From: Chloroflexota bacterium
GTDB lineage: Bacteria > Chloroflexota > Dehalococcoidia > GIF9 > UBA5629
Direction of reading: 5' to 3'
DNA length: 51,765 nucleotides
Assembly (NCBI GenBank): GCA_016865895.1
Contig: VGNY01000002.1
Span: 1-51,765 of the forward strand
Part shown: positions 1 to 51,765 of the stretch, piece by piece
Layout of the letters: each line of letters opens with the position of its first letter
How positions within the stretch are numbered: the stretch's first letter is position 1
Made by a program: the position numbers and the translations under genes
The notes under the pieces: generated by a model
Told to the model about the DNA's origin: nothing
Seen by the model: the letters and a program-made list of their open reading frames with translations, nothing else
Database searches by the model: none

Positions 1-194
1 AGTCATCTGGAAGATGCTCATGCTTGCAGAGCAGAGATTTTGCAGATTGGATGCGCCAGAGAAGATCAAGCTCGTCTATCTCGGCATTGACTTGCATGAG
101 AGTCAAGAAGCTAAGCGGGAGGAGGTACTTGCCGTCGCCTAACCTTTTTACACACCTATTGACAAGACCTCTCGTGGCGTAAGCCCTGTCCGTC

Positions 195-1259
195 TTATTT
201 ACTTACTCTTAGCGTCCCTATCCAGAAATCCACCTGATTTCCTTTGGGACATTCTGCAATGTACTTCCACTGATAGTCACCTGAAGTCGTGAACCAGTAC
301 CTGGCATTTATAGCCACCTTTCCCTTACTCGGAACAGTTACCTTACCATCCGTTGGATAGATAACGAAATTGATTTCATTCCCAGGGCGGTTGGGTGATG
401 ATTCCAGGCGCCAATATATTGGCAATTCAAATGATTCGTAGTTTGCTAAAGTGAATGAAAAAGCTGACGAACGATAATCCAGTGACGTTCTAATTTTCGC
501 ATCGTTTGGCAACTTTACGTCTTCAATCTTCGCGTTCGGCTTGAGTACCGGCTGTTGAGCTGGCTCAGGCATTTGGCCGGACCCAATCCTTAACCACACT
601 CTCAGATCACCCTCACCTTGTTCGTCATGACGACCCACCCCCCAGTTCAATGATGGCGACCAAGTATGCCAATAGTATCCGATAAGCTCCTTATCCGGGA
701 CTGTGGTCTTCAGGATGTCTAGGCCAGGAAATCCAAGCCATTTGCTAAGCACATCTATCTGAGCCTTTGTGACTGGTCCCTTGTTTATGTTGTAGGCTGC
801 AACATAGACTGTCAGTGTCCCGGTTGCCGAGCCAGTGAAGATTACTGGGTCCGTCTTTTCTCTAACTGCCCTAACCTGAAAGAAGTCCATGTCAAAACCA
901 GGAATGCCCTCTGGTGGTATAGAGCGTGTGGCAAGATTCTTTTGTGCATCGCTCACTACTACAACCAATTGAATCTTCGCTAGAGGTTCCCCACCAACTT
1001 GGGGTATCCAACGAGTGTTCCGGACGCCGAAATAGTCAAGGGCAATCCTGATAGATGGTGATTGCACTGGGGCTGGCGTTGTTGTGGGTCGTTCTGTGGA
1101 AGTTGAGGCCGGCGGTTTAGTGGTAGTATCAGATGGTTGTGTTGTTTGTATCGGTATTGAAGTAGGTTCAATGCAACTTGCAACGATGGGTAAAAAACCT
1201 AGAAGATAAAGAAGAGGCACGATTCTTAGCCATCTCATCGGACTATTCCTTGTTGCCAT
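195..1259 (-). CDS. secreted/lipoprotein-like hypothetical protein
   Basis: 354-aa ORF. N-terminal hydrophobic signal ending in Cys (LPIVASC), then a Thr/Pro/Ser-rich linker and a beta-rich body. No catalytic motif recognised. Confidence 0.6.
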   Translation of the reverse strand: MATRNSPMRWLRIVPLLYLLGFLPIVASCIEPTSIPIQTTQPSDTTTKPPASTSTERPTTTPAPVQSPSIRIALDYFGVRNTRWIPQVGGEPLAKIQLVVVVSDAQKNLATRSIPPEGIPGFDMDFFQVRAVREKTDPVIFTGSATGTLTVYVAAYNINKGPVTKAQIDVLSKWLGFPGLDILKTTVPDKELIGYYWHTWSPSLNWGVGRHDEQGEGDLRVWLRIGSGQMPEPAQQPVLKPNAKIEDVKLPNDAKIRTSLDYRSSAFSFTLANYESFELPIYWRLESSPNRPGNEINFVIYPTDGKVTVPSKGKVAINARYWFTTSGDYQWKYIAECPKGNQVDFWIGTLRVSK

Positions 1260-1444
1260 AAAGATTAGCCGAGTATCTGCTCAGCGGATAACGACTGATG
1301 CTTGCAGCCTAATTCAGGCCCCAGTAAACCAATTATAACTGATTTTACAATTATTGTCCAGTATGGTCTATGTAACTCTATTTGTGCCTAATTCACTTCA
1401 GATAGCTAATCTATGTTCTAGCTCAATAATAGTGGAGGAATTAG

Positions 1445-1642
1445 GTGGCCAAAAGAGAGAAGAACAAAAGCCCGTCGGGTATAGAGCGAATATTTCTAAC
1501 GTTTCAGGAAACCCAAGAGTTCCTGGGAGTCAGCCATCAAACGCTGTATAAACTGATGAGCCAAGGGTTGCCATCACACAAGATTGGAAAGAAGCGAGTC
1601 TTTCTCAAGGATGACCTTATCCAGTGGATCAAGAGCCACTAG
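1445..1642 (+). CDS. excisionase-type helix-turn-helix DNA-binding protein
   Basis: GTG start 7 nt after GGAGG. LTFQETQEFLGVSHQTLYKLMSQG...FLKDDLIQWI matches the small excisionase/MerR-like HTH proteins of integrated elements. Confidence 0.7.
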   Translation: MAKREKNKSPSGIERIFLTFQETQEFLGVSHQTLYKLMSQGLPSHKIGKKRVFLKDDLIQWIKSH

Positions 1643-1882
1643 CAGTGGACCTATTCGGGACCCGCTAATACTTACTCATGTGCATTTGCCTTGACGCTTT
1701 TGCTGAAAAAGACAACTCTAGTCCCTCAACATACGATGACTAATCGACGGTGGTGCAATCGACCGTCGCCGTTAGATAGCTCGGCGGTAGCTCACCAAGG
1801 ACGGCCGACTCCTCAGGAATACAGAGAGGTTTTGCCACAAAGAAGACCTGATTACATCATATAAGACAATATTGTTTAGAAC

Positions 1883-1911
1883 TTGACCTGGTCAGAAAAA
1901 TCGGTCATAAT
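1883..1911 (+). promoter_or_regulatory. candidate sigma70-type promoter TTGACC-N17-CATAAT
   Basis: Hexamers read directly at 1883-1888 and 1906-1911. The GGTCA repeat array overlaps it. About 160 nt upstream of the 2080 start. Confidence 0.4.
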
Positions 1912-1940
1912 AGTCAAAAGGTCGGTCAAATAGACGGTCA
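1890..1940. repeat. iteron-like GGTCA array
   Basis: GGTCA at 1890, 1903, 1924 and 1936 plus an AGTCA variant at 1912 (9-13 bp spacing). Inverted TGACC copies lie at 2049-2069, next to the start of the 2080 gene. Confidence 0.6.
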
Positions 1941-2079
1941 GATGTTTATACCCCGTTCCTTATAGCGGTCGCTCGATAACTGCGTGTGGTGGCATCTGAC
2001 TGGGTGACCCCCTCTCTGGTGGGCTCTGGGTAAGAGTGAGAGTTTTTCTGACCGACCGATGAAATGACCGAGGTGGCAT

Positions 2080-3162
2080 ATGAAACAGATTCCCTCTCAG
2101 ACCAAGATGGAAGTCTTAGACCTTTATCTTCAAGGGCTTTCTGGTGATAAGGTATCAGAAAAGACCGGAGTTTCCAAAGGAGCAGTAATATCCATTATTA
2201 AAGACGCCAGAGAGGGAAAATACCCTCAACTTGAGCTCAAAGGCAGAATTGATGAACTTCATAACGTGGCTGTGAGATTAAGAAAGCAGAACCTAGACTT
2301 GACTCAGACGAGGTTGGGGTTTAGCTTTCTTCAGCGGCTGCTGGGTATAGGAGTTGAGTTGGACAGGCTGGAGGAGTGGATTGCGTTTTGCTCTGAAATG
2401 AGTCCTACCCCGACAGAGGACTTCGTCCCTGCAGCTATGGAGCTACTCAATGTTGAGAGAAAAACCGGCTTAAGTTATGCTGAGTTGACCTCGCACATAA
2501 AGGGCCTCACCGATAGACGACAGAAGCTCATTGATGCCGTAGGGGAGCTTGAAGCCAAAGAGAGAAGGCACGGTGAGCTTAAGGCGGAAATAGAGAAGAA
2601 CGAGAAAAGACTTAGCCAACTCACATTGGAGAGGGAACGAATGGAGGCTGGAGTAAACTCCCTGAAGAGCTTTATTCAGAAGCGCTCTGAGGAGCTTGGT
2701 ATTCCTCAAGGTGAGCTTGAGGCAAAACTTCAGGAACTGGCCAATCTTGATGCTGAGATAGCCTGTAAGCGCAGTGAGTGCAACCGCTTACGAGGTGAGA
2801 TAGAAACGCTAATTGAGAGGCATGAAAAACTCTCTTCTCAAATGGAGAAGGCTTCAGCAGACTTTGATCAAGACATTAAACTAATCAGACAAGCGAGGCA
2901 GGAGCTTACTGAAATAGCTGAGCTGAAGGGGAGGTATGAAGCGGAGGTCAAGGATATGGAATGGGCTAAAGGAATACTACCTTTTCTCCGCTACCCAGAT
3001 AAAGTTGATGACCCTGAGTTTAAGCTTGCCTCAATCGTGGTTGGCTGTATTGACAAGTGGCTGCCAAAACAGAGCCTGGGCTTTTCCTGGGGGATAAAAT
3101 GGGGTGATATCACTAAACATGTCCAGTCAAAGAGAACGCAGTTTAAACAGTTTCGTCAATGA
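2080..3162 (+). CDS. HTH plus long coiled-coil protein, function unknown
   Basis: N-terminal HTH-like segment (LSGDKVSEKTGVSKGAVISIIKDA) followed by ~200 aa of Glu/Lys/Leu heptad-rich sequence. ATG preceded by GAGGTGG. Confidence 0.65.
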   Translation: MKQIPSQTKMEVLDLYLQGLSGDKVSEKTGVSKGAVISIIKDAREGKYPQLELKGRIDELHNVAVRLRKQNLDLTQTRLGFSFLQRLLGIGVELDRLEEWIAFCSEMSPTPTEDFVPAAMELLNVERKTGLSYAELTSHIKGLTDRRQKLIDAVGELEAKERRHGELKAEIEKNEKRLSQLTLERERMEAGVNSLKSFIQKRSEELGIPQGELEAKLQELANLDAEIACKRSECNRLRGEIETLIERHEKLSSQMEKASADFDQDIKLIRQARQELTEIAELKGRYEAEVKDMEWAKGILPFLRYPDKVDDPEFKLASIVVGCIDKWLPKQSLGFSWGIKWGDITKHVQSKRTQFKQFRQ

Positions 3163-3658
3163 AACTCGTGAGCTAAAAGAGAAGGTGAGACAGGTCATTC
3201 CCTCATATATAGCCTTGTTTAAGGAGGTATCAGCCTTACCTGAGGAGTTTGAACGTCACTTCTGGGTTTCTGGTGTTGAAGCCTTGCTGCAAACGGTCAG
3301 GGCAGACTATGACAGTTTTCAGGCTCAAGCTCAGAAAGCAGACTTCATTGGCAAGTTCATGACAGTGGGAATAGACATTGTCCTAAAGGCAGGAGGGATG
3401 CAGCCAATAGCGCCACCGTCTCTCCCGAAGCTCGGTGTAACCATTCCACCATCGGGCAAAATAGAACCCGATTGGGAAGGTAATCCGTATAGAGAGCCCG
3501 GAGCGATTTTCGCGACGTATGAGGAGTTTATGGCAATCACCCAGAAGCTTAAAGATAAGTTGCTAAAGGGGACAATTGAGCCAACTAGTGAGGAGGAAAT
3601 CCCCAAGCTGGTGCATAGCCTGGCTCTAAAGTCAGCTCAAGGTTCTCCTGACGAGTAA
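3104..3658 (+). CDS. hypothetical protein
   Basis: 184-aa ORF overlapping the previous gene by 59 nt. The true start may be the ATG at 3119 or a GTG just after 3162. No motif recognised. Confidence 0.5.
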   Translation: MISLNMSSQRERSLNSFVNETRELKEKVRQVIPSYIALFKEVSALPEEFERHFWVSGVEALLQTVRADYDSFQAQAQKADFIGKFMTVGIDIVLKAGGMQPIAPPSLPKLGVTIPPSGKIEPDWEGNPYREPGAIFATYEEFMAITQKLKDKLLKGTIEPTSEEEIPKLVHSLALKSAQGSPDE

Positions 3659-3670
3659 CGGAGGTATGCA

Positions 3671-4765
3671 GTGAACCTATGCAGGATTTGCTTTCAGGAA
3701 GTAACAGGCGGCGTCCCTGTCCCTTCTTGGCATTGTGGTGAAAAAGATGACCGCGCTTCTGTTCACGAGGAATGTCTTGCCAGACAGGTTTCGGATTTTA
3801 TCAATGAAGACCCTCAAAAAGTGGGGCTTCTTCGCTATCTTGTAGAGTTTGAAGAAAGTCACGCTCCTGAAGATTGGGCAAGGGATATATCTGGTGCCAC
3901 GGCAGATGTATCATGGACATGGGACAAGGTAGGAATACCCACATCGAAAATCATGCCTCTGGTCAATGTCGGTCTTTTGGGCATTGTCTTCTCTTCACGA
4001 AGTTCAACTTATTATGCCCTGGTTGGGCGCAAGGTGATTAAGAAAGTGCTCGAGGAAATTAAGAGAGTAAGGGAAAGAGAAAGCCTTCTACCAATTCCCG
4101 ATAAAGAAATAGAAATCCCTGAGAACCTTTTCTCAACGGTTTCCGGTTACGAGGAGATAAAAGCCTTCCTTAAGAAAGTGCTTAAAGCAGAAAGGTTTCA
4201 TGTTCTATTGGTTGGACCTCCTGCTTCAGCGAAGACTGTATTTCTTCTGGAGCTGGCACGCCTACCTGGGAGTTTCTACTGCCTAGGCTCGGCGACTACT
4301 AAGGCTGGAATTGCGGAAATCCTCTATGAGTAAAGGCCGAGCATTCTCCTCGCTGATGAGATAGATAAATTTGAGAGTAAGGACATAGCTATTCTTCTTT
4401 CCCTGGCTGAAACAGGCATTGTAAGAGAGACCAAGGTATCAAAACAGAGGGAAGCTAGGCTAAACACGAGTATCTTTGCCGCGGCTAACTCGGCCAAAGG
4501 TATGCCGAAGGAACTTCTGTCAAGGTTTAGGGTGCTCTATCTACCAGAGTACACCAAAGAAGAGTTCATTCATGCCTCTACGAAGGTGCTTGTCGAAAGG
4601 GAGAATGTTGCCTCTGATCTAGCTGCTTACATAGCTGAGCAGACTTGGGAAGTATCAAGAGATGTGCGAGAAGCTGTAAGGATAGGGAAGATATGCCGGA
4701 GCCGTGATGAAGTGGATGAAGATATTAGGCTGATAAGAAGATATGGGGCAACCATTGTACAGTAG
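3671..4765 (+). pseudogene. Zn-finger + MCM-like (helix-2-insert clade) AAA+ helicase interrupted by one in-frame TAA (4331-4333)
   Basis: ORFs 3671-4333 and 4502-4765 are in the same frame. Translating 4334-4501 in that frame gives RPSILLADEIDKF (Walker B) ... ETGIVRETKVSKQREARLNTSIFAAANS (sensor 1) with no further stop. Walker A is GPPASAKT, and an LLSRF Arg-finger-like motif follows. The N-terminus is CRIC..HC..HEEC. GTG start 6 nt after GGAGG. Confidence 0.7.
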
Positions 4766-4834
4766 CAGATAAGAATGATAAGAAGGCAAGGCAAGGAGGC
4801 GTAATTTAGCCCCCTCTTGCGCCTATACCTATCT

Positions 4835-4863
4835 TTGACATTTCGGAGCGACCCGGCTATACT
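4835..4863 (+). promoter_or_regulatory. near-consensus promoter TTGACA-N17-TATACT with no ORF downstream
   Basis: Hexamers at 4835-4840 and 4858-4863 with an exact 17-nt spacer. It fires into a non-coding segment that ends in a tRNA-like T-arm. Confidence 0.45.
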
Positions 4864-4927
4864 TGAAATCGGAAAGGAGGCAAGCGGTCTCCGCCTTTTC
4901 CACGGGCTAAATGGGGTTCAGGTGGTC

Positions 4928-4952
4928 GGCGGTTCAAATCCGCCCACCCCGA
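4928..4952 (+). other. tRNA 3'-end-like fragment (T-arm + 3' acceptor strand), candidate att site
   Basis: GGCGG-TTCAAAT-CCGCC followed by CACCCCG-A. No complementary 5' acceptor strand within 100 nt upstream, so this is not a complete tRNA. Confidence 0.45.
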
Positions 4953-5116
4953 TATCTGATTTTTCTCTTTTGGTCAGCTACAGGGCGTCACAGTAGGCGA
5001 CAAAGTCTCCAGACATGACATCAAACACACTGTAACCCAAAGGCAGTACACCTAAACTGAACGTCGGAACAATCAAGGCGCTATATCACAGGCTGATAAT
5101 ACAAGAGCTGTTTTGA

Positions 5117-6094
5117 TTACTTTTCAATAACCTGGATTTCTTGTCCTAAAGAATCGGAAAATTCTATGGTCACTTTGTCAATTGATGGGTCATCAGCAGT
5201 TTCAATATCAAAATTGAATACCTGTCCAGGCATAGTAGGACCGTGATGAACATATATTTCGGATTTTACAAGTGTGTTACCATGCCAACAGTTCATGGTA
5301 CATATCACACCTCTCAAAGTGGCACGACTGCTATTCCTTACTGAGCCCTTAATAAAGAGAAACTTTCTCATATTCACCGGCTCAACGTCAAAGCCCGAAG
5401 CATCTTCCGTCCTCCGCCCCCATTCAGACCATTGCAGTTCCAACACGTATGGCGACTTTGGCGCCGGTGTGACCAGAGTGTAATCTGTCGACGCGGCTTC
5501 GTTCCCAGCTTTATCCTTTGACTTCACCCGATAATGATAAATAGTATTAGGCTCAAGACCACTCAAGTTTATACTGTGGGTAGTAGTCAGATTCTCGTTT
5601 GAAGCGACCACAAACCCATAATCTGTAGTCTTCCCATACTCAACCTGACCAGTACTGGGTTCATTTGTTACCCAAGAGATAAGAACCTTTGTCTCTGATT
5701 CATACGAAGCTAGCACATTTGTAATCACAGGCGCCTTGACGTCAGGAGCCGGTGACGGTGCAGCACCGACACTAATAACAACAGACTTGCTGACAGTACC
5801 TCCCGCATTTGTAGCAGTTAAAGTGTAGGCAACAGTCTTAGTAGGCGACAACTTCATTGACCCGGTAGCAGCAACATTACCTATACCCTGGTCAATACTC
5901 ACAGCGGTTGCCCCTTCAATAGACCATCTTAAAATTGTTGACTCACCAACCGTAATTTCACTCGGTGCAGCACTGAAATCAACAATAGCTGGTGGTTTCG
6001 GTCGACAGGCAGTACCCGAACAACAAATCAATAGGAGAACTAGCCACCAAAAAGAGACCAAATACCAGCTATATCTGGCTTTGACGTCAATCAC
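5117..6094 (-). CDS. secreted Ig-like/fibronectin type III domain protein
   Basis: Signal/anchor with a Cys cluster. The central segment VLISWVTNEPSTGQVEYGKTTDYG...LSGLEPNTIYHYRVKSKDKAGN is FN3-like. Confidence 0.7.
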   Translation of the reverse strand: MIDVKARYSWYLVSFWWLVLLLICCSGTACRPKPPAIVDFSAAPSEITVGESTILRWSIEGATAVSIDQGIGNVAATGSMKLSPTKTVAYTLTATNAGGTVSKSVVISVGAAPSPAPDVKAPVITNVLASYESETKVLISWVTNEPSTGQVEYGKTTDYGFVVASNENLTTTHSINLSGLEPNTIYHYRVKSKDKAGNEAASTDYTLVTPAPKSPYVLELQWSEWGRRTEDASGFDVEPVNMRKFLFIKGSVRNSSRATLRGVICTMNCWHGNTLVKSEIYVHHGPTMPGQVFNFDIETADDPSIDKVTIEFSDSLGQEIQVIEK

Positions 6095-6124
6095 TTATGC
6101 CCCCCGGATGGGAGTTTGCTCACC

Positions 6125-6628
6125 TTATCTCCCCAATAGCTTGAATGTTGAGATTATTGAATTGAATTTATGATACTCGTATTCATTCTTGAACGCTGCT
6201 GTGTCCACTTTGTAAAGTCGCTTCTCAGTCTGCTTAAAATAAGCCTCTCCATGATAGAGGCCATACTCAGCCTCCCAATCATAGGAGAGATACCAATCCC
6301 AGAAATCCTGCCTGGGCTCGTTTTCAAACTGTGTCAATTCATTATGCGCCGTCCCCAGAGCCATAATCCAACGGTTAGCAGCATCTCGTGCAGCCATAGG
6401 CGCTGCTACATCTATCATAACCGAAGCTCGGCGGGTCGGAGATACTATAAAGCATTTTGTCCCATCTTCAGACACCTCGACTTGCCAATTAGATGGATAG
6501 CTTATAGCGTATCCCATCTCGCCATTCTTATACGTGGCATAACCAGGCTTACCACAAGCAACAGACGAACTAAGTAACAAAATAATAAGTCCCAAGAACG
6601 AAACCCAACACTTTCTGTAGCTTCTCAC
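6125..6628 (-). CDS. small lipoprotein, PsbP/DcrB-like fold suspected
   Basis: Signal peptide with lipobox-like SSSVACG. YAISYPSNWQVEV resembles the FSVKYPKDWAKQP module seen at 20867 and 34842. Confidence 0.6.
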   Translation of the reverse strand: MRSYRKCWVSFLGLIILLLSSSVACGKPGYATYKNGEMGYAISYPSNWQVEVSEDGTKCFIVSPTRRASVMIDVAAPMAARDAANRWIMALGTAHNELTQFENEPRQDFWDWYLSYDWEAEYGLYHGEAYFKQTEKRLYKVDTAAFKNEYEYHKFNSIISTFKLLGR

Positions 6629-6686
6629 TTAAACCTCCTTATAGTATTACTAGCTAATACTTTTGTCTGATTATACAGCGTTGTAG

Positions 6687-6935
6687 ATAAAGTGTCACCT
6701 ATCATGTGAACAATTTCACGTGCCTGCCGAACGGCTTATACCTATAGCAACCAAAATAGTCGCGACAATTTGCTAGCATTCGCAGATTGCAGTGCAAGCA
6801 TGCAAAGAGGCTATCATTCGGGGTGTTGATACACCAATAAGAGAAAGACTGGCTCACGAAAACTTGCTGTTCCGGAAGCTATTTATCACCAAAGTCTGTT
6901 TAGAGAGCTCTCAAGTGTTTGGTAGGAGAAAATAG
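6687..6935 (+). pseudogene. 3' relic of an enoyl-CoA hydratase (crotonase) gene
   Basis: One frame reads ...HVPAERLIPIATKIVATIC*HSQIAVQACKEAIIRGVDTPIRERLAHENLLFRKLFITKVCLESSQVFGRRK*. This parallels the C-terminus of the intact crotonase at 13026 (VVPREQL..IAKKIANKSPAIL..AFLEKREP). There are in-frame TAGs at 6774 and 6933, and no N-terminal part. Confidence 0.45.
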
Positions 6936-6971
6936 CCCACGCTGGAAGAACTGATAAGGTGAAGCCAAATC

Positions 6972-7436
6972 TCAAATAGGCTCAAAATACTCGATATCGC
7001 GGATATCCCCCTCAGGTTTATCCCTCCATTTAGCCCTCACCGTCATGCCAATCTTGATTTTATCTTTTGCTTTTTCAATGTTGGAGAGATCCACGCCGCC
7101 GATGAAATGAGATATTGCAGTATCGGCACCATCCAAATCTATCAACCCTGCTATGTACGGGGGCTCCATAGGCTGCCCGGAAAATTCAAAGGTAATCAGT
7201 GACCAAGTCTTTACTTTACCCTTGTCGCTCACTTGAACCCACTCTGTAGCATCCTCAAAGCAGCGAGGACAAAACTTCCTGGCCGGAACAAGCACACGCT
7301 TACACTTAGGACACTTAGTTCCCATTATTCTCTTATTTTTAAACTCTTCAAAAAACCTAGTGATTACCGGGCCCATTGCCCATCTGTAGGGCAACGCAAT
7401 CTTTCCTTCTATAATTCTTGATTCCGCTTTTGCCAT
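6972..7436 (-). CDS. DUF35 Zn-ribbon/OB-fold acyl-CoA-associated protein
   Basis: CPKCKRVLVPARKFCPRC zinc ribbon followed by an OB-fold-sized C-terminus. Sits downstream of two thiolase-fold genes. Confidence 0.85.
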   Translation of the reverse strand: MAKAESRIIEGKIALPYRWAMGPVITRFFEEFKNKRIMGTKCPKCKRVLVPARKFCPRCFEDATEWVQVSDKGKVKTWSLITFEFSGQPMEPPYIAGLIDLDGADTAISHFIGGVDLSNIEKAKDKIKIGMTVRAKWRDKPEGDIRDIEYFEPI

Positions 7437-7450
7437 CTTAAGCCTCCTTT

Positions 7451-8617
7451 TTATAATTGACTGCCAATAATCATAATTCCATTAAGCTGGTCCATCCCGC
7501 CCATAGCATGGGCAAGAGCTGTCCTGGCTCCGGGTATCTGGCGTTCGCCAGCCCTACCAGTTACTTGCAACGCTGCTTCACCAACTCGAATCAACCCTGT
7601 GGCTCCTATGGGGTTAGTACACAAAACACCTCCAGAAGGTGTGCAGGGTAATTCACCGCCTCTCAAAACAACACCATCTTCTACAAGTTTGCAGCCTTCG
7701 CCAAAGTCGCAAAAACCAAAGCACTCGTAAAAGATAAGCTCTTGATAAGTAAACGGGTTATATACTTCGGCGACATCGAATTCTTTTCGCGGATTTGTAA
7801 TGCCCGCCATTTTGTAGGCTTCCTTTGCTGCGATAATGGCTGATTCCCAGACTACCTTGTCACTATCACCAAAAAAGGCTTCATCGCCAGCATAACCAAG
7901 ACCCTTTACCCAAGCTGCCTTTTTCGGAAACCTTTTTGCCTTTTCCTCACTGGCAAAAATGACAGCACAAGCCCCATCTGAAGAGGGACAAACGTCCATC
8001 AGCCTCGTTGGATAAGCGATAATCCGCGATTTCAGCACATCTTCAACTGTAATTTTCATCCTAATATGGGCATAAGGGTTATCCAGAGCATTATCATGAT
8101 GGTTGACAGAAATGCGGGCTGCTGCCTCCCTCACCCTTTCGTCTGGCAAATTATATCTGTGAGCATACTGGATAGCTTGCATGCTAAAAATACCGGGGGC
8201 TCCAGGAATAAAAGGTCTCTGGAAGAAGGGTTCAGCTACAGTGTTCATAGTCCCTTGAGGGTCACTTTCAAACATCTTTTCAGTTCCCACTGCCATTACG
8301 ACATCAAAAAGTCCTGAAGCTACATGATAGAAGGCGGAATGGGCAACAGACATCCCCGTGCTACCACATGTAGCTATATGCATTAACGGTCTGTCTAAAG
8401 CTGCCATGGCACCTGATAGATACAGATGGGCAGCATTTATGCCTTCCATTGCCGAAGGCATAGATGAATGAGTCACCGCTTCTATATCTTCAGGCGAAAT
8501 GCTGGCATCCTCCAGAGCTGCTTTTACCGCCTCGTAAGCAAGTTCAACATAATTAACGTCTTCCCTTCGTCCGTGTTTGGTCTGCCCGACTCCTATAATA
8601 GCTACTGCTCTCGCCAT
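7451..8617 (-). CDS. SCPx/archaeal-type thiolase-fold protein (Cys retained, GHP His replaced)
   Basis: AIIGVGQTKHG N-terminus. HIATCGSTG at the nucleophile site. PSGGVLCTNPIGATG where GHP is expected. Confidence 0.85.
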   Translation of the reverse strand: MARAVAIIGVGQTKHGRREDVNYVELAYEAVKAALEDASISPEDIEAVTHSSMPSAMEGINAAHLYLSGAMAALDRPLMHIATCGSTGMSVAHSAFYHVASGLFDVVMAVGTEKMFESDPQGTMNTVAEPFFQRPFIPGAPGIFSMQAIQYAHRYNLPDERVREAAARISVNHHDNALDNPYAHIRMKITVEDVLKSRIIAYPTRLMDVCPSSDGACAVIFASEEKAKRFPKKAAWVKGLGYAGDEAFFGDSDKVVWESAIIAAKEAYKMAGITNPRKEFDVAEVYNPFTYQELIFYECFGFCDFGEGCKLVEDGVVLRGGELPCTPSGGVLCTNPIGATGLIRVGEAALQVTGRAGERQIPGARTALAHAMGGMDQLNGIMIIGSQL

Positions 8618-8630
8618 TTCTTATTACCTC

Positions 8631-9770
8631 CTATTTACCTAGAATGACTACGGAGTGATGTTGCCCGGCAAAGCCATAAGTAGCATGTGCCAGTGCTGTT
8701 TTCACACTGGACACTTGTCTTTTTTCGGCTTTGCCCATCACTTGAAGAGCGGCCTCAGCAATTCTAAAAAGCCCCCTGGCGACATATGGATTCATAGCTA
8801 AAAGACCACCGGATGGATTAACAGGTAGCTCACCATCCATAGCAGTAACTCCGCTATCTATTAGTTTTGCCCCTTCGCCATCTTTGCAGAAGCCTAATTG
8901 CTCATACCACAGGAGTTCCTGAAACGAATAGGGCTCGCAAATCTCCGCCACATCTATCTCTTTTCGTGGGTTCTTAATGCCAGCCATATCATAAGCCTTC
9001 TTAGCTGTTTTTCTCAGCACACCATCAAGCAAGTCCCTGTCACCAAAGAATTGATGGTCAACGCACCAACTGACCCCTTTAACCCATGCCGGATTTTTGG
9101 TTAACTTCTTCGCCTTTTCCTCAGATGCCAGAAGCATAGCACAAGTGCCATCAGAATATGCCGCACAATCTAATGCCTTTATCGGATGTGCCATAACCTG
9201 TGACATCAGAACCTCATCAATAGTAACCTTTCCCGCCTTTTGAACATAAGGGTTATTTATGGCATTGCCGAGATTTTTCACCACTACCTTTGCCGCGTGT
9301 TCCTCAGTTATTCGGTACTTCTCCGTATACAGTCTTGCTTGCATAGCTGCCGCGGAGATATCATCAAGCGCAATCGGACGCTGGAAAAAAGGGTCAGCAT
9401 ACAGATTGGTCAATGTGCTTAAGCTTGGAATCTCGGATGACTTGGTTATGGCATGAACTAAGGCATTATCGAAATGCCCGCTCATCACCCTCATCAGTCC
9501 ATAGATAAAACCTGCGGCACCATCTTCCGAGGCTTTGGAGGTGTCTTTCAGATAAGCTCCTATAGCATCTAGGTAATAGGTATTGGAGCAACTAATACCC
9601 TGCCAGAAGTCTGAAGAGGAAGAAATGATTGTGCCCAGCTTTTCACGTTTCATGCCAACCTGATTTAGTACATCTTTGGTTACTTCATAACTCAGATCCC
9701 GAATGTTTTTGTTTAAAGCATCGTTATGTCCTATCTGGGCAACGGCCACAATGGCTACTCTATTTGCCAT
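8631..9770 (-). CDS. thiolase-like protein lacking the nucleophile Cys
   Basis: Same fold and length as the neighbour. SKASEDGAAG at the nucleophile position (Ser) and AMNPYVARG instead of GHP. AAGGAGG RBS. Confidence 0.8.
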   Translation of the reverse strand: MANRVAIVAVAQIGHNDALNKNIRDLSYEVTKDVLNQVGMKREKLGTIISSSSDFWQGISCSNTYYLDAIGAYLKDTSKASEDGAAGFIYGLMRVMSGHFDNALVHAITKSSEIPSLSTLTNLYADPFFQRPIALDDISAAAMQARLYTEKYRITEEHAAKVVVKNLGNAINNPYVQKAGKVTIDEVLMSQVMAHPIKALDCAAYSDGTCAMLLASEEKAKKLTKNPAWVKGVSWCVDHQFFGDRDLLDGVLRKTAKKAYDMAGIKNPRKEIDVAEICEPYSFQELLWYEQLGFCKDGEGAKLIDSGVTAMDGELPVNPSGGLLAMNPYVARGLFRIAEAALQVMGKAEKRQVSSVKTALAHATYGFAGQHHSVVILGK

Positions 9771-9878
9771 GATACCACCTCCTTATGTTTTAATATCCGA
9801 AGCAAGCGGTTTTATTACAGCAATTGCTACGCGTTCCCAACTTGATTGCTGGTCACCCTCTTTAAACTGCCACATGTT

Positions 9879-9907
9879 AATATACTCGCCACTGCCCTGA
9901 TTGTCAA
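9879..9907 (-). promoter_or_regulatory. promoter TTGACA-N17-TATATT for the thiolase/DUF35 operon
   Basis: Read on the minus strand: -35 at 9902-9907 and -10 at 9879-9884, with an exact 17-nt spacer. Confidence 0.5.
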
Positions 9908-9933
9908 TGGGCACAAAGCACAATGGGCACAAA
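9905..9933. repeat. two perfect 13-bp direct repeats CAATGGGCACAAA (candidate operator)
   Basis: Copies at 9905-9917 and 9921-9933 lie exactly between the two back-to-back -35 boxes. Confidence 0.7.
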
Positions 9934-9937
9934 CATA

Positions 9938-9966
9938 TTGACAATCCTCAGAAAGTCAAGTATATT
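9938..9966 (+). promoter_or_regulatory. promoter TTGACA-N17-TATATT for the carboxylase operon
   Basis: -35 at 9938-9943 and -10 at 9961-9966, with an exact 17-nt spacer. This mirrors the minus-strand promoter. Confidence 0.5.
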
Positions 9967-10091
9967 TAAGAGTCGAGAAAATCCCCAATATTTCGCCTTA
10001 TTAACAATGTGCCAATTCTCAAACAACTTGCTCACAGGTCTCTCCTAATGCAGAGCTTGGATTACTATAAAGGCTAATTCACCAATTTTAA

Positions 10092-11450
10092 GTGGGTTCT
10101 CGCATGCTCAAATCTATACTAATCGCTAACCGTGGGGAAATTGCACGGCGGATAATCAGGACAGCCAAAACACTAGGCATCGAAACCATAGCCATACATT
10201 CTGATGCAGACGAAACGGCTCTGTTTGCCCAGGAAGCAGATAAAGCTATAAGAGTTAGCGGCGCTAAACCTAGAGACTGTTACCTTAATATTGACAATAT
10301 TATTGGAATAGCCAAAGAGGTGAAAGCAAGTGCCATACACCCCGGATATGGATTCTTATCAGAAAGGTGGGAATTCGCCCAAAGATGTGAAGAAGAAGGC
10401 CTCATATTCATTGGACCAAAGTCTGAGGTAATCCATAGAATGGGCGACAAAGCTCGCTCCCGAGAAATAGCTACCAGCCTGGGTATACCGATCCCACCAG
10501 GGAGTGGCATCTTAGGCAGTATTGAAGAGGCAAAAGAATGGGCAGCAAAACTTTCCTTTCCTGTCATTTTCAAGGCATCAGCTGGAGGTGGAGGCATAGG
10601 CATGCAAAAGGTGGAAACAATGGAAGAGGTAGCAGAAGCATTCGAACAGGCTTCAAATCGGGCTAGATTGGCTTTCGGCGACGACAGAGTCTACATCGAA
10701 AAATATTTAGAGTCACCTCACCACATAGAAATCCAAATTCTGGGTGACAAAAACGGTGATGTGGTCACCTTTCCCGAAAGAGAATGTTCGGTGCAAAGAC
10801 GGCATCAAAAAGTAATCGAGGAATCACCCTCACCTTTCGCCACCACTGAGCTAAGAATGGGACTCAGGCAAGCAGCTAAAAGACTAGCTCAAGAGCTTGG
10901 ATATACCAATGCCAGTACTGTAGAATTCGTCGTCGACAAAAACCGAAACTTCTACTTTCTGGAAATAAATACCAGGCTTCAGGTAGAGCACCCTATTACG
11001 GAGATGATAACAGGCCTCGACCTTGTGGAACACCAAATCAAGATTGCTTCTGGCAGGCCCTTATCAATTGGGGAAAAGGACATCAAATGGAAGGGATGGG
11101 CCATTGAAGCTCGAATTTATGCTGAGGACCCGGAAAACTTCTATCCCTCCCCAGGCAAGCTAATCTCCTATGTAGAGCCTCATGGTGATGGAATAAGAGT
11201 TGATTCTGGCTACAAGGCCTGTGACACCATCAGCCAGTTTTACGACCCTCTGATTGCCAAGCTAATCGTTTGGGGTGCAGATAGAGACAAAGCTATAACG
11301 AGAATGCTAAAAGCTCTAAATGATTATGAGATCACTGGCATTAAAAACAACATCCTCTTCCTGAAGAAAGCTTTTGATTCCGCAATGTTCAAATCGGGAA
11401 CTTACGATACACATTTCATATCAAGGTTAAAGGAGATGAAAAATGGGTGA
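10092..11450 (+). CDS. accC: biotin carboxylase subunit of an acyl-CoA carboxylase
   Basis: ILIANRGEIARRIIRT, ATP-grasp loop GGGGIGMQKV and EINTRLQVEHPITE. An alternative ATG start lies at 10104. Confidence 0.9.
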   Translation: MGSRMLKSILIANRGEIARRIIRTAKTLGIETIAIHSDADETALFAQEADKAIRVSGAKPRDCYLNIDNIIGIAKEVKASAIHPGYGFLSERWEFAQRCEEEGLIFIGPKSEVIHRMGDKARSREIATSLGIPIPPGSGILGSIEEAKEWAAKLSFPVIFKASAGGGGIGMQKVETMEEVAEAFEQASNRARLAFGDDRVYIEKYLESPHHIEIQILGDKNGDVVTFPERECSVQRRHQKVIEESPSPFATTELRMGLRQAAKRLAQELGYTNASTVEFVVDKNRNFYFLEINTRLQVEHPITEMITGLDLVEHQIKIASGRPLSIGEKDIKWKGWAIEARIYAEDPENFYPSPGKLISYVEPHGDGIRVDSGYKACDTISQFYDPLIAKLIVWGADRDKAITRMLKALNDYEITGIKNNILFLKKAFDSAMFKSGTYDTHFISRLKEMKNG

Positions 11451-13014
11451 CGTGATGAGAAAGGAAGTTGAAAAACTTTCAGAACTCCGCGAGGAAATCA
11501 AAAAGATGGGCGGTGAAGCAGCCGTCAAAAAACATCACGATAGAGGAAAGCTGACTGCTCGGGAGCGACTGGACCTCCTAATTGAAAAGGGAACTTTCGT
11601 TGAAGTCGGCATGCTCGGGAGCGAATTCGGGGTACCTGAGCTTGTCCCTGCCGATGGATGCATTACCGGCTATGGCAAACTGAATGATGGAGTTACTCTC
11701 AGGGATGTAGCTGTGGCAGCCTACGATTTCACAGTAAGAGGCGGCTCCATGGGCATAACCAACGAGACCAAGGTAACCAGAATACGAGAAATCGCTCTTA
11801 AGCAGAGGATTCCTATGATATGGCTGAGTGACTCCGGGGGTGCCAGAGTAAGCGGTGGAGGCCTTTCCGGTGAAAGAATACCACTGTTCGCTGATTCCGG
11901 CTACCTCTTTAAGGAAGAATCGCTGATGTCCGGCATAATCCCGCAGATTTGCGCTATGATGGGACCAGGATATGCTGGTACAGCCTATATCCCAGGGCTT
12001 TCCGATTTTGTGCCCATGGTCAAGGGAACTAGCTTTATGGGGCTAGGCGGACCATCTCTTGTAGAAATGGTAATCCACGAGAAACTTACCGAAGATGAGC
12101 TAGGAGGCTCTAAGGTTCATTGCGAGATAAGTGGTTGTGGGGATTTGGAAGTGAAATCAGATGAGGAGTGTATCAAAGCAATAAAGCAGTATCTTGCCTT
12201 CTTTCCCCAGAATTGCGACCAAAAACCACTCCGAAAGGAATGGACCGGAGACCCTGAAGCTTTGATTTCCGGCGGTATATTGAATGTTATTCCGGACAGT
12301 CCTCGAGAAGCTTACGACATGCACGACCTCATAAAATACATAGTGGACGACGGTTACTTTTTCGAAATGAAGCCGAAGTGGGGAAGAAATATCATTGTTG
12401 GATTTGGGAGAATAGCCGGCTATTCAGTAGGATTTGTAGCCAATAACCCTCTTTTCTATGGCGGTGTCATCGATATAGATGCCGCTGACAAAGCCGCCCG
12501 CTTTATCTGGCTCTGCGATGCTTTCAACATACCGCTCCTTTTCATCTCCGATGTCCCGGGCTTCATGGTCGGGTCTAAAGCTGAGAAATCAGGTATTATC
12601 AGACATGGGGCCAAGATGATTCACGCCGTTTCTGAAGCTACGGTTCCCAAATTTACCCTGGTTGCCAGAAAATCCTACGGGGCGGGGTATTATGCAATGT
12701 GTGGTAGGGCTTTCGACCCAGACCTATTGATTGCCTACCCCGGAGCTGAGATATCAGTCATGGGCCCAGAGGGAATGGTGTCTATTTTTGCCAGGAAGCA
12801 ATTAGCGGAGGCCGAAAATCCTCAAGAGATGATAGAGCGTCTTGCCGATGAGATAAGACCACAAATTAACATCCACAAGACAGCCAGATTTGGCATCGTG
12901 GACGACGTTATCGACCCTAGAGAAACCAGAAAAGTCTTGCTCAGAGCTCTCGAGTTTACAAAAGACAAGAGGATATACCGGCATCCCAGAAAACACGGCG
13001 TTTACCCTGTCTAA
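11443..13014 (+). CDS. acyl-CoA carboxylase carboxyltransferase subunit (MCC/GCC-beta-like)
   Basis: GKLTARERLDLL, DSGGARV, PGFMVGSKAEKSGIIRHGAKM and YYAMCGRAF...ISVMG. The ATG overlaps the BC stop, with an AAGGAG RBS. Confidence 0.9.
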   Translation: MGDVMRKEVEKLSELREEIKKMGGEAAVKKHHDRGKLTARERLDLLIEKGTFVEVGMLGSEFGVPELVPADGCITGYGKLNDGVTLRDVAVAAYDFTVRGGSMGITNETKVTRIREIALKQRIPMIWLSDSGGARVSGGGLSGERIPLFADSGYLFKEESLMSGIIPQICAMMGPGYAGTAYIPGLSDFVPMVKGTSFMGLGGPSLVEMVIHEKLTEDELGGSKVHCEISGCGDLEVKSDEECIKAIKQYLAFFPQNCDQKPLRKEWTGDPEALISGGILNVIPDSPREAYDMHDLIKYIVDDGYFFEMKPKWGRNIIVGFGRIAGYSVGFVANNPLFYGGVIDIDAADKAARFIWLCDAFNIPLLFISDVPGFMVGSKAEKSGIIRHGAKMIHAVSEATVPKFTLVARKSYGAGYYAMCGRAFDPDLLIAYPGAEISVMGPEGMVSIFARKQLAEAENPQEMIERLADEIRPQINIHKTARFGIVDDVIDPRETRKVLLRALEFTKDKRIYRHPRKHGVYPV

Positions 13015-13025
13015 GGAGGACTCGA

Positions 13026-13811
13026 ATGTATCAGACTATAACAGTCGAAATAAGAAATAAAGTAGCCACAATAACCCTATCTCGAGAGGAGAGAAGAAAC
13101 GCCATCTCGCCAACGATGATGACCGAACTTTTGGATGTCTTCAAAAAATATGACGATGACCCATCAGTAGTCGCTATCGTGCTGACCGGAGCTGGTAGTA
13201 AGGTTTTCTGCGCCGGTGCTGATTTTGCCGAGTCTATGGGTGCTGCAACAAGTTTCCTTGACCGCTATGAAGGACAAAGAAATTTTGCCGAGCTTTTTAA
13301 GATAATCAAAGGCTTGAAGAAACCTTTGATCGGCCGGATGAATGGCCATGCCCTCGGTGGTGGGCTTGGGCTGGCCTGTGCCTGCGACATAGTAATTGCT
13401 GCCGATGATTGTCTCTTTGGAACACCGGAAATAAACGTGGCGCTATTCCCTTATATTATTATGGCAACTTTAGTTCGCTTCACTTCGACTCCAAAGAGAC
13501 TGCTAGAGATGATGCTTACTGGAGAAAGAATCCCTGCCAAAGAAGCCCAGATGCTGGGCATAGTGAGCCATGTGGTGCCCAGAGAACAGCTGGATGTAAA
13601 AGTTGACGAAATCGCCAAGAAAATAGCCAATAAAAGTCCAGCCATTCTGAGACTCGGCAGAAGAGCCTTCTACACAATGCGAGATATGGAGTATGAGAAG
13701 GCATTAGAATATCTAGCATCGATGCTGGCCATTAATACAATGGCTGAAGATGTAACTGAAGGCATTGCCGCTTTTCTGGAAAAGCGTGAACCAATATGGA
13801 AAGGAAAATAA
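13026..13811 (+). CDS. enoyl-CoA hydratase/isomerase (crotonase) family protein
   Basis: VLTGAGSKVFCAGADF oxyanion-hole motif, GHALGGGLGLACACD and a C-terminal AAFLEKREPIW. Confidence 0.9.
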   Translation: MYQTITVEIRNKVATITLSREERRNAISPTMMTELLDVFKKYDDDPSVVAIVLTGAGSKVFCAGADFAESMGAATSFLDRYEGQRNFAELFKIIKGLKKPLIGRMNGHALGGGLGLACACDIVIAADDCLFGTPEINVALFPYIIMATLVRFTSTPKRLLEMMLTGERIPAKEAQMLGIVSHVVPREQLDVKVDEIAKKIANKSPAILRLGRRAFYTMRDMEYEKALEYLASMLAINTMAEDVTEGIAAFLEKREPIWKGK

Positions 13812-13826
13812 CGGAGAGGAGTAACC

Positions 13827-14699
13827 ATGAGCTTACAGGACAAAGTAGTAATAACTGCGGCTTTGACCGGTGTGGCAGCTAACAGAGACCAATGCAAGTG
13901 GATACCATATACCCCTCAGGAAATTGCTGAAGAGGCACTAAGTGCCTACAACGCCGGGGCTTCGGTAGTACATATTCATGGCAGAGAATATGATGGCCGT
14001 CCGTCTTGGAGAGTGGAGATTTTTAGAGAGATTATGGAAGAGACGAGGAAAAGGTGCCCCATCATAATAAACTTTTCCACCGGTGCTGTAGGCGTAGACA
14101 GGGACAACAGAATCGCTCATATTCGCGAACTGAAGCCGGAGATCGCAGCACTGAATATGGGAACAATGAATTATGCCAAATACAGTCAAAGGCGGAGGAA
14201 CTTCGTCTTCTCGGTTGTCTTCCAGAACCCATTCGATGATATAATGTTCTTTTTGGACACCATGAATAAGAGTGGTGTGAAACCGGAGTGCGAATGCTTT
14301 GACCTTGGGCATTTGGAGAGCGTGTTTCCGCTAATGGACATCGGATTACTCAAGAATTTTGAGGTAAGCCTCATTATGGGGGTGGTTGGGGGTATGGCGG
14401 CTACAGCTAGAAATCTAGCTCATGTGGCCAGTGTGGTACCCCCCGGTGTGCCCTGGCAAGTAATAGGTATCAGCGAGGACCAATGGCTGCTGATAGCTAC
14501 CGCTCTGGCTCTTGGTGGAAATGTCAGAGTCGGACTTGAAGATAATTTTTATCTATCGCCTGGAGAGATGGCACAAGGAAATGGCCCTTTAGTAGAAAAA
14601 GCAGTAAGAATGACACGTGACATTGGCAGAGAGCCAGCGACGGTGGAAGAGGCTAGAACCATTCTGCGGTTGGTAGAAACAACGAGTGGAGATAAATAA
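13827..14699 (+). CDS. BKACE (beta-keto acid cleavage enzyme, DUF849) family protein
   Basis: VVITAALTG...IPYTPQEIAEEA...GASVVHIHGRE at the N-terminus. Its ~290 aa size is typical of the family. Confidence 0.8.
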   Translation: MSLQDKVVITAALTGVAANRDQCKWIPYTPQEIAEEALSAYNAGASVVHIHGREYDGRPSWRVEIFREIMEETRKRCPIIINFSTGAVGVDRDNRIAHIRELKPEIAALNMGTMNYAKYSQRRRNFVFSVVFQNPFDDIMFFLDTMNKSGVKPECECFDLGHLESVFPLMDIGLLKNFEVSLIMGVVGGMAATARNLAHVASVVPPGVPWQVIGISEDQWLLIATALALGGNVRVGLEDNFYLSPGEMAQGNGPLVEKAVRMTRDIGREPATVEEARTILRLVETTSGDK

Positions 14700-14716
14700 C
14701 CTGAGTTAAGCAAACC

Positions 14717-14929
14717 ATGACAGAAGTTGTTTCACCGATCACAGGCAGCGTCTGGAAAATTGTGATAGAAGTTGGTGCACAAGTTGGCGAGGGTGAGACT
14801 ATCGTTATACTTGAATCTATGAAAATGGAAATCCGAGTGAAATCCCCTCACAACGGGAAGGTGGTGGAAATTCGGGTAAAAGAGGGCGATTCAATTCTAG
14901 AAGACGACATTATCGCCATTATTGAGTAG
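14717..14929 (+). CDS. free-standing biotin carboxyl carrier protein
   Basis: 70 aa with a biotinyl-lysine motif (LESMKMEI) in a lipoyl/biotinyl hammerhead-sized domain. Confidence 0.85.
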   Translation: MTEVVSPITGSVWKIVIEVGAQVGEGETIVILESMKMEIRVKSPHNGKVVEIRVKEGDSILEDDIIAIIE

Positions 14930-14961
14930 TAAGCAACCTACTTGTGATATGGAGGGCAAGC

Positions 14962-16152
14962 ATGGACTTTAGATTTACCGAAGAAGAGGAGGCATTTAGG
15001 AAAGAGGTTCGCCAATGGCTGAAACAGGAAATCCCGCCAAGATGGTTTGAACTTGACCCCGGCATGTGGGAGGAAACTGAAGAGTCCTGGGCGATTTCCC
15101 GCCAGTTCCAACGCAAACTTGGGCAGAAAGGCTGGCTGGCACCAGCATATCCCAAGGAATACGGCGGCTTGGAATTGAGCCATACAAAACGGCTCATACT
15201 CGCTGAGGAGATGGCTTACAACAGGGCACCCGTCAGCGTAGAGGTGGAGATAACAGTAAACTGGGTAACCCCCACCATTATGCTTTTTGGAACCGAAAAG
15301 CAAAAGAACGACTATGTAACTCGGGTAGCAAAGGGGGACATTATTTTCTGTCTTGGCTATAGCGAACCAAATGCTGGCTCCGACCTTGCTGCACTCCAAA
15401 CTCGCGCTGTTGAAGCTGGTGATGAGTATGTAATTAACGGCCAGAAGATATGGTGTAGCTATGGCCATTTAGCCGACTATTGCTGGCTTGCTGCCAGAAC
15501 TGACCCAGATGCCCCCAAGCATAAAGGAATCAGTATGTTTGTTGTCGACATGAAGACGCCGGGAATCACCATTCGCCCTCTGGTGAATATCTTGAACCGT
15601 CACTCTTTTAATGAGGTCTTCTTTGATGATGTGCGTATCCCCAAAGATAACTTGGTAGGACAGAAAAACAACGGCTGGTATCAACTAGTTATAGCTTTAG
15701 ACTATGAACGTTCCTCAGTTGGCACCGCTGCAGCACAGCAACGAATCATTGAGGAACTAGTCAAATATGCTAAAGAAACCAAGCGCAATGGGAAACCGAT
15801 TGCCAAAGACCTGCTGATCAGGAATGAATTGGCAGAAATGGCAGTCGAAAATGAAGTCCTCCGCATGATGTGCTATCGCATCGCCTGGATGTACAGCAAA
15901 AACCTTCATCCCAGCTATGAATCGTCAATGGCAATGATTTTTGGCAGCGAAGTAATGAGACGGTTAGCCAACGTAGGTATGCGTATCATGGGACATTATG
16001 GTGAACTTGACAGGGACTCCAAGTGGGCTCCCCTTAATGCTAGGATAATGCGGATGTTTCTATGCTCAGTCTCAATAGGCGTTGGAGGCGGCTCTAACGA
16101 GATTCAGCGCAGCATTATCGCTATGAGAGGTTTAGGGTTACCTCGGCACTAA
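14962..16152 (+). CDS. acyl-CoA dehydrogenase, alpha-type (IVD-like catalytic Glu position)
   Basis: MDFRFTEEEEAFRKEV start at an ATG preceded by GGAGGG (the track ORF begins 18 nt earlier). GYSEPNAGSDLA, LDYERS and GGGSNEIQRSIIA. Confidence 0.9.
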   Translation: MDFRFTEEEEAFRKEVRQWLKQEIPPRWFELDPGMWEETEESWAISRQFQRKLGQKGWLAPAYPKEYGGLELSHTKRLILAEEMAYNRAPVSVEVEITVNWVTPTIMLFGTEKQKNDYVTRVAKGDIIFCLGYSEPNAGSDLAALQTRAVEAGDEYVINGQKIWCSYGHLADYCWLAARTDPDAPKHKGISMFVVDMKTPGITIRPLVNILNRHSFNEVFFDDVRIPKDNLVGQKNNGWYQLVIALDYERSSVGTAAAQQRIIEELVKYAKETKRNGKPIAKDLLIRNELAEMAVENEVLRMMCYRIAWMYSKNLHPSYESSMAMIFGSEVMRRLANVGMRIMGHYGELDRDSKWAPLNARIMRMFLCSVSIGVGGGSNEIQRSIIAMRGLGLPRH

Positions 16153-16187
16153 TCATTGCACACACTAGCTTCTGAAAAAGGACGACT

Positions 16188-17384
16188 ATGGATTTTAGAT
16201 TTAATGAGAAGGAAGAGGCATTTCGAAGAGAGGTCGAGAGTTTCATAAAGACAGAGCTGCCTGCAAATTGGACCGAGAAAAACATCTACTGGCCAGGGGG
16301 ATATGGCACTTTATCAGAATTTGAGGAGGTGAACACTCAAATCGAGCAATTCAGACGTAAGTTAGCCGAGAAAGGATGGCTTACCATCTCGTGGTCTAAA
16401 GAATACGGCGGCGCAGGGCGCACCAATATTGAACAGGCCATCTTCCACGAGCGGATGAGCTATTATAGGGCACCCGGTGGTGAAGTAGCCACACTAATCG
16501 GCGGCCCCACCATCATGCTTTTCGGCAGCGACGAAATGAAGAAGGAATGGCTACCAAGGATAGCCAGAGGAGAGGCGAGATTCTGGCTGGCCTACAGCGA
16601 ACCAAACTCTGGCTCTGACCTTGCTTCTATTCAGACTCGTGCTGTCGAAGACGGTGATGACCTCATTATCAACGGACAAAAAATCTGGGGTACTGCCGCT
16701 CACGTGTCACATTATGCCTGGATGATTGCCAGGACAGACCCTAATGTTGCTCCCCATAGAGGGATTACACTACTCATGGTAGACAACCAATCATCAGGTG
16801 TTACTATCCGCCCCTTGATGAATATATGTGGTACCCACTCTTTTAATGAGGTATTCTTCGATAATGTACGTGTACCCAAAAAGAACATCGTTGGGGAGAA
16901 GAACAAAGGGTGGTATTATGTAATGGTAGCCCTAGACTTTGAGAGGCTTGTAATCCCTATAGGGGGCTTCAAGCGGACCTTCGAAGAGATAACAGAGTAT
17001 GCCAGGGAAACAAAACACAACGGACAACCTTTGACCCAGAATCCTCTAATAAGGAATAAACTAGCTGCGATGGCAATCGAGATTGAAGTAGCCTACATGT
17101 TCTTCTGGCAAACAGCCTGGATGCTTGACAAAGGACTTATCCCAAATATCGAAGCATCTGTGCTAAAGCTGTTTACCACCCAGCTAAGCCAAAAGCTAGC
17201 AAATACCGGGATGCAGGTTATGGGACATTATGGGCCATTAGAAAGGAATTCCAAATGGGCATCCCTAATAGGGAGAGTTCCGGCAGGATACATGGATTGT
17301 ATTTCTGCCCTCGTTGGTGCTGGCACTTCTGAAATCCAGCGAAATATCATTGCCATGAGGGGGCTAGGGCTGCCCCGACCATAG
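16188..17384 (+). CDS. acyl-CoA dehydrogenase, alpha-type paralog
   Basis: Collinear with the previous ACAD: MDFRFNEKEEAFRREV, YSEPNSGSDLA, LDFERL and GAGTSEIQRNIIA. Confidence 0.9.
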   Translation: MDFRFNEKEEAFRREVESFIKTELPANWTEKNIYWPGGYGTLSEFEEVNTQIEQFRRKLAEKGWLTISWSKEYGGAGRTNIEQAIFHERMSYYRAPGGEVATLIGGPTIMLFGSDEMKKEWLPRIARGEARFWLAYSEPNSGSDLASIQTRAVEDGDDLIINGQKIWGTAAHVSHYAWMIARTDPNVAPHRGITLLMVDNQSSGVTIRPLMNICGTHSFNEVFFDNVRVPKKNIVGEKNKGWYYVMVALDFERLVIPIGGFKRTFEEITEYARETKHNGQPLTQNPLIRNKLAAMAIEIEVAYMFFWQTAWMLDKGLIPNIEASVLKLFTTQLSQKLANTGMQVMGHYGPLERNSKWASLIGRVPAGYMDCISALVGAGTSEIQRNIIAMRGLGLPRP

Positions 17385-17434
17385 ATGAAGCCTGAAGTAA
17401 ATTATGTAAACTCATGTAGAATAGGAGGGAAAAG

Positions 17435-18565
17435 ATGGACCTTGGTCTGACTGAAGAACAAGAGATGCTGAAGACATCAGCTCGTGACTTTCTGCAAAAA
17501 GAATGCCCCAAGCAATTGGTCAGGCAATTAGATGAAAGCGACACTGGCTACTCCCCTGAACTGTGGCAAAAAATGGCTGAACTGGGCTGGATTGGGCTGG
17601 TATTCCCTGAGAAATATGGTGGCAGTGGTGGTAGCTTCCTGGACTTGATAGTCCTTCTCGAGGAGATGGGACACAATATATTGCCCGGCCCATTTTTTTC
17701 AACCGTAATTCTCGGTGGTCTTACTATCATGGCAGCAGGAGACGAGGAACAAAAGAAAGAGTTCCTGCCCAAAATTGCCGGCGGTAAGATGCTCCTTACC
17801 TTAGCATTAACAGAGCCCAGTGCCAGCTATGACGCATCGTCAGTGAAGACTCAGGCCGTAGGTACTGACGGATATATTATCAACGGCACCAAATTGTTTA
17901 TTCCTGATGCTAACATAGCTGACCACATACTATGCGTAGCCCGGACAAAAAAGGAAAAGAAACCAGAAGACGGGACCACCATTTTTCTTGTTGATGCCAA
18001 AAGCCCTGGAGTCAAATGTACTCTCCTCAAAACTCTAGCTCGCGACAAACAATGTGAGGTTATCTTCGACAATGTGAGTGTGCCACAAAAGAACATCTTG
18101 GGCAAGCTAGACCAGGGCTGGCCTATAGTAAAACAGGTTCTCCAAAAGGCAACGGTAGCCAAATGTGCTGAGATGGTCGGGGGTGCCCAGGCTGCATTAG
18201 AGATGGCTGTCCAATATGCCAAGGACAGAGTTCAATTTAACCGGCCTATTGGTAGCTTTCAGGCTATCCAGCATTATTGTGCCAACATGGTGACCGATGT
18301 TGATGGTGCACGGTTCATTACATACAAGGCAGCCTGGAAGGTAAGCGAAGAGCTACCGGCTGATATGGATATAGCTATAGCCAAAGCCTGGACTAGCGAG
18401 GCTTGTGGACGGGTTACCCTGTTAGCACATCAGATATTCGGTGCAATTGGCTTTACCATGGACCATGATATACACCTGTATTACAGGCGAGCCAAAGCTG
18501 GTGAGATAATGTTCGGCGACGGCGATTTTCAACGCGCTATCGTAGCCCAAGAATTAGGGCTCTAG
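17435..18565 (+). CDS. acyl-CoA dehydrogenase-fold protein, beta-type (no catalytic Glu seen)
   Basis: ACAD fold (LTEPSASYDASS). It has Ala at the IVD-type base position (LQKATVAKC) and Phe at the MCAD-type position (IMFGDGDFQR). Confidence 0.85.
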   Translation: MDLGLTEEQEMLKTSARDFLQKECPKQLVRQLDESDTGYSPELWQKMAELGWIGLVFPEKYGGSGGSFLDLIVLLEEMGHNILPGPFFSTVILGGLTIMAAGDEEQKKEFLPKIAGGKMLLTLALTEPSASYDASSVKTQAVGTDGYIINGTKLFIPDANIADHILCVARTKKEKKPEDGTTIFLVDAKSPGVKCTLLKTLARDKQCEVIFDNVSVPQKNILGKLDQGWPIVKQVLQKATVAKCAEMVGGAQAALEMAVQYAKDRVQFNRPIGSFQAIQHYCANMVTDVDGARFITYKAAWKVSEELPADMDIAIAKAWTSEACGRVTLLAHQIFGAIGFTMDHDIHLYYRRAKAGEIMFGDGDFQRAIVAQELGL

Positions 18566-18567
18566 CT

Positions 18568-19488
18568 TCACCAGTTCACTTTATTCAGGCCTTTAAGCCC
18601 TAATATCTGCCTTGCCTCATCAGGAGTCGCTGGTTCCAGGCTTAACTCTCGAGCTATGCGCACTATTTTCTCTACCTGGTCAGCATTACTTTTGGCCAAG
18701 ACACCTTTACCAGCATAAAGGCTGTCTTCCATACCAACCCTGGCATTACCGCCCATAACTAGAGACATAGTACACATCGGCATCTGATGGCGGCCAGCAG
18801 CACATACCGACCACACGAAGTCGCCAATTTGCTCTCGAGCGCTGTTGAATAAGTATAGCAAATTACTCGGTGACGCAGGCATACTACCTAGAATGCCTAA
18901 TACGAACTGCAAATAAACAGGCTTCTTAAGATATCCTCTCTGCAGCATAAAAGCTACATTGTTAATCATTCCTGCATCATATATTTCCAGCTCAGGCTTT
19001 GTTTCATTTTCCTCAAAAGCCTGACTGAACTCTCGCAGCGTCTTAAAAGTATTGGCGAAAATGAAATCTTCCGTTCCTTGTAAATACGGTTTCTCCCAGG
19101 GAAATTTAAATTTTCTGACAGCTTCTGCTATAGGGAATAGCCCGAAATTTATTGAACCGAAGTTGAATGATGCCAGTTCTGGCTTAAAAGTTGTCACCCC
19201 CTTCACCCGCTCCGCCGTGGTCATGCCCACGCCACCACCAGTGCTCAAACAAAGAACAATGTTGCACCTGCTCTTCACCTTGGTGACTACCTCCCGAAAC
19301 AACTCCATATCAGAGCTTGGCTGACCGGTTTCCGGATTGCGGACATGGATATGGGCTACTGCCCCACCAGCTTCATACACTCTTACTGCCTCATCAGCAA
19401 TTTGCTGAGGCGTTATCGGTAAGTACGGAGACATGCTGGGAACATGAATGCTGCCAGTAATAGCTGCGGTGATTATAACCTTGCTCAT
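18568..19488 (-). CDS. BKACE (DUF849) family protein, second copy
   Basis: VIITAAITGSIHVPSMSPYLPITPQQIADEAVRVYEAGGAVAHIHVRN. Its stop lies 2 nt from the converging ACAD stop. Confidence 0.85.
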   Translation of the reverse strand: MSKVIITAAITGSIHVPSMSPYLPITPQQIADEAVRVYEAGGAVAHIHVRNPETGQPSSDMELFREVVTKVKSRCNIVLCLSTGGGVGMTTAERVKGVTTFKPELASFNFGSINFGLFPIAEAVRKFKFPWEKPYLQGTEDFIFANTFKTLREFSQAFEENETKPELEIYDAGMINNVAFMLQRGYLKKPVYLQFVLGILGSMPASPSNLLYLFNSAREQIGDFVWSVCAAGRHQMPMCTMSLVMGGNARVGMEDSLYAGKGVLAKSNADQVEKIVRIARELSLEPATPDEARQILGLKGLNKVNW

Positions 19489-19513
19489 AATTCCCCCTTA
19501 TCTTAATCCCCAA

Positions 19514-19702
19514 TGTCATTGCGCGGAGCCCAGCAACGAAGCAATCATCTTCCCTTATCTGTCATTCTGAGCCCCGATAGAATGGGGCGAAGAATCTCAT
19601 CATATCACTATCATTTCCAAGATTCTTCAGTCGCGGAGTTTACCCTCGAGCGTAGCGAAGGGCTTCTTCAGAATGACCTAATGCACAGGGCTCGCAATGA
19701 CA
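19514..19702. repeat. nested palindromic intergenic repeat (GTCATTCTGAG/GAAGAATC family)
   Basis: Outer arms TGTCATTGCG (19514-19523) and CGCAATGACA (19693-19702). Inner arms GTCATTCTGAG (19561) and CTTCAGAATGAC (19666), and GAAGAATC (19589) and GATTCTTC (19621). Confidence 0.75.
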
Positions 19703-19720
19703 GAAAAGTGTGTTAGCAAA

Positions 19721-20515
19721 TCACGCCAGCCAACGTTTCCGCCGCTTGTAATGTTTTACCTCGCGGTAACTTCTCCTCTGCCCTACCTTGCTCAACCCTA
19801 GATAAAACTCCTTTATGTCCTCGTTATCTCTCAGTTTCTCAGCCGGTCCATCCATAACCACGCGGCCATTTTCCATAACATAGCCATAGTTAGCCAGTTC
19901 CAGTGCTGCCCTAGCATTCTGCTCCACCACTAAAATAGAGGTCTTCTCCTCGGTGTTAATCCTTTTCACTATGTCAAAGATTTCTCTTACCAGTATCGGG
20001 CTGAGCCCTAGAGATGGCTCATCCAAAAGCATCAGCTTCGGGCGAGCCATAAGCGCTCGCCCCATGACCACCATCTGCCTCTCACCCCCGGAAAGATAAC
20101 CAGTCGTGGCATGACGCAGGTCTTTCAGCTTTGGAAAATAATCATATACCATGTCCAGGTCTCTTCTTACCCCTGCAGCATCACCACGTGTATAGGCGCC
20201 TACTTTCAATTCCTCATCCACATGCAGGTGCTCGAACATGGGACGTCCCTCCATAACCTGAACGATTCCCAACTTGACCACATCTTCAGGGTTCATCCTG
20301 TCTATTCGCTGGCCATCCCACTCAATGCTGCCATCGGTAACATCGCCTTCCTCTGTATAAAGCAGTCCGGAAATTGCCTTAAGCGTAGTTGTCTTGCCGG
20401 CACCGTTACCACCGAGCAGCGTTACGATACCACCATCAGGCACCTCCAGCGATACTCCCTTGAGCACCAATATCACATTGAGATAGATAACTTCAATATT
20501 GTTCAACTTTAACAT
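19721..20515 (-). CDS. livF: Liv-type ABC transporter ATP-binding protein (LivF-like)
   Basis: Walker A GGNGAGKTT, signature LSGGERQM and Walker B LMLLDEPS, with a basic C-terminal tail. Confidence 0.9.
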   Translation of the reverse strand: MLKLNNIEVIYLNVILVLKGVSLEVPDGGIVTLLGGNGAGKTTTLKAISGLLYTEEGDVTDGSIEWDGQRIDRMNPEDVVKLGIVQVMEGRPMFEHLHVDEELKVGAYTRGDAAGVRRDLDMVYDYFPKLKDLRHATTGYLSGGERQMVVMGRALMARPKLMLLDEPSLGLSPILVREIFDIVKRINTEEKTSILVVEQNARAALELANYGYVMENGRVVMDGPAEKLRDNEDIKEFYLGLSKVGQRRSYREVKHYKRRKRWLA

Positions 20516-20670
20516 GTTGTACCCCTTTTATTATCGTTTCTATAATCGAGACAGGGTGCACCCTATTGTCGCTGTATTTCTCGTCTGTGTCAGGATGTTG
20601 ATAAACAGTATTATATATCTTACACCTATACATAATTTGCATCAAGCAACCATACATGGAAGTCGTTTAT

Positions 20671-20750
20671 CAATGTCATTCTGAGGAGTCCCAACAAATT
20701 AGGGCGCCGAAGAATCTCGGAGATTCTTCGCTTCGCTCAGAATGACATTG
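20671..20750. mobile_element. MITE-like palindromic element flanked by an 8-bp direct repeat
   Basis: 15-bp terminal inverted repeats CAATGTCATTCTGAG (20671-20685) and CTCAGAATGACATTG (20736-20750). Central GAAGAATCTC-G-GAGATTCTTC hairpin. TCGTTTAT at 20663-20670 and 20753-20760. Confidence 0.55.
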
Positions 20751-20787
20751 AATCGTTTATAAACAGTCTCCCTACATACTCGAGGCA

Positions 20788-20820
20788 AAAGGAGAAACCT
20801 CTCGGAAAGGCTTCTCCTTT
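20788..20820 (-). terminator. candidate hairpin terminator after the lipoprotein gene
   Basis: A 12-bp stem (AAAGGAGAAACC/GGCTTCTCCTTT, one wobble) with a 9-nt loop. Only a short U tract on the minus strand. Confidence 0.35.
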
Positions 20821-20866
20821 CCTTACTTCTTTCAGTCTATGTGTCCTCTCTCAGATGTACCCGTGT

Positions 20867-21934
20867 CTACTTCTTGAATTGCAAGGTGTGTACTATCTCT
20901 GAGAACTTGGCTTCGTTGTACGGTGCCAGTAGCTCTACGGTGCCTACTGTAACAAGTATCCACTTGTTGTCTTTCTGCGTACCCAGAGCAAAGGCTTTAG
21001 CCCCAAAACCTCTCAATGTTACTTCAATCGCTGCCGCGGTGGCTTTAGTGCCATCGGCCAGAGTAGTTTCTTTCTCAGAGACAACTTTGAAGCCTGAGCC
21101 ACCAGCTCCTTCAAGTGATTTCTTGAGCGCCTCGGCAAAGGTAGCAGCCTCCTCAGCATCAACAAACAGAACTGGAACCTGGGCCGGCGATGCAGCATAG
21201 AACAGGAGGGTATCAGGAGGTTGCTTTGCCCAATCCTTGGGATATTTGACGGAGAAACCAAGTTCAGCATTGGTGTACTCAGCAGCTTCAAAAGTGAGCT
21301 TGCCTGGCTCGGCTGGTTTCTCTGCAGGCGGCGCCGCTGGCGGTGTCAATTGCAGGTCCCAAGTTGTGGTAGCTACAGCACGCGTATCCTCACCCACAGC
21401 ACGTAGAGTGTAGACAAGGTTCGGCAGTGGATTGCCGAGCGACTTTGTATCGAGTGCCATCGTGGGTAGAAAGTCACCCCGCAACAACCAGTCAACCTTC
21501 GATACTCTTTCCAGTGCCACTTCAAAATTGCCCTGGTCATCGGTGGTGGCAAAGGCAATGCCAACAGCATCTTCACCACGCTCTCTATCGAGCCCTTTCA
21601 TTGCAACATCGGGAGGCACAACCAATTCCACGGTGACTATCTCGTTGGGCTGCCAGCCAGTGCCCTTAAACTTCACCGGTATAGCCAGGATGCCCATTTG
21701 AGGCGGGAGTCCTGCTGCCGCAGCCTCAGGAAGACCCAGGGCCTTGGCAAGTGCTGGCAGTACTCCCTTCAGCATAGCCTGGTCAATTTTGGCTGGTTCC
21801 ACAGTCAGCGTCCCTGCTGGAGGTGGTGGCGGTGGTGGGGGTGGCGCCTTAGGAGCGCAGCCAACTACGGGCAACACCAGAAGTGCCACCATGACTACAA
21901 TAATCAGTGTCTTAAAACTACATATTTTCATCAT
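20867..21934 (-). CDS. lipoprotein with poly-Pro tether and C-terminal PsbP/DcrB-like module
   Basis: Lipobox VVGCAP followed by PPPPPPPPP. The C-terminal 134 aa is roughly 80-85% identical (by eye) to the C-terminus of the binding protein at 34842-36647. Confidence 0.8.
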   Translation of the reverse strand: MMKICSFKTLIIVVMVALLVLPVVGCAPKAPPPPPPPPPAGTLTVEPAKIDQAMLKGVLPALAKALGLPEAAAAGLPPQMGILAIPVKFKGTGWQPNEIVTVELVVPPDVAMKGLDRERGEDAVGIAFATTDDQGNFEVALERVSKVDWLLRGDFLPTMALDTKSLGNPLPNLVYTLRAVGEDTRAVATTTWDLQLTPPAAPPAEKPAEPGKLTFEAAEYTNAELGFSVKYPKDWAKQPPDTLLFYAASPAQVPVLFVDAEEAATFAEALKKSLEGAGGSGFKVVSEKETTLADGTKATAAAIEVTLRGFGAKAFALGTQKDNKWILVTVGTVELLAPYNEAKFSEIVHTLQFKK

Positions 21935-21955
21935 TATTCTGCCTCCTTCCTCCTC

Positions 21956-23227
21956 TTAATCCTTACCCCAGTCATGAAGGGCTACGCAATCGGGTACTTT
22001 AACCCAGCCGCTGATATCGACCTCTTTGCCCTTCTGCACCTGATAGAACTTGGTCTTGTCAGTACCCTGGCGGTTTGTAGGGCTATAAGTACACTCAGTT
22101 ACCAAACCTTGGCCAATGTCCATGCCGGTGAGCGATTCGTAGGCTGTCTTCATATCCTCGCCAGTGAGCTTATCATAGCCAACAGCCTTTAGAGCTCTCG
22201 CGGCACCTTCCTTATAGACAAGTGCCCACACCATCCCCGTCACATAGTTCGCTGGCGTGGTCTTGCGGAACTCGTCAACGCTCTTCCCACGATACTTCGG
22301 TACCATCATAGTGGACAGTGGGTGGTCCCAGGCTTCATCCCCCCGGAGATAGTAACTGTTTATCCAGCATCCTTCCGTAGCCTCAGGGTGAAGCTTGATG
22401 CCGACAGCCTCAGTAGGACCCCAGAAAGTGGAATCAACAAACTGAATCGTCTTGGTCAGACCCAGCTTGAAAGCGTCACGCAGGATATTGCTCGGCGTCG
22501 GGTCCACGCCACCTATCATGATGTAGTTGGCACCACCTTCAGCAAGCCTCTTCAGCCATACGGTATGGTCAGGAGCGCCCGTAGGGAAAAACTCCGACGG
22601 CAGCAATTTTACACCGAGTTTCTCGGCGTATTCCTTGCCGCCACGCAATGGCTCTCTACCATAGGCGCTGTCCCAGCTCATGTAACCAATTACAGGGCTG
22701 CCGGTCTTACCCTTAGCCTGCCAGTCTTTCAAAATGAAGTCAATGGTAGCTCCGAAAGCGTTCTGGTAACAGACACCCCAGGGGAACACCCAGCCGATGT
22801 GCGCCTGAGCTTCGCCATCGCCCGGAGCCAGTTGGACTACCTTGTCTTTCATGGTCATGGGATAGATAGCTTTGCCGAATGGTGTGCTGATGGCATTGAC
22901 CACCAGCAGCTTGGGCTCAGTCCGGTACCTCTTGTAGGCCGACACACCACGGGCAGTATCATAGCGGGTGTCGACGCCAATGAAATTGCACTGCACGCCA
23001 TCAACACCACCCGTAGCATTTATCTCTTTGAACATGTCCCCACAACCCAAATCAGCAGGGACATTGAGTCCGGCTATCGGCCCGGTATAGTCACCCAGAC
23101 TCAGATAGGAGATTATCTTCTCCTTCGGTGGCGGCGCTGCCCCGGGAGCACATCCCGAAATCGCTGGCAGTGTTAACGCTACCACAAGCAGAATTGCTCC
23201 AATTAATAGATACTTTCCTTTGCTCAT
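21956..23227 (-). CDS. Liv-type (type I) ABC substrate-binding lipoprotein
   Basis: Lipobox ISGCAPGAAPPPKEK, and a ~420 aa LivK/Peripla_BP_6-like layout. Sits in an operon with livHM. Confidence 0.85.
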   Translation of the reverse strand: MSKGKYLLIGAILLVVALTLPAISGCAPGAAPPPKEKIISYLSLGDYTGPIAGLNVPADLGCGDMFKEINATGGVDGVQCNFIGVDTRYDTARGVSAYKRYRTEPKLLVVNAISTPFGKAIYPMTMKDKVVQLAPGDGEAQAHIGWVFPWGVCYQNAFGATIDFILKDWQAKGKTGSPVIGYMSWDSAYGREPLRGGKEYAEKLGVKLLPSEFFPTGAPDHTVWLKRLAEGGANYIMIGGVDPTPSNILRDAFKLGLTKTIQFVDSTFWGPTEAVGIKLHPEATEGCWINSYYLRGDEAWDHPLSTMMVPKYRGKSVDEFRKTTPANYVTGMVWALVYKEGAARALKAVGYDKLTGEDMKTAYESLTGMDIGQGLVTECTYSPTNRQGTDKTKFYQVQKGKEVDISGWVKVPDCVALHDWGKD

Positions 23228-23309
23228 TTGCAGCCTTTCACCTCCTTCATTTTAGTCCCTCGCTTTTAAGTTTCAATTCATACAATGCCCATTATCACCC
23301 CCTTTCACG

Positions 23310-24581
23310 CTACTGGCTCCAGTCATGAAGTGACACACAATCAGGCACCTTTCTCCAGCCGCTGATAGGCACCTCTTTGCCGTTCTTAACCTGATAGAAC
23401 TTGGTTTGGTCGACACTCTGGCGGCTAGTAGGACTATAGGCAACAGGGCCTGTTAGTCCATCGCCTAGATCCAAGCCAGTAATTGCCTCCATACCTGCTT
23501 TCATATCTTCGCCATCCAACTTATCATAACCACCAGCTTTTTTCAGGGCTATCTCTAAAGCTTTAGCGAAGATAGGTATCCGTGTTAGACCAGCAACATA
23601 AATCGCTGCTGTCGTTTTACGGAACTCTTCAACGCTCTTTCCGCTATATTTTGGCACCATATAGGCGGCCAGCGGATGCGACCAGGCTTCATCCCCCCGG
23701 AGATAGTAGCTGTTTATCCAGCATCCTTCCGTAGCCTCAGGATGCAGTTTGATACCAACTGCTTCAGTGGGCCCCCAGTAGCTGGTATCAATAAACTGAA
23801 TCTTCCTGGTCAGCCCTAGCTTATAGGCGTCCCGTAAGACATTGCTTGGCGTCGGGTCTACGCCAGCAACGAGTATGTAATCGGGATTACCTGCAGCCAG
23901 CCTTTGCAGCCAGACGGTGTGGTCAGGAGCACCGGTAGGGAAGAACTCCGGCGATAGCAACTTGACACCCATTTTTTCAGCATATTCCTTGCCGCCACGC
24001 AGCAGTTCCCTGCCATAGGCGCTATCCCAGTTTATGTAGCCAATAGTAGGCATACCAGATTTACCCTTATTTTTCCAGTCTTCTAACAGGAAATCAACGC
24101 TGGCCCCAAAAGCATTCTGGTAGGCAGCACCTATGATGAACACCCAACCAAGGCGGGCTTGAGGTTCACCATCACCGGTTACATTCTGCACCACCTTGTC
24201 TTTGGCAGTCATCGGTGTGATAGCTTTGCTAAGCGCCGTACTGATAGCCACCACCGTCATGAGCTTGGGCTCAGTCCGATACCTCTTATAGGCTGATACG
24301 CCACGGGCGATGTCATAACGAGTATCAACACTGAGATAATTTATCTTCACTCCATCAACACCACCCTTGGCATTAATCTCCTTAGTCGAGTCCTCGGCAG
24401 CCATTCCCGCCGGCACATTAAGTCCAGCTATCGGCCCGGTATAATCCGCCAAGTCAAGAAAGGTAACCACCTTCTCCTTCGGTGGTGGTGCTGCCCCGGG
24501 AGCACATGTAGATGCTAAAGCCAACATCAGCAAAAGTGAAAGCAGGACGACACTGAACAGCAGAGACTTCTTCTTTCCCAT
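23310..24581 (-). CDS. Liv-type ABC substrate-binding lipoprotein, tandem paralog
   Basis: Collinear with the previous gene (STCAPGAAPPPKEK). The likely start is the second ATG (MGKKKSLLF), 7 nt after GGGAGG. Confidence 0.85.
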   Translation of the reverse strand: MGKKKSLLFSVVLLSLLLMLALASTCAPGAAPPPKEKVVTFLDLADYTGPIAGLNVPAGMAAEDSTKEINAKGGVDGVKINYLSVDTRYDIARGVSAYKRYRTEPKLMTVVAISTALSKAITPMTAKDKVVQNVTGDGEPQARLGWVFIIGAAYQNAFGASVDFLLEDWKNKGKSGMPTIGYINWDSAYGRELLRGGKEYAEKMGVKLLSPEFFPTGAPDHTVWLQRLAAGNPDYILVAGVDPTPSNVLRDAYKLGLTRKIQFIDTSYWGPTEAVGIKLHPEATEGCWINSYYLRGDEAWSHPLAAYMVPKYSGKSVEEFRKTTAAIYVAGLTRIPIFAKALEIALKKAGGYDKLDGEDMKAGMEAITGLDLGDGLTGPVAYSPTSRQSVDQTKFYQVKNGKEVPISGWRKVPDCVSLHDWSQ

Positions 24582-24617
24582 TTTCAACCTCCCCATATTT
24601 TTATTCCAGCTATGCCG

Positions 24618-25664
24618 TCAATAAGCAAACGGGAAAAGCCTGTAGGAAGCTTTGAAGATGCTCCAGCGATGGGCAAGCCCTCTAGGCTCAAAAATTAAGA
24701 AGAGGACAATTATAACACCGAAAGCACTGGCACCCAACGCTGCTGCCGGTGCGATACCCAGAGCCGGGAACCATCCGGTAAGTGTTGGCGAAGCAAAGGT
24801 AACTGCTTCGATAAGCAGGCTGATAAAAACGGTGCCGAAGAACACTCCCACTATGGTGCCCAGGCCACCGACGATAAGCATACCAATATAGAAAACAGCA
24901 TCAGCCAACGGAAACTGCTCCACATGAACAAACTGCATCCAGTGAGCAAATAGCGAGCCGGCGATACCAGCGAAGAAGCAACCAATGAAAAAGCCGAGTA
25001 GCTTATAGTAAAACAGGCTAATCCCCATAACCGACGCCGCCAGGTCGTTGTCTCTGATAGCCACAAAAGCTCTGCCTATCCTTGACCTGGCTAAATTCTT
25101 GGCAAAATAGGTCATCAGCAGCATCATGGGCACAACGATGTAATACATGGTTTCATCAGTATCGAAAGCAAAACCAAACACCGTCGGTGCTGGCGCATGT
25201 AAGCCTACAACGCCACCGGTGATTTTCATGTGTAATATCAGCCAGGCGACAATGTAATGAATGGCCAGGGTAGCCAAGGCCAGATAGAAGCCCTTAATCC
25301 TCAGTGCAGGGGTACCACCGAGGACGCCAATCACCCCAGCAACGATACCGGAAACTGGTAGTGCCAGCCAGAACGGCCAACCGTAGGTAGAAGTGAGGAT
25401 AGCTGAGGTGAAAGCACCTATTGCCACAAACGCCACTTGACCGAATGAGATGAGCCCACAATAACCCATCATCAACTGCAACCCCAACACGGCGACAATA
25501 GTAATGGACATCTTGTTGATTAAACCTATGAAGTAATGGTCGCCGTAAAGTGGAAAAGTAAGCAGTACGACAAGAGCCAGGATTGTAATAATCCACTGCA
25601 GCCTAGTCCTGATAACCGCCGTGTCTCTACCGTAGTCTTGGTTAAAAGTACCGCAGGGAAGCAT
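24618..25664 (-). CDS. livM: Liv-type ABC permease (LivM-like)
   Basis: 348-aa polytopic membrane protein of the branched-chain amino-acid permease family. Adjacent to the livH-like gene. Confidence 0.9.
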   Translation of the reverse strand: MLPCGTFNQDYGRDTAVIRTRLQWIITILALVVLLTFPLYGDHYFIGLINKMSITIVAVLGLQLMMGYCGLISFGQVAFVAIGAFTSAILTSTYGWPFWLALPVSGIVAGVIGVLGGTPALRIKGFYLALATLAIHYIVAWLILHMKITGGVVGLHAPAPTVFGFAFDTDETMYYIVVPMMLLMTYFAKNLARSRIGRAFVAIRDNDLAASVMGISLFYYKLLGFFIGCFFAGIAGSLFAHWMQFVHVEQFPLADAVFYIGMLIVGGLGTIVGVFFGTVFISLLIEAVTFASPTLTGWFPALGIAPAAALGASAFGVIIVLFLIFEPRGLAHRWSIFKASYRLFPFAY

Positions 25665-25665
25665 G

Positions 25666-26550
25666 TCATATCCTCTCTATTCTGACTAAGCCGAAGATTC
25701 CGTAGGGCCTAACTAAAAGAATGAGAAGAAGCAGGATATAACCCGCTACCTCCATGATGCCGCCGCCAACAAGCGGGTCCAAATAGCCAGAAGCCACATT
25801 TTCCACCCACCCCAATATAAACCCACCGACAAGAGCACCAGGCAACGAGTCCAGACCACCCACCATAGCCACAACCAGACCCTTGAAGGCTACCAAAGTC
25901 AACATAAAGCGGATATCGTAATACCGTGCCAGCATGACACCAGCCACGACAGCCACTATCGCTGATAGAATCCAAACAAGTGAGAATATCGTCCTGACGT
26001 TTATGCCCACACTCTGGGCTAGCTGATGCGACTCAGCAGTAGCTCTCATTCCCAGACCAACCTTGGTATAACGGAAGAAAGCCACAGTCAACAAGAAAAC
26101 CAAAATGCAGATACCCAGACTGTATAAACCACCTACGTGTACACTAGAACCAAGAATGTTGATGTTACCCTTGGGTAGAAAGTCAGGAAATCCCCAGGCT
26201 TCGCCCTTCAAGATGAGCGCAAAAATCCCGTCGAGCACCATAAATATGGCAAAGGTCATAAGGAAGCCGGAGAACAACGGCTGGCCAATTAGAGGCCGCA
26301 AGCAAACACGCTCGACAGCAAATCCAAGAATAGCGCCCATCGCCAAACCTAGAATCCAACCTGCCCACAAAGGCAATCCCAGTAATATATAGCCAACATA
26401 GAAAAATAGGGCACCGAAAGCTAGCAACTGACCGTGGGCTAGACTTACTACCTCAGTAGCTTTGCAAACGAGGACTATTGCCAGCGCCACCAAAGCATAA
26501 AGCCCACCGATAATCAAACCGTTAAAGCTCAGGTCCAAGAAAAACTGCAC
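25666..26550 (-). CDS. livH: Liv-type ABC permease (LivH-like)
   Basis: NGLIIGGLYALVALAIVLV...SLAHGQLLAFGA N-terminus, typical of LivH. Confidence 0.9.
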   Translation of the reverse strand: MQFFLDLSFNGLIIGGLYALVALAIVLVCKATEVVSLAHGQLLAFGALFFYVGYILLGLPLWAGWILGLAMGAILGFAVERVCLRPLIGQPLFSGFLMTFAIFMVLDGIFALILKGEAWGFPDFLPKGNINILGSSVHVGGLYSLGICILVFLLTVAFFRYTKVGLGMRATAESHQLAQSVGINVRTIFSLVWILSAIVAVVAGVMLARYYDIRFMLTLVAFKGLVVAMVGGLDSLPGALVGGFILGWVENVASGYLDPLVGGGIMEVAGYILLLLILLVRPYGIFGLVRIERI

Positions 26551-26575
26551 TTCTCCTCCTTCAACTCATCTTGTT

Positions 26576-28543
26576 CTATTCAACAGTGCTGACTTTGACA
26601 CTTGTTATTATTGTCCCCGTTCGACCATCGCGGTAGGTAATCGGAGCTTCGACCTTCAACTCTTCCTTATCACCATAGAGTGCGTCTATCAAATAGCCAT
26701 ATCGCTCTTCGATGAAATCGCGCCGCAGCTTTCTGGTTCGTGTTAGTTCAGCATCATCAGCATCAAATTCTTTGTGCAAATTGACAAATCTCTTTATCCT
26801 CGTCCATTCAGGGAGGTGCCTATTAACCCTCAATATCGCGCCCTTTATCAGCTCAATGACTTCCGGCTTCTGGGACAAATCAGTGAAGGTAGTGTACGGG
26901 ATACGCTTGGCTTCAGCCCATCTTCCCACATTGTCTATGTCAATATTTATTATAACGGTGACAAAATCCTTGTCCTCGCTACCCACAATCAAGGCTCCTT
27001 TGATATAGGGGCTGAATCTCAATCTGATTTCAGCAAACTGTGGCGAAAACTTGCGACCACCGCTCAATTCCTTCAGATGGTCCATCCTGTCAATACAGAT
27101 GAGGTGGCCATGTTCTTCAATGTGACCGAAATCACCACTGAGATACCAGTCGCCCAGGTATTTTTCTTTGGTGGCTTCGGGCTTCCTGTAATAGCCGGCG
27201 AAAAGCATCTCGCTCCTGACCATAATCTCACCGTCGTCAGAAAGTCGGCATTCATACCCGGGCATGAGAGGACCACATGTTTCCGGCCGGACATCATCAT
27301 CAGGGTGAATGGTAACCAGCCCCATTTCTGTGCTGCCGTATAGCTGCTTGAGTTTTACTCCAAGAGCCTGAAAGTAACGGAAGATTTCAGGGCTTATTGC
27401 TGACCCAGCACTGTAGGCAATTCTGACCTTTAACAGGCCAACTTTATCCTTAAGCTGCCGAAAGACTACTAGGTCAGCAAGAGCATAAAGCGCTCGCCAC
27501 AGCCAGTTGGCCTTTTTCTCAGCTATTCTCAAGTCACCCACCTTGTAGCCTACCGGCAGGAAAATATGGTAAAGAAGTCTCCTCAGCGGAGCGGTGTCGA
27601 TTATCTTCGCCTGAATCAGCCGGCTTACACTTTCCCAGTTAGCCGGCCCCCAAAAAAGGATACCAGGCCCGATTTCCCTGATGTTTTCCAGTACCGTCTC
27701 CGGCTCTTCAGGAAAGTTTATTTCCATACCTGTAAGCAAGTTGGCACCTACTCCAAGCCCTTGTTCCGTTATCCAGGCCGGGGGTAAAAAAGAGACATAT
27801 TGCTCGTCAGCACGCCACTTGTCCACGGAGCCCCATGCCCTATTAGTTAGCTGGGATACCCTGTTCCTGAGCATGGCGGCTTTGGGTAAACCGGTAGTAC
27901 CAGATGTATACATGAAAAGGGCGATATCATCGCCGCTGGCCTTCTCAATATTCTCTTCAAATACGCCAGGATGGCTTTTTTCATAATCCTTGCCCAGCTC
28001 GATAACCTGGTCAAAGCTCATCAAAATCGGGTCGGCATAGTCACCGATAGGAGTCCCTTCATAGCCCAGTATCCCCTTGGGGTCCCAGAAAATGACCTTC
28101 TTCACCAGAGGCAGTTCATCTTTAAGAGGTGGATGCTCATTGCCTTCCCTATCTTTGTAAGGGACTAGAAACTTATCAACCTGCTCCTGGTCATGGGCTA
28201 TGACAAACTTAGATTCAGAATTCTCAACGTAATATTTGACCTCTGTAGGCAGACAATCAACGAATATACCGGTCACAGTTGCGCCCGCCGCACCAGCCGC
28301 CAACTCAGCCCAGAACCATTCAGGCTTATTTTCACCCAGTATCGCTACCTTATCTCCCCGTTCCAGACCACGGCTGATTAAGCCCAAGGAGAAACACTTC
28401 ACCTTTTCGTAGTAGTCCTTCCATGTATATGACTGCCAGATACCTCTGTCCTTCACCCGCATGGCCACTTTCTTGTCGCCCCACTTTTGATAGTTATATC
28501 TCAAATATTTTGCTGCAGTATCAAAAACCGGTGCTTCCACCAT
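26576..28543 (-). CDS. AMP-forming long-chain acyl-CoA ligase embedded in the ABC operon
   Basis: 655 aa with YTSGTTGLPKAAM AMP-binding motif. AGGAGGG RBS directly after the livG stop. Confidence 0.9.
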   Translation of the reverse strand: MVEAPVFDTAAKYLRYNYQKWGDKKVAMRVKDRGIWQSYTWKDYYEKVKCFSLGLISRGLERGDKVAILGENKPEWFWAELAAGAAGATVTGIFVDCLPTEVKYYVENSESKFVIAHDQEQVDKFLVPYKDREGNEHPPLKDELPLVKKVIFWDPKGILGYEGTPIGDYADPILMSFDQVIELGKDYEKSHPGVFEENIEKASGDDIALFMYTSGTTGLPKAAMLRNRVSQLTNRAWGSVDKWRADEQYVSFLPPAWITEQGLGVGANLLTGMEINFPEEPETVLENIREIGPGILFWGPANWESVSRLIQAKIIDTAPLRRLLYHIFLPVGYKVGDLRIAEKKANWLWRALYALADLVVFRQLKDKVGLLKVRIAYSAGSAISPEIFRYFQALGVKLKQLYGSTEMGLVTIHPDDDVRPETCGPLMPGYECRLSDDGEIMVRSEMLFAGYYRKPEATKEKYLGDWYLSGDFGHIEEHGHLICIDRMDHLKELSGGRKFSPQFAEIRLRFSPYIKGALIVGSEDKDFVTVIINIDIDNVGRWAEAKRIPYTTFTDLSQKPEVIELIKGAILRVNRHLPEWTRIKRFVNLHKEFDADDAELTRTRKLRRDFIEERYGYLIDALYGDKEELKVEAPITYRDGRTGTIITSVKVSTVE

Positions 28544-28553
28544 TTACGCCCTC

Positions 28554-29339
28554 CTATTCACCTAGGTAAGCCTTGATAACCGCAGGATTCACCTTTATTT
28601 CATCAGGTGAGCCCTCAGCAATTTTATGCCCGAAATCGAGGACAACCACTCTGTCAGCAATGTCCATAACTACTTCCATATCATGTTCAATGAGGACGAT
28701 GGGAATACGGCGAAGCTCTATAGTATCTATAATAAAGCGAGCCATATCCTCTTTCTCGTCTATGTTCATCCCCGCCATGGGCTCATCGAGCAAAAGAAGC
28801 TTGGGCTCTAAAGCCAGAGCTCTACCCAATTCTACCCGCTTCCGCATCCCGTAAGGAAGAAGTCCCACCACCTTCTTCCGTATCGGTTCCATCTCTAGGA
28901 AGTCTATTATATCTTCGACCACCTTCCGGTGCTCAATCTCCTCTCGATAGGCTGGCCCAAAATAGATAGCGCCAGCCAATGCTCCTTGTTTCATGCGAAC
29001 ATGCCGGGCCGCCATGATGTTATCTAATACGGTCAGCCCGGTGTAAAGTTCGATATTCTGGAAGGTTCGAGAGATGCCAAGTTCGGCAATCTTGTGGGGC
29101 GCCAATCGGGTGATATTCTTCCCCTCAAAAAAGATATTACCTTGCTGAGGGCGATAGAATCCGTTTATACAGTTGAGGAGGCAGCTCTTCCCAGCACCAT
29201 TCGGACCTATGATAGCCAATATCTCTGTCCCAATGACCTCAACATCAACACCATCCAAAGCGCGGAGTTGCCCGAAGTACAAACCTATGTTTTCAACTTT
29301 TAGCTTAACCTGATCCTGTGTCCCCAAAACAAAGCCCAT
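28554..29339 (-). CDS. livG: Liv-type ABC transporter ATP-binding protein (LivG-like)
   Basis: Walker A GPNGAGKS, Walker B LLLLDEPMAGM, and the LivG-type insertion. Confidence 0.9.
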   Translation of the reverse strand: MGFVLGTQDQVKLKVENIGLYFGQLRALDGVDVEVIGTEILAIIGPNGAGKSCLLNCINGFYRPQQGNIFFEGKNITRLAPHKIAELGISRTFQNIELYTGLTVLDNIMAARHVRMKQGALAGAIYFGPAYREEIEHRKVVEDIIDFLEMEPIRKKVVGLLPYGMRKRVELGRALALEPKLLLLDEPMAGMNIDEKEDMARFIIDTIELRRIPIVLIEHDMEVVMDIADRVVVLDFGHKIAEGSPDEIKVNPAVIKAYLGE

Positions 29340-29392
29340 ATGAACTCAAACTCAGAGGAAACTATTAAGTGTAAACACCTAGTTTAGATAAT

Positions 29393-29470
29393 TATACAAT
29401 ACTTGTCAATAGTCTTATGGGAGATTTGCTAATCACCACTACTCATTACTACTATACAACATTTGTCAAA
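29393..29470. repeat. two 18-bp direct repeats TATACAAyAyTTGTCAAw, 60 bp apart
   Basis: Copies at 29393-29410 and 29453-29470 in the divergent intergenic region between livG and the acyl-CoA ligase. Confidence 0.6.
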
Positions 29471-29491
29471 ACCCAAACGTTGTGCTATAGT
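29463..29491 (+). promoter_or_regulatory. promoter TTGTCA-N17-(TGc)TATAGT for the ligase-livGF operon
   Basis: -35 at 29463-29468, extended -10 TGCTATAGT at 29483-29491, AGGAGG at 29510 and a GTG start at 29522. Confidence 0.5.
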
Positions 29492-29521
29492 CTTCATTCG
29501 AAGAAAAGTAGGAGGTAACAC

Positions 29522-31237
29522 GTGACAGCCGACCCTAACAAAGCTAAATATGAAGCAAGACCATGGTTAAAGTTCTATCTAAAAGAGGTGCCGCCTGATG
29601 TTGAGATTCCAGAGAAATCGGTAGTGGAAACTTTTGATGAAAGCACAGACAAATGGAAAGATAGGACCGCAATAGTATTCTATGGCAGGAAAATAAGCTA
29701 CCGCGAGTTAAGAGACCAGGTTGATAGATTAGCTACCGCGCTGCATGACCTGGGAGTCAAAAAAGGTGACAAGGTCGCCCTGCTACTGCTAAACTCCCCG
29801 CAGTTCATCATAGCCTATTTCGCAGCCCTAAAAGCTGGGGCTACCTTAACCGCAATCAGCCCTCTCTACGTTAGCCCCGAAATCAAACATCAAATCGAGG
29901 ACAGCGGGGCTACGACTCTCGTCTGTCAGGATATCCTTTATGATAATGTTGAAAGAGCAGGAGTTGAGCTGGATAGGGTCATCCTGACCAGCATTACTGA
30001 GTACTTGCCCGGAACGAAGAAATTCCTAGGCAGCAGTGTCCTCCGGGCAGTATATCAGAAGATGGCAGCACCACCCACCGAGCTTTACGAAAGAGAGGGA
30101 TTCTACCGGCTTCAGGAATTGATTAAAAAATACCCGCCAAACCCACCGAAAATCGAGTTTGCCATCAGGGATGACCTAGTAACCCTCCCCTATACCGGAG
30201 GTACCACGGGGCTACCCAAAGGTGCCATGATAACTCATTACAATCTCACCGCTGCTAGATATCTGGGCGAAAAGTTCTGGGGAGACATCGTCCAAGAAGG
30301 CAAAGAGACCATACTAGCATATTTGCCATTCTACCACATCTATGGACAGGCAGTGGTTATGCTGGGTGGTCTATCTCAAGGTTATACTTTGGTGATATTT
30401 ACCACCCCCGACCTTGACGATATTCTAAACGCCATGGAAAGCTACAAAGCAACTATTTTCTACAGCGTGCCATCATTGTATGAATTTCTCAGAGATTATC
30501 ATAGAACTGACAGGGTGAATTGGAAGCGTATTAAGGTTCTTATCTCCGGTGCCGATGCACTTCTTGAGGATACTGCTAAAGGCTGGGAGAAACGGACCGG
30601 CGCCAAAATCCACGAGGGGTGGGGCATGACTGAGACCAGCTCAGTGGGCATTGTCAGTCCCTACGGAAAACCAAAAATTGGCTCCTTCGGGGTACCTCTG
30701 CCCAACACTGTAGCCGGCATAGTTGACCCCGAGAGTACTAAATTCCTCCCCATTGGCGAGATAGGCGAACTTGTAGTCAAAGGGCCGCAAGTAGGCAAGG
30801 GATACTGGAAAAAGCCCGAGGAAACCAAGAAGATGTTTGTGGATATCGACGGCGAAACCTGGCTTAGAACCGGTGACCTAGCAAGAATGGACGAAGACGG
30901 CTATTTCTACTTCTATGATAGAAAGAGAGATATGATTAAATACAAAGGGCTCGCTGTGTTTGCCCGAGAAGTAGAAGAGGTTTTGGCTGCCCATCCACAG
31001 GTTAAAGAGGCAGGAGTTATCGGAGTTCCTGACCCGGAGGTTGGAGAGAAAGTCAAAGCAATAGTTGTTCTTGAAACAGAAGCAAGAGGAAAAGTCTCAG
31101 AAGAAGAAGTAATGAAATATTGCGCTGAAAGGCTAGCCCACTATAAATGCCCCAAAATTGTAGAGTTTAGAGGAGAAGTCCCCAAGACAGATGTTGGCAA
31201 GGTATCCCGCCGTGAACTGAGAGAGGAGGAGCTCTAA
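29522..31237 (+). CDS. AMP-forming acyl-CoA ligase (FadD-like)
   Basis: YTGGTTGLPKGAMITH, GWGMTET and GDLARMDEDGYFYFYDRKRDMIK motifs. GTG start with a strong RBS. Confidence 0.9.
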   Translation: MTADPNKAKYEARPWLKFYLKEVPPDVEIPEKSVVETFDESTDKWKDRTAIVFYGRKISYRELRDQVDRLATALHDLGVKKGDKVALLLLNSPQFIIAYFAALKAGATLTAISPLYVSPEIKHQIEDSGATTLVCQDILYDNVERAGVELDRVILTSITEYLPGTKKFLGSSVLRAVYQKMAAPPTELYEREGFYRLQELIKKYPPNPPKIEFAIRDDLVTLPYTGGTTGLPKGAMITHYNLTAARYLGEKFWGDIVQEGKETILAYLPFYHIYGQAVVMLGGLSQGYTLVIFTTPDLDDILNAMESYKATIFYSVPSLYEFLRDYHRTDRVNWKRIKVLISGADALLEDTAKGWEKRTGAKIHEGWGMTETSSVGIVSPYGKPKIGSFGVPLPNTVAGIVDPESTKFLPIGEIGELVVKGPQVGKGYWKKPEETKKMFVDIDGETWLRTGDLARMDEDGYFYFYDRKRDMIKYKGLAVFAREVEEVLAAHPQVKEAGVIGVPDPEVGEKVKAIVVLETEARGKVSEEEVMKYCAERLAHYKCPKIVEFRGEVPKTDVGKVSRRELREEEL

Positions 31238-31238
31238 A

Positions 31239-32009
31239 ATGATGCCTTTTTTTGAAGTGGAAGGGTTAACCAAACGCTTCGGTGGGCTGGTTGCTGTCGA
31301 AAATGTGAGCTTCAAAATAGAAAGAGATGAAATCGTTGGCCTCATCGGGCCTAATGGTGCCGGGAAGACCACACTCATACGGTGCATACTCGGTATATTG
31401 AACCCAGATTCTGGCAAAGTCAGATTTAAAGGCGAAGATATAACCAAACGCCGCCCCTGGGAAATTGTTCAGAAAGGAATAGTGGGGACTTTTCAGGTAG
31501 TCAAACCATTCCGTCACTTACCTATCATCGCCAATGTGATGGTAGGATGCCTCTGCCCCCGGATAACAAAGCGAGGCGAATGGGTCAAAAGAGCAGAAGT
31601 GAAAGCTCATGATGCGTTAGAGTTTGTCGGTATCGCTGACCTGGCTCTTGAACCAGCGTCTATCTTGTCTCACGGGGATTTAAAACGACTGGAGGTAGCC
31701 AGAGCAATTGCCACCGAACCAGAGCTGCTTATCCTCGATGAGCCCTTTGGCGGGTTAAATCCGGCAGAAACAGAGCTAGTAGCTAAATCTATGAAAAGGT
31801 TGCACAAAGGAGGAAGATTTGGCAGGCTGCATAGCGAAGGGCCAGCTATGCTTATTATCGAACATAAATTAAGCGAGCTTATGAAGATAGTTGACAGGGT
31901 GATTGTGCTGAACTTCGGCGAGGTTATCGCCCAGGGTACCCCTGAAGAAATATCCAAAAACCCCACAGTCATCGAAGCCTACACGGGCAAGGAGGTGCTC
32001 ATTGCTTGA
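31239..32009 (+). CDS. livG: Liv-type ABC ATP-binding protein (LivG-like)
   Basis: Walker A GPNGAGKTT and Walker B LLILDEPFGGL. The start lies 1 nt after the ligase stop. Confidence 0.9.
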   Translation: MMPFFEVEGLTKRFGGLVAVENVSFKIERDEIVGLIGPNGAGKTTLIRCILGILNPDSGKVRFKGEDITKRRPWEIVQKGIVGTFQVVKPFRHLPIIANVMVGCLCPRITKRGEWVKRAEVKAHDALEFVGIADLALEPASILSHGDLKRLEVARAIATEPELLILDEPFGGLNPAETELVAKSMKRLHKGGRFGRLHSEGPAMLIIEHKLSELMKIVDRVIVLNFGEVIAQGTPEEISKNPTVIEAYTGKEVLIA

Positions 32010-32751
32010 AGTAAAGAATGTTACCGTCTGTTACGACACAGCAATGGTTTTAGATGAAGCCAACCTGAAGGTTGAGAAAGGTGAATTGGTGGGGCTTGTC
32101 GGCCCCAACGGCGCTGGAAAAACCACACTGCTTCGTTCTATAGCCGGATTGATAAATTGGGAGAAGGAAATACTAAAGGGAACAAGACAGGCAGACATAA
32201 CCTTTAAAGGTAGTGTAGAATTTGAAGGCGAAAACATCGAAAAACTGTCGGCATCTGAAATAGCCAAGAGAGGCCTACTTCTTTGCCCCGAGAGAGGTAG
32301 ACCATTTGCCGAAATGACAGTCAAGGACAATTTGCTTGCCGGAGCCTTTCTGGTTAAGGATAAGAAGGTAGTCAACGATAGTCTCAACAAGGTCTACGAA
32401 TTGTTTCCTAGATTGAAGGAGAGGGAGAAGCAAGTGTCAGGTACACTATCCGGCGGTGAACGTCAAATGCTGGCTATTGGCAGAGCGCTGATGCGTAGAC
32501 CAAAGTTTATGTTAGTTGATGAGCCCTCGAGCGGGCTGGCACCAAGGCTGAAAGAGGACTTATTCAAACGTATAGAGGAGATTTATCACGAACTCGGAGT
32601 CACTATACTTTTAGCTGAGCAAGATGTCAGCTTCGCCTTCGACTTATCAGGTAGAAACTACGTCATGTCAAGGGGACACATAATTGCACAGGGAACATCT
32701 CAAGAGTTACTCAAAGACGAAACTATCAGGAAGACATATCTGGGCTTATAA
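32002..32751 (+). CDS. livF: Liv-type ABC ATP-binding protein (LivF-like)
   Basis: MLEVKNVTV (TTG start overlapping livG by 8 nt), GPNGAGKTT, LSGGERQM and FMLVDEPS. Confidence 0.9.
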   Translation: MLEVKNVTVCYDTAMVLDEANLKVEKGELVGLVGPNGAGKTTLLRSIAGLINWEKEILKGTRQADITFKGSVEFEGENIEKLSASEIAKRGLLLCPERGRPFAEMTVKDNLLAGAFLVKDKKVVNDSLNKVYELFPRLKEREKQVSGTLSGGERQMLAIGRALMRRPKFMLVDEPSSGLAPRLKEDLFKRIEEIYHELGVTILLAEQDVSFAFDLSGRNYVMSRGHIIAQGTSQELLKDETIRKTYLGL

Positions 32752-32775
32752 AGCGAGACCGTCTACTAATGTAGC

Positions 32776-32795
32776 GGCAAGGCTTCAGCCTCGCC
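32776..32795. terminator. short GC hairpin between convergent genes
   Basis: GGCAAGGC-TTCA-GCCTCGCC (7 of 8 bp paired) in the 84-nt convergent gap. No clear U tract. Confidence 0.3.
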
Positions 32796-32835
32796 AGTCC
32801 CGACCCTAAAGAGTCGCAACTACACTTTTAATTAT

Positions 32836-33873
32836 TTAGTACAAAGAGGCACCACAGGCTCTACAGGTATGGCGCAAGGACACATTAGCCAACTTGCAGC
32901 GGGGGCAGTTACGCTCGATTTTATCTCGTATCCAGACGGCAATCCCCTCAGGCATGAAAAGTAGAATCACTATTACGATAGCTGCAAAGATTAAAAACCG
33001 CAACTCAGGTATAACCCGCAAGAACTCCATAAGAGGATAGAGGATATAAACTCCGACAACTGCGCCGTAAATGCTAACAATACCTCCAAATACCGTCCAG
33101 ATTATCGCCTGGAAAGACAGCATCATGTCCAAGGTTGATGGCCCGGCAATTCTCATGAAATGAGCCAATAAACCGCCAGCAATGCCGGCAAAGAAACCAC
33201 CTATAGCAAAAGCCATCATCTTATATCGTATAGTGTTGATACCAGTAGCCCGGGCTGCAATCTCGTCCTCACGAATAGCATGGAGGATAATCCCTGTCCT
33301 GACCAGGGCACTCTTGGCATCAGTGAGCTTCCACATTATAAACACCGAGATAGTCATAACCACCAGACAAATATAGTAGTCAGCCATCCGAGAATCAGAA
33401 AGACGGGTGAGACCAGTAATACCATGTTCGCCGCCGGTAACATCGGGGAAAGCCTTGATGATCCCAAGAACGATAAGAGGAAAGGCTAAAGTGACTAGAG
33501 ACAGATAAGGCCCTCTTAGCCTCAATGCTGGCAAGCAGGTAACTACACCAGCCATCACAGCAACAAAGGCTCCGATAGGTATCGTCGCCCATGGTTGTAA
33601 ACCCAAGTATTTGTTCAGCATCGCTGCGGTATAAGCCGCAACCCCAAAGAAAAGAGCATGACCAAAGTTCACCTGGCCGGTATAGCCAGATAAAAAATCC
33701 CAGCTAACAGCGAAAATAACGAAAATATTGGTCAAGATAAGGGTACGTAAAATATAAGGCTCTTGTGTAAATAGAGGCATAAGAAAGATGAGGAGAAAGA
33801 AGATTAGCGCTATAAGCCTCCCAGGAATCGCCAGCACATCCCCCTGGAAATCCTTAAACAGTCGTCTTAACAC
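32836..33873 (-). CDS. livM: Liv-type ABC permease (LivM-like) with C-terminal zinc ribbon
   Basis: Polytopic LivM-like body. The last 25 aa are CPRCKLANVSLRHTCRACGASLY (CxxC-N10-CxxC). Confidence 0.9.
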   Translation of the reverse strand: MLRRLFKDFQGDVLAIPGRLIALIFFLLIFLMPLFTQEPYILRTLILTNIFVIFAVSWDFLSGYTGQVNFGHALFFGVAAYTAAMLNKYLGLQPWATIPIGAFVAVMAGVVTCLPALRLRGPYLSLVTLAFPLIVLGIIKAFPDVTGGEHGITGLTRLSDSRMADYYICLVVMTISVFIMWKLTDAKSALVRTGIILHAIREDEIAARATGINTIRYKMMAFAIGGFFAGIAGGLLAHFMRIAGPSTLDMMLSFQAIIWTVFGGIVSIYGAVVGVYILYPLMEFLRVIPELRFLIFAAIVIVILLFMPEGIAVWIRDKIERNCPRCKLANVSLRHTCRACGASLY

Positions 33874-34745
33874 TATAATCTCTCCTCTTCAAAAACTACA
33901 CCAAACAACCCCTCAGGCCTGACCACTAGTATTATCACCATAGCCAGCAAGGCGAATGCCCCCTTAAGAAACGCCCCCATAGGCATCAACAAAACAACTG
34001 ATGTCTCAACCAATGCAATGATGAAGGCCCCAATAAAGCTCCCCCTGATACTTCCCAACCCACCTAGCACAACAATCGCCATAATCATCACCAGCGGTGA
34101 TATCCACATATATGGATAAACAACCCATAACGGAGCCACAACGACTCCAGAAACCGCTGCCAGTGCTGTTGCTATGCCCATAGTCATCAAAAGTATTCTG
34201 GAAACATTTATTCCCATCAAATTTGCGATTTCAGTATCCTGGGCCGTAGCTCTAATGGCTATGCCCAATTTTGTCTTAGTTAAAAGTGCCCATACACAGA
34301 GAAGCGCAACTAAAACTATGCCTAACGACAATATCTGTTGATAAGTAATTCTGACACCTAATACTATCATGAATCCTGAGATAAGAGTCGGTGCTTCCCG
34401 AAAGTGAGCACCGAAGGCCAAAAGCATGAGCTCCTGAAAAACCATAGCTAATGCAATAGTTATTAATAGTACAATTGCATGATGTTCACGTATGCGGTCA
34501 ATAAACAATTTGTAGCTCAAAACCCCCACACCAGTGGTGACAACCAAAGACAAAATAATTGAAGAAATGGGGTCTAAACCAAGCTGATAACTGCAAAAAA
34601 ACATACCGTAGGCTGCCAGCATGAAAAACGCTGTGTGCGCCAGGTTTATCATCCGGGCTACACCGAAAATAAGAGAGAAACCGACAGCTAGCAGGGCATA
34701 CACCCCTCCTGTCATCAGCGTCTGAATTACAAATAACTGAATCAT
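33873..34745 (-). CDS. livH: Liv-type ABC permease (LivH-like)
   Basis: GGVYALLAVGFSLIFGVARMINLAHTAFFMLAAY. Overlaps livM by 1 nt. Confidence 0.9.
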   Translation of the reverse strand: MIQLFVIQTLMTGGVYALLAVGFSLIFGVARMINLAHTAFFMLAAYGMFFCSYQLGLDPISSIILSLVVTTGVGVLSYKLFIDRIREHHAIVLLITIALAMVFQELMLLAFGAHFREAPTLISGFMIVLGVRITYQQILSLGIVLVALLCVWALLTKTKLGIAIRATAQDTEIANLMGINVSRILLMTMGIATALAAVSGVVVAPLWVVYPYMWISPLVMIMAIVVLGGLGSIRGSFIGAFIIALVETSVVLLMPMGAFLKGAFALLAMVIILVVRPEGLFGVVFEEERL

Positions 34746-34789
34746 AGCCTTCCCAAACCGAATTTTATTTTAAAACTTGTTCGTCTTAT

Positions 34790-34824
34790 GGTGACCTCGG
34801 GCTATGAAGTAGCCCGAGGTCACC
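34790..34824 (-). promoter_or_regulatory. perfect 15-bp stem-loop between the binding-protein and permease genes
   Basis: GGTGACCTCGGGCTA-TGAAG-TAGCCCGAGGTCACC, 18 nt after the binding-protein stop. No U tract. Confidence 0.6.
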
Positions 34825-34841
34825 AAATAAACCTTCAACAG

Positions 34842-36647
34842 TTACTTTTTGAACTGCAAAGTATGAACTATCTCCGAGAACTTGGCTTCCTCATAAGGAA
34901 CAAGCAATTCCACGGTGCCTACCATAACCAGAATCCACTTATTATCCTTCTGCACACCCAAGGCAAAACCTTTGGCTCCAAACCCAGACAATGTTGTTTC
35001 AAACGCTGCCGTGGAGGCTTTAGTGCCATCTGCTAGAGCACTCTCTTTCTCAGAGAGAACTTTGAACCCTGAGCCACCAGCCGCCTCCAGTGATTTCTTG
35101 AGTGTTTCGGTGAAAGTAGCACCCTCATCAGCATCAACAAACAACACAGGAACCCGAGCCGGAGCTGCAGCGTAGAACAGGAGAGTTTCGGACGGTTGCT
35201 TTGCCCAATCCTTGGGATATTTGACAGAAAAGCCCAAGTCGGCATTGACGTACTCATTCATTGCGGGCTCTACCGGCTTAGTTGGTTCTGGCTTTTCCGC
35301 TGGCTTAGCGCCCTTAAACTTATCAATGACTTCCGGCGCTATCTTAAATGGGACAGTGCCTGGATACTCAAATTTCCAGTCGCCGTAGTCGTCAACTGCA
35401 CCATATTCTTTCTTGGGCCAGACGCCCTTCAGCTCTCCATCCTGCCATTGGGTACCAACTCCAGTGAGACGACCGGGGCCATAGACCAGGTCATGAGGAC
35501 ACTTTGGTGGACATGGTGATGAGCCTACCGGATAATATTCACTAGTTCCAGCAGTACCCGTGTATACCCGCTTTTCAATGACGGGAACAAGGACATCAGA
35601 ATCCAGGGTCTGCGCCTCTTCAAAGTTTAGTTTCGCGGTGAGAAGTGCATCATAGGTAGCCGCGGTATATGTTGGAAATTGGCCAGTACGTTTCTCAAAC
35701 TCATCGAAGAAAGGGATGGTCTTCTCAGTTATGGACACACCTTTAGCATATGTATTCAGGAAAATCTCATAGTTGCCTTTACCGCCAGTGGCCTCCCAGA
35801 AGCCTTTCTTCTGCCCCTCAACAATGATACCTACTGAGACAGCCGGTATCTTAAGTTCGCCGCGTTGCTTGGCATATGTGACGCCGACCGGGCCAGAGAA
35901 GGTGGTAAAGATAATATGAGGTTCCTTGGCGGCAATAGCAGTCAGCTCAGCAGTGACATCTGTGGCTGTATCCGAAGGTCTCCAGACACCGACTACTTCC
36001 ATACCCATCGCCGGTATCCGTGCCTGGGCAACCGCTACCATCGCTTCGGTCCATTCCAGTTTTTCAGCAATTATAGCCACCTTCGGCTTCTCTATACCTA
36101 GTTCCTGCTTCAAGACACCAGCGACCATTGCTAGCATCTTGAAGTCGCTCGTAACCAAGAATATCTCATTATATGGGGTGACCTTGAAGAAGTACTTGTA
36201 GCGGTCATAATCGTCGGCTACTCGTTTCTGGAGCGCCACGGTGGCAGCACCACAATTGAGGAAAATCTTTTTGTAGTCCATAGCTACATCTGACATCGGA
36301 AACACAGCTTCTGTCCTGAAGCCGCCCATAAGCAAGTCCACCTTATCCACGGTGATGGCTCGCTCCACTGCAGATGCGGCACCAGCTACGTCAAGGATTT
36401 CATTGCTGTCCACCTTGACCAACTTAATAGTGTAGTTTTTATCGCCTATTTTCACGCCGCCGGCTTTATTAATTTCTTCGGCTGCCATGGTAGCACCCAT
36501 CCAGTGGTGCTCACCCTGCATAAACTGCATTGGACCCACGACTGCAACCTTGATAACATTTTCTTCCTTAGCTTTAGGAGCGCAAGCTGGAATAGCTAAC
36601 GCCACCAGCAAAAGACACGTAAGAAATAGGAAAAGATACTTTCTCAT
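34842..36647 (-). CDS. Liv-type substrate-binding lipoprotein fused to a C-terminal PsbP/DcrB-like module
   Basis: Lipobox IPACAP. A LivK-like body (VIKVAVVGPMQF...EEINKAGGVKIGDKNY) of ~440 aa, a Pro/Lys/Glu linker, then the 134-aa module shared with 20867-21271. Confidence 0.85.
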   Translation of the reverse strand: MRKYLFLFLTCLLLVALAIPACAPKAKEENVIKVAVVGPMQFMQGEHHWMGATMAAEEINKAGGVKIGDKNYTIKLVKVDSNEILDVAGAASAVERAITVDKVDLLMGGFRTEAVFPMSDVAMDYKKIFLNCGAATVALQKRVADDYDRYKYFFKVTPYNEIFLVTSDFKMLAMVAGVLKQELGIEKPKVAIIAEKLEWTEAMVAVAQARIPAMGMEVVGVWRPSDTATDVTAELTAIAAKEPHIIFTTFSGPVGVTYAKQRGELKIPAVSVGIIVEGQKKGFWEATGGKGNYEIFLNTYAKGVSITEKTIPFFDEFEKRTGQFPTYTAATYDALLTAKLNFEEAQTLDSDVLVPVIEKRVYTGTAGTSEYYPVGSSPCPPKCPHDLVYGPGRLTGVGTQWQDGELKGVWPKKEYGAVDDYGDWKFEYPGTVPFKIAPEVIDKFKGAKPAEKPEPTKPVEPAMNEYVNADLGFSVKYPKDWAKQPSETLLFYAAAPARVPVLFVDADEGATFTETLKKSLEAAGGSGFKVLSEKESALADGTKASTAAFETTLSGFGAKGFALGVQKDNKWILVMVGTVELLVPYEEAKFSEIVHTLQFKK

Positions 36648-36846
36648 TTACCGATTAACCTCCTTCGTTGTTAGGTATAGCTTTCGACTACTGGCAGGCA
36701 CTCATCGACCCCTATTTGCCCCCCACTGTGCTAATCTTTAATCTCTTAATGCATCACCCCCTTCCAGTGTTTTTATTTTGCACAGATGTCCTGCTGGTTC
36801 ACCACAAGCTTCAACAGAACAAGACCGAATGCACCAAAACCTTATC

Positions 36847-36855
36847 ATTATAACA
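36847..36855 (-). promoter_or_regulatory. candidate extended -10 promoter element (TGTTATAAT)
   Basis: Read on the minus strand, ~200 nt upstream of the binding-protein start. No good -35. Confidence 0.3.
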
Positions 36856-36876
36856 CAGCAGTCAATACTTTCAGGT

Positions 36877-38010
36877 TTAGAGTCCTAATTCAGCAGCTAT
36901 TTTTTCTCGGTGTGAGTCAACATCTCCAGCAGTAAACTCCGCTGCTTTGACACGACGGTAGTATAGTCCTATATCGTGGTCCCAGGTAAAGCCAATAGCT
37001 CCGTGTGCCGTAATTCCATCAATGCAAATCTTCTCATAAGCCTCACTTGCCTTAGCTTTGGCTACGGAAATCTGCAGCTGAGACGGTTTGCCTTCGCTTA
37101 TGCCGCAGGCCGCCTGGTAAACAAGATATTGAATCGCTTCCACATCTATAAGCATATCAGCCAGTTTTTGCTGGACTGCCTGGAAAGACCCAATAGGTCG
37201 GTCGAACTGAATCCGCTCCTTGGCGTAGGCGCTAGTCATATCAAGGACAGCCTGACAAGCGCCTGCAATCTCAGCACATTTCAAGACAGCGGCTCTTTGC
37301 AAAATAAAGTCCACTACTTCCCATCCTTTGCCTGCATCTCCCAAGATGTCATTCTTGGATACCTTAACTTTATCGAAAATCACCTGGAACTGCCTGTCTC
37401 CTGCCATAGTGGGTATTTTTTCTATTCTAAGCGCTGGAGATTTGGCATCAACTATGAATATTGTGATACCTGTCTGAGGTGTTTTGCCTTTGCCCGACCT
37501 CGCTACGACGAGGATGTAATTGGCTACATGGGTATCGGAGACAAAAATTTTCTCACCTTCCAGCACATAATCATCACCATCTGAGTGAGCGCTGAGGCTT
37601 ATCTCCGAAGCTTCATAACTAGCTGATGGTTCCATCAAAGCCAAAGTCCAAATAGTCTCACCCCTAGCTATTTGGGGCAAGAACTTAGATTTCTGTTCAG
37701 TTGTGCCGAATTCCAAAATGGGTAAGGCGCAGAGGGCAATAGTGGAAAAGAAAGGGCTTGGTACGATGTTTCTTCCCATCTCCTCCATCAAAACTACCAG
37801 ATCAACAAAATTGGCTTCCGTTCCACCATGCTCCTCTGGGAGGACAAGCCCCATCCACCCCAGTTCCGCCATGCTACGCCACATCTTAGGGTCATAACCC
37901 TTTTCGTCTTTATCCAGCTCTCTTACTTTAGACTTGGGACATTCGTTAGCCAGAAAATCTCTTGCCATGGTCCGGAGCATTTCTTGTTCTTCTGTAAAAC
38001 CAAAGTCCAC
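36877..38010 (-). CDS. acyl-CoA dehydrogenase-fold protein, beta-type
   Basis: Collinear paralog of 17435-18565 (MDFGFTEEQEMLRTMARDFL...). LQRAAVLKC and FTAGDVDSHRE lack both known catalytic Glu positions. Confidence 0.85.
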   Translation of the reverse strand: MDFGFTEEQEMLRTMARDFLANECPKSKVRELDKDEKGYDPKMWRSMAELGWMGLVLPEEHGGTEANFVDLVVLMEEMGRNIVPSPFFSTIALCALPILEFGTTEQKSKFLPQIARGETIWTLALMEPSASYEASEISLSAHSDGDDYVLEGEKIFVSDTHVANYILVVARSGKGKTPQTGITIFIVDAKSPALRIEKIPTMAGDRQFQVIFDKVKVSKNDILGDAGKGWEVVDFILQRAAVLKCAEIAGACQAVLDMTSAYAKERIQFDRPIGSFQAVQQKLADMLIDVEAIQYLVYQAACGISEGKPSQLQISVAKAKASEAYEKICIDGITAHGAIGFTWDHDIGLYYRRVKAAEFTAGDVDSHREKIAAELGL

Positions 38011-38039
38011 AGCAGCCTCCTAGAAAATTTACTCCTTTT

Positions 38040-38092
38040 GTCACCCTGAACGGAGTGAAGGGTCTAGATTCTTCGCTTCGCTCAGAATGACA
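38040..38092. repeat. palindromic repeat, third copy of the GTCAyyCTGA/GAAGrrTC family
   Basis: GTCACCCTGAACGGAGTGAAGGGTC-T-AGATTCTTCGCTTCGCTCAGAATGAC. The 27 nt at 38066-38092 are identical to 20721-20747. Confidence 0.75.
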
Positions 38093-38126
38093 GCAGCATG
38101 TTGTTAAACAATCTCCATGAAAGCCT

Positions 38127-39329
38127 TTAGTATGATTTGGGCAAACCTAATCTAAACTGGGCTATAATGCTTTTCTCTACCTCGGCAGTACCAGCAGCAA
38201 TCATATTACCAGGGAAGCCAAGATAGGCACCCTGAATGGCCCCATTTAGCCTGGCCCATTTTGAATCCGGATCAACTTGAGAGTAGACTCCTAATATCTC
38301 TGCTCCGGAAATAGCTAAACGCCTAAGGACGTCATCGCCCATAATCTTATTCCTCGAGGATTCATAGGCGGGTATTGCACCCTGAGTCACCCTCCAAGTA
38401 AACTGGTAGGCAAACAGTTTAACTACCTCCACGTCTATAGCCATCTCAGCCAACCTGTGGCGGACAGCAGGGATTTGGTTCAAAGACTTACCTTCGCGCT
38501 GAGTCTTTTTGGCATAATCAACCAGGATTTCCAACAATCTCTTGGAACTTCCATATGCTAGTGGTGCCACACTGCGTCTCTCGAATGCAAGCGCCTGCAT
38601 CAGATGATACCATCCCTTATTCTCCTCACCAACCAGATTGGATGCCAGAACCCTAACATTATCAAAAAATACCTCATTAAAGTGATGCCGACCATAATAG
38701 TTTAATATGGGGTTAACTGTGACTCCCGGACTCTTCATGTCCACAATGAAAAGGCTGAGCCCGCGGTGTTTCTTTGCAGCAGTGGCATCCGTTCTGGTCA
38801 AGAGCCAGCACCATCGTGAATGCTGGGCCTTGCTAGTCCATACTTTTTGGCCATTAATAACGTAATGCTCTCCATCTCTTACAGCTCGGGTTTGCAGGTT
38901 AGCAAGGTCAGAACCTGCGTTGGGCTCACTATAGCCCGTGCACCAGACACCATCTCGTTCCCCAGCGGCAATAAGTGGCAGGTATTTCCTCTTTTGTTCC
39001 TCCGTGCCGAATAGCATAAGGCAGGGCCCGACCCATTGCGTGCCACTTATACCCATCCACGCCCCTGGTATTCCCCAATATGCTATCTCCATCTCATACA
39101 CTGTTTGTTCCATTAAAGAAGCACCCTGACCCCCATATTCCTTCGGCCAGCTCATAACCAGCCATCCCTTCTGAGCTAGCTTCTTAGACATGGATATTTC
39201 AAATTCAAAGTCTCTGTATTCCTGGTCAATCAGATGAGTGCCAACAAAATCCTCAGGCAACTCTTTTTTGGCGAATTTGGCAATGTCCTCTATCAGAGTT
39301 TTCTCTTTTTCACCAAGTTTGAAATCCAT
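38127..39329 (-). CDS. acyl-CoA dehydrogenase, alpha-type
   Basis: GYSEPNAGSDLANLQTRA and LAFERRS (IVD-like Glu position). 400 aa, like the two alpha-type copies at 14962 and 16188. Confidence 0.9.
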   Translation of the reverse strand: MDFKLGEKEKTLIEDIAKFAKKELPEDFVGTHLIDQEYRDFEFEISMSKKLAQKGWLVMSWPKEYGGQGASLMEQTVYEMEIAYWGIPGAWMGISGTQWVGPCLMLFGTEEQKRKYLPLIAAGERDGVWCTGYSEPNAGSDLANLQTRAVRDGEHYVINGQKVWTSKAQHSRWCWLLTRTDATAAKKHRGLSLFIVDMKSPGVTVNPILNYYGRHHFNEVFFDNVRVLASNLVGEENKGWYHLMQALAFERRSVAPLAYGSSKRLLEILVDYAKKTQREGKSLNQIPAVRHRLAEMAIDVEVVKLFAYQFTWRVTQGAIPAYESSRNKIMGDDVLRRLAISGAEILGVYSQVDPDSKWARLNGAIQGAYLGFPGNMIAAGTAEVEKSIIAQFRLGLPKSY

Positions 39330-39545
39330 TCTCAGCCTCCGAACTTAGTTTGTTAGAACATAGCTCGTACTTTTACGTGTTATGTCAAGCGTGACAAATA
39401 CAAACAAGGTGAACCTCTACCTAAATAAAAGCTCAACACCTGGTAACAACTATAACAGACAGGCATTTATGTAGATAGCGACTTTATCGACTACAGGCTA
39501 TTCAATTGGCACCGCAAGCCACACTTCATAAATCCGACCGAGCTA

Positions 39546-40478
39546 TTACTTCGGTGGGTGCGATGGATAAGGATTTACCAATCCCTTGGCCAGAGTTACG
39601 GGCATGATTTTGAGTAGCTCATCCAGCGTCCAAGTTCCGTCTTTATTAATCCAGCTTCGTACTTCGGGTTCAGCATAAATGCCTATTCTGCCACCACCGA
39701 CCCAGAATGTACAACCATTTATGTTCGCTGCCTCATCAGTACACAAGTATACAACCAGAGGCGCTATCATCTCAGGAGTCATCTCCTCCAGGTCGTCTAG
39801 TGTTATCGAACCTCCTACAGGACGTAGCCCTTCTGCTTTAGCTTTTTCCCAGGCAGCTTTCAGCTCCGGCGTTAGAGTTAACCTAGTTCCAGCATTAGGA
39901 CGAATGGCATTGCAAGTCACGCCATATCTGCCCATATCTCTGGCTACTGTCCTGGTGAAACCGACAATCCCCTCTTTAGCAGCGCTATAGTTGGCCTGCC
40001 CCATATTACCAAGTCCAGCTGTAGATGAGGTATTTATTATTCGCCCACTTCTCTGTTGTCTAAAATAGACACAAGCTGGCTTGGTACAATGGAAATGGCC
40101 ATATAGGTGAACCTTCATGACCAAGTCCCATTCTTCTTCGCTCATATTGAAAATCATGCGGTCCCTGAGAATACCAGCATTGTTAACTAAAATGTCGATT
40201 CGGCCAAAATTATCAATCGCTGTCTTGATTACGCTTTCACCACCTTCTGGAGTGGCTACGGAGTCATAGCTAGCGACAGCTTCTCCACCAAGCTTCTTAA
40301 TCTCCTGAACTACCTCTTCAGCCGGAGTTGCAGAGGCACCGGTACCATCCCCTGCCCCACCAACGTCATTAACCACCACTTTTGCACCTTCAGCAGCCAG
40401 GGCTAATGCCTCACCCCACCCAATGCCACGCCCAGCACCAGTAACTACAGCTACCTTGCCTTCCAGCCGTTTTGGCAT
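39546..40478 (-). CDS. MFE-2/HSD17B4-type short-chain dehydrogenase (likely (3R)-hydroxyacyl-CoA dehydrogenase)
   Basis: GKVAVVTGAGRGIG...VVVNDVGG...GRIDILVNNAGILRD...GQANYSAAK is collinear with the dehydrogenase domain of peroxisomal multifunctional enzyme 2. Confidence 0.8.
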   Translation of the reverse strand: MPKRLEGKVAVVTGAGRGIGWGEALALAAEGAKVVVNDVGGAGDGTGASATPAEEVVQEIKKLGGEAVASYDSVATPEGGESVIKTAIDNFGRIDILVNNAGILRDRMIFNMSEEEWDLVMKVHLYGHFHCTKPACVYFRQQRSGRIINTSSTAGLGNMGQANYSAAKEGIVGFTRTVARDMGRYGVTCNAIRPNAGTRLTLTPELKAAWEKAKAEGLRPVGGSITLDDLEEMTPEMIAPLVVYLCTDEAANINGCTFWVGGGRIGIYAEPEVRSWINKDGTWTLDELLKIMPVTLAKGLVNPYPSHPPK

Positions 40479-40566
40479 TTCAGCCTCCTAGAATTGATAA
40501 GTTGCCGACCACAAATAGCGCTATGTCCGTCAACTGTCAAACTACATTACGCTAGAACGGCAAAAT

Positions 40567-41346
40567 TTACATGTACATGCCAGAAGAAACGTTCAGCGTC
40601 TGGCCAGTAATAAAGGCAGCATCATCCGAAGCTAGAAACAGAACAGGCTTGGCCGCATCTTCAGGTGTCATCGGTTTAACCTGCAAAAGAACCATATCCC
40701 TGACCTTCTTGGGTATCCCAACCAGTTCTCCACCCACTTCTTCTTGCTGCGCCTCTTTTTCTCTAGTCAACCGAGTATCAACGAAACCATAAGCAACGAC
40801 ATTACAGGTGATGCCAAATCTTCCCCATTCCCTGGCTACGGTTTTGGTGAGACCGATGAGACCTGCTTTAGCAGCAGCATAGTTTATCTGCCCCACATTG
40901 CCCATTAGTCCAGCCACCGAGGCCACGTTGATTATTCTGCCGTTATGTCCTTCCTTCATCATATATTGTGAAGCAGCTCTAATGCAGTTAAAGGTTCCTT
41001 TAAGGCTAATATCAACACATAAATCCCATTGGGCATCAGTCATCTTATGTATTAAGGCATCACGGGTAAGTCCGGCATTATTGACCAGGATATCAATCTT
41101 GCCGAATTTCTGTGCCGCCATGTCCATCACCTTCTGGCAATCCTCCAGCTTGGTCACATCGCCAGCATAAGCTTCAGCCTTGCCTCCAGCAGCTTTTATC
41201 TTCTTAACCACTTCCTTCAGTGGGGCTTCATCAATATCGCTCACCAAAACAGCCGCACCCTCCTTGGCAAACAGTAGGGCATCAGCCTCACCTATACCCC
41301 GTGCTGCCCCAGTAATAACAGCTACTTTTCCATCTAGTTTTCCCAT
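40567..41346 (-). CDS. FabG-like short-chain dehydrogenase/reductase
   Basis: GKVAVITGAARGIG, NNAG and the YAAAK catalytic motif. Confidence 0.85.
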   Translation of the reverse strand: MGKLDGKVAVITGAARGIGEADALLFAKEGAAVLVSDIDEAPLKEVVKKIKAAGGKAEAYAGDVTKLEDCQKVMDMAAQKFGKIDILVNNAGLTRDALIHKMTDAQWDLCVDISLKGTFNCIRAASQYMMKEGHNGRIINVASVAGLMGNVGQINYAAAKAGLIGLTKTVAREWGRFGITCNVVAYGFVDTRLTREKEAQQEEVGGELVGIPKKVRDMVLLQVKPMTPEDAAKPVLFLASDDAAFITGQTLNVSSGMYM

Positions 41347-41468
41347 TGTCTATCTTTTTACCTCCTTGTGTTAGTTTGACTTTGATTAATCCCACAAGTC
41401 GCCGCTCTTTATTTCAGCACTCAAGGGAAATCGCTTCCTAGATGCCTGTCCAGACCAGTATGCTTTGC

Positions 41469-41939
41469 CTATTTCTTACCCCGTGATGGTAAGGCAACCA
41501 AGGCTGCACCAGGTGTCGTTTTATCTCCTTTTCCATTCTCCACCCAAATCTCGCACTCAACAAGATGCTCACCACTTTCCTCATATTTCTTGGTCACCTT
41601 GCCCTTGCACCACCATGTTTCACCGTCATGTGGCTCTTCCATGGTTTTCATCTTCCGTGGGTAGTCCATGCCACGATACTGGCATGACAACTTTTTGAGC
41701 ACCCCCTGCTCACCAATCCAGTCAGTCATCAGTTGGCCTAGCCAGGCACGTTTAAGAGCACCATGCACGATAGGAGCACCCACACCCATAGCTTTGGCAA
41801 AATCGTCTTCGTAATGCAAAGGGTTAAAATCTCCCGAGGCCCCCGCCCATTGAACTAACATCCGCGATGTAGCAATTTTAGCCACCGGGGTTATTTCGGT
41901 TCCTGCATCAACGTCTTCATAATAAAGTTGTTTAGCCAT
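41469..41939 (-). CDS. MaoC-like (R)-specific enoyl-CoA hydratase, catalytic subunit
   Basis: Hydratase-2 motif GASGDFNPLHYEDDFA in a hot-dog-sized protein. Confidence 0.85.
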   Translation of the reverse strand: MAKQLYYEDVDAGTEITPVAKIATSRMLVQWAGASGDFNPLHYEDDFAKAMGVGAPIVHGALKRAWLGQLMTDWIGEQGVLKKLSCQYRGMDYPRKMKTMEEPHDGETWWCKGKVTKKYEESGEHLVECEIWVENGKGDKTTPGAALVALPSRGKK

Positions 41940-41974
41940 ATCTCCTCCTCAATTTGAAATAGTCACAAGATGGC

Positions 41975-42448
41975 TTAAAACTGGATCAAAGTGGAACGGC
42001 TCTTCAGCGCCACCTTTTTCTTCTGGTTAACAAAAGTGGTCTCGACTGTGGTGAACATAGTCTTACCCATTTTTGTTTCTCGCTCAGTTATGCTAGCAAT
42101 CTTAGTCGTAGCAGTTAGCACATCTCCAGCGCCGATAGGCTCAAGAAATTCAAATTCAACACCGCCATCGAGGAGCCGAGTTGGCGCCCCAGCTTTAATA
42201 AGCGAATCAACGAGTTTGAAGACAGAAATCCCACCTTTGATTGGCCAGCCGGTGAAGCCTGGAGGGCAAATCAACCTGCCATATTTGTTTTTACTGGCAT
42301 TCTCTATATCGTTGAATAAAGGATTGGGGTCGCCTATAGCCTGTGCATACCTCTGGATTGCCCCTTCTTCAACCTTGAAAGTAATTGGCTCTCCAGAAAC
42401 ACCTATTAGTTTTTTCAACTCATCTGTAATTATGGACCCTTCAGCCAT
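41975..42448 (-). CDS. MaoC N-terminal-like hot-dog protein, non-catalytic partner
   Basis: IQRYAQAIGDPNPLFNDIE has Phe where the catalytic His sits. Adjacent to the catalytic MaoC gene. Confidence 0.8.
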   Translation of the reverse strand: MAEGSIITDELKKLIGVSGEPITFKVEEGAIQRYAQAIGDPNPLFNDIENASKNKYGRLICPPGFTGWPIKGGISVFKLVDSLIKAGAPTRLLDGGVEFEFLEPIGAGDVLTATTKIASITERETKMGKTMFTTVETTFVNQKKKVALKSRSTLIQF

Positions 42449-42478
42449 AGCTTACCTCCTAAAAGTTTAGTTTTTTTA

Positions 42479-43681
42479 TTACAGCCCTACGATAGCGACA
42501 CTGACAATATTCATCGCCGGGAAGCCGCCCATATTATGGGTGAGACCCAGTTTGGGATTCTTTAGCTGGCGCTCTGGCAGCTGAGCTTTACCCTGCAACT
42601 GTTTGTACATTTCGTATAGCATTCTTAAACCAGAGGCACCAATCGGATGACCAAAACATTTCAACCCACCATCAGGCTGAATAGGTTGCTCGCCGTCAAG
42701 ATTGAAACGGCCAGCCTCAATGTCTTCTTTAACCTTCCCTCTGGGACTGAACTGCAAATCCTCCATTGTCACTGCTTCAGTAATTGAAAAACAGTCGTGC
42801 ACCTCAGCCATACTTATTTCCTTGCGCGGATTCTTAATACCAGCCTCTTTATAAGCCAGTACTCCAGCACGGTATCCAGTCTCAACATGAGCACCATCCC
42901 ACTTGGTATACATCAGCTCCTCACCCGAGCTCAAGGCTATTTGGAGAGCCTTAACGTACACAGGGTCAGGCCTGAATTTCTTAGCCATATCAGCTCGAGT
43001 AACAATAGCCGCCGCTGAACCATCACTGACTCCACAGCAATCGAAAAGCCCCAGCGGCCAGGCGATGATAGGGGCATTAACCACCTGCTCTTCGGTCACT
43101 TCGCGGCGCAGGTGTGCCTTCGGATTCCTGGCTCCATTGTAATGACTTTTTGCTGATACTTTAGCCAGCATCTTTTTGCCCTCATCTGGGCTAAGTCCAT
43201 ACACAGCAAAATATCTCGTAGCCATCATGGCAAAAGCCCCGGGAGCGGTCACTTTAGGCATGAGAAGTGCATTTTTTGTTCCCATAAGACCAGGACCACT
43301 GGGAAGACCACCATACCCGGTATCCTTGAGCTTTTCTACCCCCACAGCCAACACAATATCGTAAGCTCCCGAAGCCACTGCATAACAGGCACCCCTGAAA
43401 GCTTCTGTAGCAGTCGCACAGAAATTTTCTGTTCTTGTGACCGGGATAAAAGGCAACTTAAGCGTTAATGCCAAAGCCGTGGCCCCCTTACCTACACTCT
43501 GTTCCTCAAAATGCACACCAAACCATGCTGCCTGAAGGTCTTTTTTCTCTACCCCTGCATCTTCAATACATTCTTGAAATGCGTCAACCATCAAGTCCTC
43601 AGCGCTTTTATCCCACAGCTCCCCAAACTTGGTACAACCCATCCCTATAATAGCTACCTTGTCTTTAATACCTTCTGCCAT
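42479..43681 (-). CDS. SCPx/archaeal-type thiolase with canonical active site
   Basis: MAEGIKDKVAIIGMGCTKFGELWDKS start after GGAGG (the 30-codon track extension would overlap the upstream gene). NFCATATEAF Cys and CFGHPIGASG His. Confidence 0.9.
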   Translation of the reverse strand: MAEGIKDKVAIIGMGCTKFGELWDKSAEDLMVDAFQECIEDAGVEKKDLQAAWFGVHFEEQSVGKGATALALTLKLPFIPVTRTENFCATATEAFRGACYAVASGAYDIVLAVGVEKLKDTGYGGLPSGPGLMGTKNALLMPKVTAPGAFAMMATRYFAVYGLSPDEGKKMLAKVSAKSHYNGARNPKAHLRREVTEEQVVNAPIIAWPLGLFDCCGVSDGSAAAIVTRADMAKKFRPDPVYVKALQIALSSGEELMYTKWDGAHVETGYRAGVLAYKEAGIKNPRKEISMAEVHDCFSITEAVTMEDLQFSPRGKVKEDIEAGRFNLDGEQPIQPDGGLKCFGHPIGASGLRMLYEMYKQLQGKAQLPERQLKNPKLGLTHNMGGFPAMNIVSVAIVGL

Positions 43682-43715
43682 TTTTGTTCCTCCGTAGTTA
43701 TTTATTTTTATAGTA

Positions 43716-45158
43716 TTAGGTGCGCACCGGCGTTGCCTTCCAAGAATAGCCGTAAACACCAGTGGGTTCATCCAAATATCTTCTGCGGAAGGTCATTTCC
43801 ACTGGCATACCTACCTTAACTGAGTCGAGGTCACAATCCGTAAAGTCAAACCAGAATCTGCCTCCTCCTTCAAAATCCACGAATCCGTATATTGACGGTG
43901 GGTCAATACTTGCAGCCAAATTATCACCAGTGTAAGTAAACACAGTGCCCTTTTTATCGGAAAAACGATAGTCTTCCATCTGGTCAACGGCTCCGCAATC
44001 AGGATTTACACACACTCTCTGGGGTGGGTATTGTGGTGTGCCACACTCTTTACACCTAGTTCCACAAAGCGACAGAATCGCTTTCCGCTCTCTGAACAGT
44101 GCAGACATGGGAGTGCGAATACCTATCTCACCACGCATGCCTATCTCCATTGGAGCCAGGTTGCGGAAGGCAAGATACTTCTCATAGCTAGCGAGTTCCT
44201 TTTTTAAAGCCAAGTGCTTCTTCACCCCACGTCTATCTCCAACCTTTTTAATGTTTTCAGTCACCTGGAAGAACAAGGCATCGCTGCCATTGCCAAAGCT
44301 GGCGACCAAAATCTTGTCTCCAGGCTTGGCATCTTCAAGTGCAGCCACTAATATCATCAAAGGCGAAACCGCACCCGTATCACCCACCTTATCCAACAAC
44401 GTATCTTGAATCTGGCTCGGCTCAGCACCCAGTCGTTTAATTATAGCGGCATGTTCTCTAGCATAAATGCCAGGAAATGCAATTTTGGCAAAGTCCTTAA
44501 TGTTCAAGTTATATTTCTTCAGCAGTCCTGAAATTGCTTCGGGTATCATTTTTGCATAGCCCTCGTCGCGGATAAACCTGTCTTCCCAGGCGTGTTCAAA
44601 TTCTTCGCCAGTTGCCTTCCAGCGGTCAGGAAAATCATACGAAACTGAATTGAAACCCTCAAAAGTAGCAATCACCTCTTCATCTCCCAACAGAATTGCT
44701 GCGGCACCATCGCCATAAAGATGTTCCTGTGGTCCACCGGGCTTGCTTAACCGACAGTCAGAAACACAGACCAGAATATTGCTTGAAGACCCTCCTTTTA
44801 CAGCATCACAAGCAGAAATGATAGCACCTGTGCCCGCTTTGGTAGAACCAATGAAGTCAGCAGTCCTTATATTAGGTTGAAGGTCGAGAGAAACAGCTAC
44901 TATTGCCGAATTCTGCCTCAGCATATATGGCTGACTGGTGGTAGCAAGAAATAAGCCGTCTATCTCTTCTCGCTTCAAGCCGTCTATGCAGTCAATCCCA
45001 GCAGCTACCGCCATGCTCAGCGTATCTTCATCATGATTGGCAACTGACTTCTCACCCGGCGTGGGAAATGTTCCCAGAAAACCTACTGCTCCGAAGATAG
45101 TATTGTGGTTCATTCGATAACGTGGAATGTAAGCTCCATATGACTTAATACCTACCAT
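43716..45158 (-). CDS. HMG-CoA-synthase-like domain fused to DUF35 Zn-ribbon/OB domain
   Basis: MVGIKSYGAYIPRYR...NHDEDTLSMAV is collinear with archaeal HMGCS. The C-terminal ~130 aa has CKECGTPQYPPQRVCVNPDCG plus an OB fold. AGGAGG RBS. Confidence 0.8.
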   Translation of the reverse strand: MVGIKSYGAYIPRYRMNHNTIFGAVGFLGTFPTPGEKSVANHDEDTLSMAVAAGIDCIDGLKREEIDGLFLATTSQPYMLRQNSAIVAVSLDLQPNIRTADFIGSTKAGTGAIISACDAVKGGSSSNILVCVSDCRLSKPGGPQEHLYGDGAAAILLGDEEVIATFEGFNSVSYDFPDRWKATGEEFEHAWEDRFIRDEGYAKMIPEAISGLLKKYNLNIKDFAKIAFPGIYAREHAAIIKRLGAEPSQIQDTLLDKVGDTGAVSPLMILVAALEDAKPGDKILVASFGNGSDALFFQVTENIKKVGDRRGVKKHLALKKELASYEKYLAFRNLAPMEIGMRGEIGIRTPMSALFRERKAILSLCGTRCKECGTPQYPPQRVCVNPDCGAVDQMEDYRFSDKKGTVFTYTGDNLAASIDPPSIYGFVDFEGGGRFWFDFTDCDLDSVKVGMPVEMTFRRRYLDEPTGVYGYSWKATPVRT

Positions 45159-45198
45159 TAGTTAACCTCCTGATGTCAGCGTTTTTAGGGCCGAATGG

Positions 45199-45227
45199 AA
45201 TATAACACAGACTTTAATCTCTGTCAA
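45199..45227 (-). promoter_or_regulatory. promoter TTGACA-N17-TATATT for the HMGCS-like/thiolase operon
   Basis: Minus strand: -35 at 45222-45227 and -10 at 45199-45204, with an exact 17-nt spacer. About 35 nt upstream of the start codon. Confidence 0.5.
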
Positions 45228-45314
45228 ACTTTTGTACTCGTCCAGTACATTAGTGACACATTAGTTTTGATTCTGAGACCAGAAGGATAGGCTTCCATCT
45301 CTGCTTATTTTACC

Positions 45315-45401
45315 TTCTCTCTTGATGGGAGAGGTCTAGGGTGAGGGTGAAGCCCTATTGTGACCCCTCACTCTAACTCTCTCCCGCCAGGGGCGAGAGA
45401 A
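45315..45401. repeat. second palindromic repeat family (TTCTCTC..GGGAGAG / GGGTGAGGGTG)
   Basis: TTCTCTCTTGATGGGAGAG...GGGTGAGGGTGAAGCC...CCCCTCACTCTAAC...CTCTCCCGCCAGGGGCGAGAGAA. The arms are approximate reverse complements. Confidence 0.6.
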
Positions 45402-45588
45402 TAAGAAAGTAATTGCTTTTCATCTCTTGAAACGTCTAACATCGGTGTAACCCATCTATCTGAACGAGTTCAACTTTGGCAATAGCTTTTCTGAGACAAA
45501 TCACGCAAATAAATTTTGACTCGCTGACAAATACCGCTGCGTACATAAGTGCTGGTAAAAAATTGAAAACAGCGTTAGCCTGCGGTGC

Positions 45589-45617
45589 TTGACAAATAAG
45601 ACCGGCCGCTTTACAAT
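45589..45617 (+). promoter_or_regulatory. promoter TTGACA-N17-TACAAT for the MarR operon
   Basis: -35 at 45589-45594 and -10 at 45612-45617, with an exact 17-nt spacer. Confidence 0.55.
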
Positions 45618-45639
45618 GTGCACAAAATAATTGTGTACA
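45617..45639. promoter_or_regulatory. imperfect palindrome TGTGCACAA-N5-TTGTGTACA (candidate MarR operator)
   Basis: 8 of 9 positions are symmetric. It starts at the last base of the -10 and covers the predicted transcription start. Confidence 0.45.
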
Positions 45640-45658
45640 AATTATAGGAGTGCCAGCT

Positions 45659-46081
45659 ATGTACGACGCTAGAAAACATATCTGCTTCAACCTTGGTCGT
45701 GTGATGCGACGTGTATACGACTACTACGAGAAGCGACTATCGCCATTCGGCCTGACTCCCCCACAGTACTTTGTATTCAACGCTTTATGGATGGGCGACG
45801 GCATCACTATCGGTGAGCTTGGAGACAGAGTTTCCCTCGACAGTTCGACACTTACCGGCATTATCGACAGGATGGAGAAGAATGACTATGTAGAACGTAA
45901 GCCAAACCCAGATGATAGAAGGTCAGCATTAGTATTCCTCACTGAAAAAGCAAAAGAACTGGGGCCTAGTATTTTGGAGTTCGCTGATGAGTTAGACACG
46001 ACCTTAAAACAGCCATTCTCCAAAAAAGACATGGCTACCTTTGAAAAGGTTCTCAGGGCTTTAGGTGAAACAAGCACTTAA
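45659..46081 (+). CDS. MarR-family transcriptional regulator
   Basis: LTPPQYFVFNALW...ITIGELGDRVSLDSSTLTGIIDRMEKNDYVERKPNPDDRR winged helix. The ATG 8 nt after AGGAG is preferred over the GTG at 45650. Confidence 0.85.
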   Translation: MYDARKHICFNLGRVMRRVYDYYEKRLSPFGLTPPQYFVFNALWMGDGITIGELGDRVSLDSSTLTGIIDRMEKNDYVERKPNPDDRRSALVFLTEKAKELGPSILEFADELDTTLKQPFSKKDMATFEKVLRALGETST

Positions 46082-46144
46082 GAACAGATAGCGCACAATA
46101 GTTTTGTAGTAATTCGGCAGACTCAACAAGCAAAAAGGAGAACA

Positions 46145-47086
46145 ATGAAAAGAACTAAATTGTGCGAATTGTTAGGAATCGAGCACCCTATCATCCTGGG
46201 CGCGATGGGAGGTATCTCCACTGGCAAATTGGCCGCATCTGTATCCAACGCAGGTGCGCTCGGCTCAGTAGCCACAGCCTTTATTTCTATTGAAGAAGCT
46301 CGACGTGAAATTCAAGAATGCAAGCGCTTTACTAACAAACCATTTGCGGTCAATTGCCCGCTTTTCAGACCAGATGTCAACGAAATGCTGGATATCATAA
46401 TTGAAGAGGGCGTTAGTATAATATCAACGTCGGCAGGCAGCCCAGATAGATGGGCAGAAAAAATCAAAGGCTTAGGAGCAAAATGGCTGCATGTAGTATC
46501 TAATGTAAGAGGAGCAGTAAGAGCAGCCGCTACCGGGGTAGATGTAGTCATCGCTGAAGGTACCGAATCAGGTGGAATCGCCTCCAGAGACGAGGTCACC
46601 ACCATGGTACTAATACCCCAAGTTGTCGACGCGGTGAAAGTGCCGGTCGTGGCAGCAGGTGGTATAGCTGATGCTCGAGGTTTCCTAGCTGCCCTGGCTT
46701 TGGGTGCCCAAGGAGTGCAGATAGGTACCGCTTTCTTGACTACCAAAGAATGCGACCGAATAAGCGATACTTACAAACAGGTGCTTCTCAACGCCTCAGA
46801 CACCGCCACCGGGCTAGCTACTCGCAAAGCGTACCCTGTAAGGATAATTAAGAACAAACTCTTCGACACTCTTCAGCATCTGGATGAAGAAGGTAAGTCG
46901 CGAGAGGAAATACAAATGATGCTGGCTCCAAAGATGATTAACCTGTCCCAGGAGAACGACCCTGAAAACGGGTTGTATGTTACAGGGCAAGTGGCAGGAC
47001 TAATCCATGAGATAAAGACGGTGAAGGAACTGATTGAAGGCATCGTCACAGAATCTGAGAAGCTTTATCATAGTCTGGCAGGTTAG
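46145..47086 (+). CDS. NMO/FabK-like FMN-dependent oxidoreductase (nitronate monooxygenase family)
   Basis: LLGIEHPIILGAMGGIS...ASVSNAGALGS and AAGGIADARG...GAQGVQIGTAFL. Confidence 0.8.
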   Translation: MKRTKLCELLGIEHPIILGAMGGISTGKLAASVSNAGALGSVATAFISIEEARREIQECKRFTNKPFAVNCPLFRPDVNEMLDIIIEEGVSIISTSAGSPDRWAEKIKGLGAKWLHVVSNVRGAVRAAATGVDVVIAEGTESGGIASRDEVTTMVLIPQVVDAVKVPVVAAGGIADARGFLAALALGAQGVQIGTAFLTTKECDRISDTYKQVLLNASDTATGLATRKAYPVRIIKNKLFDTLQHLDEEGKSREEIQMMLAPKMINLSQENDPENGLYVTGQVAGLIHEIKTVKELIEGIVTESEKLYHSLAG

Positions 47087-47151
47087 GTCTCTTGTAAGGC
47101 ACAGTCACGCGACCCTATATATAAAGGTAAGGAAAAAAGGAGGAAATTAAA

Positions 47152-48342
47152 ATGTCCAAGCCCAGAAAGCAAAAGGGGAAAACTGATATAGCCGAGCGAG
47201 AGATTTATCAGCATTTTATGGCCTGGCTCAAGCAGACATGGTGGGGATTACCCGAGACAGATTATACACTGCCTTTGATAAGAGCCCAGTACACTCCAGA
47301 AGAAGCATCTATCCTTACCGGTATGCCATTTTCGGGCAAAAGCCTCGAGGAACTGGCTGAAATAAAACAGAAAGACCCTGCCGAACTACGCAACCGTCTT
47401 GATGCAATGGCAAGAAAGGGCCTCGTTTTCCGCACAGTGAGAGGGGACACCGTACGCTACAGACTTAATGACTTCTTCTTCATCGGGCGCACAGCCTTCT
47501 GGCCCGGTCACAGAGACAAGTTAAGCAAAACCTTGGCACCACTGCACAATCAGCATTACTACCATGGCGGTTTTGAACAGTACAAGCATACACAAGCAAA
47601 AGGACTGCGAGTGCTACCCATTCAAGAAACAATCGAGGACACCAAACAGGTCTTGCCTTACGAAGAGGTAATCAAAGTGCTGGATTCCCAAGATTATTTT
47701 GTGGTCACCATTTGTCCTTGTAAGCACCGTAAAAATCTTGACCCTGACTTCCCCAACTGTGAGTATCCCACCGAGGTCTGTCTTCATTTCGGCACGCTCG
47801 GCCACTATATCGTGGAAAATGGTATGGGTCGCGAGATAACACAGCAGGAAACCGAAGACATACTACGCCAGTGCGCTGAAGTCGGATTAGTTCATGCAAT
47901 AGATAACCAACAGGAGAGACCAGACACCATCTGCAATTGCTGCAAGTGCTGCTGCATATGGTTCGAGGCATTCCATAAGCTGAAGCATTCTATGAGCCTG
48001 ACCCCGTCCAACTACCACATCCACACCAACTCGCAGACCTGCATCGGCTGCGGCTTATGCGTCAAGCGCTGCCCTATGGAATCGCTCCACCTGGAAGATT
48101 TTCCAGAAGCTAGAGGTAGGGTCACGATAGTGACTGAAGGGAAAGAACTGAAGAATAAAACTGGCAAAGTATCCGCAGCCAATATTGACTTCTGCATCGG
48201 CTGCGGCGTGTGTGCCTACAAATGCCCTACAAAGTCGCTGGTGCTGGAACGCCGTGAGGTTACCCATCATCCGCCTATGACCGGACGGGATTATATTATG
48301 CAGTACATGAGCGACTTGCAGGCTGCCAAAACACAGCTTTGA
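47152..48342 (+). CDS. Cys-rich iron-sulfur protein with C-terminal 2x[4Fe-4S] ferredoxin domain
   Basis: CIGCGLCVKRCP and CIGCGVCAYKCP, plus upstream CPCKHRK, C..C and CNCCKCCC clusters. The N-terminal ~170 aa is unassigned. Confidence 0.7.
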   Translation: MSKPRKQKGKTDIAEREIYQHFMAWLKQTWWGLPETDYTLPLIRAQYTPEEASILTGMPFSGKSLEELAEIKQKDPAELRNRLDAMARKGLVFRTVRGDTVRYRLNDFFFIGRTAFWPGHRDKLSKTLAPLHNQHYYHGGFEQYKHTQAKGLRVLPIQETIEDTKQVLPYEEVIKVLDSQDYFVVTICPCKHRKNLDPDFPNCEYPTEVCLHFGTLGHYIVENGMGREITQQETEDILRQCAEVGLVHAIDNQQERPDTICNCCKCCCIWFEAFHKLKHSMSLTPSNYHIHTNSQTCIGCGLCVKRCPMESLHLEDFPEARGRVTIVTEGKELKNKTGKVSAANIDFCIGCGVCAYKCPTKSLVLERREVTHHPPMTGRDYIMQYMSDLQAAKTQL

Positions 48343-48347
48343 CACCA

Positions 48348-48409
48348 AAACCTTGACAACCGAATACCACAAGCGTACCATCAATCCCTAATATAATAGG
48401 TCAAGGTTT
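48348..48409. repeat. 10-bp perfect inverted repeat AAACCTTGAC/GTCAAGGTTT, 42 nt apart
   Basis: Arms at 48348-48357 and 48400-48409, between the Fe-S gene and the ligase gene. They enclose a TATAAT at 48392. Confidence 0.5.
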
Positions 48410-48461
48410 AAAAAAGCTTCCCGCTACATGAAAAGGGGGATGTCGCCTCGGAGGAGAAACT

Positions 48462-50060
48462 ATGAACATCGGCAGTCTGCTCGAGGATAATATCAAGAGG
48501 TTTGGTGAATATGAAAGCGTCTACTTTGAAGGGAAATGGTACACCAATACTGAGGCAAACCGCAATGCTAACCGTTTAGGCAACGCATTGAAAGCTCTGG
48601 GCATTAGCAAAGGAGACCGAGTAGCAATACAGATGCCCAATAGCCCACCTGTGTTCTCATCATTTCCGGGCATATACAAGATAGGTGGCATCGTGGTCCC
48701 ATTGAACCCGCTATTGCGGCCTGACCAAGCTGCCTATATATACCGTGACTGTGGAGCAAAAGCCATCCTTACTAGCTCAGATTATTTGGGCTGGATTCTA
48801 GAGGCACAGAAGCATGCTCCAGACTTGAAACATATCATTCTAACAGATAAAGATGATGTTCCTGGCACTGTATCCTACCGTGAGTTGATGTCAAGTAGCT
48901 CAGACGAATTAGTGATAGAAGAGACCGCCAATGATGACATTGCCGCCCTAATATATACCGCTGGCACCACAGGGCAGCCTAAAGGTGTAATGCATACCCA
49001 CTTTTCTCTCTACACCAACGCCTTGTCATTCTACGAATACATTATGGTTCGACGCTCCGTGACATTGTGTTTGACTAGCCGCGCTCTAAACCCCAAAACA
49101 CTCCAATTCAATGAAGTCTTCCAACAAGTTTCCGGAGTCAATAGAGCGACAGTTAGCCTCGGCGTGCTACCTTTATCGCATTCCTACGGCATCGCCTTCA
49201 GCAATACAGGTTCCTTCTTTGGGGGGAAAGCAGTTGTTCTTAGATGGTGGAACGTTGAGGAGGCACTGAAGGCCATACAGACCTTCCGGATTACTCACAT
49301 AGCTGCAGTGCCTACCATGTACATCCAGATGCTGGAGTTCCCTGACCTGGACAAGTACGACCTAAGCTCACTCGAGGACTGCAATTCCGGTGGAGCAGCA
49401 CTCCCTGTCGAAGTGGCCTTGAAATGGAAGCAAAAGGTAGGAGTTGATATAAGAGAAGGCTGGGGGTTAACCGAGTCTGGGGCTACTACCACAGGACAGC
49501 CGGCTGACCTCCCACCTAAATATGGCTCCGTAGGTAAATGCTTGCTGAAATGCAATACCATAAAAGTCTTTGATGAAAAAGACAACGAGCTCCCGCCAGG
49601 ACAGCGTGGCGAAATTGTGGTCAAAGGTCCTACATTAATGAAAGGTTACTGGAACCAGCCTGAGGATACAGCACAGACCATCAGGAATGGCTGGCTCTAC
49701 ACTGGCGATATAGGCTATCTGGATGAAGAAGGCTACCTTTATATCACCGACCGCAAAAAGGACATAATCATCCGGGGAGGAGAAAATGTGTCACCTCGAG
49801 AAGTAGAGGAGGTCCTTTACCAGCATCCTAAGGTGCTCGAAGCCGGAGTTATCGGCATCCCTGATAAGGTGTATGGTGAAGAGATAAAGGCTTTCGTGAC
49901 TCTCAAACAGGGAGAGGAAGCTAGCGAAGATGAAATCATTACTTTTTGCAAGGAACGCTTGCCCACCTTTAAGACACCAAAGAAAGTACAATTCCTAGAA
50001 TCTTTGCCCAAGAACCTTCTGGGCAAAGTACTAAGAGCAGAATTACGCAATCTGGGTTAA
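48462..50060 (+). CDS. AMP-forming acyl-CoA ligase
   Basis: YTAGTTGQPKGVMHTH, GWGLTES, GDIGYLDEEGYLYITDRKKDIII and a C-terminal PKNLLGKVLR. Confidence 0.9.
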   Translation: MNIGSLLEDNIKRFGEYESVYFEGKWYTNTEANRNANRLGNALKALGISKGDRVAIQMPNSPPVFSSFPGIYKIGGIVVPLNPLLRPDQAAYIYRDCGAKAILTSSDYLGWILEAQKHAPDLKHIILTDKDDVPGTVSYRELMSSSSDELVIEETANDDIAALIYTAGTTGQPKGVMHTHFSLYTNALSFYEYIMVRRSVTLCLTSRALNPKTLQFNEVFQQVSGVNRATVSLGVLPLSHSYGIAFSNTGSFFGGKAVVLRWWNVEEALKAIQTFRITHIAAVPTMYIQMLEFPDLDKYDLSSLEDCNSGGAALPVEVALKWKQKVGVDIREGWGLTESGATTTGQPADLPPKYGSVGKCLLKCNTIKVFDEKDNELPPGQRGEIVVKGPTLMKGYWNQPEDTAQTIRNGWLYTGDIGYLDEEGYLYITDRKKDIIIRGGENVSPREVEEVLYQHPKVLEAGVIGIPDKVYGEEIKAFVTLKQGEEASEDEIITFCKERLPTFKTPKKVQFLESLPKNLLGKVLRAELRNLG

Positions 50061-50076
50061 TCTAGACCAAGGCTTG

Positions 50077-51273
50077 TCAAAACATTGAGCCGCTAATAGC
50101 CCCTTTCCGTCCCAATACTTCCTTGTAGGTGTCCCTCTGGACGATATATTTCATAATCTCCGACGTTCCTGAAGCAATCCTTCCCAACCTCACAAACCGC
50201 ACATAAGACTCTATGGGATATTTATTCGTATAACCAATCCCTCCCAGCACTTGAAGAGCTGTATCAGCAATCTGATACCCCAATTCCCCAGCCAGATACT
50301 TTGCCTCGGCAATCTCCTTCATGGCCTTGGGACCATATTTATCCACCAGTCTGCATCCCCTCAGAATCATGGCGGAAATAGCATCTCTTTTTATAATCAT
50401 ATCAGCCACCATGTTATAAACCGTGGGAATTCGACTCAAGGTGACACCAAAAGCCTCGCGTTCAAGAGAATATTTGATAGCCTCATCTAAGCAGCGCCTG
50501 GCTCCGCCAAGCGCCCCTGCAGCAGTGCTCAACCTCTCCCATATTAAAATAGTATCCAGGACACCCCTCCCATCCCCCTCCTTGCCCAGAATACTTTCCT
50601 TCGGAACCTTGATGCCCTTCATAATCGAATGGGATACACCAGCACCGTGATAGCCCATCATTCTGAACTTTTCTACAACCTCTATCCCCATCTCCCGGTC
50701 AATTAAAAAGGCAGAAAGCCCACCTTTCAGGGCTGGTTTATTTGTGTCGGTAATGGCAAAGGTGACAAAGAAGTCTGCGCCTAAGCCTCCAACTTGAAAG
50801 CGTTTCTCACCGGCAACAGTATAGAAATCCTTATCTAATACCGCTTTAGTCTTATAACTATTGATATCAGAGCCGGCTCCAGGTTCTGTCATAGCAATAG
50901 CTGCCACTTTCATACCCTGTGATATGGGGATAACGTAATCCTTCTTTTGTTTCTCTGTTCCATACTTGCAGATAGCAATACCGACCCACCCTGTAGAACA
51001 CCCGGGGCAGCTTAGAGCAGGACCAACATAGGCTAACTCCTCGCTCTTTATGACTTCATAAACAAGTCCGCGGTTTTTGCCCCCATATTTTTCCGGCAGG
51101 CACATTCCAAAATAGCCTTTCTTCCCTAAAATCCTGACCAGCTCAGTGGGAAAATCTATCTCGTCTCTTTCCTGTTTTTCTGCCAGACCCAATGGAACTA
51201 TTTCTTTCTTGAGGAACTCCCTGAACTCTCTCCTGAAATCCAACTCTTCTTGGGTCATCAATATATCCGGCAT
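50077..51273 (-). CDS. acyl-CoA dehydrogenase
   Basis: MTEPGAGSDINS, LIWERLS (IVD-like Glu position) and GTSEIMKYIV. AAGGAGG RBS. Confidence 0.9.
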   Translation of the reverse strand: MPDILMTQEELDFRREFREFLKKEIVPLGLAEKQERDEIDFPTELVRILGKKGYFGMCLPEKYGGKNRGLVYEVIKSEELAYVGPALSCPGCSTGWVGIAICKYGTEKQKKDYVIPISQGMKVAAIAMTEPGAGSDINSYKTKAVLDKDFYTVAGEKRFQVGGLGADFFVTFAITDTNKPALKGGLSAFLIDREMGIEVVEKFRMMGYHGAGVSHSIMKGIKVPKESILGKEGDGRGVLDTILIWERLSTAAGALGGARRCLDEAIKYSLEREAFGVTLSRIPTVYNMVADMIIKRDAISAMILRGCRLVDKYGPKAMKEIAEAKYLAGELGYQIADTALQVLGGIGYTNKYPIESYVRFVRLGRIASGTSEIMKYIVQRDTYKEVLGRKGAISGSMF

Positions 51274-51302
51274 CTCAAAACCTCCTTTCGCTCACTAGAA
51301 TT

Positions 51303-51503
51303 CTACGCTTTAATGATTTTTATGGCATTCCTAGGGCACAGGTCTACACATGAATCACACGCGTAACAGGCTTCTATTTTAGCCACCTTTACACTGTCAT
51401 CTTCTTGACCGAAGACTTTAACAGGACAAAAATCCACGCACAGGCCACAGCCATCACATAGTGTTTGATCGAGCCTGATAGCAAGGACAGTTTCCAGTGA
51501 CAT
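51303..51503 (-). CDS. small 2x[4Fe-4S] ferredoxin
   Basis: CDGCGLCVDFCP and CYACDSCVDLCP. The ATG at 51503 is preferred because the TTG at 51539 overlaps the predicted -10. Confidence 0.75.
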   Translation of the reverse strand: MSLETVLAIRLDQTLCDGCGLCVDFCPVKVFGQEDDSVKVAKIEACYACDSCVDLCPRNAIKIIKA

Positions 51504-51538
51504 CTCGTCATACTTGGAGCCAAAATAAAGATGAAACA

Positions 51539-51567
51539 ATTTTAAGCAAACTCCTAAATTGAGTCAA
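51539..51567 (-). promoter_or_regulatory. promoter TTGACT-N17-TAAAAT for the ferredoxin-ACAD pair
   Basis: Minus strand: -35 at 51562-51567 and -10 at 51539-51544, with an exact 17-nt spacer. Confidence 0.45.
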
Positions 51568-51597
51568 GGAGGACTTGTGCGGTTGTTAAAAAAAATT

Positions 51598-51655
51598 CAA
51601 AAGTGGACTGTATAAACTTGAAAACTGGACTGTTAAAGGCTGAAAAGTGGACTCT
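51598..51655. repeat. three 14-bp direct repeats (c/g)AAAAsTGGACTsT at exact 22-bp period
   Basis: CAAAAGTGGACTGT at 51598, GAAAACTGGACTGT at 51620 and GAAAAGTGGACTCT at 51642. Confidence 0.7.
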
Positions 51656-51685
51656 GGTACATTCCTCCAAAAAGGGAGGAGTCGA

Positions 51686-51765
51686 ATGGACCAGGTTCAC
51701 AAACGGTTGACTACTGAGCAAGTAAAAGTGTTGTTGAAAGGGTACTGCCAGGGATTGTTAGACAG
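51686..51765 (+). CDS. 5' end of an unknown ORF running off the window
   Basis: The ATG lies 5-6 nt after GGGAGGAG and opens MDQVHKRLTTEQVKVLLKGYCQGLLD. Only 26 codons are visible. Confidence 0.4.
   Translation, partial: MDQVHKRLTTEQVKVLLKGYCQGLLD

Follow-up and report, generated by a model that had tools for sequence, protein, structure and literature searches.

Features at the left end of the window

The window, by which we mean the whole 51,765-nucleotide stretch analysed, comes from an uncultured Dehalococcoidia bacterium, and its position 1 is the first base of its contig. An earlier note had listed five features here, all on the + strand, and every one of them was recovered in place: an excisionase-type HTH gene, a GGTCA array, an HTH/coiled-coil gene, a small gene and an AAA+ ATPase gene. 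The first (1445–1642, +) encodes a 65-aa HTH_17 protein (Pfam E = 8e-13) that matches the PHROGs excisionase families and passes the cut-off of the NCBIfam ‘excisionase family’ TIGR01764 (29.7 bits against 28.8). It is a candidate recombination directionality factor, and in five other Dehalococcoidia loci a homologue that is 77–89% identical adjoins the AAA+ gene.

The GGTCA pentamer array (1883–2071) may serve as an origin, an operator or both. Four direct copies begin at 1890, 1903, 1924 and 1936, with an AGTCA at about 1913, and inverted copies at 1884, 2005, 2049 and 2065. The pentamer or its complement occurs eight times in 1884–2069, where 0.49 would be expected from the window-wide density (Poisson P of about 5e-8, or about 1.5e-5 after correction for all such windows). 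Two related elements, L024 and L025, keep the same layout before the homologous gene, namely direct copies, ~100 nt, inverted copies and the start codon.

Three + strand genes follow. The 360-aa product of the first (2080–3162), a candidate repeat-binding protein, has an N-terminal HTH_23 (Pfam E = 5e-4, below cut-off), a long coiled coil and a conserved C-terminal part; it gave no informative PDB match, and homologues that are 54–61% identical occupy the same position in L024, L025 and L037. The second gene (3104–3658, 184 aa, probable start ATG 3119) overlaps the first; its product is 60–65% conserved in L024 and L025, where the overlap is kept as well. The third (3671–4765) encodes a Zn-finger, a winged-helix-like N-domain and an MCM/RuvB-like AAA+ ATPase, and is interrupted by an in-frame TAA at 4331–4333 (codon 221) that the earlier note did not mention. 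This gene order is maintained in L024 and L025 (54–88% identity), and by alignment the two partners of the ATPase are found only in Dehalococcoidia loci.

Two further genes lie to the left. The 3′ end of an ORF (2–142, +, 46 codons), cut by the contig start, lies within the inserted DNA and has no match in Pfam or in 76 genomes of the family. A sixth gene, absent from the earlier note and also part of the inserted DNA, encodes a 354-aa lipoprotein-like cargo protein (195–1259, −) whose signal peptide ends in a lipobox-like ...VASC. It has no family match and occurs in none of 30 relatives, both same-genus genomes included.

Integration at tRNA-Pro(GGG)

The T-arm, 3′ acceptor strand and discriminator base described for 4928–4952 are in place, and the CGGGGTG reported as missing upstream is absent throughout 1–6000; ARAGORN and Rfam call no tRNA at 4928–4952. 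The fragment is real but was drawn too short. The tRNA-derived segment, 43 nt at 4910–4952 (+), repeats tRNA-Pro(GGG) positions 31–73, starting in the anticodon loop and ending with the discriminator base; it constitutes attR, with host flank from 4953. An intact tRNA-Pro(GGG) is located on contig C16 of the same assembly (C16:27375–27451) and is identical to this segment at 41 of 43 nt, the two mismatches together forming one compensatory T-stem base pair. The assembly has only these two copies of the tRNA-Pro 3′ segment, and the 43-bp repeat stands at both ends of the element. The element-side copy makes the tRNA whole again; it brings its own variant of the T-stem, and the CCA is encoded. 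The displaced copy remains at 4910–4952.

A 331-aa tyrosine integrase starts 117 nt downstream of the intact tRNA (Pfam Phage_integrase E = 1e-30); it is Xer-like, and all six catalytic-site residues are readable. The earlier proposal that the element continues leftwards past the window, with an intact tRNA and an adjoining integrase out of view, is borne out by C16, which carries both. The C16 end shares a 127-nt overlap with contig C209, and an independent JGI contig, L111, holds PpiC, the integrase, ORFs of 290 aa and 77 aa and a second recombinase of 234 aa in one uninterrupted run, which confirms the left, tRNA-Pro-side end. The element is assembled over ~8.8 kb, and its middle is unassembled. 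No link was found between the right end of C209 and the left end of the window, metagenome scans and exact-protein look-ups gave no bridge across the middle, and a search for the attP junction of an excised circle found none.

Empty sites, sought at the earlier note’s suggestion, are present in both same-genus genomes searched (G001 and G002). In G001, the FN3 orthologue, tRNA-Pro and the PpiC orthologue are adjacent, with 323 bp between the two genes, and the genes that flank the insertion on C16 and in the window stand side by side; in G002, the flank directly after tRNA-Pro aligns with the window from 4953 onward. The ATPase gene is likewise absent from both genomes and occurs in 19 of 202 genomes of the order, its family being patchy in Dehalococcoidia and common in archaea. 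Composition does not distinguish the element from its host (GC 0.469 vs 0.472; 7.75% of equal-sized host pieces have a tetranucleotide distance at least as large). In addition, at least two or three more related elements occupy other tRNAs of the same genome.

Near attR, a promoter-like site (TTGACA-17-TATACT, 11/12) faces outward and a conserved 18-mer comes after it (together 4835–4889, +), the 18-mer being GAAAGGAGGCAAGCGGTC at 4872–4889. Both also lie just upstream of tRNA 3′ fragments on C253 (tRNA-Gly CCC) and C294 (apparently tRNA-Lys CTT), and are thus common to three attR ends in this genome. Excision would join the promoter at 4835–4863 across attP to the integrase gene and so would give more integrase in the circular form only. 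Integrase control of this Pcirc type was reportedly described for ICEclc by Sentchilo et al. in 2003; there, too, a strong outward promoter opposite int would drive int only once the ends are joined in the circle. The difference is that here we infer such control purely from the geometry of the ends.

A candidate replication module and its interrupted ATPase gene

The ATPase exceeds the Pfam MCM cut-off (30.2 bits vs 23.3). Its predicted model (pLDDT 85.8) matches MCM cores with Z 17.4 and an rmsd of 2.1 Å over 144 residues, and RuvB with Z 16.3, so that the two are tied within 1.1 Z; a PDB profile search gives 1.4e-9 for MCM and 3e-8 for RuvB, and neither Cch nor Rep turned up as a detectable sequence match in the PDB searches. 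Across 18 homologues, the Walker A and Walker B motifs, the sensor-1 Asn and an SRF arginine-finger motif do not vary. There is no MCM N-terminal/OB domain, however, and the model shows no helix-2 insert; the earlier label ‘MCM-like’ suits the ATPase core but nothing beyond it. We infer an MCM/RuvB-type hexameric motor, an initiator or a helicase, with helicase activity putative. Its archaeal homologues come chiefly from Nitrososphaerales, and also from Thermoplasmatota, Bathyarchaeia and Aenigmatarchaeota. No polymerase or primase gene was found in the assembled parts of the element.

We propose that the HTH_17 protein would act as the excisionase, and that the GGTCA array and the three-gene operon would form a replication module. 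In such a module, one DNA-binding protein would recognise the oppositely oriented pentamers and the ATPase would serve as initiator or helicase, much like SaPI Rep and SCCmec Cch.

It is conceivable, though we doubt it, that the integration is real and the replication module is not. GGTCA would then be the operator of an autoregulated operon, and the ATPase a RuvB-like or Orc/Cdc6-like remodelling or regulatory enzyme for recombination, partition or defence. The equal RuvB scores and the missing helix-2 insert and OB domain agree with this, as does the JGI annotation of homologues as RuvB; many archaeal homologues, moreover, are 235-aa stand-alone proteins in contexts without obvious mobile-element genes, and resemble ordinary chromosomal genes. 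The array itself may be no origin but an operator, since it overlaps a promoter-like TTGACC-17-CATAAT (1883–1911) and a piece of its region recurs on contig C69 upstream of a different small gene; its inverted copies also abut the ribosome-binding site. On the other hand, PADLOC returned no defence-family match for the ATPase, and its linkage with Xis and integrases is kept in patchily distributed elements. The oppositely oriented pentamers fit the SaPI origin layout (PMC9371898), and MCM-class ATPases with a DNA-binding domain borne on mobile elements are documented initiator-helicases (PMC9371898, PMC7581432).

Overall, window positions 1–4952 are very probably the attR-side portion of a cryptic integrative element in Dehalococcoidia tRNA-Pro(GGG), a plasmid- or virus-like replicon that is integrated there as a TAA-broken copy. 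An unlikely alternative to a plasmid-like element is the end of a provirus. Morphogenesis genes, such as those of non-tailed, budding or filamentous viruses of the IME1 kind (Dehalococcoides), would then lie in the unassembled middle, and the lipoprotein-like protein would belong to the virion or envelope. IME1, too, integrates downstream of a tRNA and begins with a XerCD-family recombinase (bioRxiv 10.64898/2026.09.15.751708), and a homologue of the cargo gene (28% identical) adjoins an Xis homologue in the Dehalococcoidia element L070. The assembled 8.8 kb, however, contain no capsid, terminase, portal or pI-like ATPase gene, and their only PHROGs matches are the integrases and Xis; the only Zot/pI-like match in the genome is borderline (20.8 bits) and on an unrelated contig. 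The ATPase family has just three weak relatives (23–30% identity) among 2.9 million IMG/VR contigs, and the primase-helicase, terminal Cro/C1 repressor and metallophosphoesterase CDS of IME1 are lacking from the assembled parts.

The TAA falls between Walker A and Walker B. Codon 221 is CAA in L024 and CAG in L025, none of 17 aligned homologues contains a stop, and all close ones have Gln at this position; the change from CAA to TAA is a recent one in this copy. A Logan contig that was assembled separately and is reported from five samples has a gene call for the identical truncated product of 220 aa. Given the stop and this second assembly, the copy is probably replication-dead; the element probably cannot replicate itself and would be carried passively in the chromosome. 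We consider it quite improbable that the TAA is no defect, whether through a sequencing or consensus artefact, read-through or a gene working as two pieces. The downstream part still looks selected (48 synonymous to 22 non-synonymous codon differences, vs 70 to 40 before the stop) and is conserved like the upstream part (88% vs 82% amino-acid identity to L024). Nevertheless, the separate Logan contig and the homologues speak against this, as does the separation of Walker A from Walker B, with no start codon preceded by a ribosome site after the TAA before 4502.

A single element is not proven, since the middle is missing and the gap unbridged, but two in tandem at this tRNA, one with the C16/C209 integrase module and one with the Xis-to-AAA+ module of the window, are very unlikely. 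In favour of a tandem, several related elements do sit at other tRNAs of this genome, and most related AAA+ loci have no integrase of the Int331 kind within a distance of 9 kb. Against it, the tRNA-Pro 3′ segment would have to be present three times instead of twice, and in genome G196 a single contig has both the AAA+ gene and, 6 kb away, a recombinase of the Rec234 type (60% identity).

Comparison with known systems

With archaeal MCM and bacterial RuvB (for example PDB 4r7y, 6blb), the ATPase shares the AAA+ core, the pre-sensor-1 β-hairpin, both Walker motifs, the sensor-1 Asn and the SRF motif. Unlike MCM, it has neither the N-terminal OB/Zn domain nor the helix-2 insert and is about half as long; unlike RuvB, it comes with no RuvA partner or RuvB context.

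IME1 (21–28 kb) occurs in the same bacterial class and resembles the present element in its integration downstream of a tRNA, in a XerCD-family recombinase as first gene and in a second recombinase within the element. IME1 is found both integrated and episomal; here the search for an attP junction found none. The primase-helicase of IME1 is of archaeal type, its terminal gene encodes a Cro/C1 repressor, and it further has a pI-like ATPase and a large metallophosphoesterase-like CDS (bioRxiv 10.64898/2026.09.15.751708); none of these genes was seen in the assembled parts of the present element, where the AAA+ ATPase gene takes the terminal position.

The earlier note held that an MCM-type helicase would be uncommon in a bacterial integrated element. 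The remark is reasonable, yet earlier examples exist, as both SCCmec Cch and SaPIbov1-type Rep2 are assigned to the MCM (SF6) helicases (PMC9371898, PMC7581432). SaPI and SCCmec, too, are integrated in bacterial genomes, have int and xis, and encode an AAA+ initiator or helicase of their own (Rep; Cch/Cch2). In SaPI origins, pentamer or hexamer iterons lie around a central region and point opposite ways (PMC9371898), a layout that the GGTCA array shares. Here, in contrast, the DNA-binding domain is N-terminal rather than C-terminal, the repeats lie upstream of a three-gene operon rather than directly after rep, and there is no primase partner or sign of helper-phage dependence.

The cryptic integrated elements (CIEs) and integrated plasmids of archaea, for example the thaumarchaeal CIEs (Krupovic et al. 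2019, PMC6563490), differ in that the present host is a bacterium, that its ATPase has 365 aa with a Zn-finger/winged-helix N-domain and is no full MCM, and that the HTH/coiled-coil and 184-aa partners align only within Dehalococcoidia. CIEs are, all the same, similarly small elements, mostly under 20 kb, that have a tyrosine integrase, target tRNAs and lack genes recognisable as serving virions or conjugation. Their replication proteins are AAA+ enzymes of MCM, Cch or Orc1 type, and the ATPase family of the window has many archaeal members. The element belongs to a known kind, with an unusual putative replication module that it shares with archaea.

The tRNA-Pro integration site and its empty counterparts

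The bases at 4928–4952 of the window had been read in the earlier note as a T-arm followed by the 3′ acceptor strand and discriminator of a tRNA, and the sequence bears this out. The matching CGGGGTG of a 5′ acceptor strand is absent from 1–6000, and neither ARAGORN nor Rfam calls a tRNA at 4928–4952. By comparison with all tRNAs of the genome, the similarity was found to extend over 4910–4952, which corresponds to positions 31–73 of tRNA-Pro(GGG), an intact gene on contig C16 of the same assembly (C16:27375–27451). The resulting direct repeat of 43 nt, 41 of them identical, has its copies at C16:27409–27451, within the intact gene (the attL side), and at window 4910–4952 (attR). Its two mismatches compensate each other in the T-stem, which reads GGCGG/CCGCC in the fragment vs GCCGG/CCGGC in the gene. 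In place of the CCA encoded by the intact gene, TAT follows the fragment. A tmRNA 3′ end at this position was rejected, because Rfam shows no tRNA, tmRNA or other family in 1–7000.

The earlier note expected an intact tRNA and a tyrosine integrase beyond the window, and both were found on C16, where the integrase (331 residues, Int331) starts 117 nt past tRNA-Pro(GGG). Int331 matches Pfam Phage_integrase (PF00589, E = 1e-30), a SAM-like N-domain and the PHROG integrase family (E = 4e-43), and its catalytic residues R, K, H-x-x-R, H and Y are all readable in the translation. Downstream of it are a 290-aa Zn-ribbon ORF, a small ORF and a second tyrosine recombinase (234 aa), these on contig C209, which overlaps the end of C16 by 127 nt. 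On an independent JGI metagenome contig (L111), PpiC, the integrase, the 290-aa ORF, a 77-aa ORF and the 234-aa recombinase are contiguous, and its tail is identical to that of C209. Just past tRNA-Pro on C16 (8111–8200 of locus L002), the core octamer TCAGGTGG occurs twice inverted (CCACCTGA) within 90 nt, together with GGTGGTCAGG. These inverted octamers and GGTGGTCAGG on the integrase-side arm are candidate integrase-binding sites.

Two genomes of the same genus, G001 and G002, provided the empty sites. The PpiC gene that precedes the tRNA on C16 and the FN3 gene that follows the fragment (window 5117–6094) have orthologues 323 bp apart in G001, with tRNA-Pro(GGG) alone in between; in G002, the sequence directly after the tRNA aligns with window 4953 onward. 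A four-way alignment of these sequences fixes the element borders exactly. At attL, the flank before the tRNA and the tRNA's 5′ part are common to the empty sites and divergence begins after the discriminator, and at attR the sequences diverge upstream of tRNA position 31 and the downstream flank is common to G002. The native T-stem is the fragment's variant in G001 and the rebuilt gene's variant in G002, so both variants occur within the genus; the T-stem difference fits one att copy being element-borne, and does not tell which. An exact-pattern scan of public metagenome contigs for the predicted attP junction found none, and the assembly contains none either. Short of a closed assembly, integration at tRNA-Pro(GGG) could not be more secure, and we regard it as nearly certain. 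Every testable feature of a tRNA-targeting tyrosine-integrase integrative element was found here, and the element is of that kind. An integrase and an intact tRNA foretold without tools from a 25-nt tRNA fragment were verified across contigs and at empty sites; the original observation is confirmed and its interpretation supported.

Between the two att copies, the element runs from C16:27452 through C209 and over window 1–4909, about 8.8 kb plus a gap of unknown size. In a 127-nt overlap walk C16 joins C209, and the right end of C209 and the left end of C2, the contig of the window, are without a partner; a scan of metagenome contigs with a 40-mer from near the left end of the window found nothing. 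A repeat of 112–134 nt is common to the tail of the integrase-side contig and to several other short contigs, and independent assemblies break there. It probably accounts for the assembly breaks, and may mark the border of a repeat or insertion sequence carried within these elements. Its copies, with 97–100% identity, are at 4890–5023 of L111, 2054–2131 of C209, 815–926 of C294, 1558–1691 of C148 and about 1726–1765 of C117.

The window comprises the first 51,765 bases of C2, from base 1, in a metagenome-assembled genome of 2.61 Mb and 306 contigs with a completeness of 96% and a contamination of 8.9%; the same-genus genomes measure 1.5–1.7 Mb. Its tRNA set is ordinary for a bacterium, plus a tmRNA (on contig C73) and tRNA-Sec. 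Among the tRNAs, Ile-GAT is present three times, and Thr-CGT, Ala-TGC, Ala-GGC, Leu-CAA, Gln-TTG, Lys-CTT, Glu-CTC and Arg-CCT twice each. The bin is probably a strain mixture or rich in repeated mobile elements, and inferences across contigs should therefore be read with caution. The comparison of composition that the earlier note proposed neither helped nor refuted the reading of an integrated element: the GC contents are 0.469 vs 0.472, 7.75% of host pieces reach the element's tetranucleotide distance, and the element is not marked. It is compositionally at home in its lineage.

A replication-like module and its AAA+ ATPase

The five plus-strand features described previously are confirmed by the sequence and the ORF list: an excisionase-type (Xis) gene (1445–1642), a GGTCA array (1883–2071), and genes for a 360-aa HTH/coiled-coil protein (2080–3162), a 184-aa protein (3104–3658) and an AAA+ ATPase (3671–4765). 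Omitted from that description were a 354-aa lipoprotein-like gene on the minus strand (195–1259) and an in-frame TAA (4331–4333) in the ATPase gene. The lipoprotein-like gene is absent from the 30 relatives searched; in another Dehalococcoidia element (L070), a 28%-identical lipoprotein homologue adjoins an 83%-identical Xis homologue. Searched as exact proteins, neither the lipoprotein nor Xis matched any record. The product of 1445–1642 matches Pfam HTH_17 (E = 8e-13) and the NCBIfam excisionase-family model TIGR01764 (29.7 bits, cut-off 28.8); it is an excisionase-family gene within an integrase-bearing element, with a predicted function in directionality. A 46-codon ORF at the window start was considered as a transposase C-terminus and dropped, having no Pfam match, no second copy in the genome and none in 76 family genomes.

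GGTCA or its complement occurs eight times in 1884–2069, vs 0.49 expected. Two metagenome contigs, L024 and L025, carry the HTH/coiled-coil gene, an overlapping gene for a 173-aa protein and the AAA+ ATPase gene in the same order (54–88% identity), with an extra 62-aa HTH_3 gene ahead of the ATPase. Upstream of the first gene, both have the same GGTCA layout, namely 4–5 direct copies, about 100 nt of other sequence and 3–4 inverted copies up to the ribosome-binding site, and the sequence around the copies has diverged. This layout resembles that of SaPI origins, where pentamer or hexamer iterons in opposite orientations flank a central region (PMC9371898). Meanwhile, the array overlaps a promoter-like site (1883–1911), and a piece of the region is found again on contig C69, upstream of another small gene; the array is thus equally possible as an operator and as an origin, and the two roles are compatible. 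On balance, we infer that the module serves replication. The opposing reading of a defence system was rejected, as PADLOC yields coiled-coil noise only. For the 360-aa and 184-aa proteins, profiles run against the PDB gave nothing usable, and the ESM Atlas gave feature-level look-alikes in Nitrososphaerota only, which tblastn of the archaeal loci did not confirm. Just past the AAA+ gene of L024, the intact relative nearest to the module (11230–11300, minus strand), within a called 77-aa ORF, is a degenerate tRNA-Gly(UCC)-like sequence with a good 5′ two-thirds, an imperfect acceptor stem and no ARAGORN call. It may be an att remnant of that element.

Read through the stop, the ATPase has 364 residues and matches Pfam MCM (PF00493) at 30.2 bits vs a cut-off of 23.3, as well as AAA_5; each half alone falls below the PF00493 cut-off, and homologues carry precomputed matches to the same family. 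Walker A (GPPAxAK[T/S]), Walker B (LL[A/L]DE[I/L/V]DK), the sensor-1 Asn (AAAN) and the arginine finger (LLSRF) are kept in 18 homologues, the last two motifs invariantly. For structure, we used the AlphaFold model of P0004, the intact homologue from L024, which is 84% identical to the window ATPase (pLDDT 85.8). The model begins with a zinc-knuckle-like CxxC...HxxC, followed by helices with a short beta-wing, a linker, the AAA+ core and a helical lid, and it has a pre-sensor-1 beta-hairpin at residues 250–263. In Foldseek, MCM subunits and RuvB both appear with values of about 1e-10 to 1e-8, and a PDB profile search gave archaeal MCM at 1.4e-9 and RuvB at 3e-8. With VIA-align, the MCM cores superpose with Z 17.4 and an rmsd of 2.1 Å over 144 residues (23–27% identity), and RuvB with Z 16.3 and 5.3 Å over 203 residues including the lid. 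Pfam finds no MCM_N/MCM_OB domain in the ATPase, the OB-fold N-terminal MCM domain being absent. Walker A and Walker B are only about 40 residues apart, with one helix between them in the model, and the MCM alignments are gapped at the helix-2 insert; the helix-2 insert beta-hairpin is, by the model, absent. We therefore class the protein as an AAA+ motor of the MCM/RuvB class whose P-loop signature is of the MCM type, and place it outside the MCM helicases proper.

Codon 221 of the ATPase gene is TAA (4331–4333), where L024 has CAA, L025 has CAG and all close homologues have Gln. The same 220-aa truncated product is found on a Logan contig, which was assembled from a sequencing run and is reported from 5 samples; a one-off consensus error is therefore unlikely. 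Synonymous and non-synonymous differences stand at 48:22 past the stop vs 70:40 before it. The pattern of substitutions points to a recent mutation, and the window copy is probably defective. The significance of this copy is accordingly modest: it is a broken relic, probably immobile as regards replication, with its middle unassembled. Its intact relatives in L024 and L025 offer a compact candidate replicon, an origin-like array plus three genes, for bacteria without genetic tools.

Of 202 genomes of the order, 19 carry the AAA+ gene, and both same-genus genomes lack it. Relatives were found in 269 stretches (one genome per GTDB species). The best come from Dehalococcoidia and Dehalococcoidales and match over the full length, including the Zn-finger N-domain; the others are overwhelmingly archaeal (Nitrososphaeraceae and other Nitrososphaerota, Thermoplasmatota, Bathyarchaeia, Aenigmatarchaeota and Thermoproteota), with 35–45% identity over the AAA+ part. 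In archaea, integrated elements that encode MCM, Cch-like or Orc1 replication proteins have been well documented (PMC6563490). At several Nitrososphaerales loci, including L048, L081 and L100 (about 9001–9650), a stand-alone ATPase of about 235 aa follows an ORF of 216–309 aa. The surroundings of the Nitrososphaerales ATPases contain no obvious mobile-element genes and no evident integrase nearby, and the archaeal proteins of about 235 aa may be products of conserved chromosomal genes rather than of mobile elements. In an unrooted tree of 36 sequences, the Dehalococcoidia proteins fall among archaeal lineages as two clades with good support plus a single long branch; as the backbone is unresolved and the tree unrooted, we claim no direction of transfer between bacteria and archaea. 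Among the 2.9 million viral contigs of IMG/VR, only three weak relatives were found.

Sister elements and an outward-facing promoter-like site

Two further integrases, 39–42% identical to Int331, are on contig C69 (L026) at 3409–4570 and 9523–11452. They adjoin tRNA-Gly(CCC) and tRNA-Lys(TTT), one each, and the genes after them repeat the C16/C209 order, with homologues of the 290-aa ORF, then of the small ORF and then of the second recombinase. Both loci belong to the element family described here. Contigs C253 (L027, 430–700) and C294 (about 440–600, minus strand) carry the right ends of sister elements. Their tRNA 3′ fragments start in the anticodon loop and derive from tRNA-Gly(CCC) on C253 and apparently from tRNA-Lys(CTT) on C294. 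C253 also carries a different iteron-like array, with six copies of GTTTACC at 313–370.

Before both fragments, exactly as at window 4835–4889, is an outward-facing promoter-like site (4835–4863 in the window) with the 18-mer GAAAGGAGGCAAGCGGTC (4872–4889). Because this pair sits on the att arm opposite the integrase, in an excised circle the promoter at attR would run through attP into the integrase gene. The Pcirc promoter of ICEclc has that geometry, and by analogy the outward promoter here may act likewise; the 18-mer may just as well serve as an arm site for Xis or the integrase.

Taken together, these observations could describe a new family of small integrative replicons in Dehalococcoidia, with a new cross-domain replication module and a new circularisation switch, a joint reading that we consider tentative and rather doubtful as a whole. 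In this genome alone, the family would number at least three or four copies, spread over different tRNAs. Its module would combine GGTCA iterons and a Zn-finger/winged-helix mini-MCM-class ATPase, with a motor common to Nitrososphaerota, Thermoplasmatota and other archaea, in elements and as genes, and the conserved promoter and 18-mer at attR would turn the integrase on in the excised circle only. If true, the cross-domain module would be a link between bacterial and archaeal mobile DNA.

Comparison with known integrative elements

An IME1-like virus was considered and rejected, the sole Zot/pI-like match in the genome being borderline and on an unrelated contig. This match is at C48:8709–8960 (L108), in a 499-aa ORF, and scores 20.8 bits vs a cut-off of 20.3; the ORF shows no relationship to the genes that precede the module in L024, and those genes have no homologues in the genome studied here. 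IME1 of Dehalococcoides is distinguished by a primase-helicase, a terminal Cro/C1 repressor and a large metallophosphoesterase-like CDS (criteria iii–v of the preprint), whereas none of these is in the assembled 8.8 kb and the terminal gene here is the AAA+ ATPase; the unassembled middle may hide criterion iii. On its assembled parts, which have neither the primase-helicase nor the terminal repressor, the element is not IME1. Nor do the assembled parts, which lack the middle, contain genes for helper-phage induction or packaging redirection of the SaPI/PICI type.

By function, SaPI Rep and SCCmec Cch, the self-loading initiator-helicases of integrated elements, come closest among bacterial analogues, with no sequence-level relation of the ATPase to either detected; by protein family, the nearest analogues are archaeal. 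SaPI and SCCmec are the known cases of bacterial integrated elements with MCM-class initiator ATPases, and Dehalococcoidia, from anoxic lake or sediment habitats, would join this short list. As the motor family is common to many archaea, the comparison bears on the movement of replication modules between the mobile DNA of both domains.

Follow-up and report, generated by a model that had tools for sequence, protein, structure and literature searches.

Two non-canonical thiolase-fold proteins and a DUF35 partner, predicted to form a heteromeric retro-aldol lyase in anaerobic bacteria

What reaction can be expected of two thiolase-like proteins whose active sites depart from the canonical pattern and whose genes lie beside that of a DUF35 protein? 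The question is raised by a locus of an uncultured anaerobic lake bacterium, which we analysed within a window of 51,765 nucleotides. The genes, in the order B, A and DUF35, form a tight minus-strand operon, and the three ORFs called in the window coincide exactly with those of the first-pass annotation (Table 1). The spacers measure 13 nt (B/A) and 14 nt (A/DUF35), each gene has its own SD sequence, and a strong one, AAGGAGGTG, precedes the start of B. Because homologues reach E values down to 1e-249 and the databases hold 5153 relatives of A and 3030 of B, both are real genes and not chance ORFs.

Both proteins match Pfam Thiolase_C_1; A also matches Thiolase_N, for which B scores 17.9 bits, below the cut-off of 26.4. 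They are SCPx-type paralogues sharing 40% identity (hhalign probability 100), and by the Pfam domain search B is not an HMG-CoA synthase. Structure models (pLDDT 84 for A and 88 for B) confidently adopt SCP2/archaeal-type thiolase folds, the AF2 models giving TM values of 0.8–0.9 to 7yvy, 6esq, 4yzo and 7pxp. The structural matches further include Ltp2 (6ok1) and Sal (9myr), with true thiolases ranking above them in both Foldseek and HMM searches. The third protein contains zf-ChsH2 and OB_ChsH2_C domains, that is, a Cys4 zinc ribbon (C42, C45, C56, C59) and an OB fold, in line with the initial description of two thiolase-like proteins and a DUF35 Zn-ribbon/OB protein.

Table 1. Features of the locus and of the adjacent divergent operon (window coordinates)
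Feature	Position	Strand	Evidence
Subunit B, 379 aa, predicted thiolase-fold partner subunit	8631..9770	-	ORF, Pfam, structure model, family alignment
Subunit A, 388 aa, presumed catalytic subunit	7451..8617	-	ORF, Pfam, structure model, family alignment
DUF35 protein, 154 aa, presumed staple of A/B core	6972..7436	-	ORF, domain search, co-evolution
A Gly85 codon, canonical nucleophile position	8363-8365	-	segment alignment
A Cys84 codon, one residue before nucleophile position	8366-8368	-	segment alignment
A Y286-N-P-F, replaces HDCF	7751-7762	-	alignment
A Asn335-Pro, replaces GHP	7610-7615	-	alignment
B Cys278 codon	8937-8939	-	family alignment
Promoter-like site, B-A-DUF35 operon; TTGACA-17-TATATT, 11/12 matches	9879..9907	-	sequence
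Promoter-like site, divergent operon; TTGACA-17-TATATT, 11/12 matches	9938..9966	+	sequence
Candidate shared operator	9900..9945	.	inverted repeat read from sequence; function inferred
Divergent operon, whole	10092..18565	+	domain/profile searches
Biotin carboxylase	10092-11450	+	
PCC-type carboxyltransferase	11443-13014	+	
Crotonase-type hydratase	13026-13811	+	
BKACE	13827-14699	+	
BCCP, 70 aa	14717-14929	+	
PimC/PimD-like ACADs, three	14944-18565	+	

The nucleophile register was set by a 39-residue segment that aligns without gaps in six references, the window's own thiolase (42479-43681; NFCATATEAF, EVHDCF, CFGHPIGASG) among them; it starts at the Pro preceding the strand, ends at VGxEKM and has the nucleophile at index 9. 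A has the same segment spacing as all six, and here index 9 is Gly85 and index 8 is Cys84. Its motifs HIATCGSTG (residue 80) and CTNPIGATG (residue 333) are present as first quoted, as are those of B and the paralogue, and the Cys that had been taken for a retained nucleophile is this Cys84, one residue too early. A change that had been overlooked, and which is the decisive one, concerns the HDCF loop, which reads Y-N-P-F in A and C-E-P-Y in B. Counted over 121 A and 121 B relatives, Gly85, Tyr286, Pro288 and Asn335 of A are each fixed (121/121) and Asn287 is kept in 118/121. The canonical residues of SCP2/SCPx thiolases, namely the nucleophilic Cys, the HDCF His with the acid/base Cys, and the GHP His, are absent from their catalytic positions in both A and B; the loss of the GHP His had been recognised from the outset.

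Cys84 is invariant among the clade relatives (121/121), and a local shift of the loop could still bring it into the active site, where it would serve as nucleophile. A would then be a non-canonical retro-Claisen thiolase in which Cys84 acts after a one-residue shift, Tyr286 and Asn335 replace the His/Cys machinery, B is inactive and DUF35 serves as in BbsAB; one HMMER alignment (to 7yvy) does introduce a gap that pairs Cys with Cys, and Cys84 adjoins the canonical position. We regard such a thiolase as quite unlikely. The ungapped spacing from both flanks places Gly85, not Cys84, at the nucleophile position, A has neither the His of GHP nor an acid/base Cys, and A-type relatives in Streptomyces, Rhodococcus and Cupriavidus retain the Tyr, Asn and Gly, with Ala or Gly replacing Cys84. 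Judged from these alignments, Cys84 is specific to the anaerobe clade of A.

In B, profile alignments reveal a 3-residue deletion in the nucleophile loop, which has no Cys (SKASEDGAAG at residue 78). The initial reading of this loop as Ser instead of Cys does not describe the family, in which 71 of the 121 relatives have Glu and 32 have Ala at this position. B has no Tyr at the position of the HDCF His, which is occupied by Cys278 (conserved in 120/121), and Asn327-Pro, within AMNPYVARG at residue 325, stands in place of GHP (Asn327 115/121); Lys79, Arg332 and His362 are invariant. It had been proposed that at most one subunit could form an acyl-enzyme; 'probably none' is the better wording, and the retro-Claisen option is therefore unlikely.

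A thiolase fold with a DUF35 partner is seen in Ltp2–ChsH2, a steroid C3 side-chain aldolase, and Sal–Shy, a bile-acid C5 side-chain aldolase. In TcLtp2 (Y294DHF) and CtSal (Y302DCY) the catalytic base is a Tyr at the position of the HDCF His of SCP2 thiolases, and its exchange for Phe abolishes CtSal activity; the nucleophile-Cys position of CtSal is Gly (Gly89), with an equivalent also described for TcLtp2, and the backbone of the CtSal Gly contacts the substrate hydroxyl (PMC12329534). A shares both the Tyr and the Gly with Ltp2 and Sal. Mapped via SCP2 thiolases rather than by direct alignment, the catalytic acids of the known aldolases are absent from A, as Ltp2 Tyr344 becomes Asn335 and the essential Cys304 of Sal (motif position +2) becomes Pro288, so that A requires a different proton donor. 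At the Ltp2 Tyr344 position Sal has Gln352, an amide comparable to Asn335. Unlike the predicted complex of the trio, Ltp2 has a homodimeric core, a DUF35 domain fused to a hydratase and a steroid substrate, and is only 24–25% identical; the alpha-beta-beta-alpha complex of Sal is likewise built on a homodimer, with 21–23% identity.

BbsAB (7pxp), a benzoylsuccinyl-CoA thiolase of anaerobes, resembles the trio in combining an SCPx-type thiolase subunit with a separate DUF35 protein. Being a strong match in sequence and fold, it would favour a retro-Claisen thiolase, as would the fact that the nearest structures are true thiolases. BbsB, however, keeps the Cys, H-D-A-F and GHP in a homodimeric core and is itself a true thiolase, and the scores with the BbsB model (117–150 bits, cut-off 750) and the BbsA model (35 bits, cut-off 250) argue against this assignment. 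In the thiolase/HMG-CoA synthase/DUF35 complex, whose thiolase subunit ranks with the leading structural hits, DUF35 holds two thiolase-superfamily proteins, but there a canonical thiolase is combined with an HMG-CoA synthase that has a catalytic triad of its own. The window carries this arrangement at a separate locus (42479-45158). In the PDB, A and B both find their best sequence match in the uncharacterised Sulfolobus tokodaii protein ST0096 (4yzo), which likewise has no nucleophile Cys (index 9 is Ser) but keeps H-D-M-A and GHP.

The closest precedent, absent from those first named for DUF35 partners, is the actinobacterial pair Ltp3/Ltp4 with a neighbouring OB-fold (DUF35) protein of the Rv3521 type. 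In the literature these two proteins, encoded next to Rv3521, are regarded as aldol-lyases required for branched sterol side chains. Known only genetically, they are the only case so far of a two-subunit thiolase-fold aldolase. On synteny and gene lengths, we provisionally take the NCBIfam pair PRK08313/PRK07937 to be Ltp3/Ltp4. PRK08313 sorts as A-type (349 versus 252 bits) and PRK07937 as B-type (172 versus 86 bits). PRK08313 is the best model for A, at 385 bits below the cut-off of 514, and B reaches 203 bits with PRK07937 (cut-off 419), while a Streptomyces pair clears both cut-offs with 713 and 550 bits. This pair lies, with an OB-fold protein, on a plasmid of S. clavuligerus (L089), one of three other places where the A-type signature (Gly / Y-x-P-F or C / N-P) occurs together with a B-type subunit and DUF35, the others being a plasmid-borne Rhodococcus cluster that includes ACAD and MaoC pairs, and a C. 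necator plasmid operon.

Like the trio, Ltp3/Ltp4-type loci have two paralogous SCPx-type thiolase-like genes, B-type before A-type, beside a DUF35-type gene; their A subunit has Gly at the nucleophile position, Y-x-P-F and x-N-P, and their B subunit is without the nucleophile and carries the loop deletion. The two groups nevertheless differ. Identity is only 42% for A and 33% for B; the trio's single DUF35 protein of 154 aa is encoded downstream, whereas that of the Ltp3/Ltp4 type has ~300–340 aa and lies upstream; B has C-E-P-Y and N-P where PRK07937 has H-A-P-F and H-P; and Cys84 belongs to the trio's clade. The trio's hosts are strict anaerobes without sterol-catabolic genes nearby, unlike the Ltp3/Ltp4 setting: the window contains no sterol-catabolic genes, and the EchA19 model gives 185 bits against a cut-off of 400. 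Our literature search on DUF35 with syntrophs or anaerobic aldolases returned nothing on the trio's clade.

The exact motifs were found in 175 species-level genomes. Hosts of the trio include Dehalococcoidia, Syntrophales, Desulfomonilaceae and Bacillota, among others, represented by anaerobic MAGs from sediments, peat, groundwater and lakes, and clade members are 64–94% identical across phyla. Could A and B nevertheless be two separate homodimeric enzymes, each with DUF35, catalysing different steps? Asgard archaea have A without an adjacent B or DUF35, some loci carry two DUF35 genes, the known cores of Ltp2, Sal and BbsB are homodimers, and the pocket of B (Lys79, Cys278, Arg332, His362) is conserved to a degree unusual for a dead subunit. 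The genomic data render this arrangement unlikely. In a sample of 82 non-redundant loci, counted by gene order, 70 keep B>A>DUF35, and B precedes A also in Cupriavidus, Streptomyces and Rhodococcus; the gene spacing suits coupled translation, and B, with its shortened nucleophile loop, lacks a recognisable catalytic set. Distance matrices correlate with r = 0.93 for A–B, 0.87 for A–DUF35 and 0.86 for B–DUF35, compared with 0.31–0.44 between trio genes and an adjacent ACAD or MaoC. A, B and DUF35 evolve as a single unit.

The same 82 loci reveal the metabolic context, with ACAD at 45, MaoC at 40, CoA-transferase at 27, AMP-ligase at 26, BKACE at 18 and SDR at only 2; a Pfam search of 133 further neighbour ORFs yielded no recurrent 3HCDH family. 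ACAD and MaoC are thus the usual neighbours, and the 3-hydroxyacyl-CoA dehydrogenase that would be needed to supply a thiolase substrate is almost never nearby, which argues further against a retro-Claisen reaction. By analogy, ACAD and MaoC without a dehydrogenase correspond to the logic of ChsE/ChsH/Ltp2, where an ACAD and a MaoC hydratase act before Ltp2. The trio in the window is flanked by ACADs and a crotonase; no MaoC gene adjoins it, and a MaoC pair lies 32 kb away.

The observed sequences, motif replacements and their conservation, folds, synteny and co-evolution suggest that B, A and DUF35 probably constitute a heteromeric thiolase-fold retro-aldol lyase for 3-hydroxyacyl-CoA, with A as the catalytic subunit, B as its partner and DUF35 as a staple; the heteromer itself we infer from genomics. 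The trio is best read as the anaerobes' variant of the Ltp3/Ltp4 type. The original proposal of a retro-aldol-type C–C lyase rather than a standard thiolase is thereby supported, the comparative evidence being the Tyr and Gly of A, the loss of the thiolase catalytic residues from both subunits, the neighbours, the synteny and the co-evolution. In the proposed mechanism, an acyl-CoA dehydrogenase would act with a hydratase, which is MaoC in most genomes and the crotonase of the divergent operon here, to turn an acyl-CoA into the 3-hydroxyacyl-CoA. Tyr286 of A would take the proton from the beta-hydroxyl, which would be held by the Gly85 backbone where the nucleophile formerly sat, and cleavage of the C-alpha/C-beta bond would release an aldehyde or ketone and the enolate of acetyl- or propionyl-CoA. 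A general acid would protonate the enolate, candidates being the clade-specific Cys84, His370 and water; no acyl-enzyme would form and no free CoA would be consumed. B would be the paralogous second half of the dimer, shaping the substrate site or binding part of the substrate with its conserved pocket residues Lys79, Cys278 and Arg332, and the zinc-ribbon/OB protein would clamp the core as in Ltp2–ChsH2 and Sal–Shy. We agree with the first-pass annotation that a specific substrate is not assignable, but it is likely an acyl-CoA whose beta-carbon is bulky or not oxidisable, e.g. branched or alicyclic. 3-Hydroxyisovaleryl-CoA, 3-hydroxy-3-alkylglutaryl-CoA and 2-hydroxycyclohexane-1-carboxyl-CoA were considered, and the evidence does not discriminate between them.

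Upstream of B, the candidate operator consists of an inverted repeat, ATTGTCAAT / ATTGACAAT, that includes both -35 boxes and brackets two copies of the direct repeat CAATGGGCACAAA (9905-9917 and 9921-9933). The divergent operon is probably co-regulated with B-A-DUF35 and may be functionally tied to it; in Desulfarculia (L039) the trio and the divergent-operon gene set form a single co-directional cluster. This set (BC, CT, BCCP, ECH, BKACE), next door here and again in L039, would suit a Liu/Atu-like scheme of gamma-carboxylation, hydration, HMG-CoA-lyase-like aldol cleavage and BKACE. We dropped this as a leading idea because the carboxyltransferase is clearly of PCC/ACC/MMCD type (380–456 bits) and not of MCC/GCC type (260–275 bits); the role of the carboxylase may simply be propionyl-CoA handling.

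The BKACE neighbours score 406 and 425 bits, just below the 430 cut-off of the 3,5-dioxohexanoate:acetyl-CoA transferase model. These triacetate-lyase-like proteins could tie the complex to polyketide-like beta-dicarbonyls, on which it would catalyse C-acyl transfer or decarboxylation in the manner of PhlACB/MucABC or TbSLP; the fold searches give significant matches to PhlC, MucC and TbSLP, and in the Phl system PhlB belongs to DUF35. We consider such an activity highly improbable, as no KAS-III-like PhlA partner is present, identity to PhlC/MucC/TbSLP-type proteins is only 17–23%, and the ACAD/MaoC context points to acyl-CoA beta-processing. Moreover, PhlC has a Cys at the canonical nucleophile position, with which the PDB title 'CsATase C88S' is consistent.

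More tentatively, the predicted retro-aldol lyase could lie at the centre of a beta-cleavage module that manages without a dehydrogenase and is widespread, though so far unrecognised, in strict anaerobes, a possibility to which we give rather less credence than to the reaction itself. In this module, ACAD and hydratase would be followed by the heteromeric aldolase and finally by BKACE or CoA-transferase, with hosts in Syntrophales, Desulfomonilaceae, Dehalococcoidia and Bacillota and A alone in Asgard archaea. It would feature an obligate heterodimer and a new catalytic constellation, Tyr286 as base with Cys84 or another acid, and would open branched or alicyclic acyl-CoAs beyond the reach of ordinary beta-oxidation, in a non-steroid, anaerobic Ltp-type role.

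Thiolase-fold aldolases have so far come from aerobic steroid and bile-acid degradation, whereas the A-type/B-type/DUF35 design described here defines a large, highly conserved clade in uncultured anaerobes, with thousands of database members. If these proteins are retro-aldolases, they would represent a step that has been missing from the anaerobic degradation of branched or cyclic organic acids, the label 'acetyl-CoA acetyltransferase' would have to be corrected in many annotations, and a new catalytic variant would become available for C–C bond biocatalysis. A cultured entry point is offered by the plasmid homologue of Cupriavidus necator.

The three open reading frames were found exactly at the coordinates and on the strand assigned by the first-pass annotation and are real genes. 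Their spacers measure 13 nt (B/A) and 14 nt (A/DUF35), each gene has a strong Shine-Dalgarno site of its own, and B is preceded by a near-consensus promoter. Under the chosen thresholds, databases contain 5153 relatives of A and 3030 of B, with top identities of 94% and 89%, respectively. A and B are close paralogues of each other (hhalign probability 100, 40% identity), and their AlphaFold models, which are confident (pLDDT 84 and 88), superpose on SCP2 and archaeal thiolases with TM values of 0.8–0.9. Ltp2, Sal, PhlC and TbSLP appear as lower-ranked structural matches; despite PhlC among them, a PhlACB-like acyltransferase is an unlikely identity for the trio.

Features of the trio, the divergent operon, the region between them and a nearby BKACE gene
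Feature	Position	Strand	Length	Characteristics
DUF35 protein	6972-7436	-	154 aa	ChsH2-type zinc ribbon and OB fold
A	7451-8617	-	388 aa	Thiolase_C_1, SCPx-type
B	8631-9770	-	379 aa	Thiolase_C_1, SCPx-type
Promoter pair	9879-9966	both		near-consensus promoters placed back to back, each strand carrying TTGACA-17-TATATT
Inverted-repeat arms	9900-9908; 9937-9945			ATTGTCAAT; ATTGACAAT; the arms are the -35 boxes
Direct repeat	9905-9917; 9921-9933		13 bp	CAATGGGCACAAA, inside the inverted repeat
BCCP	14717-14929	+	70 aa	ORF in the gap between BKACE and the first ACAD; …ILESMKMEI…; PRK05889 73.7 bits, cut-off 75
BKACE near the trio (not that of the divergent operon)	18568-19488	-		3,5-dioxohexanoate:acetyl-CoA transferase (triacetate-lyase-type) model, 406 bits, cut-off 430

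The motif strings quoted earlier for A, B and the canonical paralogue at 42479-43681 were all recovered, and the paralogue has the Cys, EVHDCF and GHP elements. The nucleophile register was tested on the segment that starts at the Pro preceding strand N-beta-3 and ends with the VGxEKM strand, using 6esq, 7yvy, 6hsj, 7pxp_C, 4yzo and the 42479-43681 thiolase as references. In all six, the segment comprises 39 ungapped residues with the nucleophile at index 9. The spacing in A is likewise 39 residues, but index 9 is occupied by Gly85 and Cys84 falls at index 8; the Cys of A, which had been read as the retained nucleophile, is therefore out of register by one residue. Profile alignments of B place a three-residue deletion in the nucleophile loop, and most relatives have Glu or Ala where B has the Ser said to replace its Cys. 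The GHP His is indeed lost from both proteins (Asn335 in 121/121 sequences of A, Asn327 in 115/121 of B), and the alignments put neither catalytic Cys nor catalytic His at the canonical positions. Overall, the first-pass annotation holds for coordinates, motif strings and His loss and needs correction for the Cys of A and the Ser of B; it also missed that the HDCF loop of SCP2 thiolases is changed in A and B alike. The loop reads Y-N-P-F in A, where Tyr286, Pro288 and Phe289 are each found in 121/121 sequences and Asn287 in 118/121, and C-E-P-Y in B, where Cys278 is found in 120/121.

In thiolase-fold retro-aldolases the base is a Tyr in place of the HDCF His, within the motifs Y294DHF (TcLtp2), Y302DCY (CtSal) and YDCF (TbSLP), and the Y302F exchange abolishes CtSal activity (2025 Sal paper, PMC12329534). 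The nucleophilic Cys of SCP2 thiolases is replaced in CtSal by a Gly, precluding thiolysis; the backbone of this Gly contacts the substrate hydroxyl, and the equivalent Gly of TcLtp2 was proposed to play the same part (PMC12329534). A shares both hallmarks with Ltp2 and Sal, the Tyr at the HDCF His and the Gly at the nucleophile position. It differs in the proton donors, as position comparison finds neither Ltp2 Tyr344, replaced by Asn335 (comparable to Sal Gln352), nor Sal Cys304, replaced by Pro288, implying that the acid of A would differ from the known ones. Cys84 is an obvious candidate for the acid of this clade; A-type relatives outside the clade have Ala or Gly at this position.

Neighbouring families were counted within 7 kb of A at 82 non-redundant loci. 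Acyl-CoA dehydrogenases (ACADs) occur at 45 loci and MaoC hydratases at 40, followed by Family-I CoA-transferases (27), AMP-ligases (26), sigma-54 activators (23), BKACE (18), crotonases (8) and SDRs (2). This is the same dehydrogenase, hydratase and aldolase logic as in ChsE-ChsH-Ltp2. When 133 further neighbour ORFs were scanned with Pfam, no 3-hydroxyacyl-CoA dehydrogenase family recurred, and Pfam-annotated example loci give the same picture. The dehydrogenase that would supply a thiolase with substrate is almost never nearby, A has neither the His nor the acid/base Cys, and Cys84 is absent from A-type relatives outside the clade, so that a non-canonical thiolase using Cys84 is unlikely.

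The comparative evidence supports a heteromeric C-C lyase, as proposed, and allows the reaction type to be narrowed to that of a retro-aldolase. An ACAD and a hydratase would generate a 3-hydroxyacyl-CoA, the hydroxyl of which would be held in A by the Gly85 amide and deprotonated by Tyr286. Cleavage of the C-alpha/C-beta bond would then yield a carbonyl compound and an acyl-CoA enolate, to be protonated by an acid. B would constitute the other half of the dimer, with the core clamped by DUF35; conservation of Lys79, Cys278, Arg332 and His362 suggests that B has a substrate-binding or structural role and is not decaying. The trio is probably a DUF35-associated variant of the thiolase-fold aldolases of the Ltp3/Ltp4, Ltp2 and Sal types, widespread in anaerobes.

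When each species was represented by a single genome, 175 genomes encoded a relative of A. All 80 loci listed are from uncultured organisms, comprising Dehalococcoidia, Syntrophales, Desulfomonilaceae, Desulfarculia and Bacillota as well as Jordarchaeia/Freyarchaeota and a Euryarchaeota bin. The nearest relatives of the window are Dehalococcoidia, and its DNA is present in lake-water metagenomes. The order B>A>DUF35 is kept in 70 of the 82 non-redundant loci; six others are cut by contig ends, and in the remaining six, five of which are archaeal with A alone, the trio is incomplete. Across 78 units, distance matrices correlate with r = 0.93 (A-B), 0.87 (A-DUF35) and 0.86 (B-DUF35), compared to 0.31–0.44 for controls against the nearest ACAD or MaoC, which may include non-orthologous paralogues. 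For that reason, we consider the correlations evidence for joint inheritance and shared constraint of the three proteins, not proof of contact. The alternative of separate A2 and B2 enzymes, for which the lone A of Asgard archaea speaks, is less likely, as it fits the synteny and co-evolution less well than a heteromeric retro-aldolase.

A without adjacent B or DUF35 was observed at L007, L033, L051 and L057 (Jordarchaeia/Jordarchaeaceae) and L061 (uncultured archaeon), and a B homologue does occur in one Jordarchaeum MAG (P0239). The archaeal stand-alone A proteins, mostly Asgard, are 62–67% identical, and so high an identity between bacterial and archaeal proteins suggests horizontal transfer. 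Whole units are duplicated, in tandem or nearby (B A DUF35 MaoC B A DUF35), at L016, L017, L021, L022 and L026, mostly in Desulfomonilaceae or Deltaproteobacteria MAGs, at L025 (Syntrophales), and at L045, L048, L050 and L056; many other loci have two successive DUF35 genes. These arrangements suggest that paralogous complexes act on different substrates and that the stoichiometry of DUF35 varies.

Among curated models, PRK08313 fits A best, whereas B is matched by PRK08313, PRK06065/66 and PRK07937 ('lipid-transfer protein'); none of the scores reaches its cut-off. A tblastn search of plasmids yielded three informative loci. In Streptomyces clavuligerus, overlapping genes encode a 339-aa OB-fold protein and members of PRK07937 (354 aa, 550 bits) and PRK08313 (388 aa, 713 bits). 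Going by synteny and gene lengths, PRK08313/PRK07937 probably correspond to Ltp3/Ltp4. In M. tuberculosis, Rv3521, ltp4 (Rv3522) and ltp3 (Rv3523) are consecutive, and Ltp3/Ltp4 are described, in literature citing Wilbrink 2012, as aldol-lyases needed only for C24-branched sterol side chains. A Rhodococcus plasmid cluster combines pairs of ACAD and MaoC genes with genes for a hypothetical protein of 304 aa, a thiolase-domain protein of 392 aa and a Zn-ribbon/OB-fold protein. On a Cupriavidus necator plasmid, the gene order of an operon is ECH, AMP-ligase, B-like, A-like, DUF35, DUF35, AMP-ligase, thiolase, ECH. A-family and B-family HMMs sorted the plasmid proteins cleanly. The A-type proteins (PRK08313 member, Rhodococcus 392-aa protein, Cupriavidus 'A') all have Gly at the nucleophile index, Y-x-P-F/C and x-N-P; of the B-type proteins, the PRK07937 member and Cupriavidus 'B' share the loop deletion, and the Rhodococcus 304-aa protein is weakly B-type (46.7 vs 35.2 bits). 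The trio is, on these comparisons, a distant relative of the Ltp3/Ltp4 design: identity is 42% for A and 33% for B, the scores fall below the curated cut-offs, and the biological setting is a different one.

The unannotated C. necator operon (locus L088, 6566-16095; plasmid NZ_CP068436.1, around 1,076-1,079 kb), from a cultured aerobe, has a divergent MalT/LuxR regulator, a canonical thiolase, a 391-aa B-like protein and a 399-aa A-like protein with TGGT, YEPC and TNP, and lends itself to experimental work on enzymes of this type. A terpene synthase adjoins the S. clavuligerus pair (L089, 9911-12085), and in two Dehalococcoidia MAGs (L003/L004, 8-8671) the trio adjoins, in divergent orientation, a DXS, polyprenyl synthase, radical-SAM and squalene-hopene cyclase cluster, which may hint at isoprenoid-related substrates.

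The trio shares a symmetric promoter region, a candidate operator by its repeats, with a divergent operon encoding a biotin carboxylase (BC), a PCC-type carboxyltransferase (CT), a biotin carboxyl carrier protein (BCCP), a crotonase, BKACE and three PimC/PimD-like ACADs, a gene combination that is co-directional with the trio in a Desulfarculia locus (L039). The newly noticed BCCP completes a three-part acyl-CoA carboxylase with the separate BC (452 aa) and CT (523 aa). The carboxyltransferase resembles PCC and not MCC/GCC, which speaks against a gamma-carboxylation route of the Liu/Atu type. More speculatively, the carboxylase may process propionyl-CoA from the aldolase, and BKACE could re-thioesterify beta-keto-acid products. 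Two BKACE genes near the trio, at 18568-19488 of the window (406 bits) and in L001 (14683-15618; 425 bits), fall just short of the 430-bit cut-off of the 3,5-dioxohexanoate:acetyl-CoA transferase model.

A second thiolase/DUF35 locus (41469-45158, minus strand) encodes a 480-aa protein in which an HMG-CoA-synthase-like domain (PRK04262, 223 bits, cut-off 244) is fused to a C-terminal DUF35. Beside it lies the canonical SCPx thiolase (PRK06157, 631 bits, reaching the curated cut-off), and the locus also holds a MaoC/FAS1-DH hydratase pair, two SDRs and two ACADs. The arrangement is similar to the archaeal thiolase/HMGCS/DUF35 complex, here with DUF35 fused and in a bacterial cluster of catabolic appearance. 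The stretch between the two acyl-CoA clusters (19721-36647) holds three Liv-type ABC transporter gene sets, one with an unusually long 601-aa solute-binding protein, and three AMP-dependent ligases, and the window as a whole has the look of an island for organic-acid catabolism.

Follow-up and report, generated by a model that had tools for sequence, protein, structure and literature searches.

The Liu pathway consists of isovaleryl-CoA dehydrogenase (IVD), methylcrotonyl-CoA carboxylase (MCC alpha and beta), methylglutaconyl-CoA hydratase (LiuC) and HMG-CoA lyase (LiuE). The Atu pathway relies on geranyl-CoA carboxylase (GCC; AtuC/AtuF), isohexenylglutaconyl-CoA hydratase (AtuE, PDB: 4zu2) and a lyase. 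For HMG-CoA lyase, replacement by a non-homologous enzyme has a precedent: M. tuberculosis degrades leucine with the CitE-like Rv2498c at this step (PMC6689899), a member of a protein family other than BKACE. BKACE (DUF849) proteins such as Kce (2y7d), BKACE15 (8rio/9hnf) and triacetate acetoacetate-lyase are TIM-barrel Zn enzymes whose generic products are acetoacetate and an acyl-CoA. In the literature searched, we found no paper linking BKACE to a Liu/Atu-type pathway or to a biotin carboxylase.

Here, we analyzed a 51,765-nucleotide stretch of a Chloroflexota (Dehalococcoidia) contig (the window). One of its operons encodes, as does the Liu pathway, an ACAD, a biotin carboxylase, a single-Glu crotonase and then a terminal enzyme, but the latter is a BKACE (PF05853) where Liu has HMG-CoA lyase. 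In our assessment, there is about an even chance that this operon is a Liu/Atu-type module taking the beta-methyl branch off acyl-CoA substrates, with the BKACE protein (BKACE1) in the role of HMG-CoA lyase.

Organization and conservation of the operon

The operon lies on the forward strand. It begins with a free-standing biotin carboxylase (BC) of 452 aa (10092..11450; Pfam Biotin_carb_N, CPSase_L_D2 and Biotin_carb_C), followed by a carboxyltransferase (CT; 11443..13014; Carboxyl_trans, 480 bits), a crotonase (13026..13811; ECH_1, 203 bits), BKACE1 (13827..14699; BKACE, 312 bits), a minimal 70-aa BCCP with an ESMKME motif (14717..14929; Biotin_lipoyl) and three ACADs. These are the alpha-type, PimC-like ACAD1 (14944..16152), its alpha-type paralogue ACAD2 (16188..17384) and the beta-type, PimD/IpdE2-like ACAD3 (17435..18565), all three identified by Pfam and assigned by NCBIfam and alignment. 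The open reading frames thus lie exactly where the sequence-only reading had placed them, and their Pfam families agree with it. The second BKACE gene (BKACE2; 18568..19488, reverse strand; BKACE, 350 bits) does converge on the operon end, with 2 nt between its stop codon and the end of ACAD3. Intergenic gaps on the forward strand of −8 to 50 nt indicate a tight operon, which favours a Liu/Atu-like module, and a pattern search revealed no strong promoter or terminator inside it. The crotonase and BKACE1 genes are placed between those for CT and BCCP.

A divergent control region (9771..10091) separates this operon from a divergent thiolase-like operon of three genes on the reverse strand. Pattern matches in this region suggest two back-to-back, near-consensus sigma-70-like candidate promoters: TTGACA-17-TATATT at 9938-9966 (+) and 9907-9879 (−), both matching at 11/12 positions, the top pair in the 11.4 kb scanned. 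Between the candidate promoters, a 13-nt direct repeat, CAATGGGCACAAA, occurs twice (9905-9917 and 9921-9933). The reverse-strand genes encode a DUF35 (zinc-ribbon + OB) partner protein (6972..7436; zf-ChsH2, OB_ChsH2_C) and two thiolase-like proteins. The first of these, of SCP-x type (7451..8617; Thiolase_N, Thiolase_C_1; 385 bits against NCBIfam PRK08313, below the cut-off), aligns with the nucleophile Cys present and Asn replacing the His of the GHP motif. The second (8631..9770; Thiolase_C_1 only; best PDB matches 4yzo and BbsB at about 120 bits) lacks the nucleophile Cys and is probably a non-catalytic partner.

How typical is this arrangement? In Dehalococcoidia, the crotonase gene is directly upstream of BKACE1 in all 35 informative loci and CT is present in 29/29, while BCCP is immediately downstream of BKACE1 in 26 of 36 loci. 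Such a recurring gene order is therefore not a chance arrangement. In Actinomycetota, BCCP directly follows BKACE in 26/27 loci and a CT of the same clade is found upstream in 15/18. The core of the operon is thus shared between lineages and, with synteny kept across three phyla, the genes can be regarded as a single functional unit, as had been proposed.

In a sister lineage, the orthologous crotonase–BKACE pair comes after a true MCC; the CT of one such locus (L047) reaches 650 bits with MCC beta of P. aeruginosa and about 250 bits with PCC. Among 80 metagenome loci of this lineage, the crotonase adjoins BKACE in 59 of 65 informative cases, and MCC alpha and beta are upstream in 27 of 31. 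The typical order is TetR, ACAD, non-catalytic ACAD, MCC beta, MCC alpha, crotonase and BKACE, the first ACAD being 40-44% identical to IVD. This is the gene order of the liu operons used as references (S. meliloti L081 and Acinetobacter L083), with BKACE standing in place of liuE. The MCC-linked clusters also carry a MaoC-SCP2 gene.

A carboxyltransferase between two known lineages

According to Pfam, BC has neither a BT domain nor a fused BCCP, and BCCP is a small protein of its own. This differs from MCC/GCC alpha and counts against the proposed module. BC scores 504-581 bits against NCBIfam accC-type models, always under their cut-offs, and shares 49% identity with the BC portion of MCC alpha from S. 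meliloti. BCCP reaches 73.7 bits against PRK05889 (cut-off 75).

The CT had been considered closer to MCC/GCC beta than to PCC beta. This holds for the two motifs on which the proposal was based, YYAMCGRAF...ISVMG and PGFMVGSK, both found in the sequence, but not for overall similarity. In PDB, the best matches are archaeal and Thermotoga ACC/PCC beta subunits (456/446 bits), compared with 275 bits for MCC, 267 for GCC beta (5ikl) and 90 for GcdA, the most distant relative; sequence identity is 39-48% to PCC/ACC and 34-39% to MCC/GCC. The short N-terminus is likewise shared with PCC/ACC beta (1x0u, 1vrg, 6ybp, PccB). Since only 34 residues precede the conserved GKL, versus 51 in MCC beta, CT is without the N-terminal helix, a defining trait of the MCC/GCC lineage (Jurado et al., PMC4673880). 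GGAR, RK, GIIRHGAK and a PCC-type C-terminal tail (KHGxYP, corresponding to KHGxxP of PCC/ACC beta) also speak against an MCC-type enzyme. On the other hand, the active-site motifs of the C-domain are MCC/GCC-like (YGAGYYAMCGRAFDP, GFMVG, IPLLFL and LGGPSLV), the PCC/ACC segment YGGAY(D/I)VMxSK, covering the oxyanion hole and the specificity position, is replaced by MCC-like YGAGYYAMCGRA, and GAGY is shared with an atu-like CT (L082).

Phylogenetic analysis did not place CT with either MCC/GCC or PCC. It groups with BKACE-linked CTs of Actinomycetota (100% support) and falls outside the clade of archaeal, Thermotoga, proteobacterial and Streptomyces PCC/ACC beta (100% bootstrap). Judging from the tree and the sequence comparisons, CT is a member of a third, previously unclassified clade between PCC/ACC beta and MCC/GCC beta. 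An MCC/GCC orthologue is ruled out by the bit scores, the missing N-terminal extension and the third-clade placement.

Could this simply be an ordinary alpha-carboxylating acetyl-, propionyl- or acyl-CoA carboxylase, acting on the end products of beta-oxidation or making malonyl-CoA, with the crotonase, BKACE and ACADs part of another acyl-CoA or beta-keto acid route that is merely co-located? The top PDB and NCBIfam matches of CT are of ACC/PCC/mmdA type, the MCC helix is absent, and the three-subunit architecture resembles that of archaeal ACC/PCC. Moreover, the alignment shows a bulky Tyr at the PCC specificity position, D422 in Streptomyces PccB. In Methylorubrum PCC, this position corresponds to D407 (PMC11961710). 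Nevertheless, we consider this explanation unlikely, given the position of CT outside the PCC/ACC clade, its MCC/GCC-like active-site motifs, the crotonase and BKACE genes between those of CT and BCCP, and the coupling of the same gene pair to true MCC elsewhere. Nor did Pfam detect a methylmalonyl-CoA epimerase or mutase in the window. Within a Liu/Atu-type module, CT would be expected to carry out gamma- rather than alpha-carboxylation.

ACADs and the crotonase

In both ACAD1 and ACAD2, a Glu (LDYERS and LDFERL, both found as quoted) falls, in the alignment, on the catalytic residue of bona fide IVDs, in line with the sequence-only reading. ACAD2 is 51% identical to ACAD1 and is missing from many related loci. 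In ACAD3, neither known position holds a catalytic Glu. One subunit with and one without this residue is also what is seen in heteromeric alpha2-beta2 ACADs (PimCD, steroid ChsE/IpdE pairs), and the window ACAD is predicted to be an alpha/beta heteromer, unlike the homotetrameric IVD. In NCBIfam, pimC_large and pimD_small/IpdE2 match best, but scores are far under the equivalog cut-offs (258 vs 624 and 207 vs 653).

The crotonase carries the signature GGGLG...TPE, in which Gly replaces the first catalytic Glu while the second is kept. GGGxG...PE is conserved in every BKACE-linked orthologue examined, and the same single-Glu signature is present in AtuE (GGGFGLAC...LPE, nearly identical) and in LiuC of both reference liu clusters, where GGGxG...E is identical. 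Overall, the crotonase shows no special closeness to AtuE (108 bits, versus 162 for 3-hydroxypropionyl-CoA dehydratase). Based on the signature, it is a putative 3-alkylglutaconyl-CoA hydratase.

A glutaconyl-type variant would have crotonyl-CoA or a glutaryl-CoA-derived enoyl-CoA carboxylated or hydrated, and BKACE cleaving a 3-oxo dicarboxylate or malonate semialdehyde, which many BKACEs accept (PMC11961710). The ACADs do match NCBIfam models for non-decarboxylating glutaryl-CoA dehydrogenase and PimC/PimD weakly, but far below cut-offs. With GcdA so distant from CT, no 3-hydroxyacyl-CoA dehydrogenase in the operon and genuine MCC in sister clusters pointing to methyl-branched substrates, this variant seems highly improbable.

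BKACE1 and the proposed terminal step

The alignment shows that BKACE1 keeps the Kce residues H49, H51, E154, E156, R234, E238 and D239. Thus, it looks like a catalytically intact, canonical Zn BKACE with metal ligands and catalytic residues kept; both BKACE1 and BKACE2 score above the Pfam threshold. At the same time, BKACE1 forms a distinct, carboxylase-linked clade, about 35-40% identical to any solved member, with invariant residues of its own (A18, N19, Q22, C23, K118, Y119, W220 and others). Counting against the proposed role, no carboxylase lies within 10 kb of eight BKACE1 relatives from Calescibacteria and Planctomycetota.

The expected link between BKACE genes and the carboxylase stands for BKACE1 but is weak for BKACE2. 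The latter belongs to another subfamily, being 3lot/triacetate-lyase-like (355 bits to 3lot; 406 bits against NF053538, cut-off 430), and is linked to the operon only in L001-L003, L007 and L017, a minority of related loci. Relatives at 45% are found in L020 and L033 and none in L034 and L039. BKACE2 is a variable accessory, only weakly tied to the operon.

HMG-CoA lyase had been noted as missing from the window. Indeed, neither a Pfam search of all window ORFs of at least 100 aa, which gave no HMGL-like or HpcH/CitE-like domain, nor tblastn with the S. meliloti enzyme detected one. The same tblastn search was negative in 160 related loci (L001-L080, 1.15 Mb; L086-L165, 0.75 Mb), about 1.9 Mb of neighbourhoods rather than whole genomes, and the sampled neighbours also lack an HpcH/CitE match.

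We propose the following sequence of reactions. A 3-methyl-2-enoyl-CoA would first be produced by a heteromeric ACAD, in which ACAD1 or ACAD2 is the catalytic subunit and ACAD3 the non-catalytic one; the three-subunit carboxylase (BC, BCCP and CT) would carboxylate the gamma-methyl group of this enoyl-CoA to give 3-alkylglutaconyl-CoA; and the AtuE/LiuC-type crotonase would hydrate the latter to 3-hydroxy-3-alkylglutaryl-CoA. As in the Atu pathway, the beta-methyl branch would thus be carboxylated, hydrated and then cleaved. BKACE1 would perform the terminal C–C cleavage or acyl exchange, with acetoacetate and a shortened acyl-CoA as predicted products, unlike acetate and 3-oxoacyl-CoA in Atu. 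Zn would hold the 3-hydroxy acid moiety at the usual place of the beta-keto acid, and cleavage on the CoA side would give acetyl-CoA and R-CO-CH2-COO-, the normal BKACE acyl-exchange substrates, from which R-CO-SCoA and acetoacetate would follow. With R = CH3, the products would simply be acetoacetate and acetyl-CoA. BKACE15 was solved with precisely these two ligands bound together (PDB: 9HNF; PMC11961710), which argues for a lyase role because they are the product pair of HMG-CoA lyase. However, R = CH3 makes the ordinary exchange degenerate, so that either the substrate would have to be longer than in the leucine case or the chemistry would have to be new. To our knowledge, no BKACE cleaves 3-hydroxy-3-alkylglutaryl-CoA; all characterised members use free beta-keto acids and acetyl-CoA.

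BKACE1 might perform the retro-aldol step itself or only convert a beta-keto acid that the crotonase or another enzyme has released. A related possibility, less probable than the module proposed here, is a Liu/Atu-like pathway with its lyase encoded elsewhere, in which BKACE1 only recycles the beta-keto acid to acyl-CoA and acetoacetate without ATP. Since BKACE1 keeps every canonical residue, one would conservatively expect it to catalyse the ordinary BKACE reaction, and the heteromeric ACADs and MaoC-SCP2 gene hint at bulky substrates, which would give a free beta-keto acid. The lyase could be of HMGL type or of CitE type, a known replacement (PMC6689899), or else an Ltp2-like retro-aldolase formed by the thiolase-like/DUF35 proteins. 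The genes for these, including the one without Cys, are linked in Dehalococcoidia loci (the DUF35 gene together with CT, crotonase and BKACE1 in L002, L007, L009 and L017). Yet the lyase searches of the neighbourhoods came back empty, and the crotonase–BKACE pair persists in Actinomycetota and MCC-linked clusters, from which thiolase-like/DUF35 genes are absent.

The substrates of the proposed module may be isovalerate/leucine or longer isoprenoid-type acids. The carboxylase–crotonase–BKACE arrangement recurs across environmental genomes, well over a hundred in number, and had not been described before. It recalls the known routes that remove the methyl branch from leucine- and terpene-derived acids, but with an unusual carboxylase.

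The operon and its surroundings

According to Pfam, the forward strand encodes a biotin carboxylase (BC; 10092–11450), a carboxyltransferase (CT; 11443–13014), a crotonase (13026–13811), a BKACE (DUF849) enzyme (BKACE1; 13827–14699), a 70-aa biotinyl carrier (BCCP) with the biotinylation motif ESMKME (14717–14929) and three acyl-CoA dehydrogenases (ACAD1–ACAD3; 14944–18565), with intergenic spacing of −8 to 50 nt. On the reverse strand, a second BKACE gene (BKACE2; 18568–19488, Pfam) converges on ACAD3, the two ends being 2 nt apart. Our ORF map agrees exactly with the coordinates of the sequence-only reading, and every motif it quoted for the CT and the ACADs was found in the sequence. BC (452 aa) consists of the three BC domains only and BCCP is a separate protein, unlike the alpha subunit of MCC/GCC, which has BC and BT domains and a fused BCCP (Pfam). 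Neither Rfam nor a tRNA scan detected an RNA element in the window. Its closest relatives, at 82–91% identity, are MAGs of lake and sediment Dehalococcoidia, so that an archaeal (Archaeoglobus-like) origin, suggested at first by the hit to PDB 3lot, was dropped. All relatives retrieved by a protein homologue search with BKACE1 were at least 81% identical.

Upstream of the operon, at 9879–10017, pattern matching revealed two back-to-back, near-consensus sigma-70-like promoters (TTGACA-17-TATATT on each strand). Between them lies a perfect 13-nt direct repeat, CAATGGGCACAAA, present twice at 9905–9933; a partial inverted copy, TGTGCCAATT, is found at 10008–10017. This region may be an operator common to the carboxylase operon and the divergent thiolase operon.

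Elsewhere, the window encodes LIV-type ABC transporters together with acyl-CoA ligases, further ACAD pairs and SDRs, as well as MaoC hydratases and thiolases. Three LIV-type transporter gene sets (Peripla_BP_6, BPD_transp_2, ABC_tran/BCA_ABC_TP_C) occupy 19721–36647, interspersed with AMP-binding acyl-CoA ligase genes; a 355-aa ORF without a Pfam family (20867–21934) is kept beside the operon in four related genome loci (L002, L003, L034 and L039). At 45650–51273, the gene for a MarR regulator precedes those for a nitronate-monooxygenase-like (NMO) protein, a 4Fe-4S dicluster protein and an acyl-CoA ligase, with a further ACAD lacking the MCAD-type Glu on the opposite strand, the whole forming another uncharacterised acyl-CoA module. 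The six ORFs at 195–6628 have absent or marginal Pfam matches (a weak HTH_23; a purple-acid-phosphatase N-domain in 5117–6094) and bear no functional relation to the CoA-ester genes.

Affinities of the carboxyltransferase

The CT had been thought closer to the beta subunits of the gamma-carboxylating MCC and GCC than to those of the alpha-carboxylating PCC. Over its full length this does not hold. Compared with solved structures, the CT scores 456 and 446 bits to archaeal and Thermotoga ACC/PCC beta and 380–393 to bacterial PCC beta, but 275 to MCC beta, 267 to GCC beta and 90 to GcdA. It can be aligned end to end with the PCC-type structures 1x0u and 1vrg, including the tail ...PRKHGVYP (KHGxxP), so that it shows both the short N-terminus and the KKHGNIP-type C-terminus of PCC/ACC. 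Only 34 residues precede the conserved GKL, versus 51 in MCC beta of the canonical liu clusters of S. meliloti and Acinetobacter. According to the guideline of Jurado et al. (PMC4673880), an extended N-terminal alpha-helix is present in MCC/GCC beta and absent from PCC beta; thus, the window CT lacks the helix that marks MCC/GCC beta.

At the active site, the proposed likeness to MCC/GCC stands. The C-domain motifs GAG(N/Y)YxMxGRAxxP and GFMVG, present in all MCC/GCC references and in none of the PCC references compared, appear in the window CT as YGAGYYAMCGRAFDP and PGFMVGSK. The first of these covers the oxyanion-hole/specificity segment, which reads FGAGNYGMCGRAYDP in MCC and YGGAYDVMASKHVGA in PCC. 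Where PCC/ACC have (R/K)KxYGGAY(D/I)xM, the window CT has RKSYGAGYYAM, and not only GFMVG but also IPLLFL and LGGPxLV are MCC-like.

We built a CT tree, unrooted and without an outgroup, from references parsed from PDB alignments and from annotated liu, atu-like and PCC clusters; the canonical liu/atu/PCC clusters came from a plasmid collection, in which no BKACE exceeded 40% identity and no CT 42%. The tree resolved three groups, each a 100% bootstrap bipartition: PCC/ACC, MCC/GCC, and the BKACE-linked CTs of Dehalococcoidia and Actinomycetota. The window CT falls in the last of these, within neither characterised group: PDB scores and tree alike keep it apart from MCC/GCC beta, and the five PCC/ACC references (archaeal, Thermotoga, two alphaproteobacterial and Streptomyces) form a 100% bipartition that excludes its clade in this unrooted tree. 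The BKACE-linked CTs share 39–48% identity with PCC/ACC and 34–39% with MCC/GCC, PCC and MCC being 31–33% identical to each other. Of the clade-diagnostic columns, 46 match PCC and 35 match MCC in these CTs. Since PCC-like overall sequence is combined with MCC-like active-site motifs, the window CT is, as judged from its sequence, a mosaic third lineage of carboxyltransferases.

Crotonase, BKACE and their gene neighborhoods

In every BKACE-linked crotonase (ECH), the first of the catalytic Glu residues known from classical enoyl-CoA hydratase is replaced by Gly and the second is retained (GGGxG...PE). The window enzyme (GGGLG...TPE) conforms to the AtuE/LiuC signature GGGxG...(P/T/S)E. AtuE (4zu2), a characterised isohexenylglutaconyl-CoA hydratase, likewise reads GGGFGLAC...LPE, and the crotonases of the two canonical liu clusters are alike (GGGVG...LTE in S. 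meliloti, GGGMG...TSE in Acinetobacter). As this single-Glu signature is common to AtuE and bacterial LiuC, it places the window crotonase, a putative hydratase, with the Liu/Atu class. Overall similarity to AtuE is moderate (108 bits), the scores being 110 for M. xanthus LiuC, 162 for 3-hydroxypropionyl-CoA dehydratase and about 135 for generic ECHs. The absence of the first Glu had raised the idea of an HCHL-like hydratase-lyase, which was dropped because AtuE and bacterial LiuC share the feature; a lyase activity of the window crotonase is possible, without specific support.

ACAD1 and ACAD2 carry LD(Y/F)ER aligned to the Glu of isovaleryl-CoA dehydrogenase (IVD), and ACAD3 has no Glu at either catalytic position. 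Subunits with and without the catalytic base are the mark of heteromeric alpha/beta ACADs, and the same pattern recurs in an MCC-linked metagenome locus (L109). The combination of ACAD, biotin carboxylase and hydratase that characterises Liu/Atu systems is encoded both in the window and in the related loci.

Both BKACEs match PF05853 far above its cut-off of 24.8 (BKACE1, 312 bits; BKACE2, 350 bits). Neither reaches an NCBIfam equivalog cut-off, the best scores being 270 versus 382 for BKACE1 and 406 versus 430 (NF053538) for BKACE2. The two belong to different subfamilies. BKACE2 is of the 3lot/triacetate-lyase-like subfamily (355 bits to 3lot), and BKACE1 forms its own clade in the tree, separate from Kce, BKACE15, 3lot and BKACE2. 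Aligned to Kce (2y7d), BKACE1 keeps HxH, ExE and R...GxED of Kce and BKACE15; none of the corresponding residues H49, H51, R53, E154, E156, R234, E238 and D239 varies among 155 clade members and four outgroups. BKACE1 thus has the Kce-type ligand and catalytic residues; in Kce, HxH and the Glu of GxED reportedly bind Zn and the Glu/Asp/Arg are reportedly catalytic (Bellinzoni et al. 2011). The clade also has invariant residues of its own, including A18, N19, Q22, C23, K118 and Y119, which lie in loops unlike those of characterised members.

Eighty genome loci were selected by similarity to BKACE1. In Dehalococcoidia the order BC-CT-ECH-BKACE1-BCCP-ACADs is kept: among informative loci, ECH adjoins BKACE1 in 35 of 35, and CT is found in 29 of 29, BC in 18 of 23 and BCCP in 26 of 36. 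BKACE2 lies beside the operon in only part of the related loci. One Dehalococcoidia subgroup has DUF35-thiolase-thiolase-DUF35-CT-ECH-BKACE1-ACADs on a single strand and no local BC or BCCP. Actinomycetota have ECH...CT...BKACE-BCCP-ECH2 amid housekeeping genes, with BCCP adjoining BKACE in 26 of 27. Genes between CT and BKACE in these clusters were considered as lyase candidates and rejected as unrelated insertions. In six Actinomycetota loci (L051, L052, L060, L061, L074 and L080) the second crotonase, about 200–1100 nt downstream of BCCP (e.g. at 11139 in L061), has neither catalytic Glu (GxGCQ... and IPS). Solitary BKACE relatives in Calescibacteria and Planctomycetota, flanked by housekeeping genes, gave no functional clue. 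In one such Calescibacteria-like locus (L046), a crotonase 59% identical to that of the window is encoded 9 kb away (19239–20027); in this lineage the partner genes may be scattered instead of absent.

In a third lineage of loci, ordered CT - BC/BCCP alpha - ECH - BKACE, the CT scores 650 bits to P. aeruginosa MCC beta and is itself a genuine MCC beta. A metagenome scan with the BKACE of this lineage yielded 80 further loci, in which ECH adjoins BKACE in 59 of 65 informative cases and MCC alpha and beta lie upstream in 27 of 31. The usual order is TetR, an ACAD 40–44% identical to IVD, a base-less second ACAD, MCC beta, MCC alpha, ECH and BKACE. Compared with the two canonical clusters, the MCC-linked cluster is a liu operon with BKACE where the HMG-CoA lyase gene liuE sits. 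In three of the metagenome loci, ECH-BKACE-ACAD is followed by a tandem pair of divergent CT genes of the PCC family, encoded on the opposite strand (L135, 2735–5860; L149, 7020–10134; L150, 12733–15847). Their active-site motifs are degenerate, and they may represent another carboxylase partner.

Two carboxylases that are not orthologous are thus linked to one and the same ECH-BKACE pair, which argues that both do the same kind of reaction, a predicted gamma-carboxylation of a 3-methyl-2-enoyl-CoA. The window CT may be an alpha-carboxylase after all, but this explanation is weakened by the conserved pairing of ECH and BKACE with a real MCC.

The lyase step

The absence of an HMG-CoA-lyase-type gene from the window, noted in the sequence-only reading, was borne out. 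Pfam detected no HMGL-like or CitE-like protein in the window, and tblastn with a bona fide HMG-CoA lyase found no match in the window or in the 160 related loci (~1.9 Mb), so that the HMG-CoA-lyase-type terminal enzyme of Liu/Atu systems was found in none of them. A second CoA-ester operon lies on the reverse strand (36877–45158). Its products include an HMG-CoA synthase of archaeal type with a DUF35 fusion (223 bits to NF003274, whose cut-off is 244) and an acetyl-CoA acetyltransferase (630 bits to PRK06157), along with two subunits of MaoC-type hydratase, two SDRs and a further pair of PimC/PimD-like ACADs. Hence the window probably encodes an enzyme that forms HMG-CoA, but no HMG-CoA lyase.

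In HMG-CoA lyase, a divalent metal binds the C3-hydroxyl and the carboxylate of HMG-CoA, and the products are acetoacetate and acetyl-CoA. BKACEs bind a beta-keto acid on Zn and swap acyl groups with acetyl-CoA, giving acetoacetate and a new acyl-CoA (PMC11961710; PMC10470551); a crystal structure of BKACE15 contains acetoacetate and acetyl-CoA together (PMC11961710). BKACE1 would bind a 3-hydroxy-3-alkylglutaryl-CoA supplied by the crotonase, and cleavage on the CoA side would release acetyl-CoA and R-CO-CH2-COO-. If R is not methyl, the ordinary BKACE exchange would then yield R-CO-SCoA and acetoacetate without ATP; if R is methyl, the products would be those of the classical lyase. BKACE roles as acetoacetate activator or malonyl-CoA user were rejected on chemical grounds, because exchange with acetyl-CoA would be degenerate.

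We propose, tentatively and as a combination that we consider possible but rather doubtful, that the BKACE1 clade is an unrecognised, non-homologous replacement of HMG-CoA lyase, converting 3-hydroxy-3-alkylglutaryl-CoA to acetoacetate and acyl-CoA by retro-aldol cleavage and acyl exchange at one Zn site, and that the Dehalococcoidia/Actinomycetota CT is a third lineage, gamma-carboxylating on a PCC-like scaffold. As to substrate, the true MCC and the IVD-like ACAD would favor isovalerate/leucine, and the heteromeric ACADs, a MaoC-SCP2 gene and the fully canonical BKACE residues would favor bulkier isoprenoid-type acids.

Two other explanations place the cleavage elsewhere. A lyase encoded in another part of the genome may act instead, with a precedent in the CitE-like lyase of M. 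tuberculosis. Alternatively, a retro-aldolase could be provided in Dehalococcoidia by the divergent thiolase-like/DUF35 genes, since one of the two thiolase-like proteins (7451–9770, reverse strand) lacks the nucleophile Cys of thiolases; the other has Asn for the His of GHP, and with DUF35 the pair is more like BbsAB, PhlBC or Ltp2-type C-C enzymes than a plain thiolase. The conservation of the ECH-BKACE pair alongside a real MCC weakens both explanations.

On the known pathway plan there are two surprises: a BKACE occupies the lyase position, and the carboxyltransferase belongs to a third lineage. Our literature search returned no paper joining BKACE/DUF849 with MCC, HMG-CoA lyase or leucine catabolism, nor does a carboxylase figure in the NetSyn study of BKACE contexts. 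Automatic annotation names the genes 'acetyl-CoA carboxylase', 'methylmalonyl-CoA decarboxylase alpha' and '3-keto-5-aminohexanoate cleavage protein'. If the proposal is true, the third CT lineage would break the two-lineage picture of an alpha-carboxylating PCC type and a gamma-carboxylating MCC/GCC type; as a natural intermediate between the two structural lineages of acyl-CoA carboxylases, the CT is a test case for the determinants of alpha- versus gamma-carboxylation. The BKACE family would gain a role beside biotin carboxylase, and possibly a new reaction. Moreover, many uncultured bacteria, including lake and sediment Dehalococcoidia, Actinomycetota and a Myxococcota/Desulfobacterota-like lineage, would carry out leucine/isovalerate or isoprenoid-acid catabolism with a non-textbook ending, which would explain genomes seemingly without liuE.

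Follow-up and report, generated by a model that had tools for sequence, protein, structure and literature searches.

What is the function of a protein that starts like a 3-hydroxy-3-methylglutaryl-CoA synthase (HMGS), ends in a DUF35 domain and is encoded directly beside a thiolase? This question is raised by a 480-aa protein (beginning MVGIKSYGAYIPRYR) encoded in the 51.8-kb stretch of DNA analysed here (the window; Table 1), for which an earlier note had suggested a fusion of an HMGS-like protein with DUF35. Pfam, NCBIfam and alignments to PDB chains confirmed this architecture: in phmmer searches, residues 2-333 aligned with the M. thermolithotrophicus HMGS (6esq_I, 125 bits) and residues 355-478 with the separate archaeal DUF35 chain (6esq_E, 61.6 bits), and since these archaeal proteins are 349 and 130 aa long, the 480-aa protein is a simple end-to-end join. 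Pfam matches were found for ACP_syn_III_C (213-291), zf-ChsH2 (364-390) and OB_ChsH2_C (401-458), and a weak NCBIfam BbsA match covered residues 364-457. The Zn-ribbon cysteines of the DUF35 domain (C369, C372, C383 and C388) were kept in all 66 genome homologues and, among 134 cluster representatives, in about 95-98%. The NCBIfam archaeal HMGS model NF003274 matched residues 1-334 with 223 bits, below its cutoff of 244, and other HMGS-type models also stayed below theirs (TIGR00748, 143 < 353; TIGR01835, 58 < 360). An AF2 model of the protein (pLDDT 87.7, pTM 0.90) showed a drop in pLDDT to 59-71 across residues 331-350, in the linker region, and its top Foldseek matches were PhlA and archaeal HMGS (TM 0.86-0.88). 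PhlA was the top structural match (TM 0.86); by sequence, too, it belongs with the closest relatives of known structure (PDB, 121 bits).

Table 1. Features of the fusion-thiolase locus, with positions in the window.
Feature	Position	Strand	Basis
Acyl-CoA dehydrogenase, PimD-like small subunit	36877..38010	-	syntenic in relatives
Acyl-CoA dehydrogenase, PimC-like large subunit	38127..39329	-	syntenic in relatives
SDR2, MFE-2-type (3R)-hydroxyacyl-CoA dehydrogenase	39546..40478	-	top PDB matches 2et6 (346 bits), 1zbq, 1gz6
SDR1, classical FabG-like short-chain dehydrogenase	40567..41346	-	syntenic in most close relatives
Hot-dog hydratase subunit 2 (MaoC/HadB-like)	41469..41939	-	Pfam MaoC_dehydratas; HadB in PDB; syntenic in relatives
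Hot-dog hydratase subunit 1 (HadA/FAS1-DH-like)	41975..42448	-	Pfam FAS1_DH_region; NCBIfam HadA and fused HadA/HadB; syntenic in relatives
SCP2-type 3-ketoacyl-CoA thiolase, 400 aa	42479..43681	-	NF004810, PDB, motifs
Fusion gene (dead HMGS-like domain, linker, DUF35)	43716..45158	-	ORF, Pfam, NCBIfam, PDB alignments, AF2, Foldseek
Stop codon of fusion gene	43716-43718	-	
DUF35 domain, aa 361-480 (start approximate), Zn ribbon and OB fold	43719..44078	-	Pfam, 6esq_E match
Linker, aa 335-360	44079..44156	-	between 6esq_I and 6esq_E matches; lower model confidence
HMGS-like domain, aa 1-334, archaeal-type	44157..45158	-	PDB alignment (6esq_I), NCBIfam NF003274
Predicted sigma-70-like promoter, TTGACA-17-TATATT, extended TG	45199..45227	-	consensus scan 11/12; pattern match only
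Imperfect inverted repeat, candidate MarR operator	45228..45254	.	11-nt arms, 82% complementary; adjoins -35 element
MarR-family regulator, divergently transcribed	45650..46081	+	Pfam MarR

The HMGS-like domain had been noted to carry a Thr in place of the acetyl-accepting Cys. In the alignment to 6esq_I, LEFAC(114)KAGT pairs with FIGST(106)KAGT, which places Thr106 (codon 44841-44843) at the nucleophile position. The loss is not restricted to the Cys: T74 stands at archaeal E82 (ATT(74)SQPY vs GSE(82)SHPY), P229 at H238 (afP(229)GIY vs vfH(238)QPN) and D260 at N270 (GD(260)T vs GN(270)T; numbering of the archaeal tetrad from PMC12960953). Judged from this alignment, the whole E-C-H-N tetrad is gone from the fusion. 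Three sets of sequences were used to follow the tetrad columns, made up of 66 homologues from genomes, 134 cluster representatives (50% clustering) and another 237 homologues. Among these more than 400 sequences, Glu or Cys never occurred in the tetrad columns and His occurred once, at the His position; the Cys position was occupied by L/T/I/N/Q/A/V/S/M/P, with Leu as the family-wide majority. As this position drifts across the family (T/I/L/N/V/A at position 106 even between orthologues at least 76% identical and in the same operon), Thr106 is not a special variant, and the idea of Thr as the defining replacement was dropped. The K/R-x-G-T motif behind the lost Cys was mostly retained, and no replacement set of invariant polar residues was found in the HMGS-like domain.

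The next gene was found to encode, as expected, a thiolase with intact Cys and His (Cys88, HDCF 295-298, GHP 344-346), and these motifs were invariant in 61 of 61 orthologues. Its called start (MAEGIKDK, at 43681) lies 34 bp past the stop codon of the fusion and is served by its own GGAGG ribosome-binding site. The thiolase scored 630 bits against NF004810 (NCBIfam cutoff 403); its best PDB match was the complex-forming archaeal ACAT (6esq_A, 205 bits), with further matches to BbsB (131.6 bits) and PhlC (about 90 bits).

A conserved operon for a putative (R)-specific beta-oxidation pathway appears to begin with the fusion and thiolase genes (Table 1). Among the ORFs of at least 120 aa in the window, Pfam annotation revealed no mevalonate-pathway genes, in line with the earlier note, and no PKS/NRPS genes. 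The fusion is widespread: more than 4,000 homologues were found, and clustering at 50% gave 134 full-length clusters; the best 120 homologues are almost all 480 aa long and the identical protein was found on independent contigs, which settles the concern that two genes had been joined artificially. The order fusion-then-thiolase was kept in every locus with downstream sequence, including loci from Dehalococcoidia, Deltaproteobacteria, Hadarchaeota, Syntropharchaeia, Firmicutes, Variovorax and Rhodococcus, and fused homologues with 33-41% identity from Variovorax, Sphingomonas, Azoarcus and Rhodococcus had all motifs in common. In some lineages the pair lies beside crotonase/3HCDH-type partners instead of MaoC/MFE-2-type ones, and elsewhere it stands alone. 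Both genes are under purifying selection, with dN/dS values of 0.06-0.08 for the dead HMGS-like domain plus DUF35 (0.06-0.07 for the dead domain by itself) and about 0.03 for the thiolase. A few of about 150 representatives were extended further: P0122 (911 aa, six cluster members from independent assemblies) joins dead HMGS-DUF35 to an SDR domain 48% identical to SDR2, P0157 also carries an SDR, and P0125 carries two SCP2 domains. The placement in a beta-oxidation operon, the strong purifying selection and the MFE-2-type and SCP2 fusions argue for a functional pseudoenzyme subunit rather than an evolutionary leftover.

The arrangement as such is already known, since the class was published in January 2026 (Nat Commun 2026;17:2196, PMC12960953), PhlA and MucA being earlier cases of HMGS-like subunits without the tetrad. 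The fused, tetrad-less PfACAT/HMGS-DUF35 of P. fluorescens cleaves acetoacetyl-CoA and makes no HMG-CoA; cleavage was nearly lost upon the exchange H294Y in the HDxF motif, and the complex was termed an 'evolutionary intermediate' without an assigned pathway. The pair in the window probably belongs to this type, judged from architecture and motifs: in both, the HMGS-like domain is covalently joined to DUF35, the tetrad is absent, the adjoining thiolase carries Cys, HDxF and GHx, and PKS/NRPS neighbours are missing. It differs in stemming from uncultured Dehalococcoidia/Chloroflexi and in its location within an (R)-specific beta-oxidation operon under strong purifying selection. What is new compared with PMC12960953 is the conserved operon context (two-subunit ACAD, two-subunit MaoC hydratase and MFE-2-type dehydrogenase) and the SDR and SCP2 fusions in relatives.

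Several better-known systems share parts of this arrangement. The archaeal thiolase/HMGS/DUF35 complex consists of three homologous parts, whose chains rank at or near the top of the PDB matches (HMGS 125, DUF35 62 and thiolase 205 bits), and its thiolase likewise keeps HDxF and GHx; however, its subunits are three separate polypeptides, its HMGS is active (E82, C114, H238, N270), and it works biosynthetically by channelling acetoacetyl-CoA toward mevalonate, whereas the context in the window is catabolic. In PhlACB of Pseudomonas protegens and MucABC of Streptococcus (PDB 5M3K/5MG5, 9SKH, 9VBO/9VBT), the tetrad-less PhlA and MucA are likewise non-catalytic partners of a thiolase-like subunit and act together with a DUF35 protein, but DUF35 is a separate subunit there, the genes lie in PKS/NRPS clusters, and PhlC and MucB, which lack HDxF, acetylate small-molecule acceptors. 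A DUF35 module is also obligatory for the SCP2-type thiolase-fold enzymes BbsAB (benzoylsuccinyl-CoA thiolase), ChsH2/Ltp2 and Shy/Sal, which function in catabolic, beta-oxidation-like pathways for bulky substrates together with two-subunit ACADs and MaoC hydratases. Among these, the BbsAB type resembles the window's pair in combining an SCP2-type thiolase containing HDCF with a Zn-ribbon/OB DUF35 partner, although BbsA stands alone (about 130-150 aa) while the partner in the window has 480 aa, 334 of them in the HMGS-like domain. In ChsH2 and Shy, DUF35 is also fused to another domain, but in these proteins that domain is a MaoC hydratase in place of a dead HMGS. Unlike the aldolases Ltp2 and Sal, the window's thiolase retains the full thiolase motif set. 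Finally, the peroxisomal MFE-2/SCPx system for 2-methyl-branched and bile-acid acyl-CoAs offers a functional analogy only: it, too, combines an MFE-2-family (3R)-dehydrogenase, a MaoC-type hydratase 2 and an SCP2-type thiolase, and SCP2 lipid-carrier domains are fused to some relatives of the window's protein, but its domain arrangement differs from the operon. We know of no dead HMGS or DUF35 partner in the eukaryotic system.

We consider it probable that the 480-aa fusion is a pseudoenzyme that serves as the non-catalytic partner of the active thiolase in a degradative 3-ketoacyl-CoA thiolase complex. A non-catalytic scaffold for an intact thiolase was one of two options in the earlier note, which also doubted a biosynthetic role, and has been shown experimentally for a fused homologue from P. 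fluorescens (PMC12960953). Both gene products would form a hetero-oligomer in which the chemistry takes place solely in the SCP2-type thiolase, with Cys88 accepting the acyl group aided by the HDCF and GHP motifs. If the archaeal complex, PhlACB and MucABC are taken as a guide, the tetrad-less HMGS-like domain, tethered permanently to the zinc-ribbon/OB domain, would sit as a clamp on the thiolase dimer, where it may maintain the solubility and proper shape of the thiolase and add one wall to a shared CoA-binding chamber. Archaeal ACAT expressed by itself was insoluble (PMC12960953). The complex would catalyse the last, thiolytic step of a cycle running from the two-subunit acyl-CoA dehydrogenase through the two-subunit MaoC hydratase and the MFE-2-type (3R)-hydroxyacyl-CoA dehydrogenase to the thiolase. 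In other organisms, such a set of ACAD, MaoC hydratase, MFE-2 dehydrogenase and thiolase serves bulky or 2-methyl-branched acyl-CoAs. For the window's pair we infer a physical complex, a scaffold role and a substrate class. Against a scaffold speaks that BbsAB-type thiolases function with DUF35 alone, and the lineages in which the pair has crotonase/3HCDH-type partners or none count against the proposal.

A dN/dS of about 0.06 over all 334 residues of the dead domain would likewise be compatible with a function in ligand binding or channelling that goes further than scaffolding. The protein could be the hub of a beta-oxidation metabolon, its former tunnel still binding CoA or the acyl moiety, which recruits the MFE-2-type dehydrogenase (and SCP2 domains in some species) and passes the 3-oxoacyl-CoA to the thiolase, in other words the archaeal channelling complex working in the degradative direction. 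We regard this as a tentative possibility, to which the natural fusions P0122, P0125 and P0157, the mostly retained K/R-x-G-T motif and the interfacial CoA chamber reported to persist in the tetrad-less PhlACB and MucABC (PMC12960953) point, while the rarity of the extended fusions, the freedom of the old tetrad positions to vary and the occurrence of the pair by itself or alongside hydratases and dehydrogenases of unrelated types argue against it. A wider claim would make dead HMGS-DUF35 the centre around which a prokaryotic version of the peroxisomal MFE-2/SCPx pathway is organised, with the archaeal machine for mevalonate channelling reversed and the 3-oxoacyl-CoA handed on via the inherited, shared CoA chamber. 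This seems rather unlikely to us; if true, it would describe a widespread, selected catabolic device, in contrast to the 'evolutionary intermediate' of the 2026 paper, with which anaerobic Chloroflexi and other lineages without cultured members degrade bulky or methyl-branched acids (e.g. isoprenoid- or steroid-like ones).

Other readings assign catalysis to the fusion or a different reaction to the pair. The earlier note had also considered a different, non-covalent catalysis by the HMGS-like domain. In such a case, Thr106 or other residues would take over from the tetrad in a Cys-free retro-aldol, hydratase-type or other non-covalent C-C cleavage or condensation reaction. The steroid aldolases Ltp2 and Sal, true enzymes on a thiolase fold without Cys (PMC12329534), provide a precedent, and the domain is strongly conserved overall; but this is very unlikely because the four positions once held by the tetrad vary even at 76% identity or above, no group of invariant polar residues was identified that could stand in for it, and the only activity seen with the assayed homologue was that of the thiolase, nearly lost by a thiolase mutation (PMC12960953). 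The closeness to PhlA in sequence and fold, together with the missing tetrad of PhlA and MucA, might suggest a Friedel-Crafts-type C-acyltransferase transferring acetyl to a small-molecule acceptor. Retention of HDxF, which PhlC and MucB have lost, the higher score of the thiolase to archaeal ACAT than to PhlC, the fused DUF35 and the beta-oxidation context devoid of PKS/NRPS genes render this highly improbable. It is scarcely credible that the fusion is a bona fide, if unusual, HMG-CoA synthase for isoprenoids, or a frameshift or assembly artefact. Database names and the 223 bits to NF003274 favour a synthase, yet the scores lie under the curated cutoffs, the tetrad is missing, the window contains no mevalonate-pathway genes, and replacing all four tetrad residues together in the archaeal enzyme abolished HMG-CoA synthesis (PMC12960953); an artefact is excluded by the 480-aa architecture in thousands of independent sequences and by the thiolase's own ribosome-binding site.

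These results are useful chiefly for the annotation and interpretation of an already published enzyme class. Thousands of proteins from Chloroflexi, Deltaproteobacteria, archaea and others carry the label 'hydroxymethylglutaryl-CoA synthase' although, by their sequences, they are probably unable to make HMG-CoA, and such labels should not count toward a mevalonate pathway. The fusion would add one more thiolase-fold pseudoenzyme that acts as an obligatory partner, and bulky or branched acyl-CoAs emerge as a candidate substrate class for abundant uncultured Dehalococcoidia.

Upstream of the operon, the predicted promoter lies about 40 bp from the start codon of the fusion, and the adjoining inverted repeat is a candidate operator for the divergently transcribed MarR-family regulator, a gene that is also found next to this operon in L003, L006, L037 and L041, the closest relatives.

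The earlier note's description of an HMGS-like protein fused to DUF35, next to a thiolase with intact Cys and His, proved correct in Pfam, NCBIfam and PDB alignments. Residues 1–334 of the fusion matched the NCBIfam archaeal HMGS model NF003274 with 223 bits (cutoff 244), and the score against TIGR00748 was 143 bits (cutoff 353). Pfam placed ACP_syn_III_C at residues 213–291, followed by a ChsH2-type zinc ribbon (364–390) and a ChsH2-type OB fold (401–458), together the former DUF35. In phmmer searches of the PDB, residues 2–333 matched the HMGS of Methanothermococcus thermolithotrophicus (6esq_I, 125 bits) and residues 355–478 its separate DUF35 chain (6esq_E, 62 bits); since these two archaeal proteins have 349 and 130 aa, the 480-aa fusion is a simple end-to-end join. 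An AF2 model (52-sequence alignment, mean pLDDT 87.7, pTM 0.90) showed low confidence only in the linker (approximately residues 331–350). When this model was compared with the PDB by Foldseek, PhlA of the Pseudomonas protegens C-acetyltransferase PhlACB (9skh, 5mg5), archaeal HMGS (6et9_I and 6esq_I, target TM 0.86–0.88, rmsd 2.6–3.0 Å) and MucA of streptococcal MucABC (9vbo) outranked bacterial MvaS and FabH.

In the alignment to 6esq_I, Thr106 of the fusion pairs with the archaeal nucleophile C114 (FIGST(106)KAGT versus LEFAC(114)KAGT), bearing out the proposed replacement of Cys by Thr, but the loss extends beyond the Cys: Glu is replaced by Thr74 (GSE(82)SHPY versus ATT(74)SQPY), His by Pro229 (vfH(238)QPN versus afP(229)GIY) and Asn by Asp260 (GN(270)T versus GD(260)T), with archaeal residue numbers and the notion of a tetrad taken from PMC12960953. 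The entire E-C-H-N tetrad is thus absent. Across three homologue sets, Cys occupied the nucleophile position in 0 sequences. Position 106 was Thr in 30, Leu in 10, Ala in 7, Ser and Asn in 6 each, Pro in 3, Val in 2 and Ile in 1 of 66 homologues from one-genome-per-species contigs; Leu in 80, Gln in 13, Thr in 8, and Met, Pro and Arg in 6 each, among others, of 134 representatives; and Thr in 89, Ile in 45, Leu in 32, Asn in 30, Val in 16 and Ala in 15, among others, of 237 further homologues (46–100% identity). With T, L, A, S, N, I, V and other residues at this position, the Thr variant is not a distinct type. Glu was never found at position 74 (Thr in 117 of the 134 representatives), and His at position 229 occurred once among the representatives and never in the other two sets. 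The zinc-ribbon cysteines 369, 372, 383 and 388 were invariant (66/66). The dead HMGS-like domain is under strong purifying selection, with dN/dS values, measured against the two least-saturated relatives, of 0.06–0.07 for the HMGS-like part, 0.07–0.08 for DUF35 and about 0.03 for the thiolase. In 3/66 homologues a Cys directly precedes the nucleophile position (GCTKSGT); it is out of nucleophile register and confined to these three sequences, two of which are second copies in tandem duplications. In two Lake Tanganyika Chloroflexi MAG loci (L035, 838–9213; L036, 402–8773) the fusion–thiolase pair occurs twice in tandem; their fusion copies are 67–68% identical to that of the window, and the second copy in each carries this Cys.

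More than 4,000 fusion homologues were found among 5.8 billion proteins, the best 120 of these matches being almost all 480 aa long and 76–100% identical to the fusion. When 50%-identity representatives were searched exhaustively, 650 matches at E ≤ 1e-30 were obtained, and the full architecture of about 465–495 aa was present in 134 of the 150 best, down to 33% identity. In a scan of genome contigs and a profile search, the homologues came mostly from Chloroflexi and none from Pseudomonas; homologues from cultured organisms were obtained by tblastn against plasmids.

The neighbouring gene, preceded by its own GGAGG ribosome-binding site within a 34-bp spacer, encodes an SCP2-type thiolase (NF004810, 630 bits, cutoff 403) whose best PDB match is the thiolase of the archaeal complex (6esq_A, 205 bits). 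It retains Cys88 (NFCAT), H295-D-C-F298 and G344-H-P346, all three motifs being invariant in 61/61 orthologues. Among 1,030 mined bacterial HMGS/ACAT/DUF35 loci, 1,001 lack PKS or NRPS genes, and one complex, from P. fluorescens, has been characterised (PMC12960953, Nat Commun, January 2026). Its HMGS is fused to DUF35 and lacks E-C-H-N, and its ACAT retains Cys, HDxF and GHx; the complex formed no HMG-CoA and no acetoacetyl-CoA but did cleave acetoacetyl-CoA, an activity nearly abolished by H294Y in HDxF (PMC12960953). The tetrad is likewise absent from the HMGS-like subunits PhlA and MucA, HDxF is lost from PhlC and MucB, and archaeal ACAT expressed alone is insoluble (PMC12960953). The window pair shows every sequence-level feature of the P. 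fluorescens type and, as judged from sequence alone, belongs to this already published class.

Positions of features in the window
Feature	Position	Strand	Remark
Operon gene 1, fusion	43716-45158	-	ORF, 480 aa
Operon gene 2, thiolase	43681 down to 42479	-	called as 400 aa
Operon gene 3, HadA-like hot-dog subunit		-	
Operon gene 4, HadB/MaoC-like hot-dog subunit		-	
Operon gene 5, FabG-like short-chain dehydrogenase (SDR1)		-	
Operon gene 6, short-chain dehydrogenase SDR2	39546-40478	-	310 aa
Operon gene 7, PimC-like acyl-CoA dehydrogenase (ACAD)		-	
Operon gene 8, PimD-like ACAD		-	
Predicted operon promoter and inverted repeat	45199-45254		
Candidate marR promoter	45589-45617		pattern match
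FabK-like enoyl reductase and 396-aa protein	46145-48342	+	after MarR gene
Second DUF35-associated set	6972-9770	-	
DUF35 protein, free-standing	6972-7436	-	154 aa
Thiolase-like protein	7451-8617	-	
Second thiolase-like protein	8631-9770	-	
Carboxylase/BKACE cluster	10092-14699	+	
Second BKACE	18568-19488	-	
ABC uptake systems	19721-36647		
ORF among ABC uptake genes	20867-21934		355 aa

The closest solved relatives of SDR2 are MFE-2 (3R)-hydroxyacyl-CoA dehydrogenase domains (2et6, 346 bits; 1zbq; 1gz6), and ABC-type uptake genes come after the eight operon genes. Pattern matching predicted a sigma-70-like promoter (TTGACA-17-TATATT) just upstream of the operon and, with it, a candidate divergent near-consensus promoter for the divergently oriented MarR regulator gene. 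A candidate MarR operator is an inverted repeat with 11-nt arms that directly adjoins the operon -35 element. The FabK-like FMN enoyl reductase downstream of the MarR gene falls in the NMO family (TIGR03151, 297 bits, below cutoff), and the 396-aa protein after it has a C-terminal 2x[4Fe-4S] domain (Fer4). This MarR–NMO–Fer4 arrangement also adjoins the operon in the closest relatives (loci L001, L003 and L041), so the NMO and Fer4 genes may share its regulon.

Among 66 species-level loci, the thiolase gene followed the fusion gene in every one with downstream DNA. Genes for a hydratase pair, an SDR and ACADs accompany the pair in Dehalococcoidia, several Deltaproteobacteria and two Bacillaceae. 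Megaplasmids of cultured organisms follow a similar scheme: on one from Variovorax the order is SDR, MaoC, fusion, thiolase, ACAD and CoA-transferase, and on one from Rhodococcus genes for enoyl-CoA hydratases, for an AMP-ligase and for a ring-hydroxylating dioxygenase precede fusion, thiolase, ECH and ACAD; in both, the HMGS positions are dead and the thiolase motifs intact. A 50%-identical relative neighbours 3HCDH, crotonase, ACAD and CoA-transferase genes, and in Syntropharchaeia the pair is isolated. Because partners vary or are absent across lineages, the constant unit is fusion plus thiolase, plugged into differing beta-oxidation gene sets. Moreover, several homologous proteins carry further domains: P0122 (911 aa) joins dead HMGS and DUF35 to an SDR part (48% identical to SDR2) and SCP2, and is genuine, with six proteins from independent assemblies in its cluster (NCBI MBW2615572.1 among them); P0125 (722 aa) adds two SCP2 domains and P0157 (800 aa) an SDR to the dead HMGS–DUF35. 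These natural fusions link the pseudoenzyme in function, and probably also in physical association, to an MFE-2-type dehydrogenase and lipid-carrier domains. P0196 (723 aa) has ATP-grasp and molybdopterin-binding segments instead, and could be a chimeric gene call.

The reading that we consider most likely makes the fusion the pseudoenzyme partner in a degradative thiolase of hetero-oligomeric build: it would stabilise the thiolase and give the CoA chamber its shape, and the complex would catalyse the final step of an (R)-specific beta-oxidation cycle. The types of enzyme encoded suggest that its substrate is a bulky or branched acyl-CoA. The non-catalytic scaffold with a non-biosynthetic role put forward in the earlier note is supported. 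That the fusion also serves as a hub for channelling, by binding acyl-CoA or by recruiting the dehydrogenase, is a tentative, non-exclusive extension, with which the SDR-bearing homologues are consistent. The fusion's wide distribution, the purifying selection on it and the conserved operon around it speak against the view, put forward in the literature, that complexes of this kind are no more than evolutionary intermediates lacking a pathway.

New chemistry in the HMGS-like domain, maintained as it is by selection, is unlikely: residue 106 varies freely even among close same-operon orthologues and is therefore not catalytic, and Thr106 as an alternative nucleophile was ruled out because such orthologues carry I, L, N, V or A there. 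We also regard Friedel-Crafts acyl transfer by the pair as improbable; PhlA ranks high among the structural matches, but the thiolase keeps the HDxF motif, which PhlC and MucB have lost. Genuine HMG-CoA synthesis by the fusion is unlikely too, the resemblance to archaeal HMGS notwithstanding, and an assembly or frameshift artefact, which would have joined two genes, was rejected since the same architecture of about 480 aa recurs across homologues. The chief value of these results lies in correcting "HMG-CoA synthase" annotations and giving a pathway context. Proteins of the dead-HMGS family are widely labelled in databases as 'hydroxymethylglutaryl-CoA synthase', '3-hydroxy-3-methylglutaryl CoA synthase' or '3-oxoacyl-ACP synthase III C-terminal domain protein', and such labels could yield false mevalonate-pathway calls in MAG reconstructions of Chloroflexi, Hadarchaeota and Syntropharchaeia.

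Elsewhere in the window, the second DUF35-associated set looks like another pair of catalytic and pseudo thiolases, with a free-standing DUF35: its 388-aa thiolase-like protein keeps the nucleophile Cys, with YNPF replacing HDCF and NP replacing GHP, and its 379-aa protein has no such Cys at all. The set presumably resembles the actinobacterial Ltp3/Ltp4/DUF35 arrangement. Between and beside the beta-oxidation genes lie two or three ABC uptake systems of branched-chain-amino-acid type. Together they have three Peripla_BP_6 binding proteins, of which one is exceptionally long at 601 aa, along with four permeases and four ATPases. Acyl-CoA ligases (571 and 655 aa) are interspersed among these genes, as is the 355-aa ORF, which had no Pfam match. 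The carboxylase/BKACE cluster encodes a biotin carboxylase (452 aa), a carboxyltransferase (523 aa), a crotonase-type enoyl-CoA hydratase and a BKACE (beta-keto acid cleavage enzyme), and three more ACADs come after it. Speculatively, this cluster might resemble a methylcrotonyl-/geranyl-CoA-carboxylase-type route for 3-methyl-branched acyl-CoAs, with BKACE in the place of the expected lyase, in which case the whole window may serve the degradation of branched (isoprenoid-like) acids.
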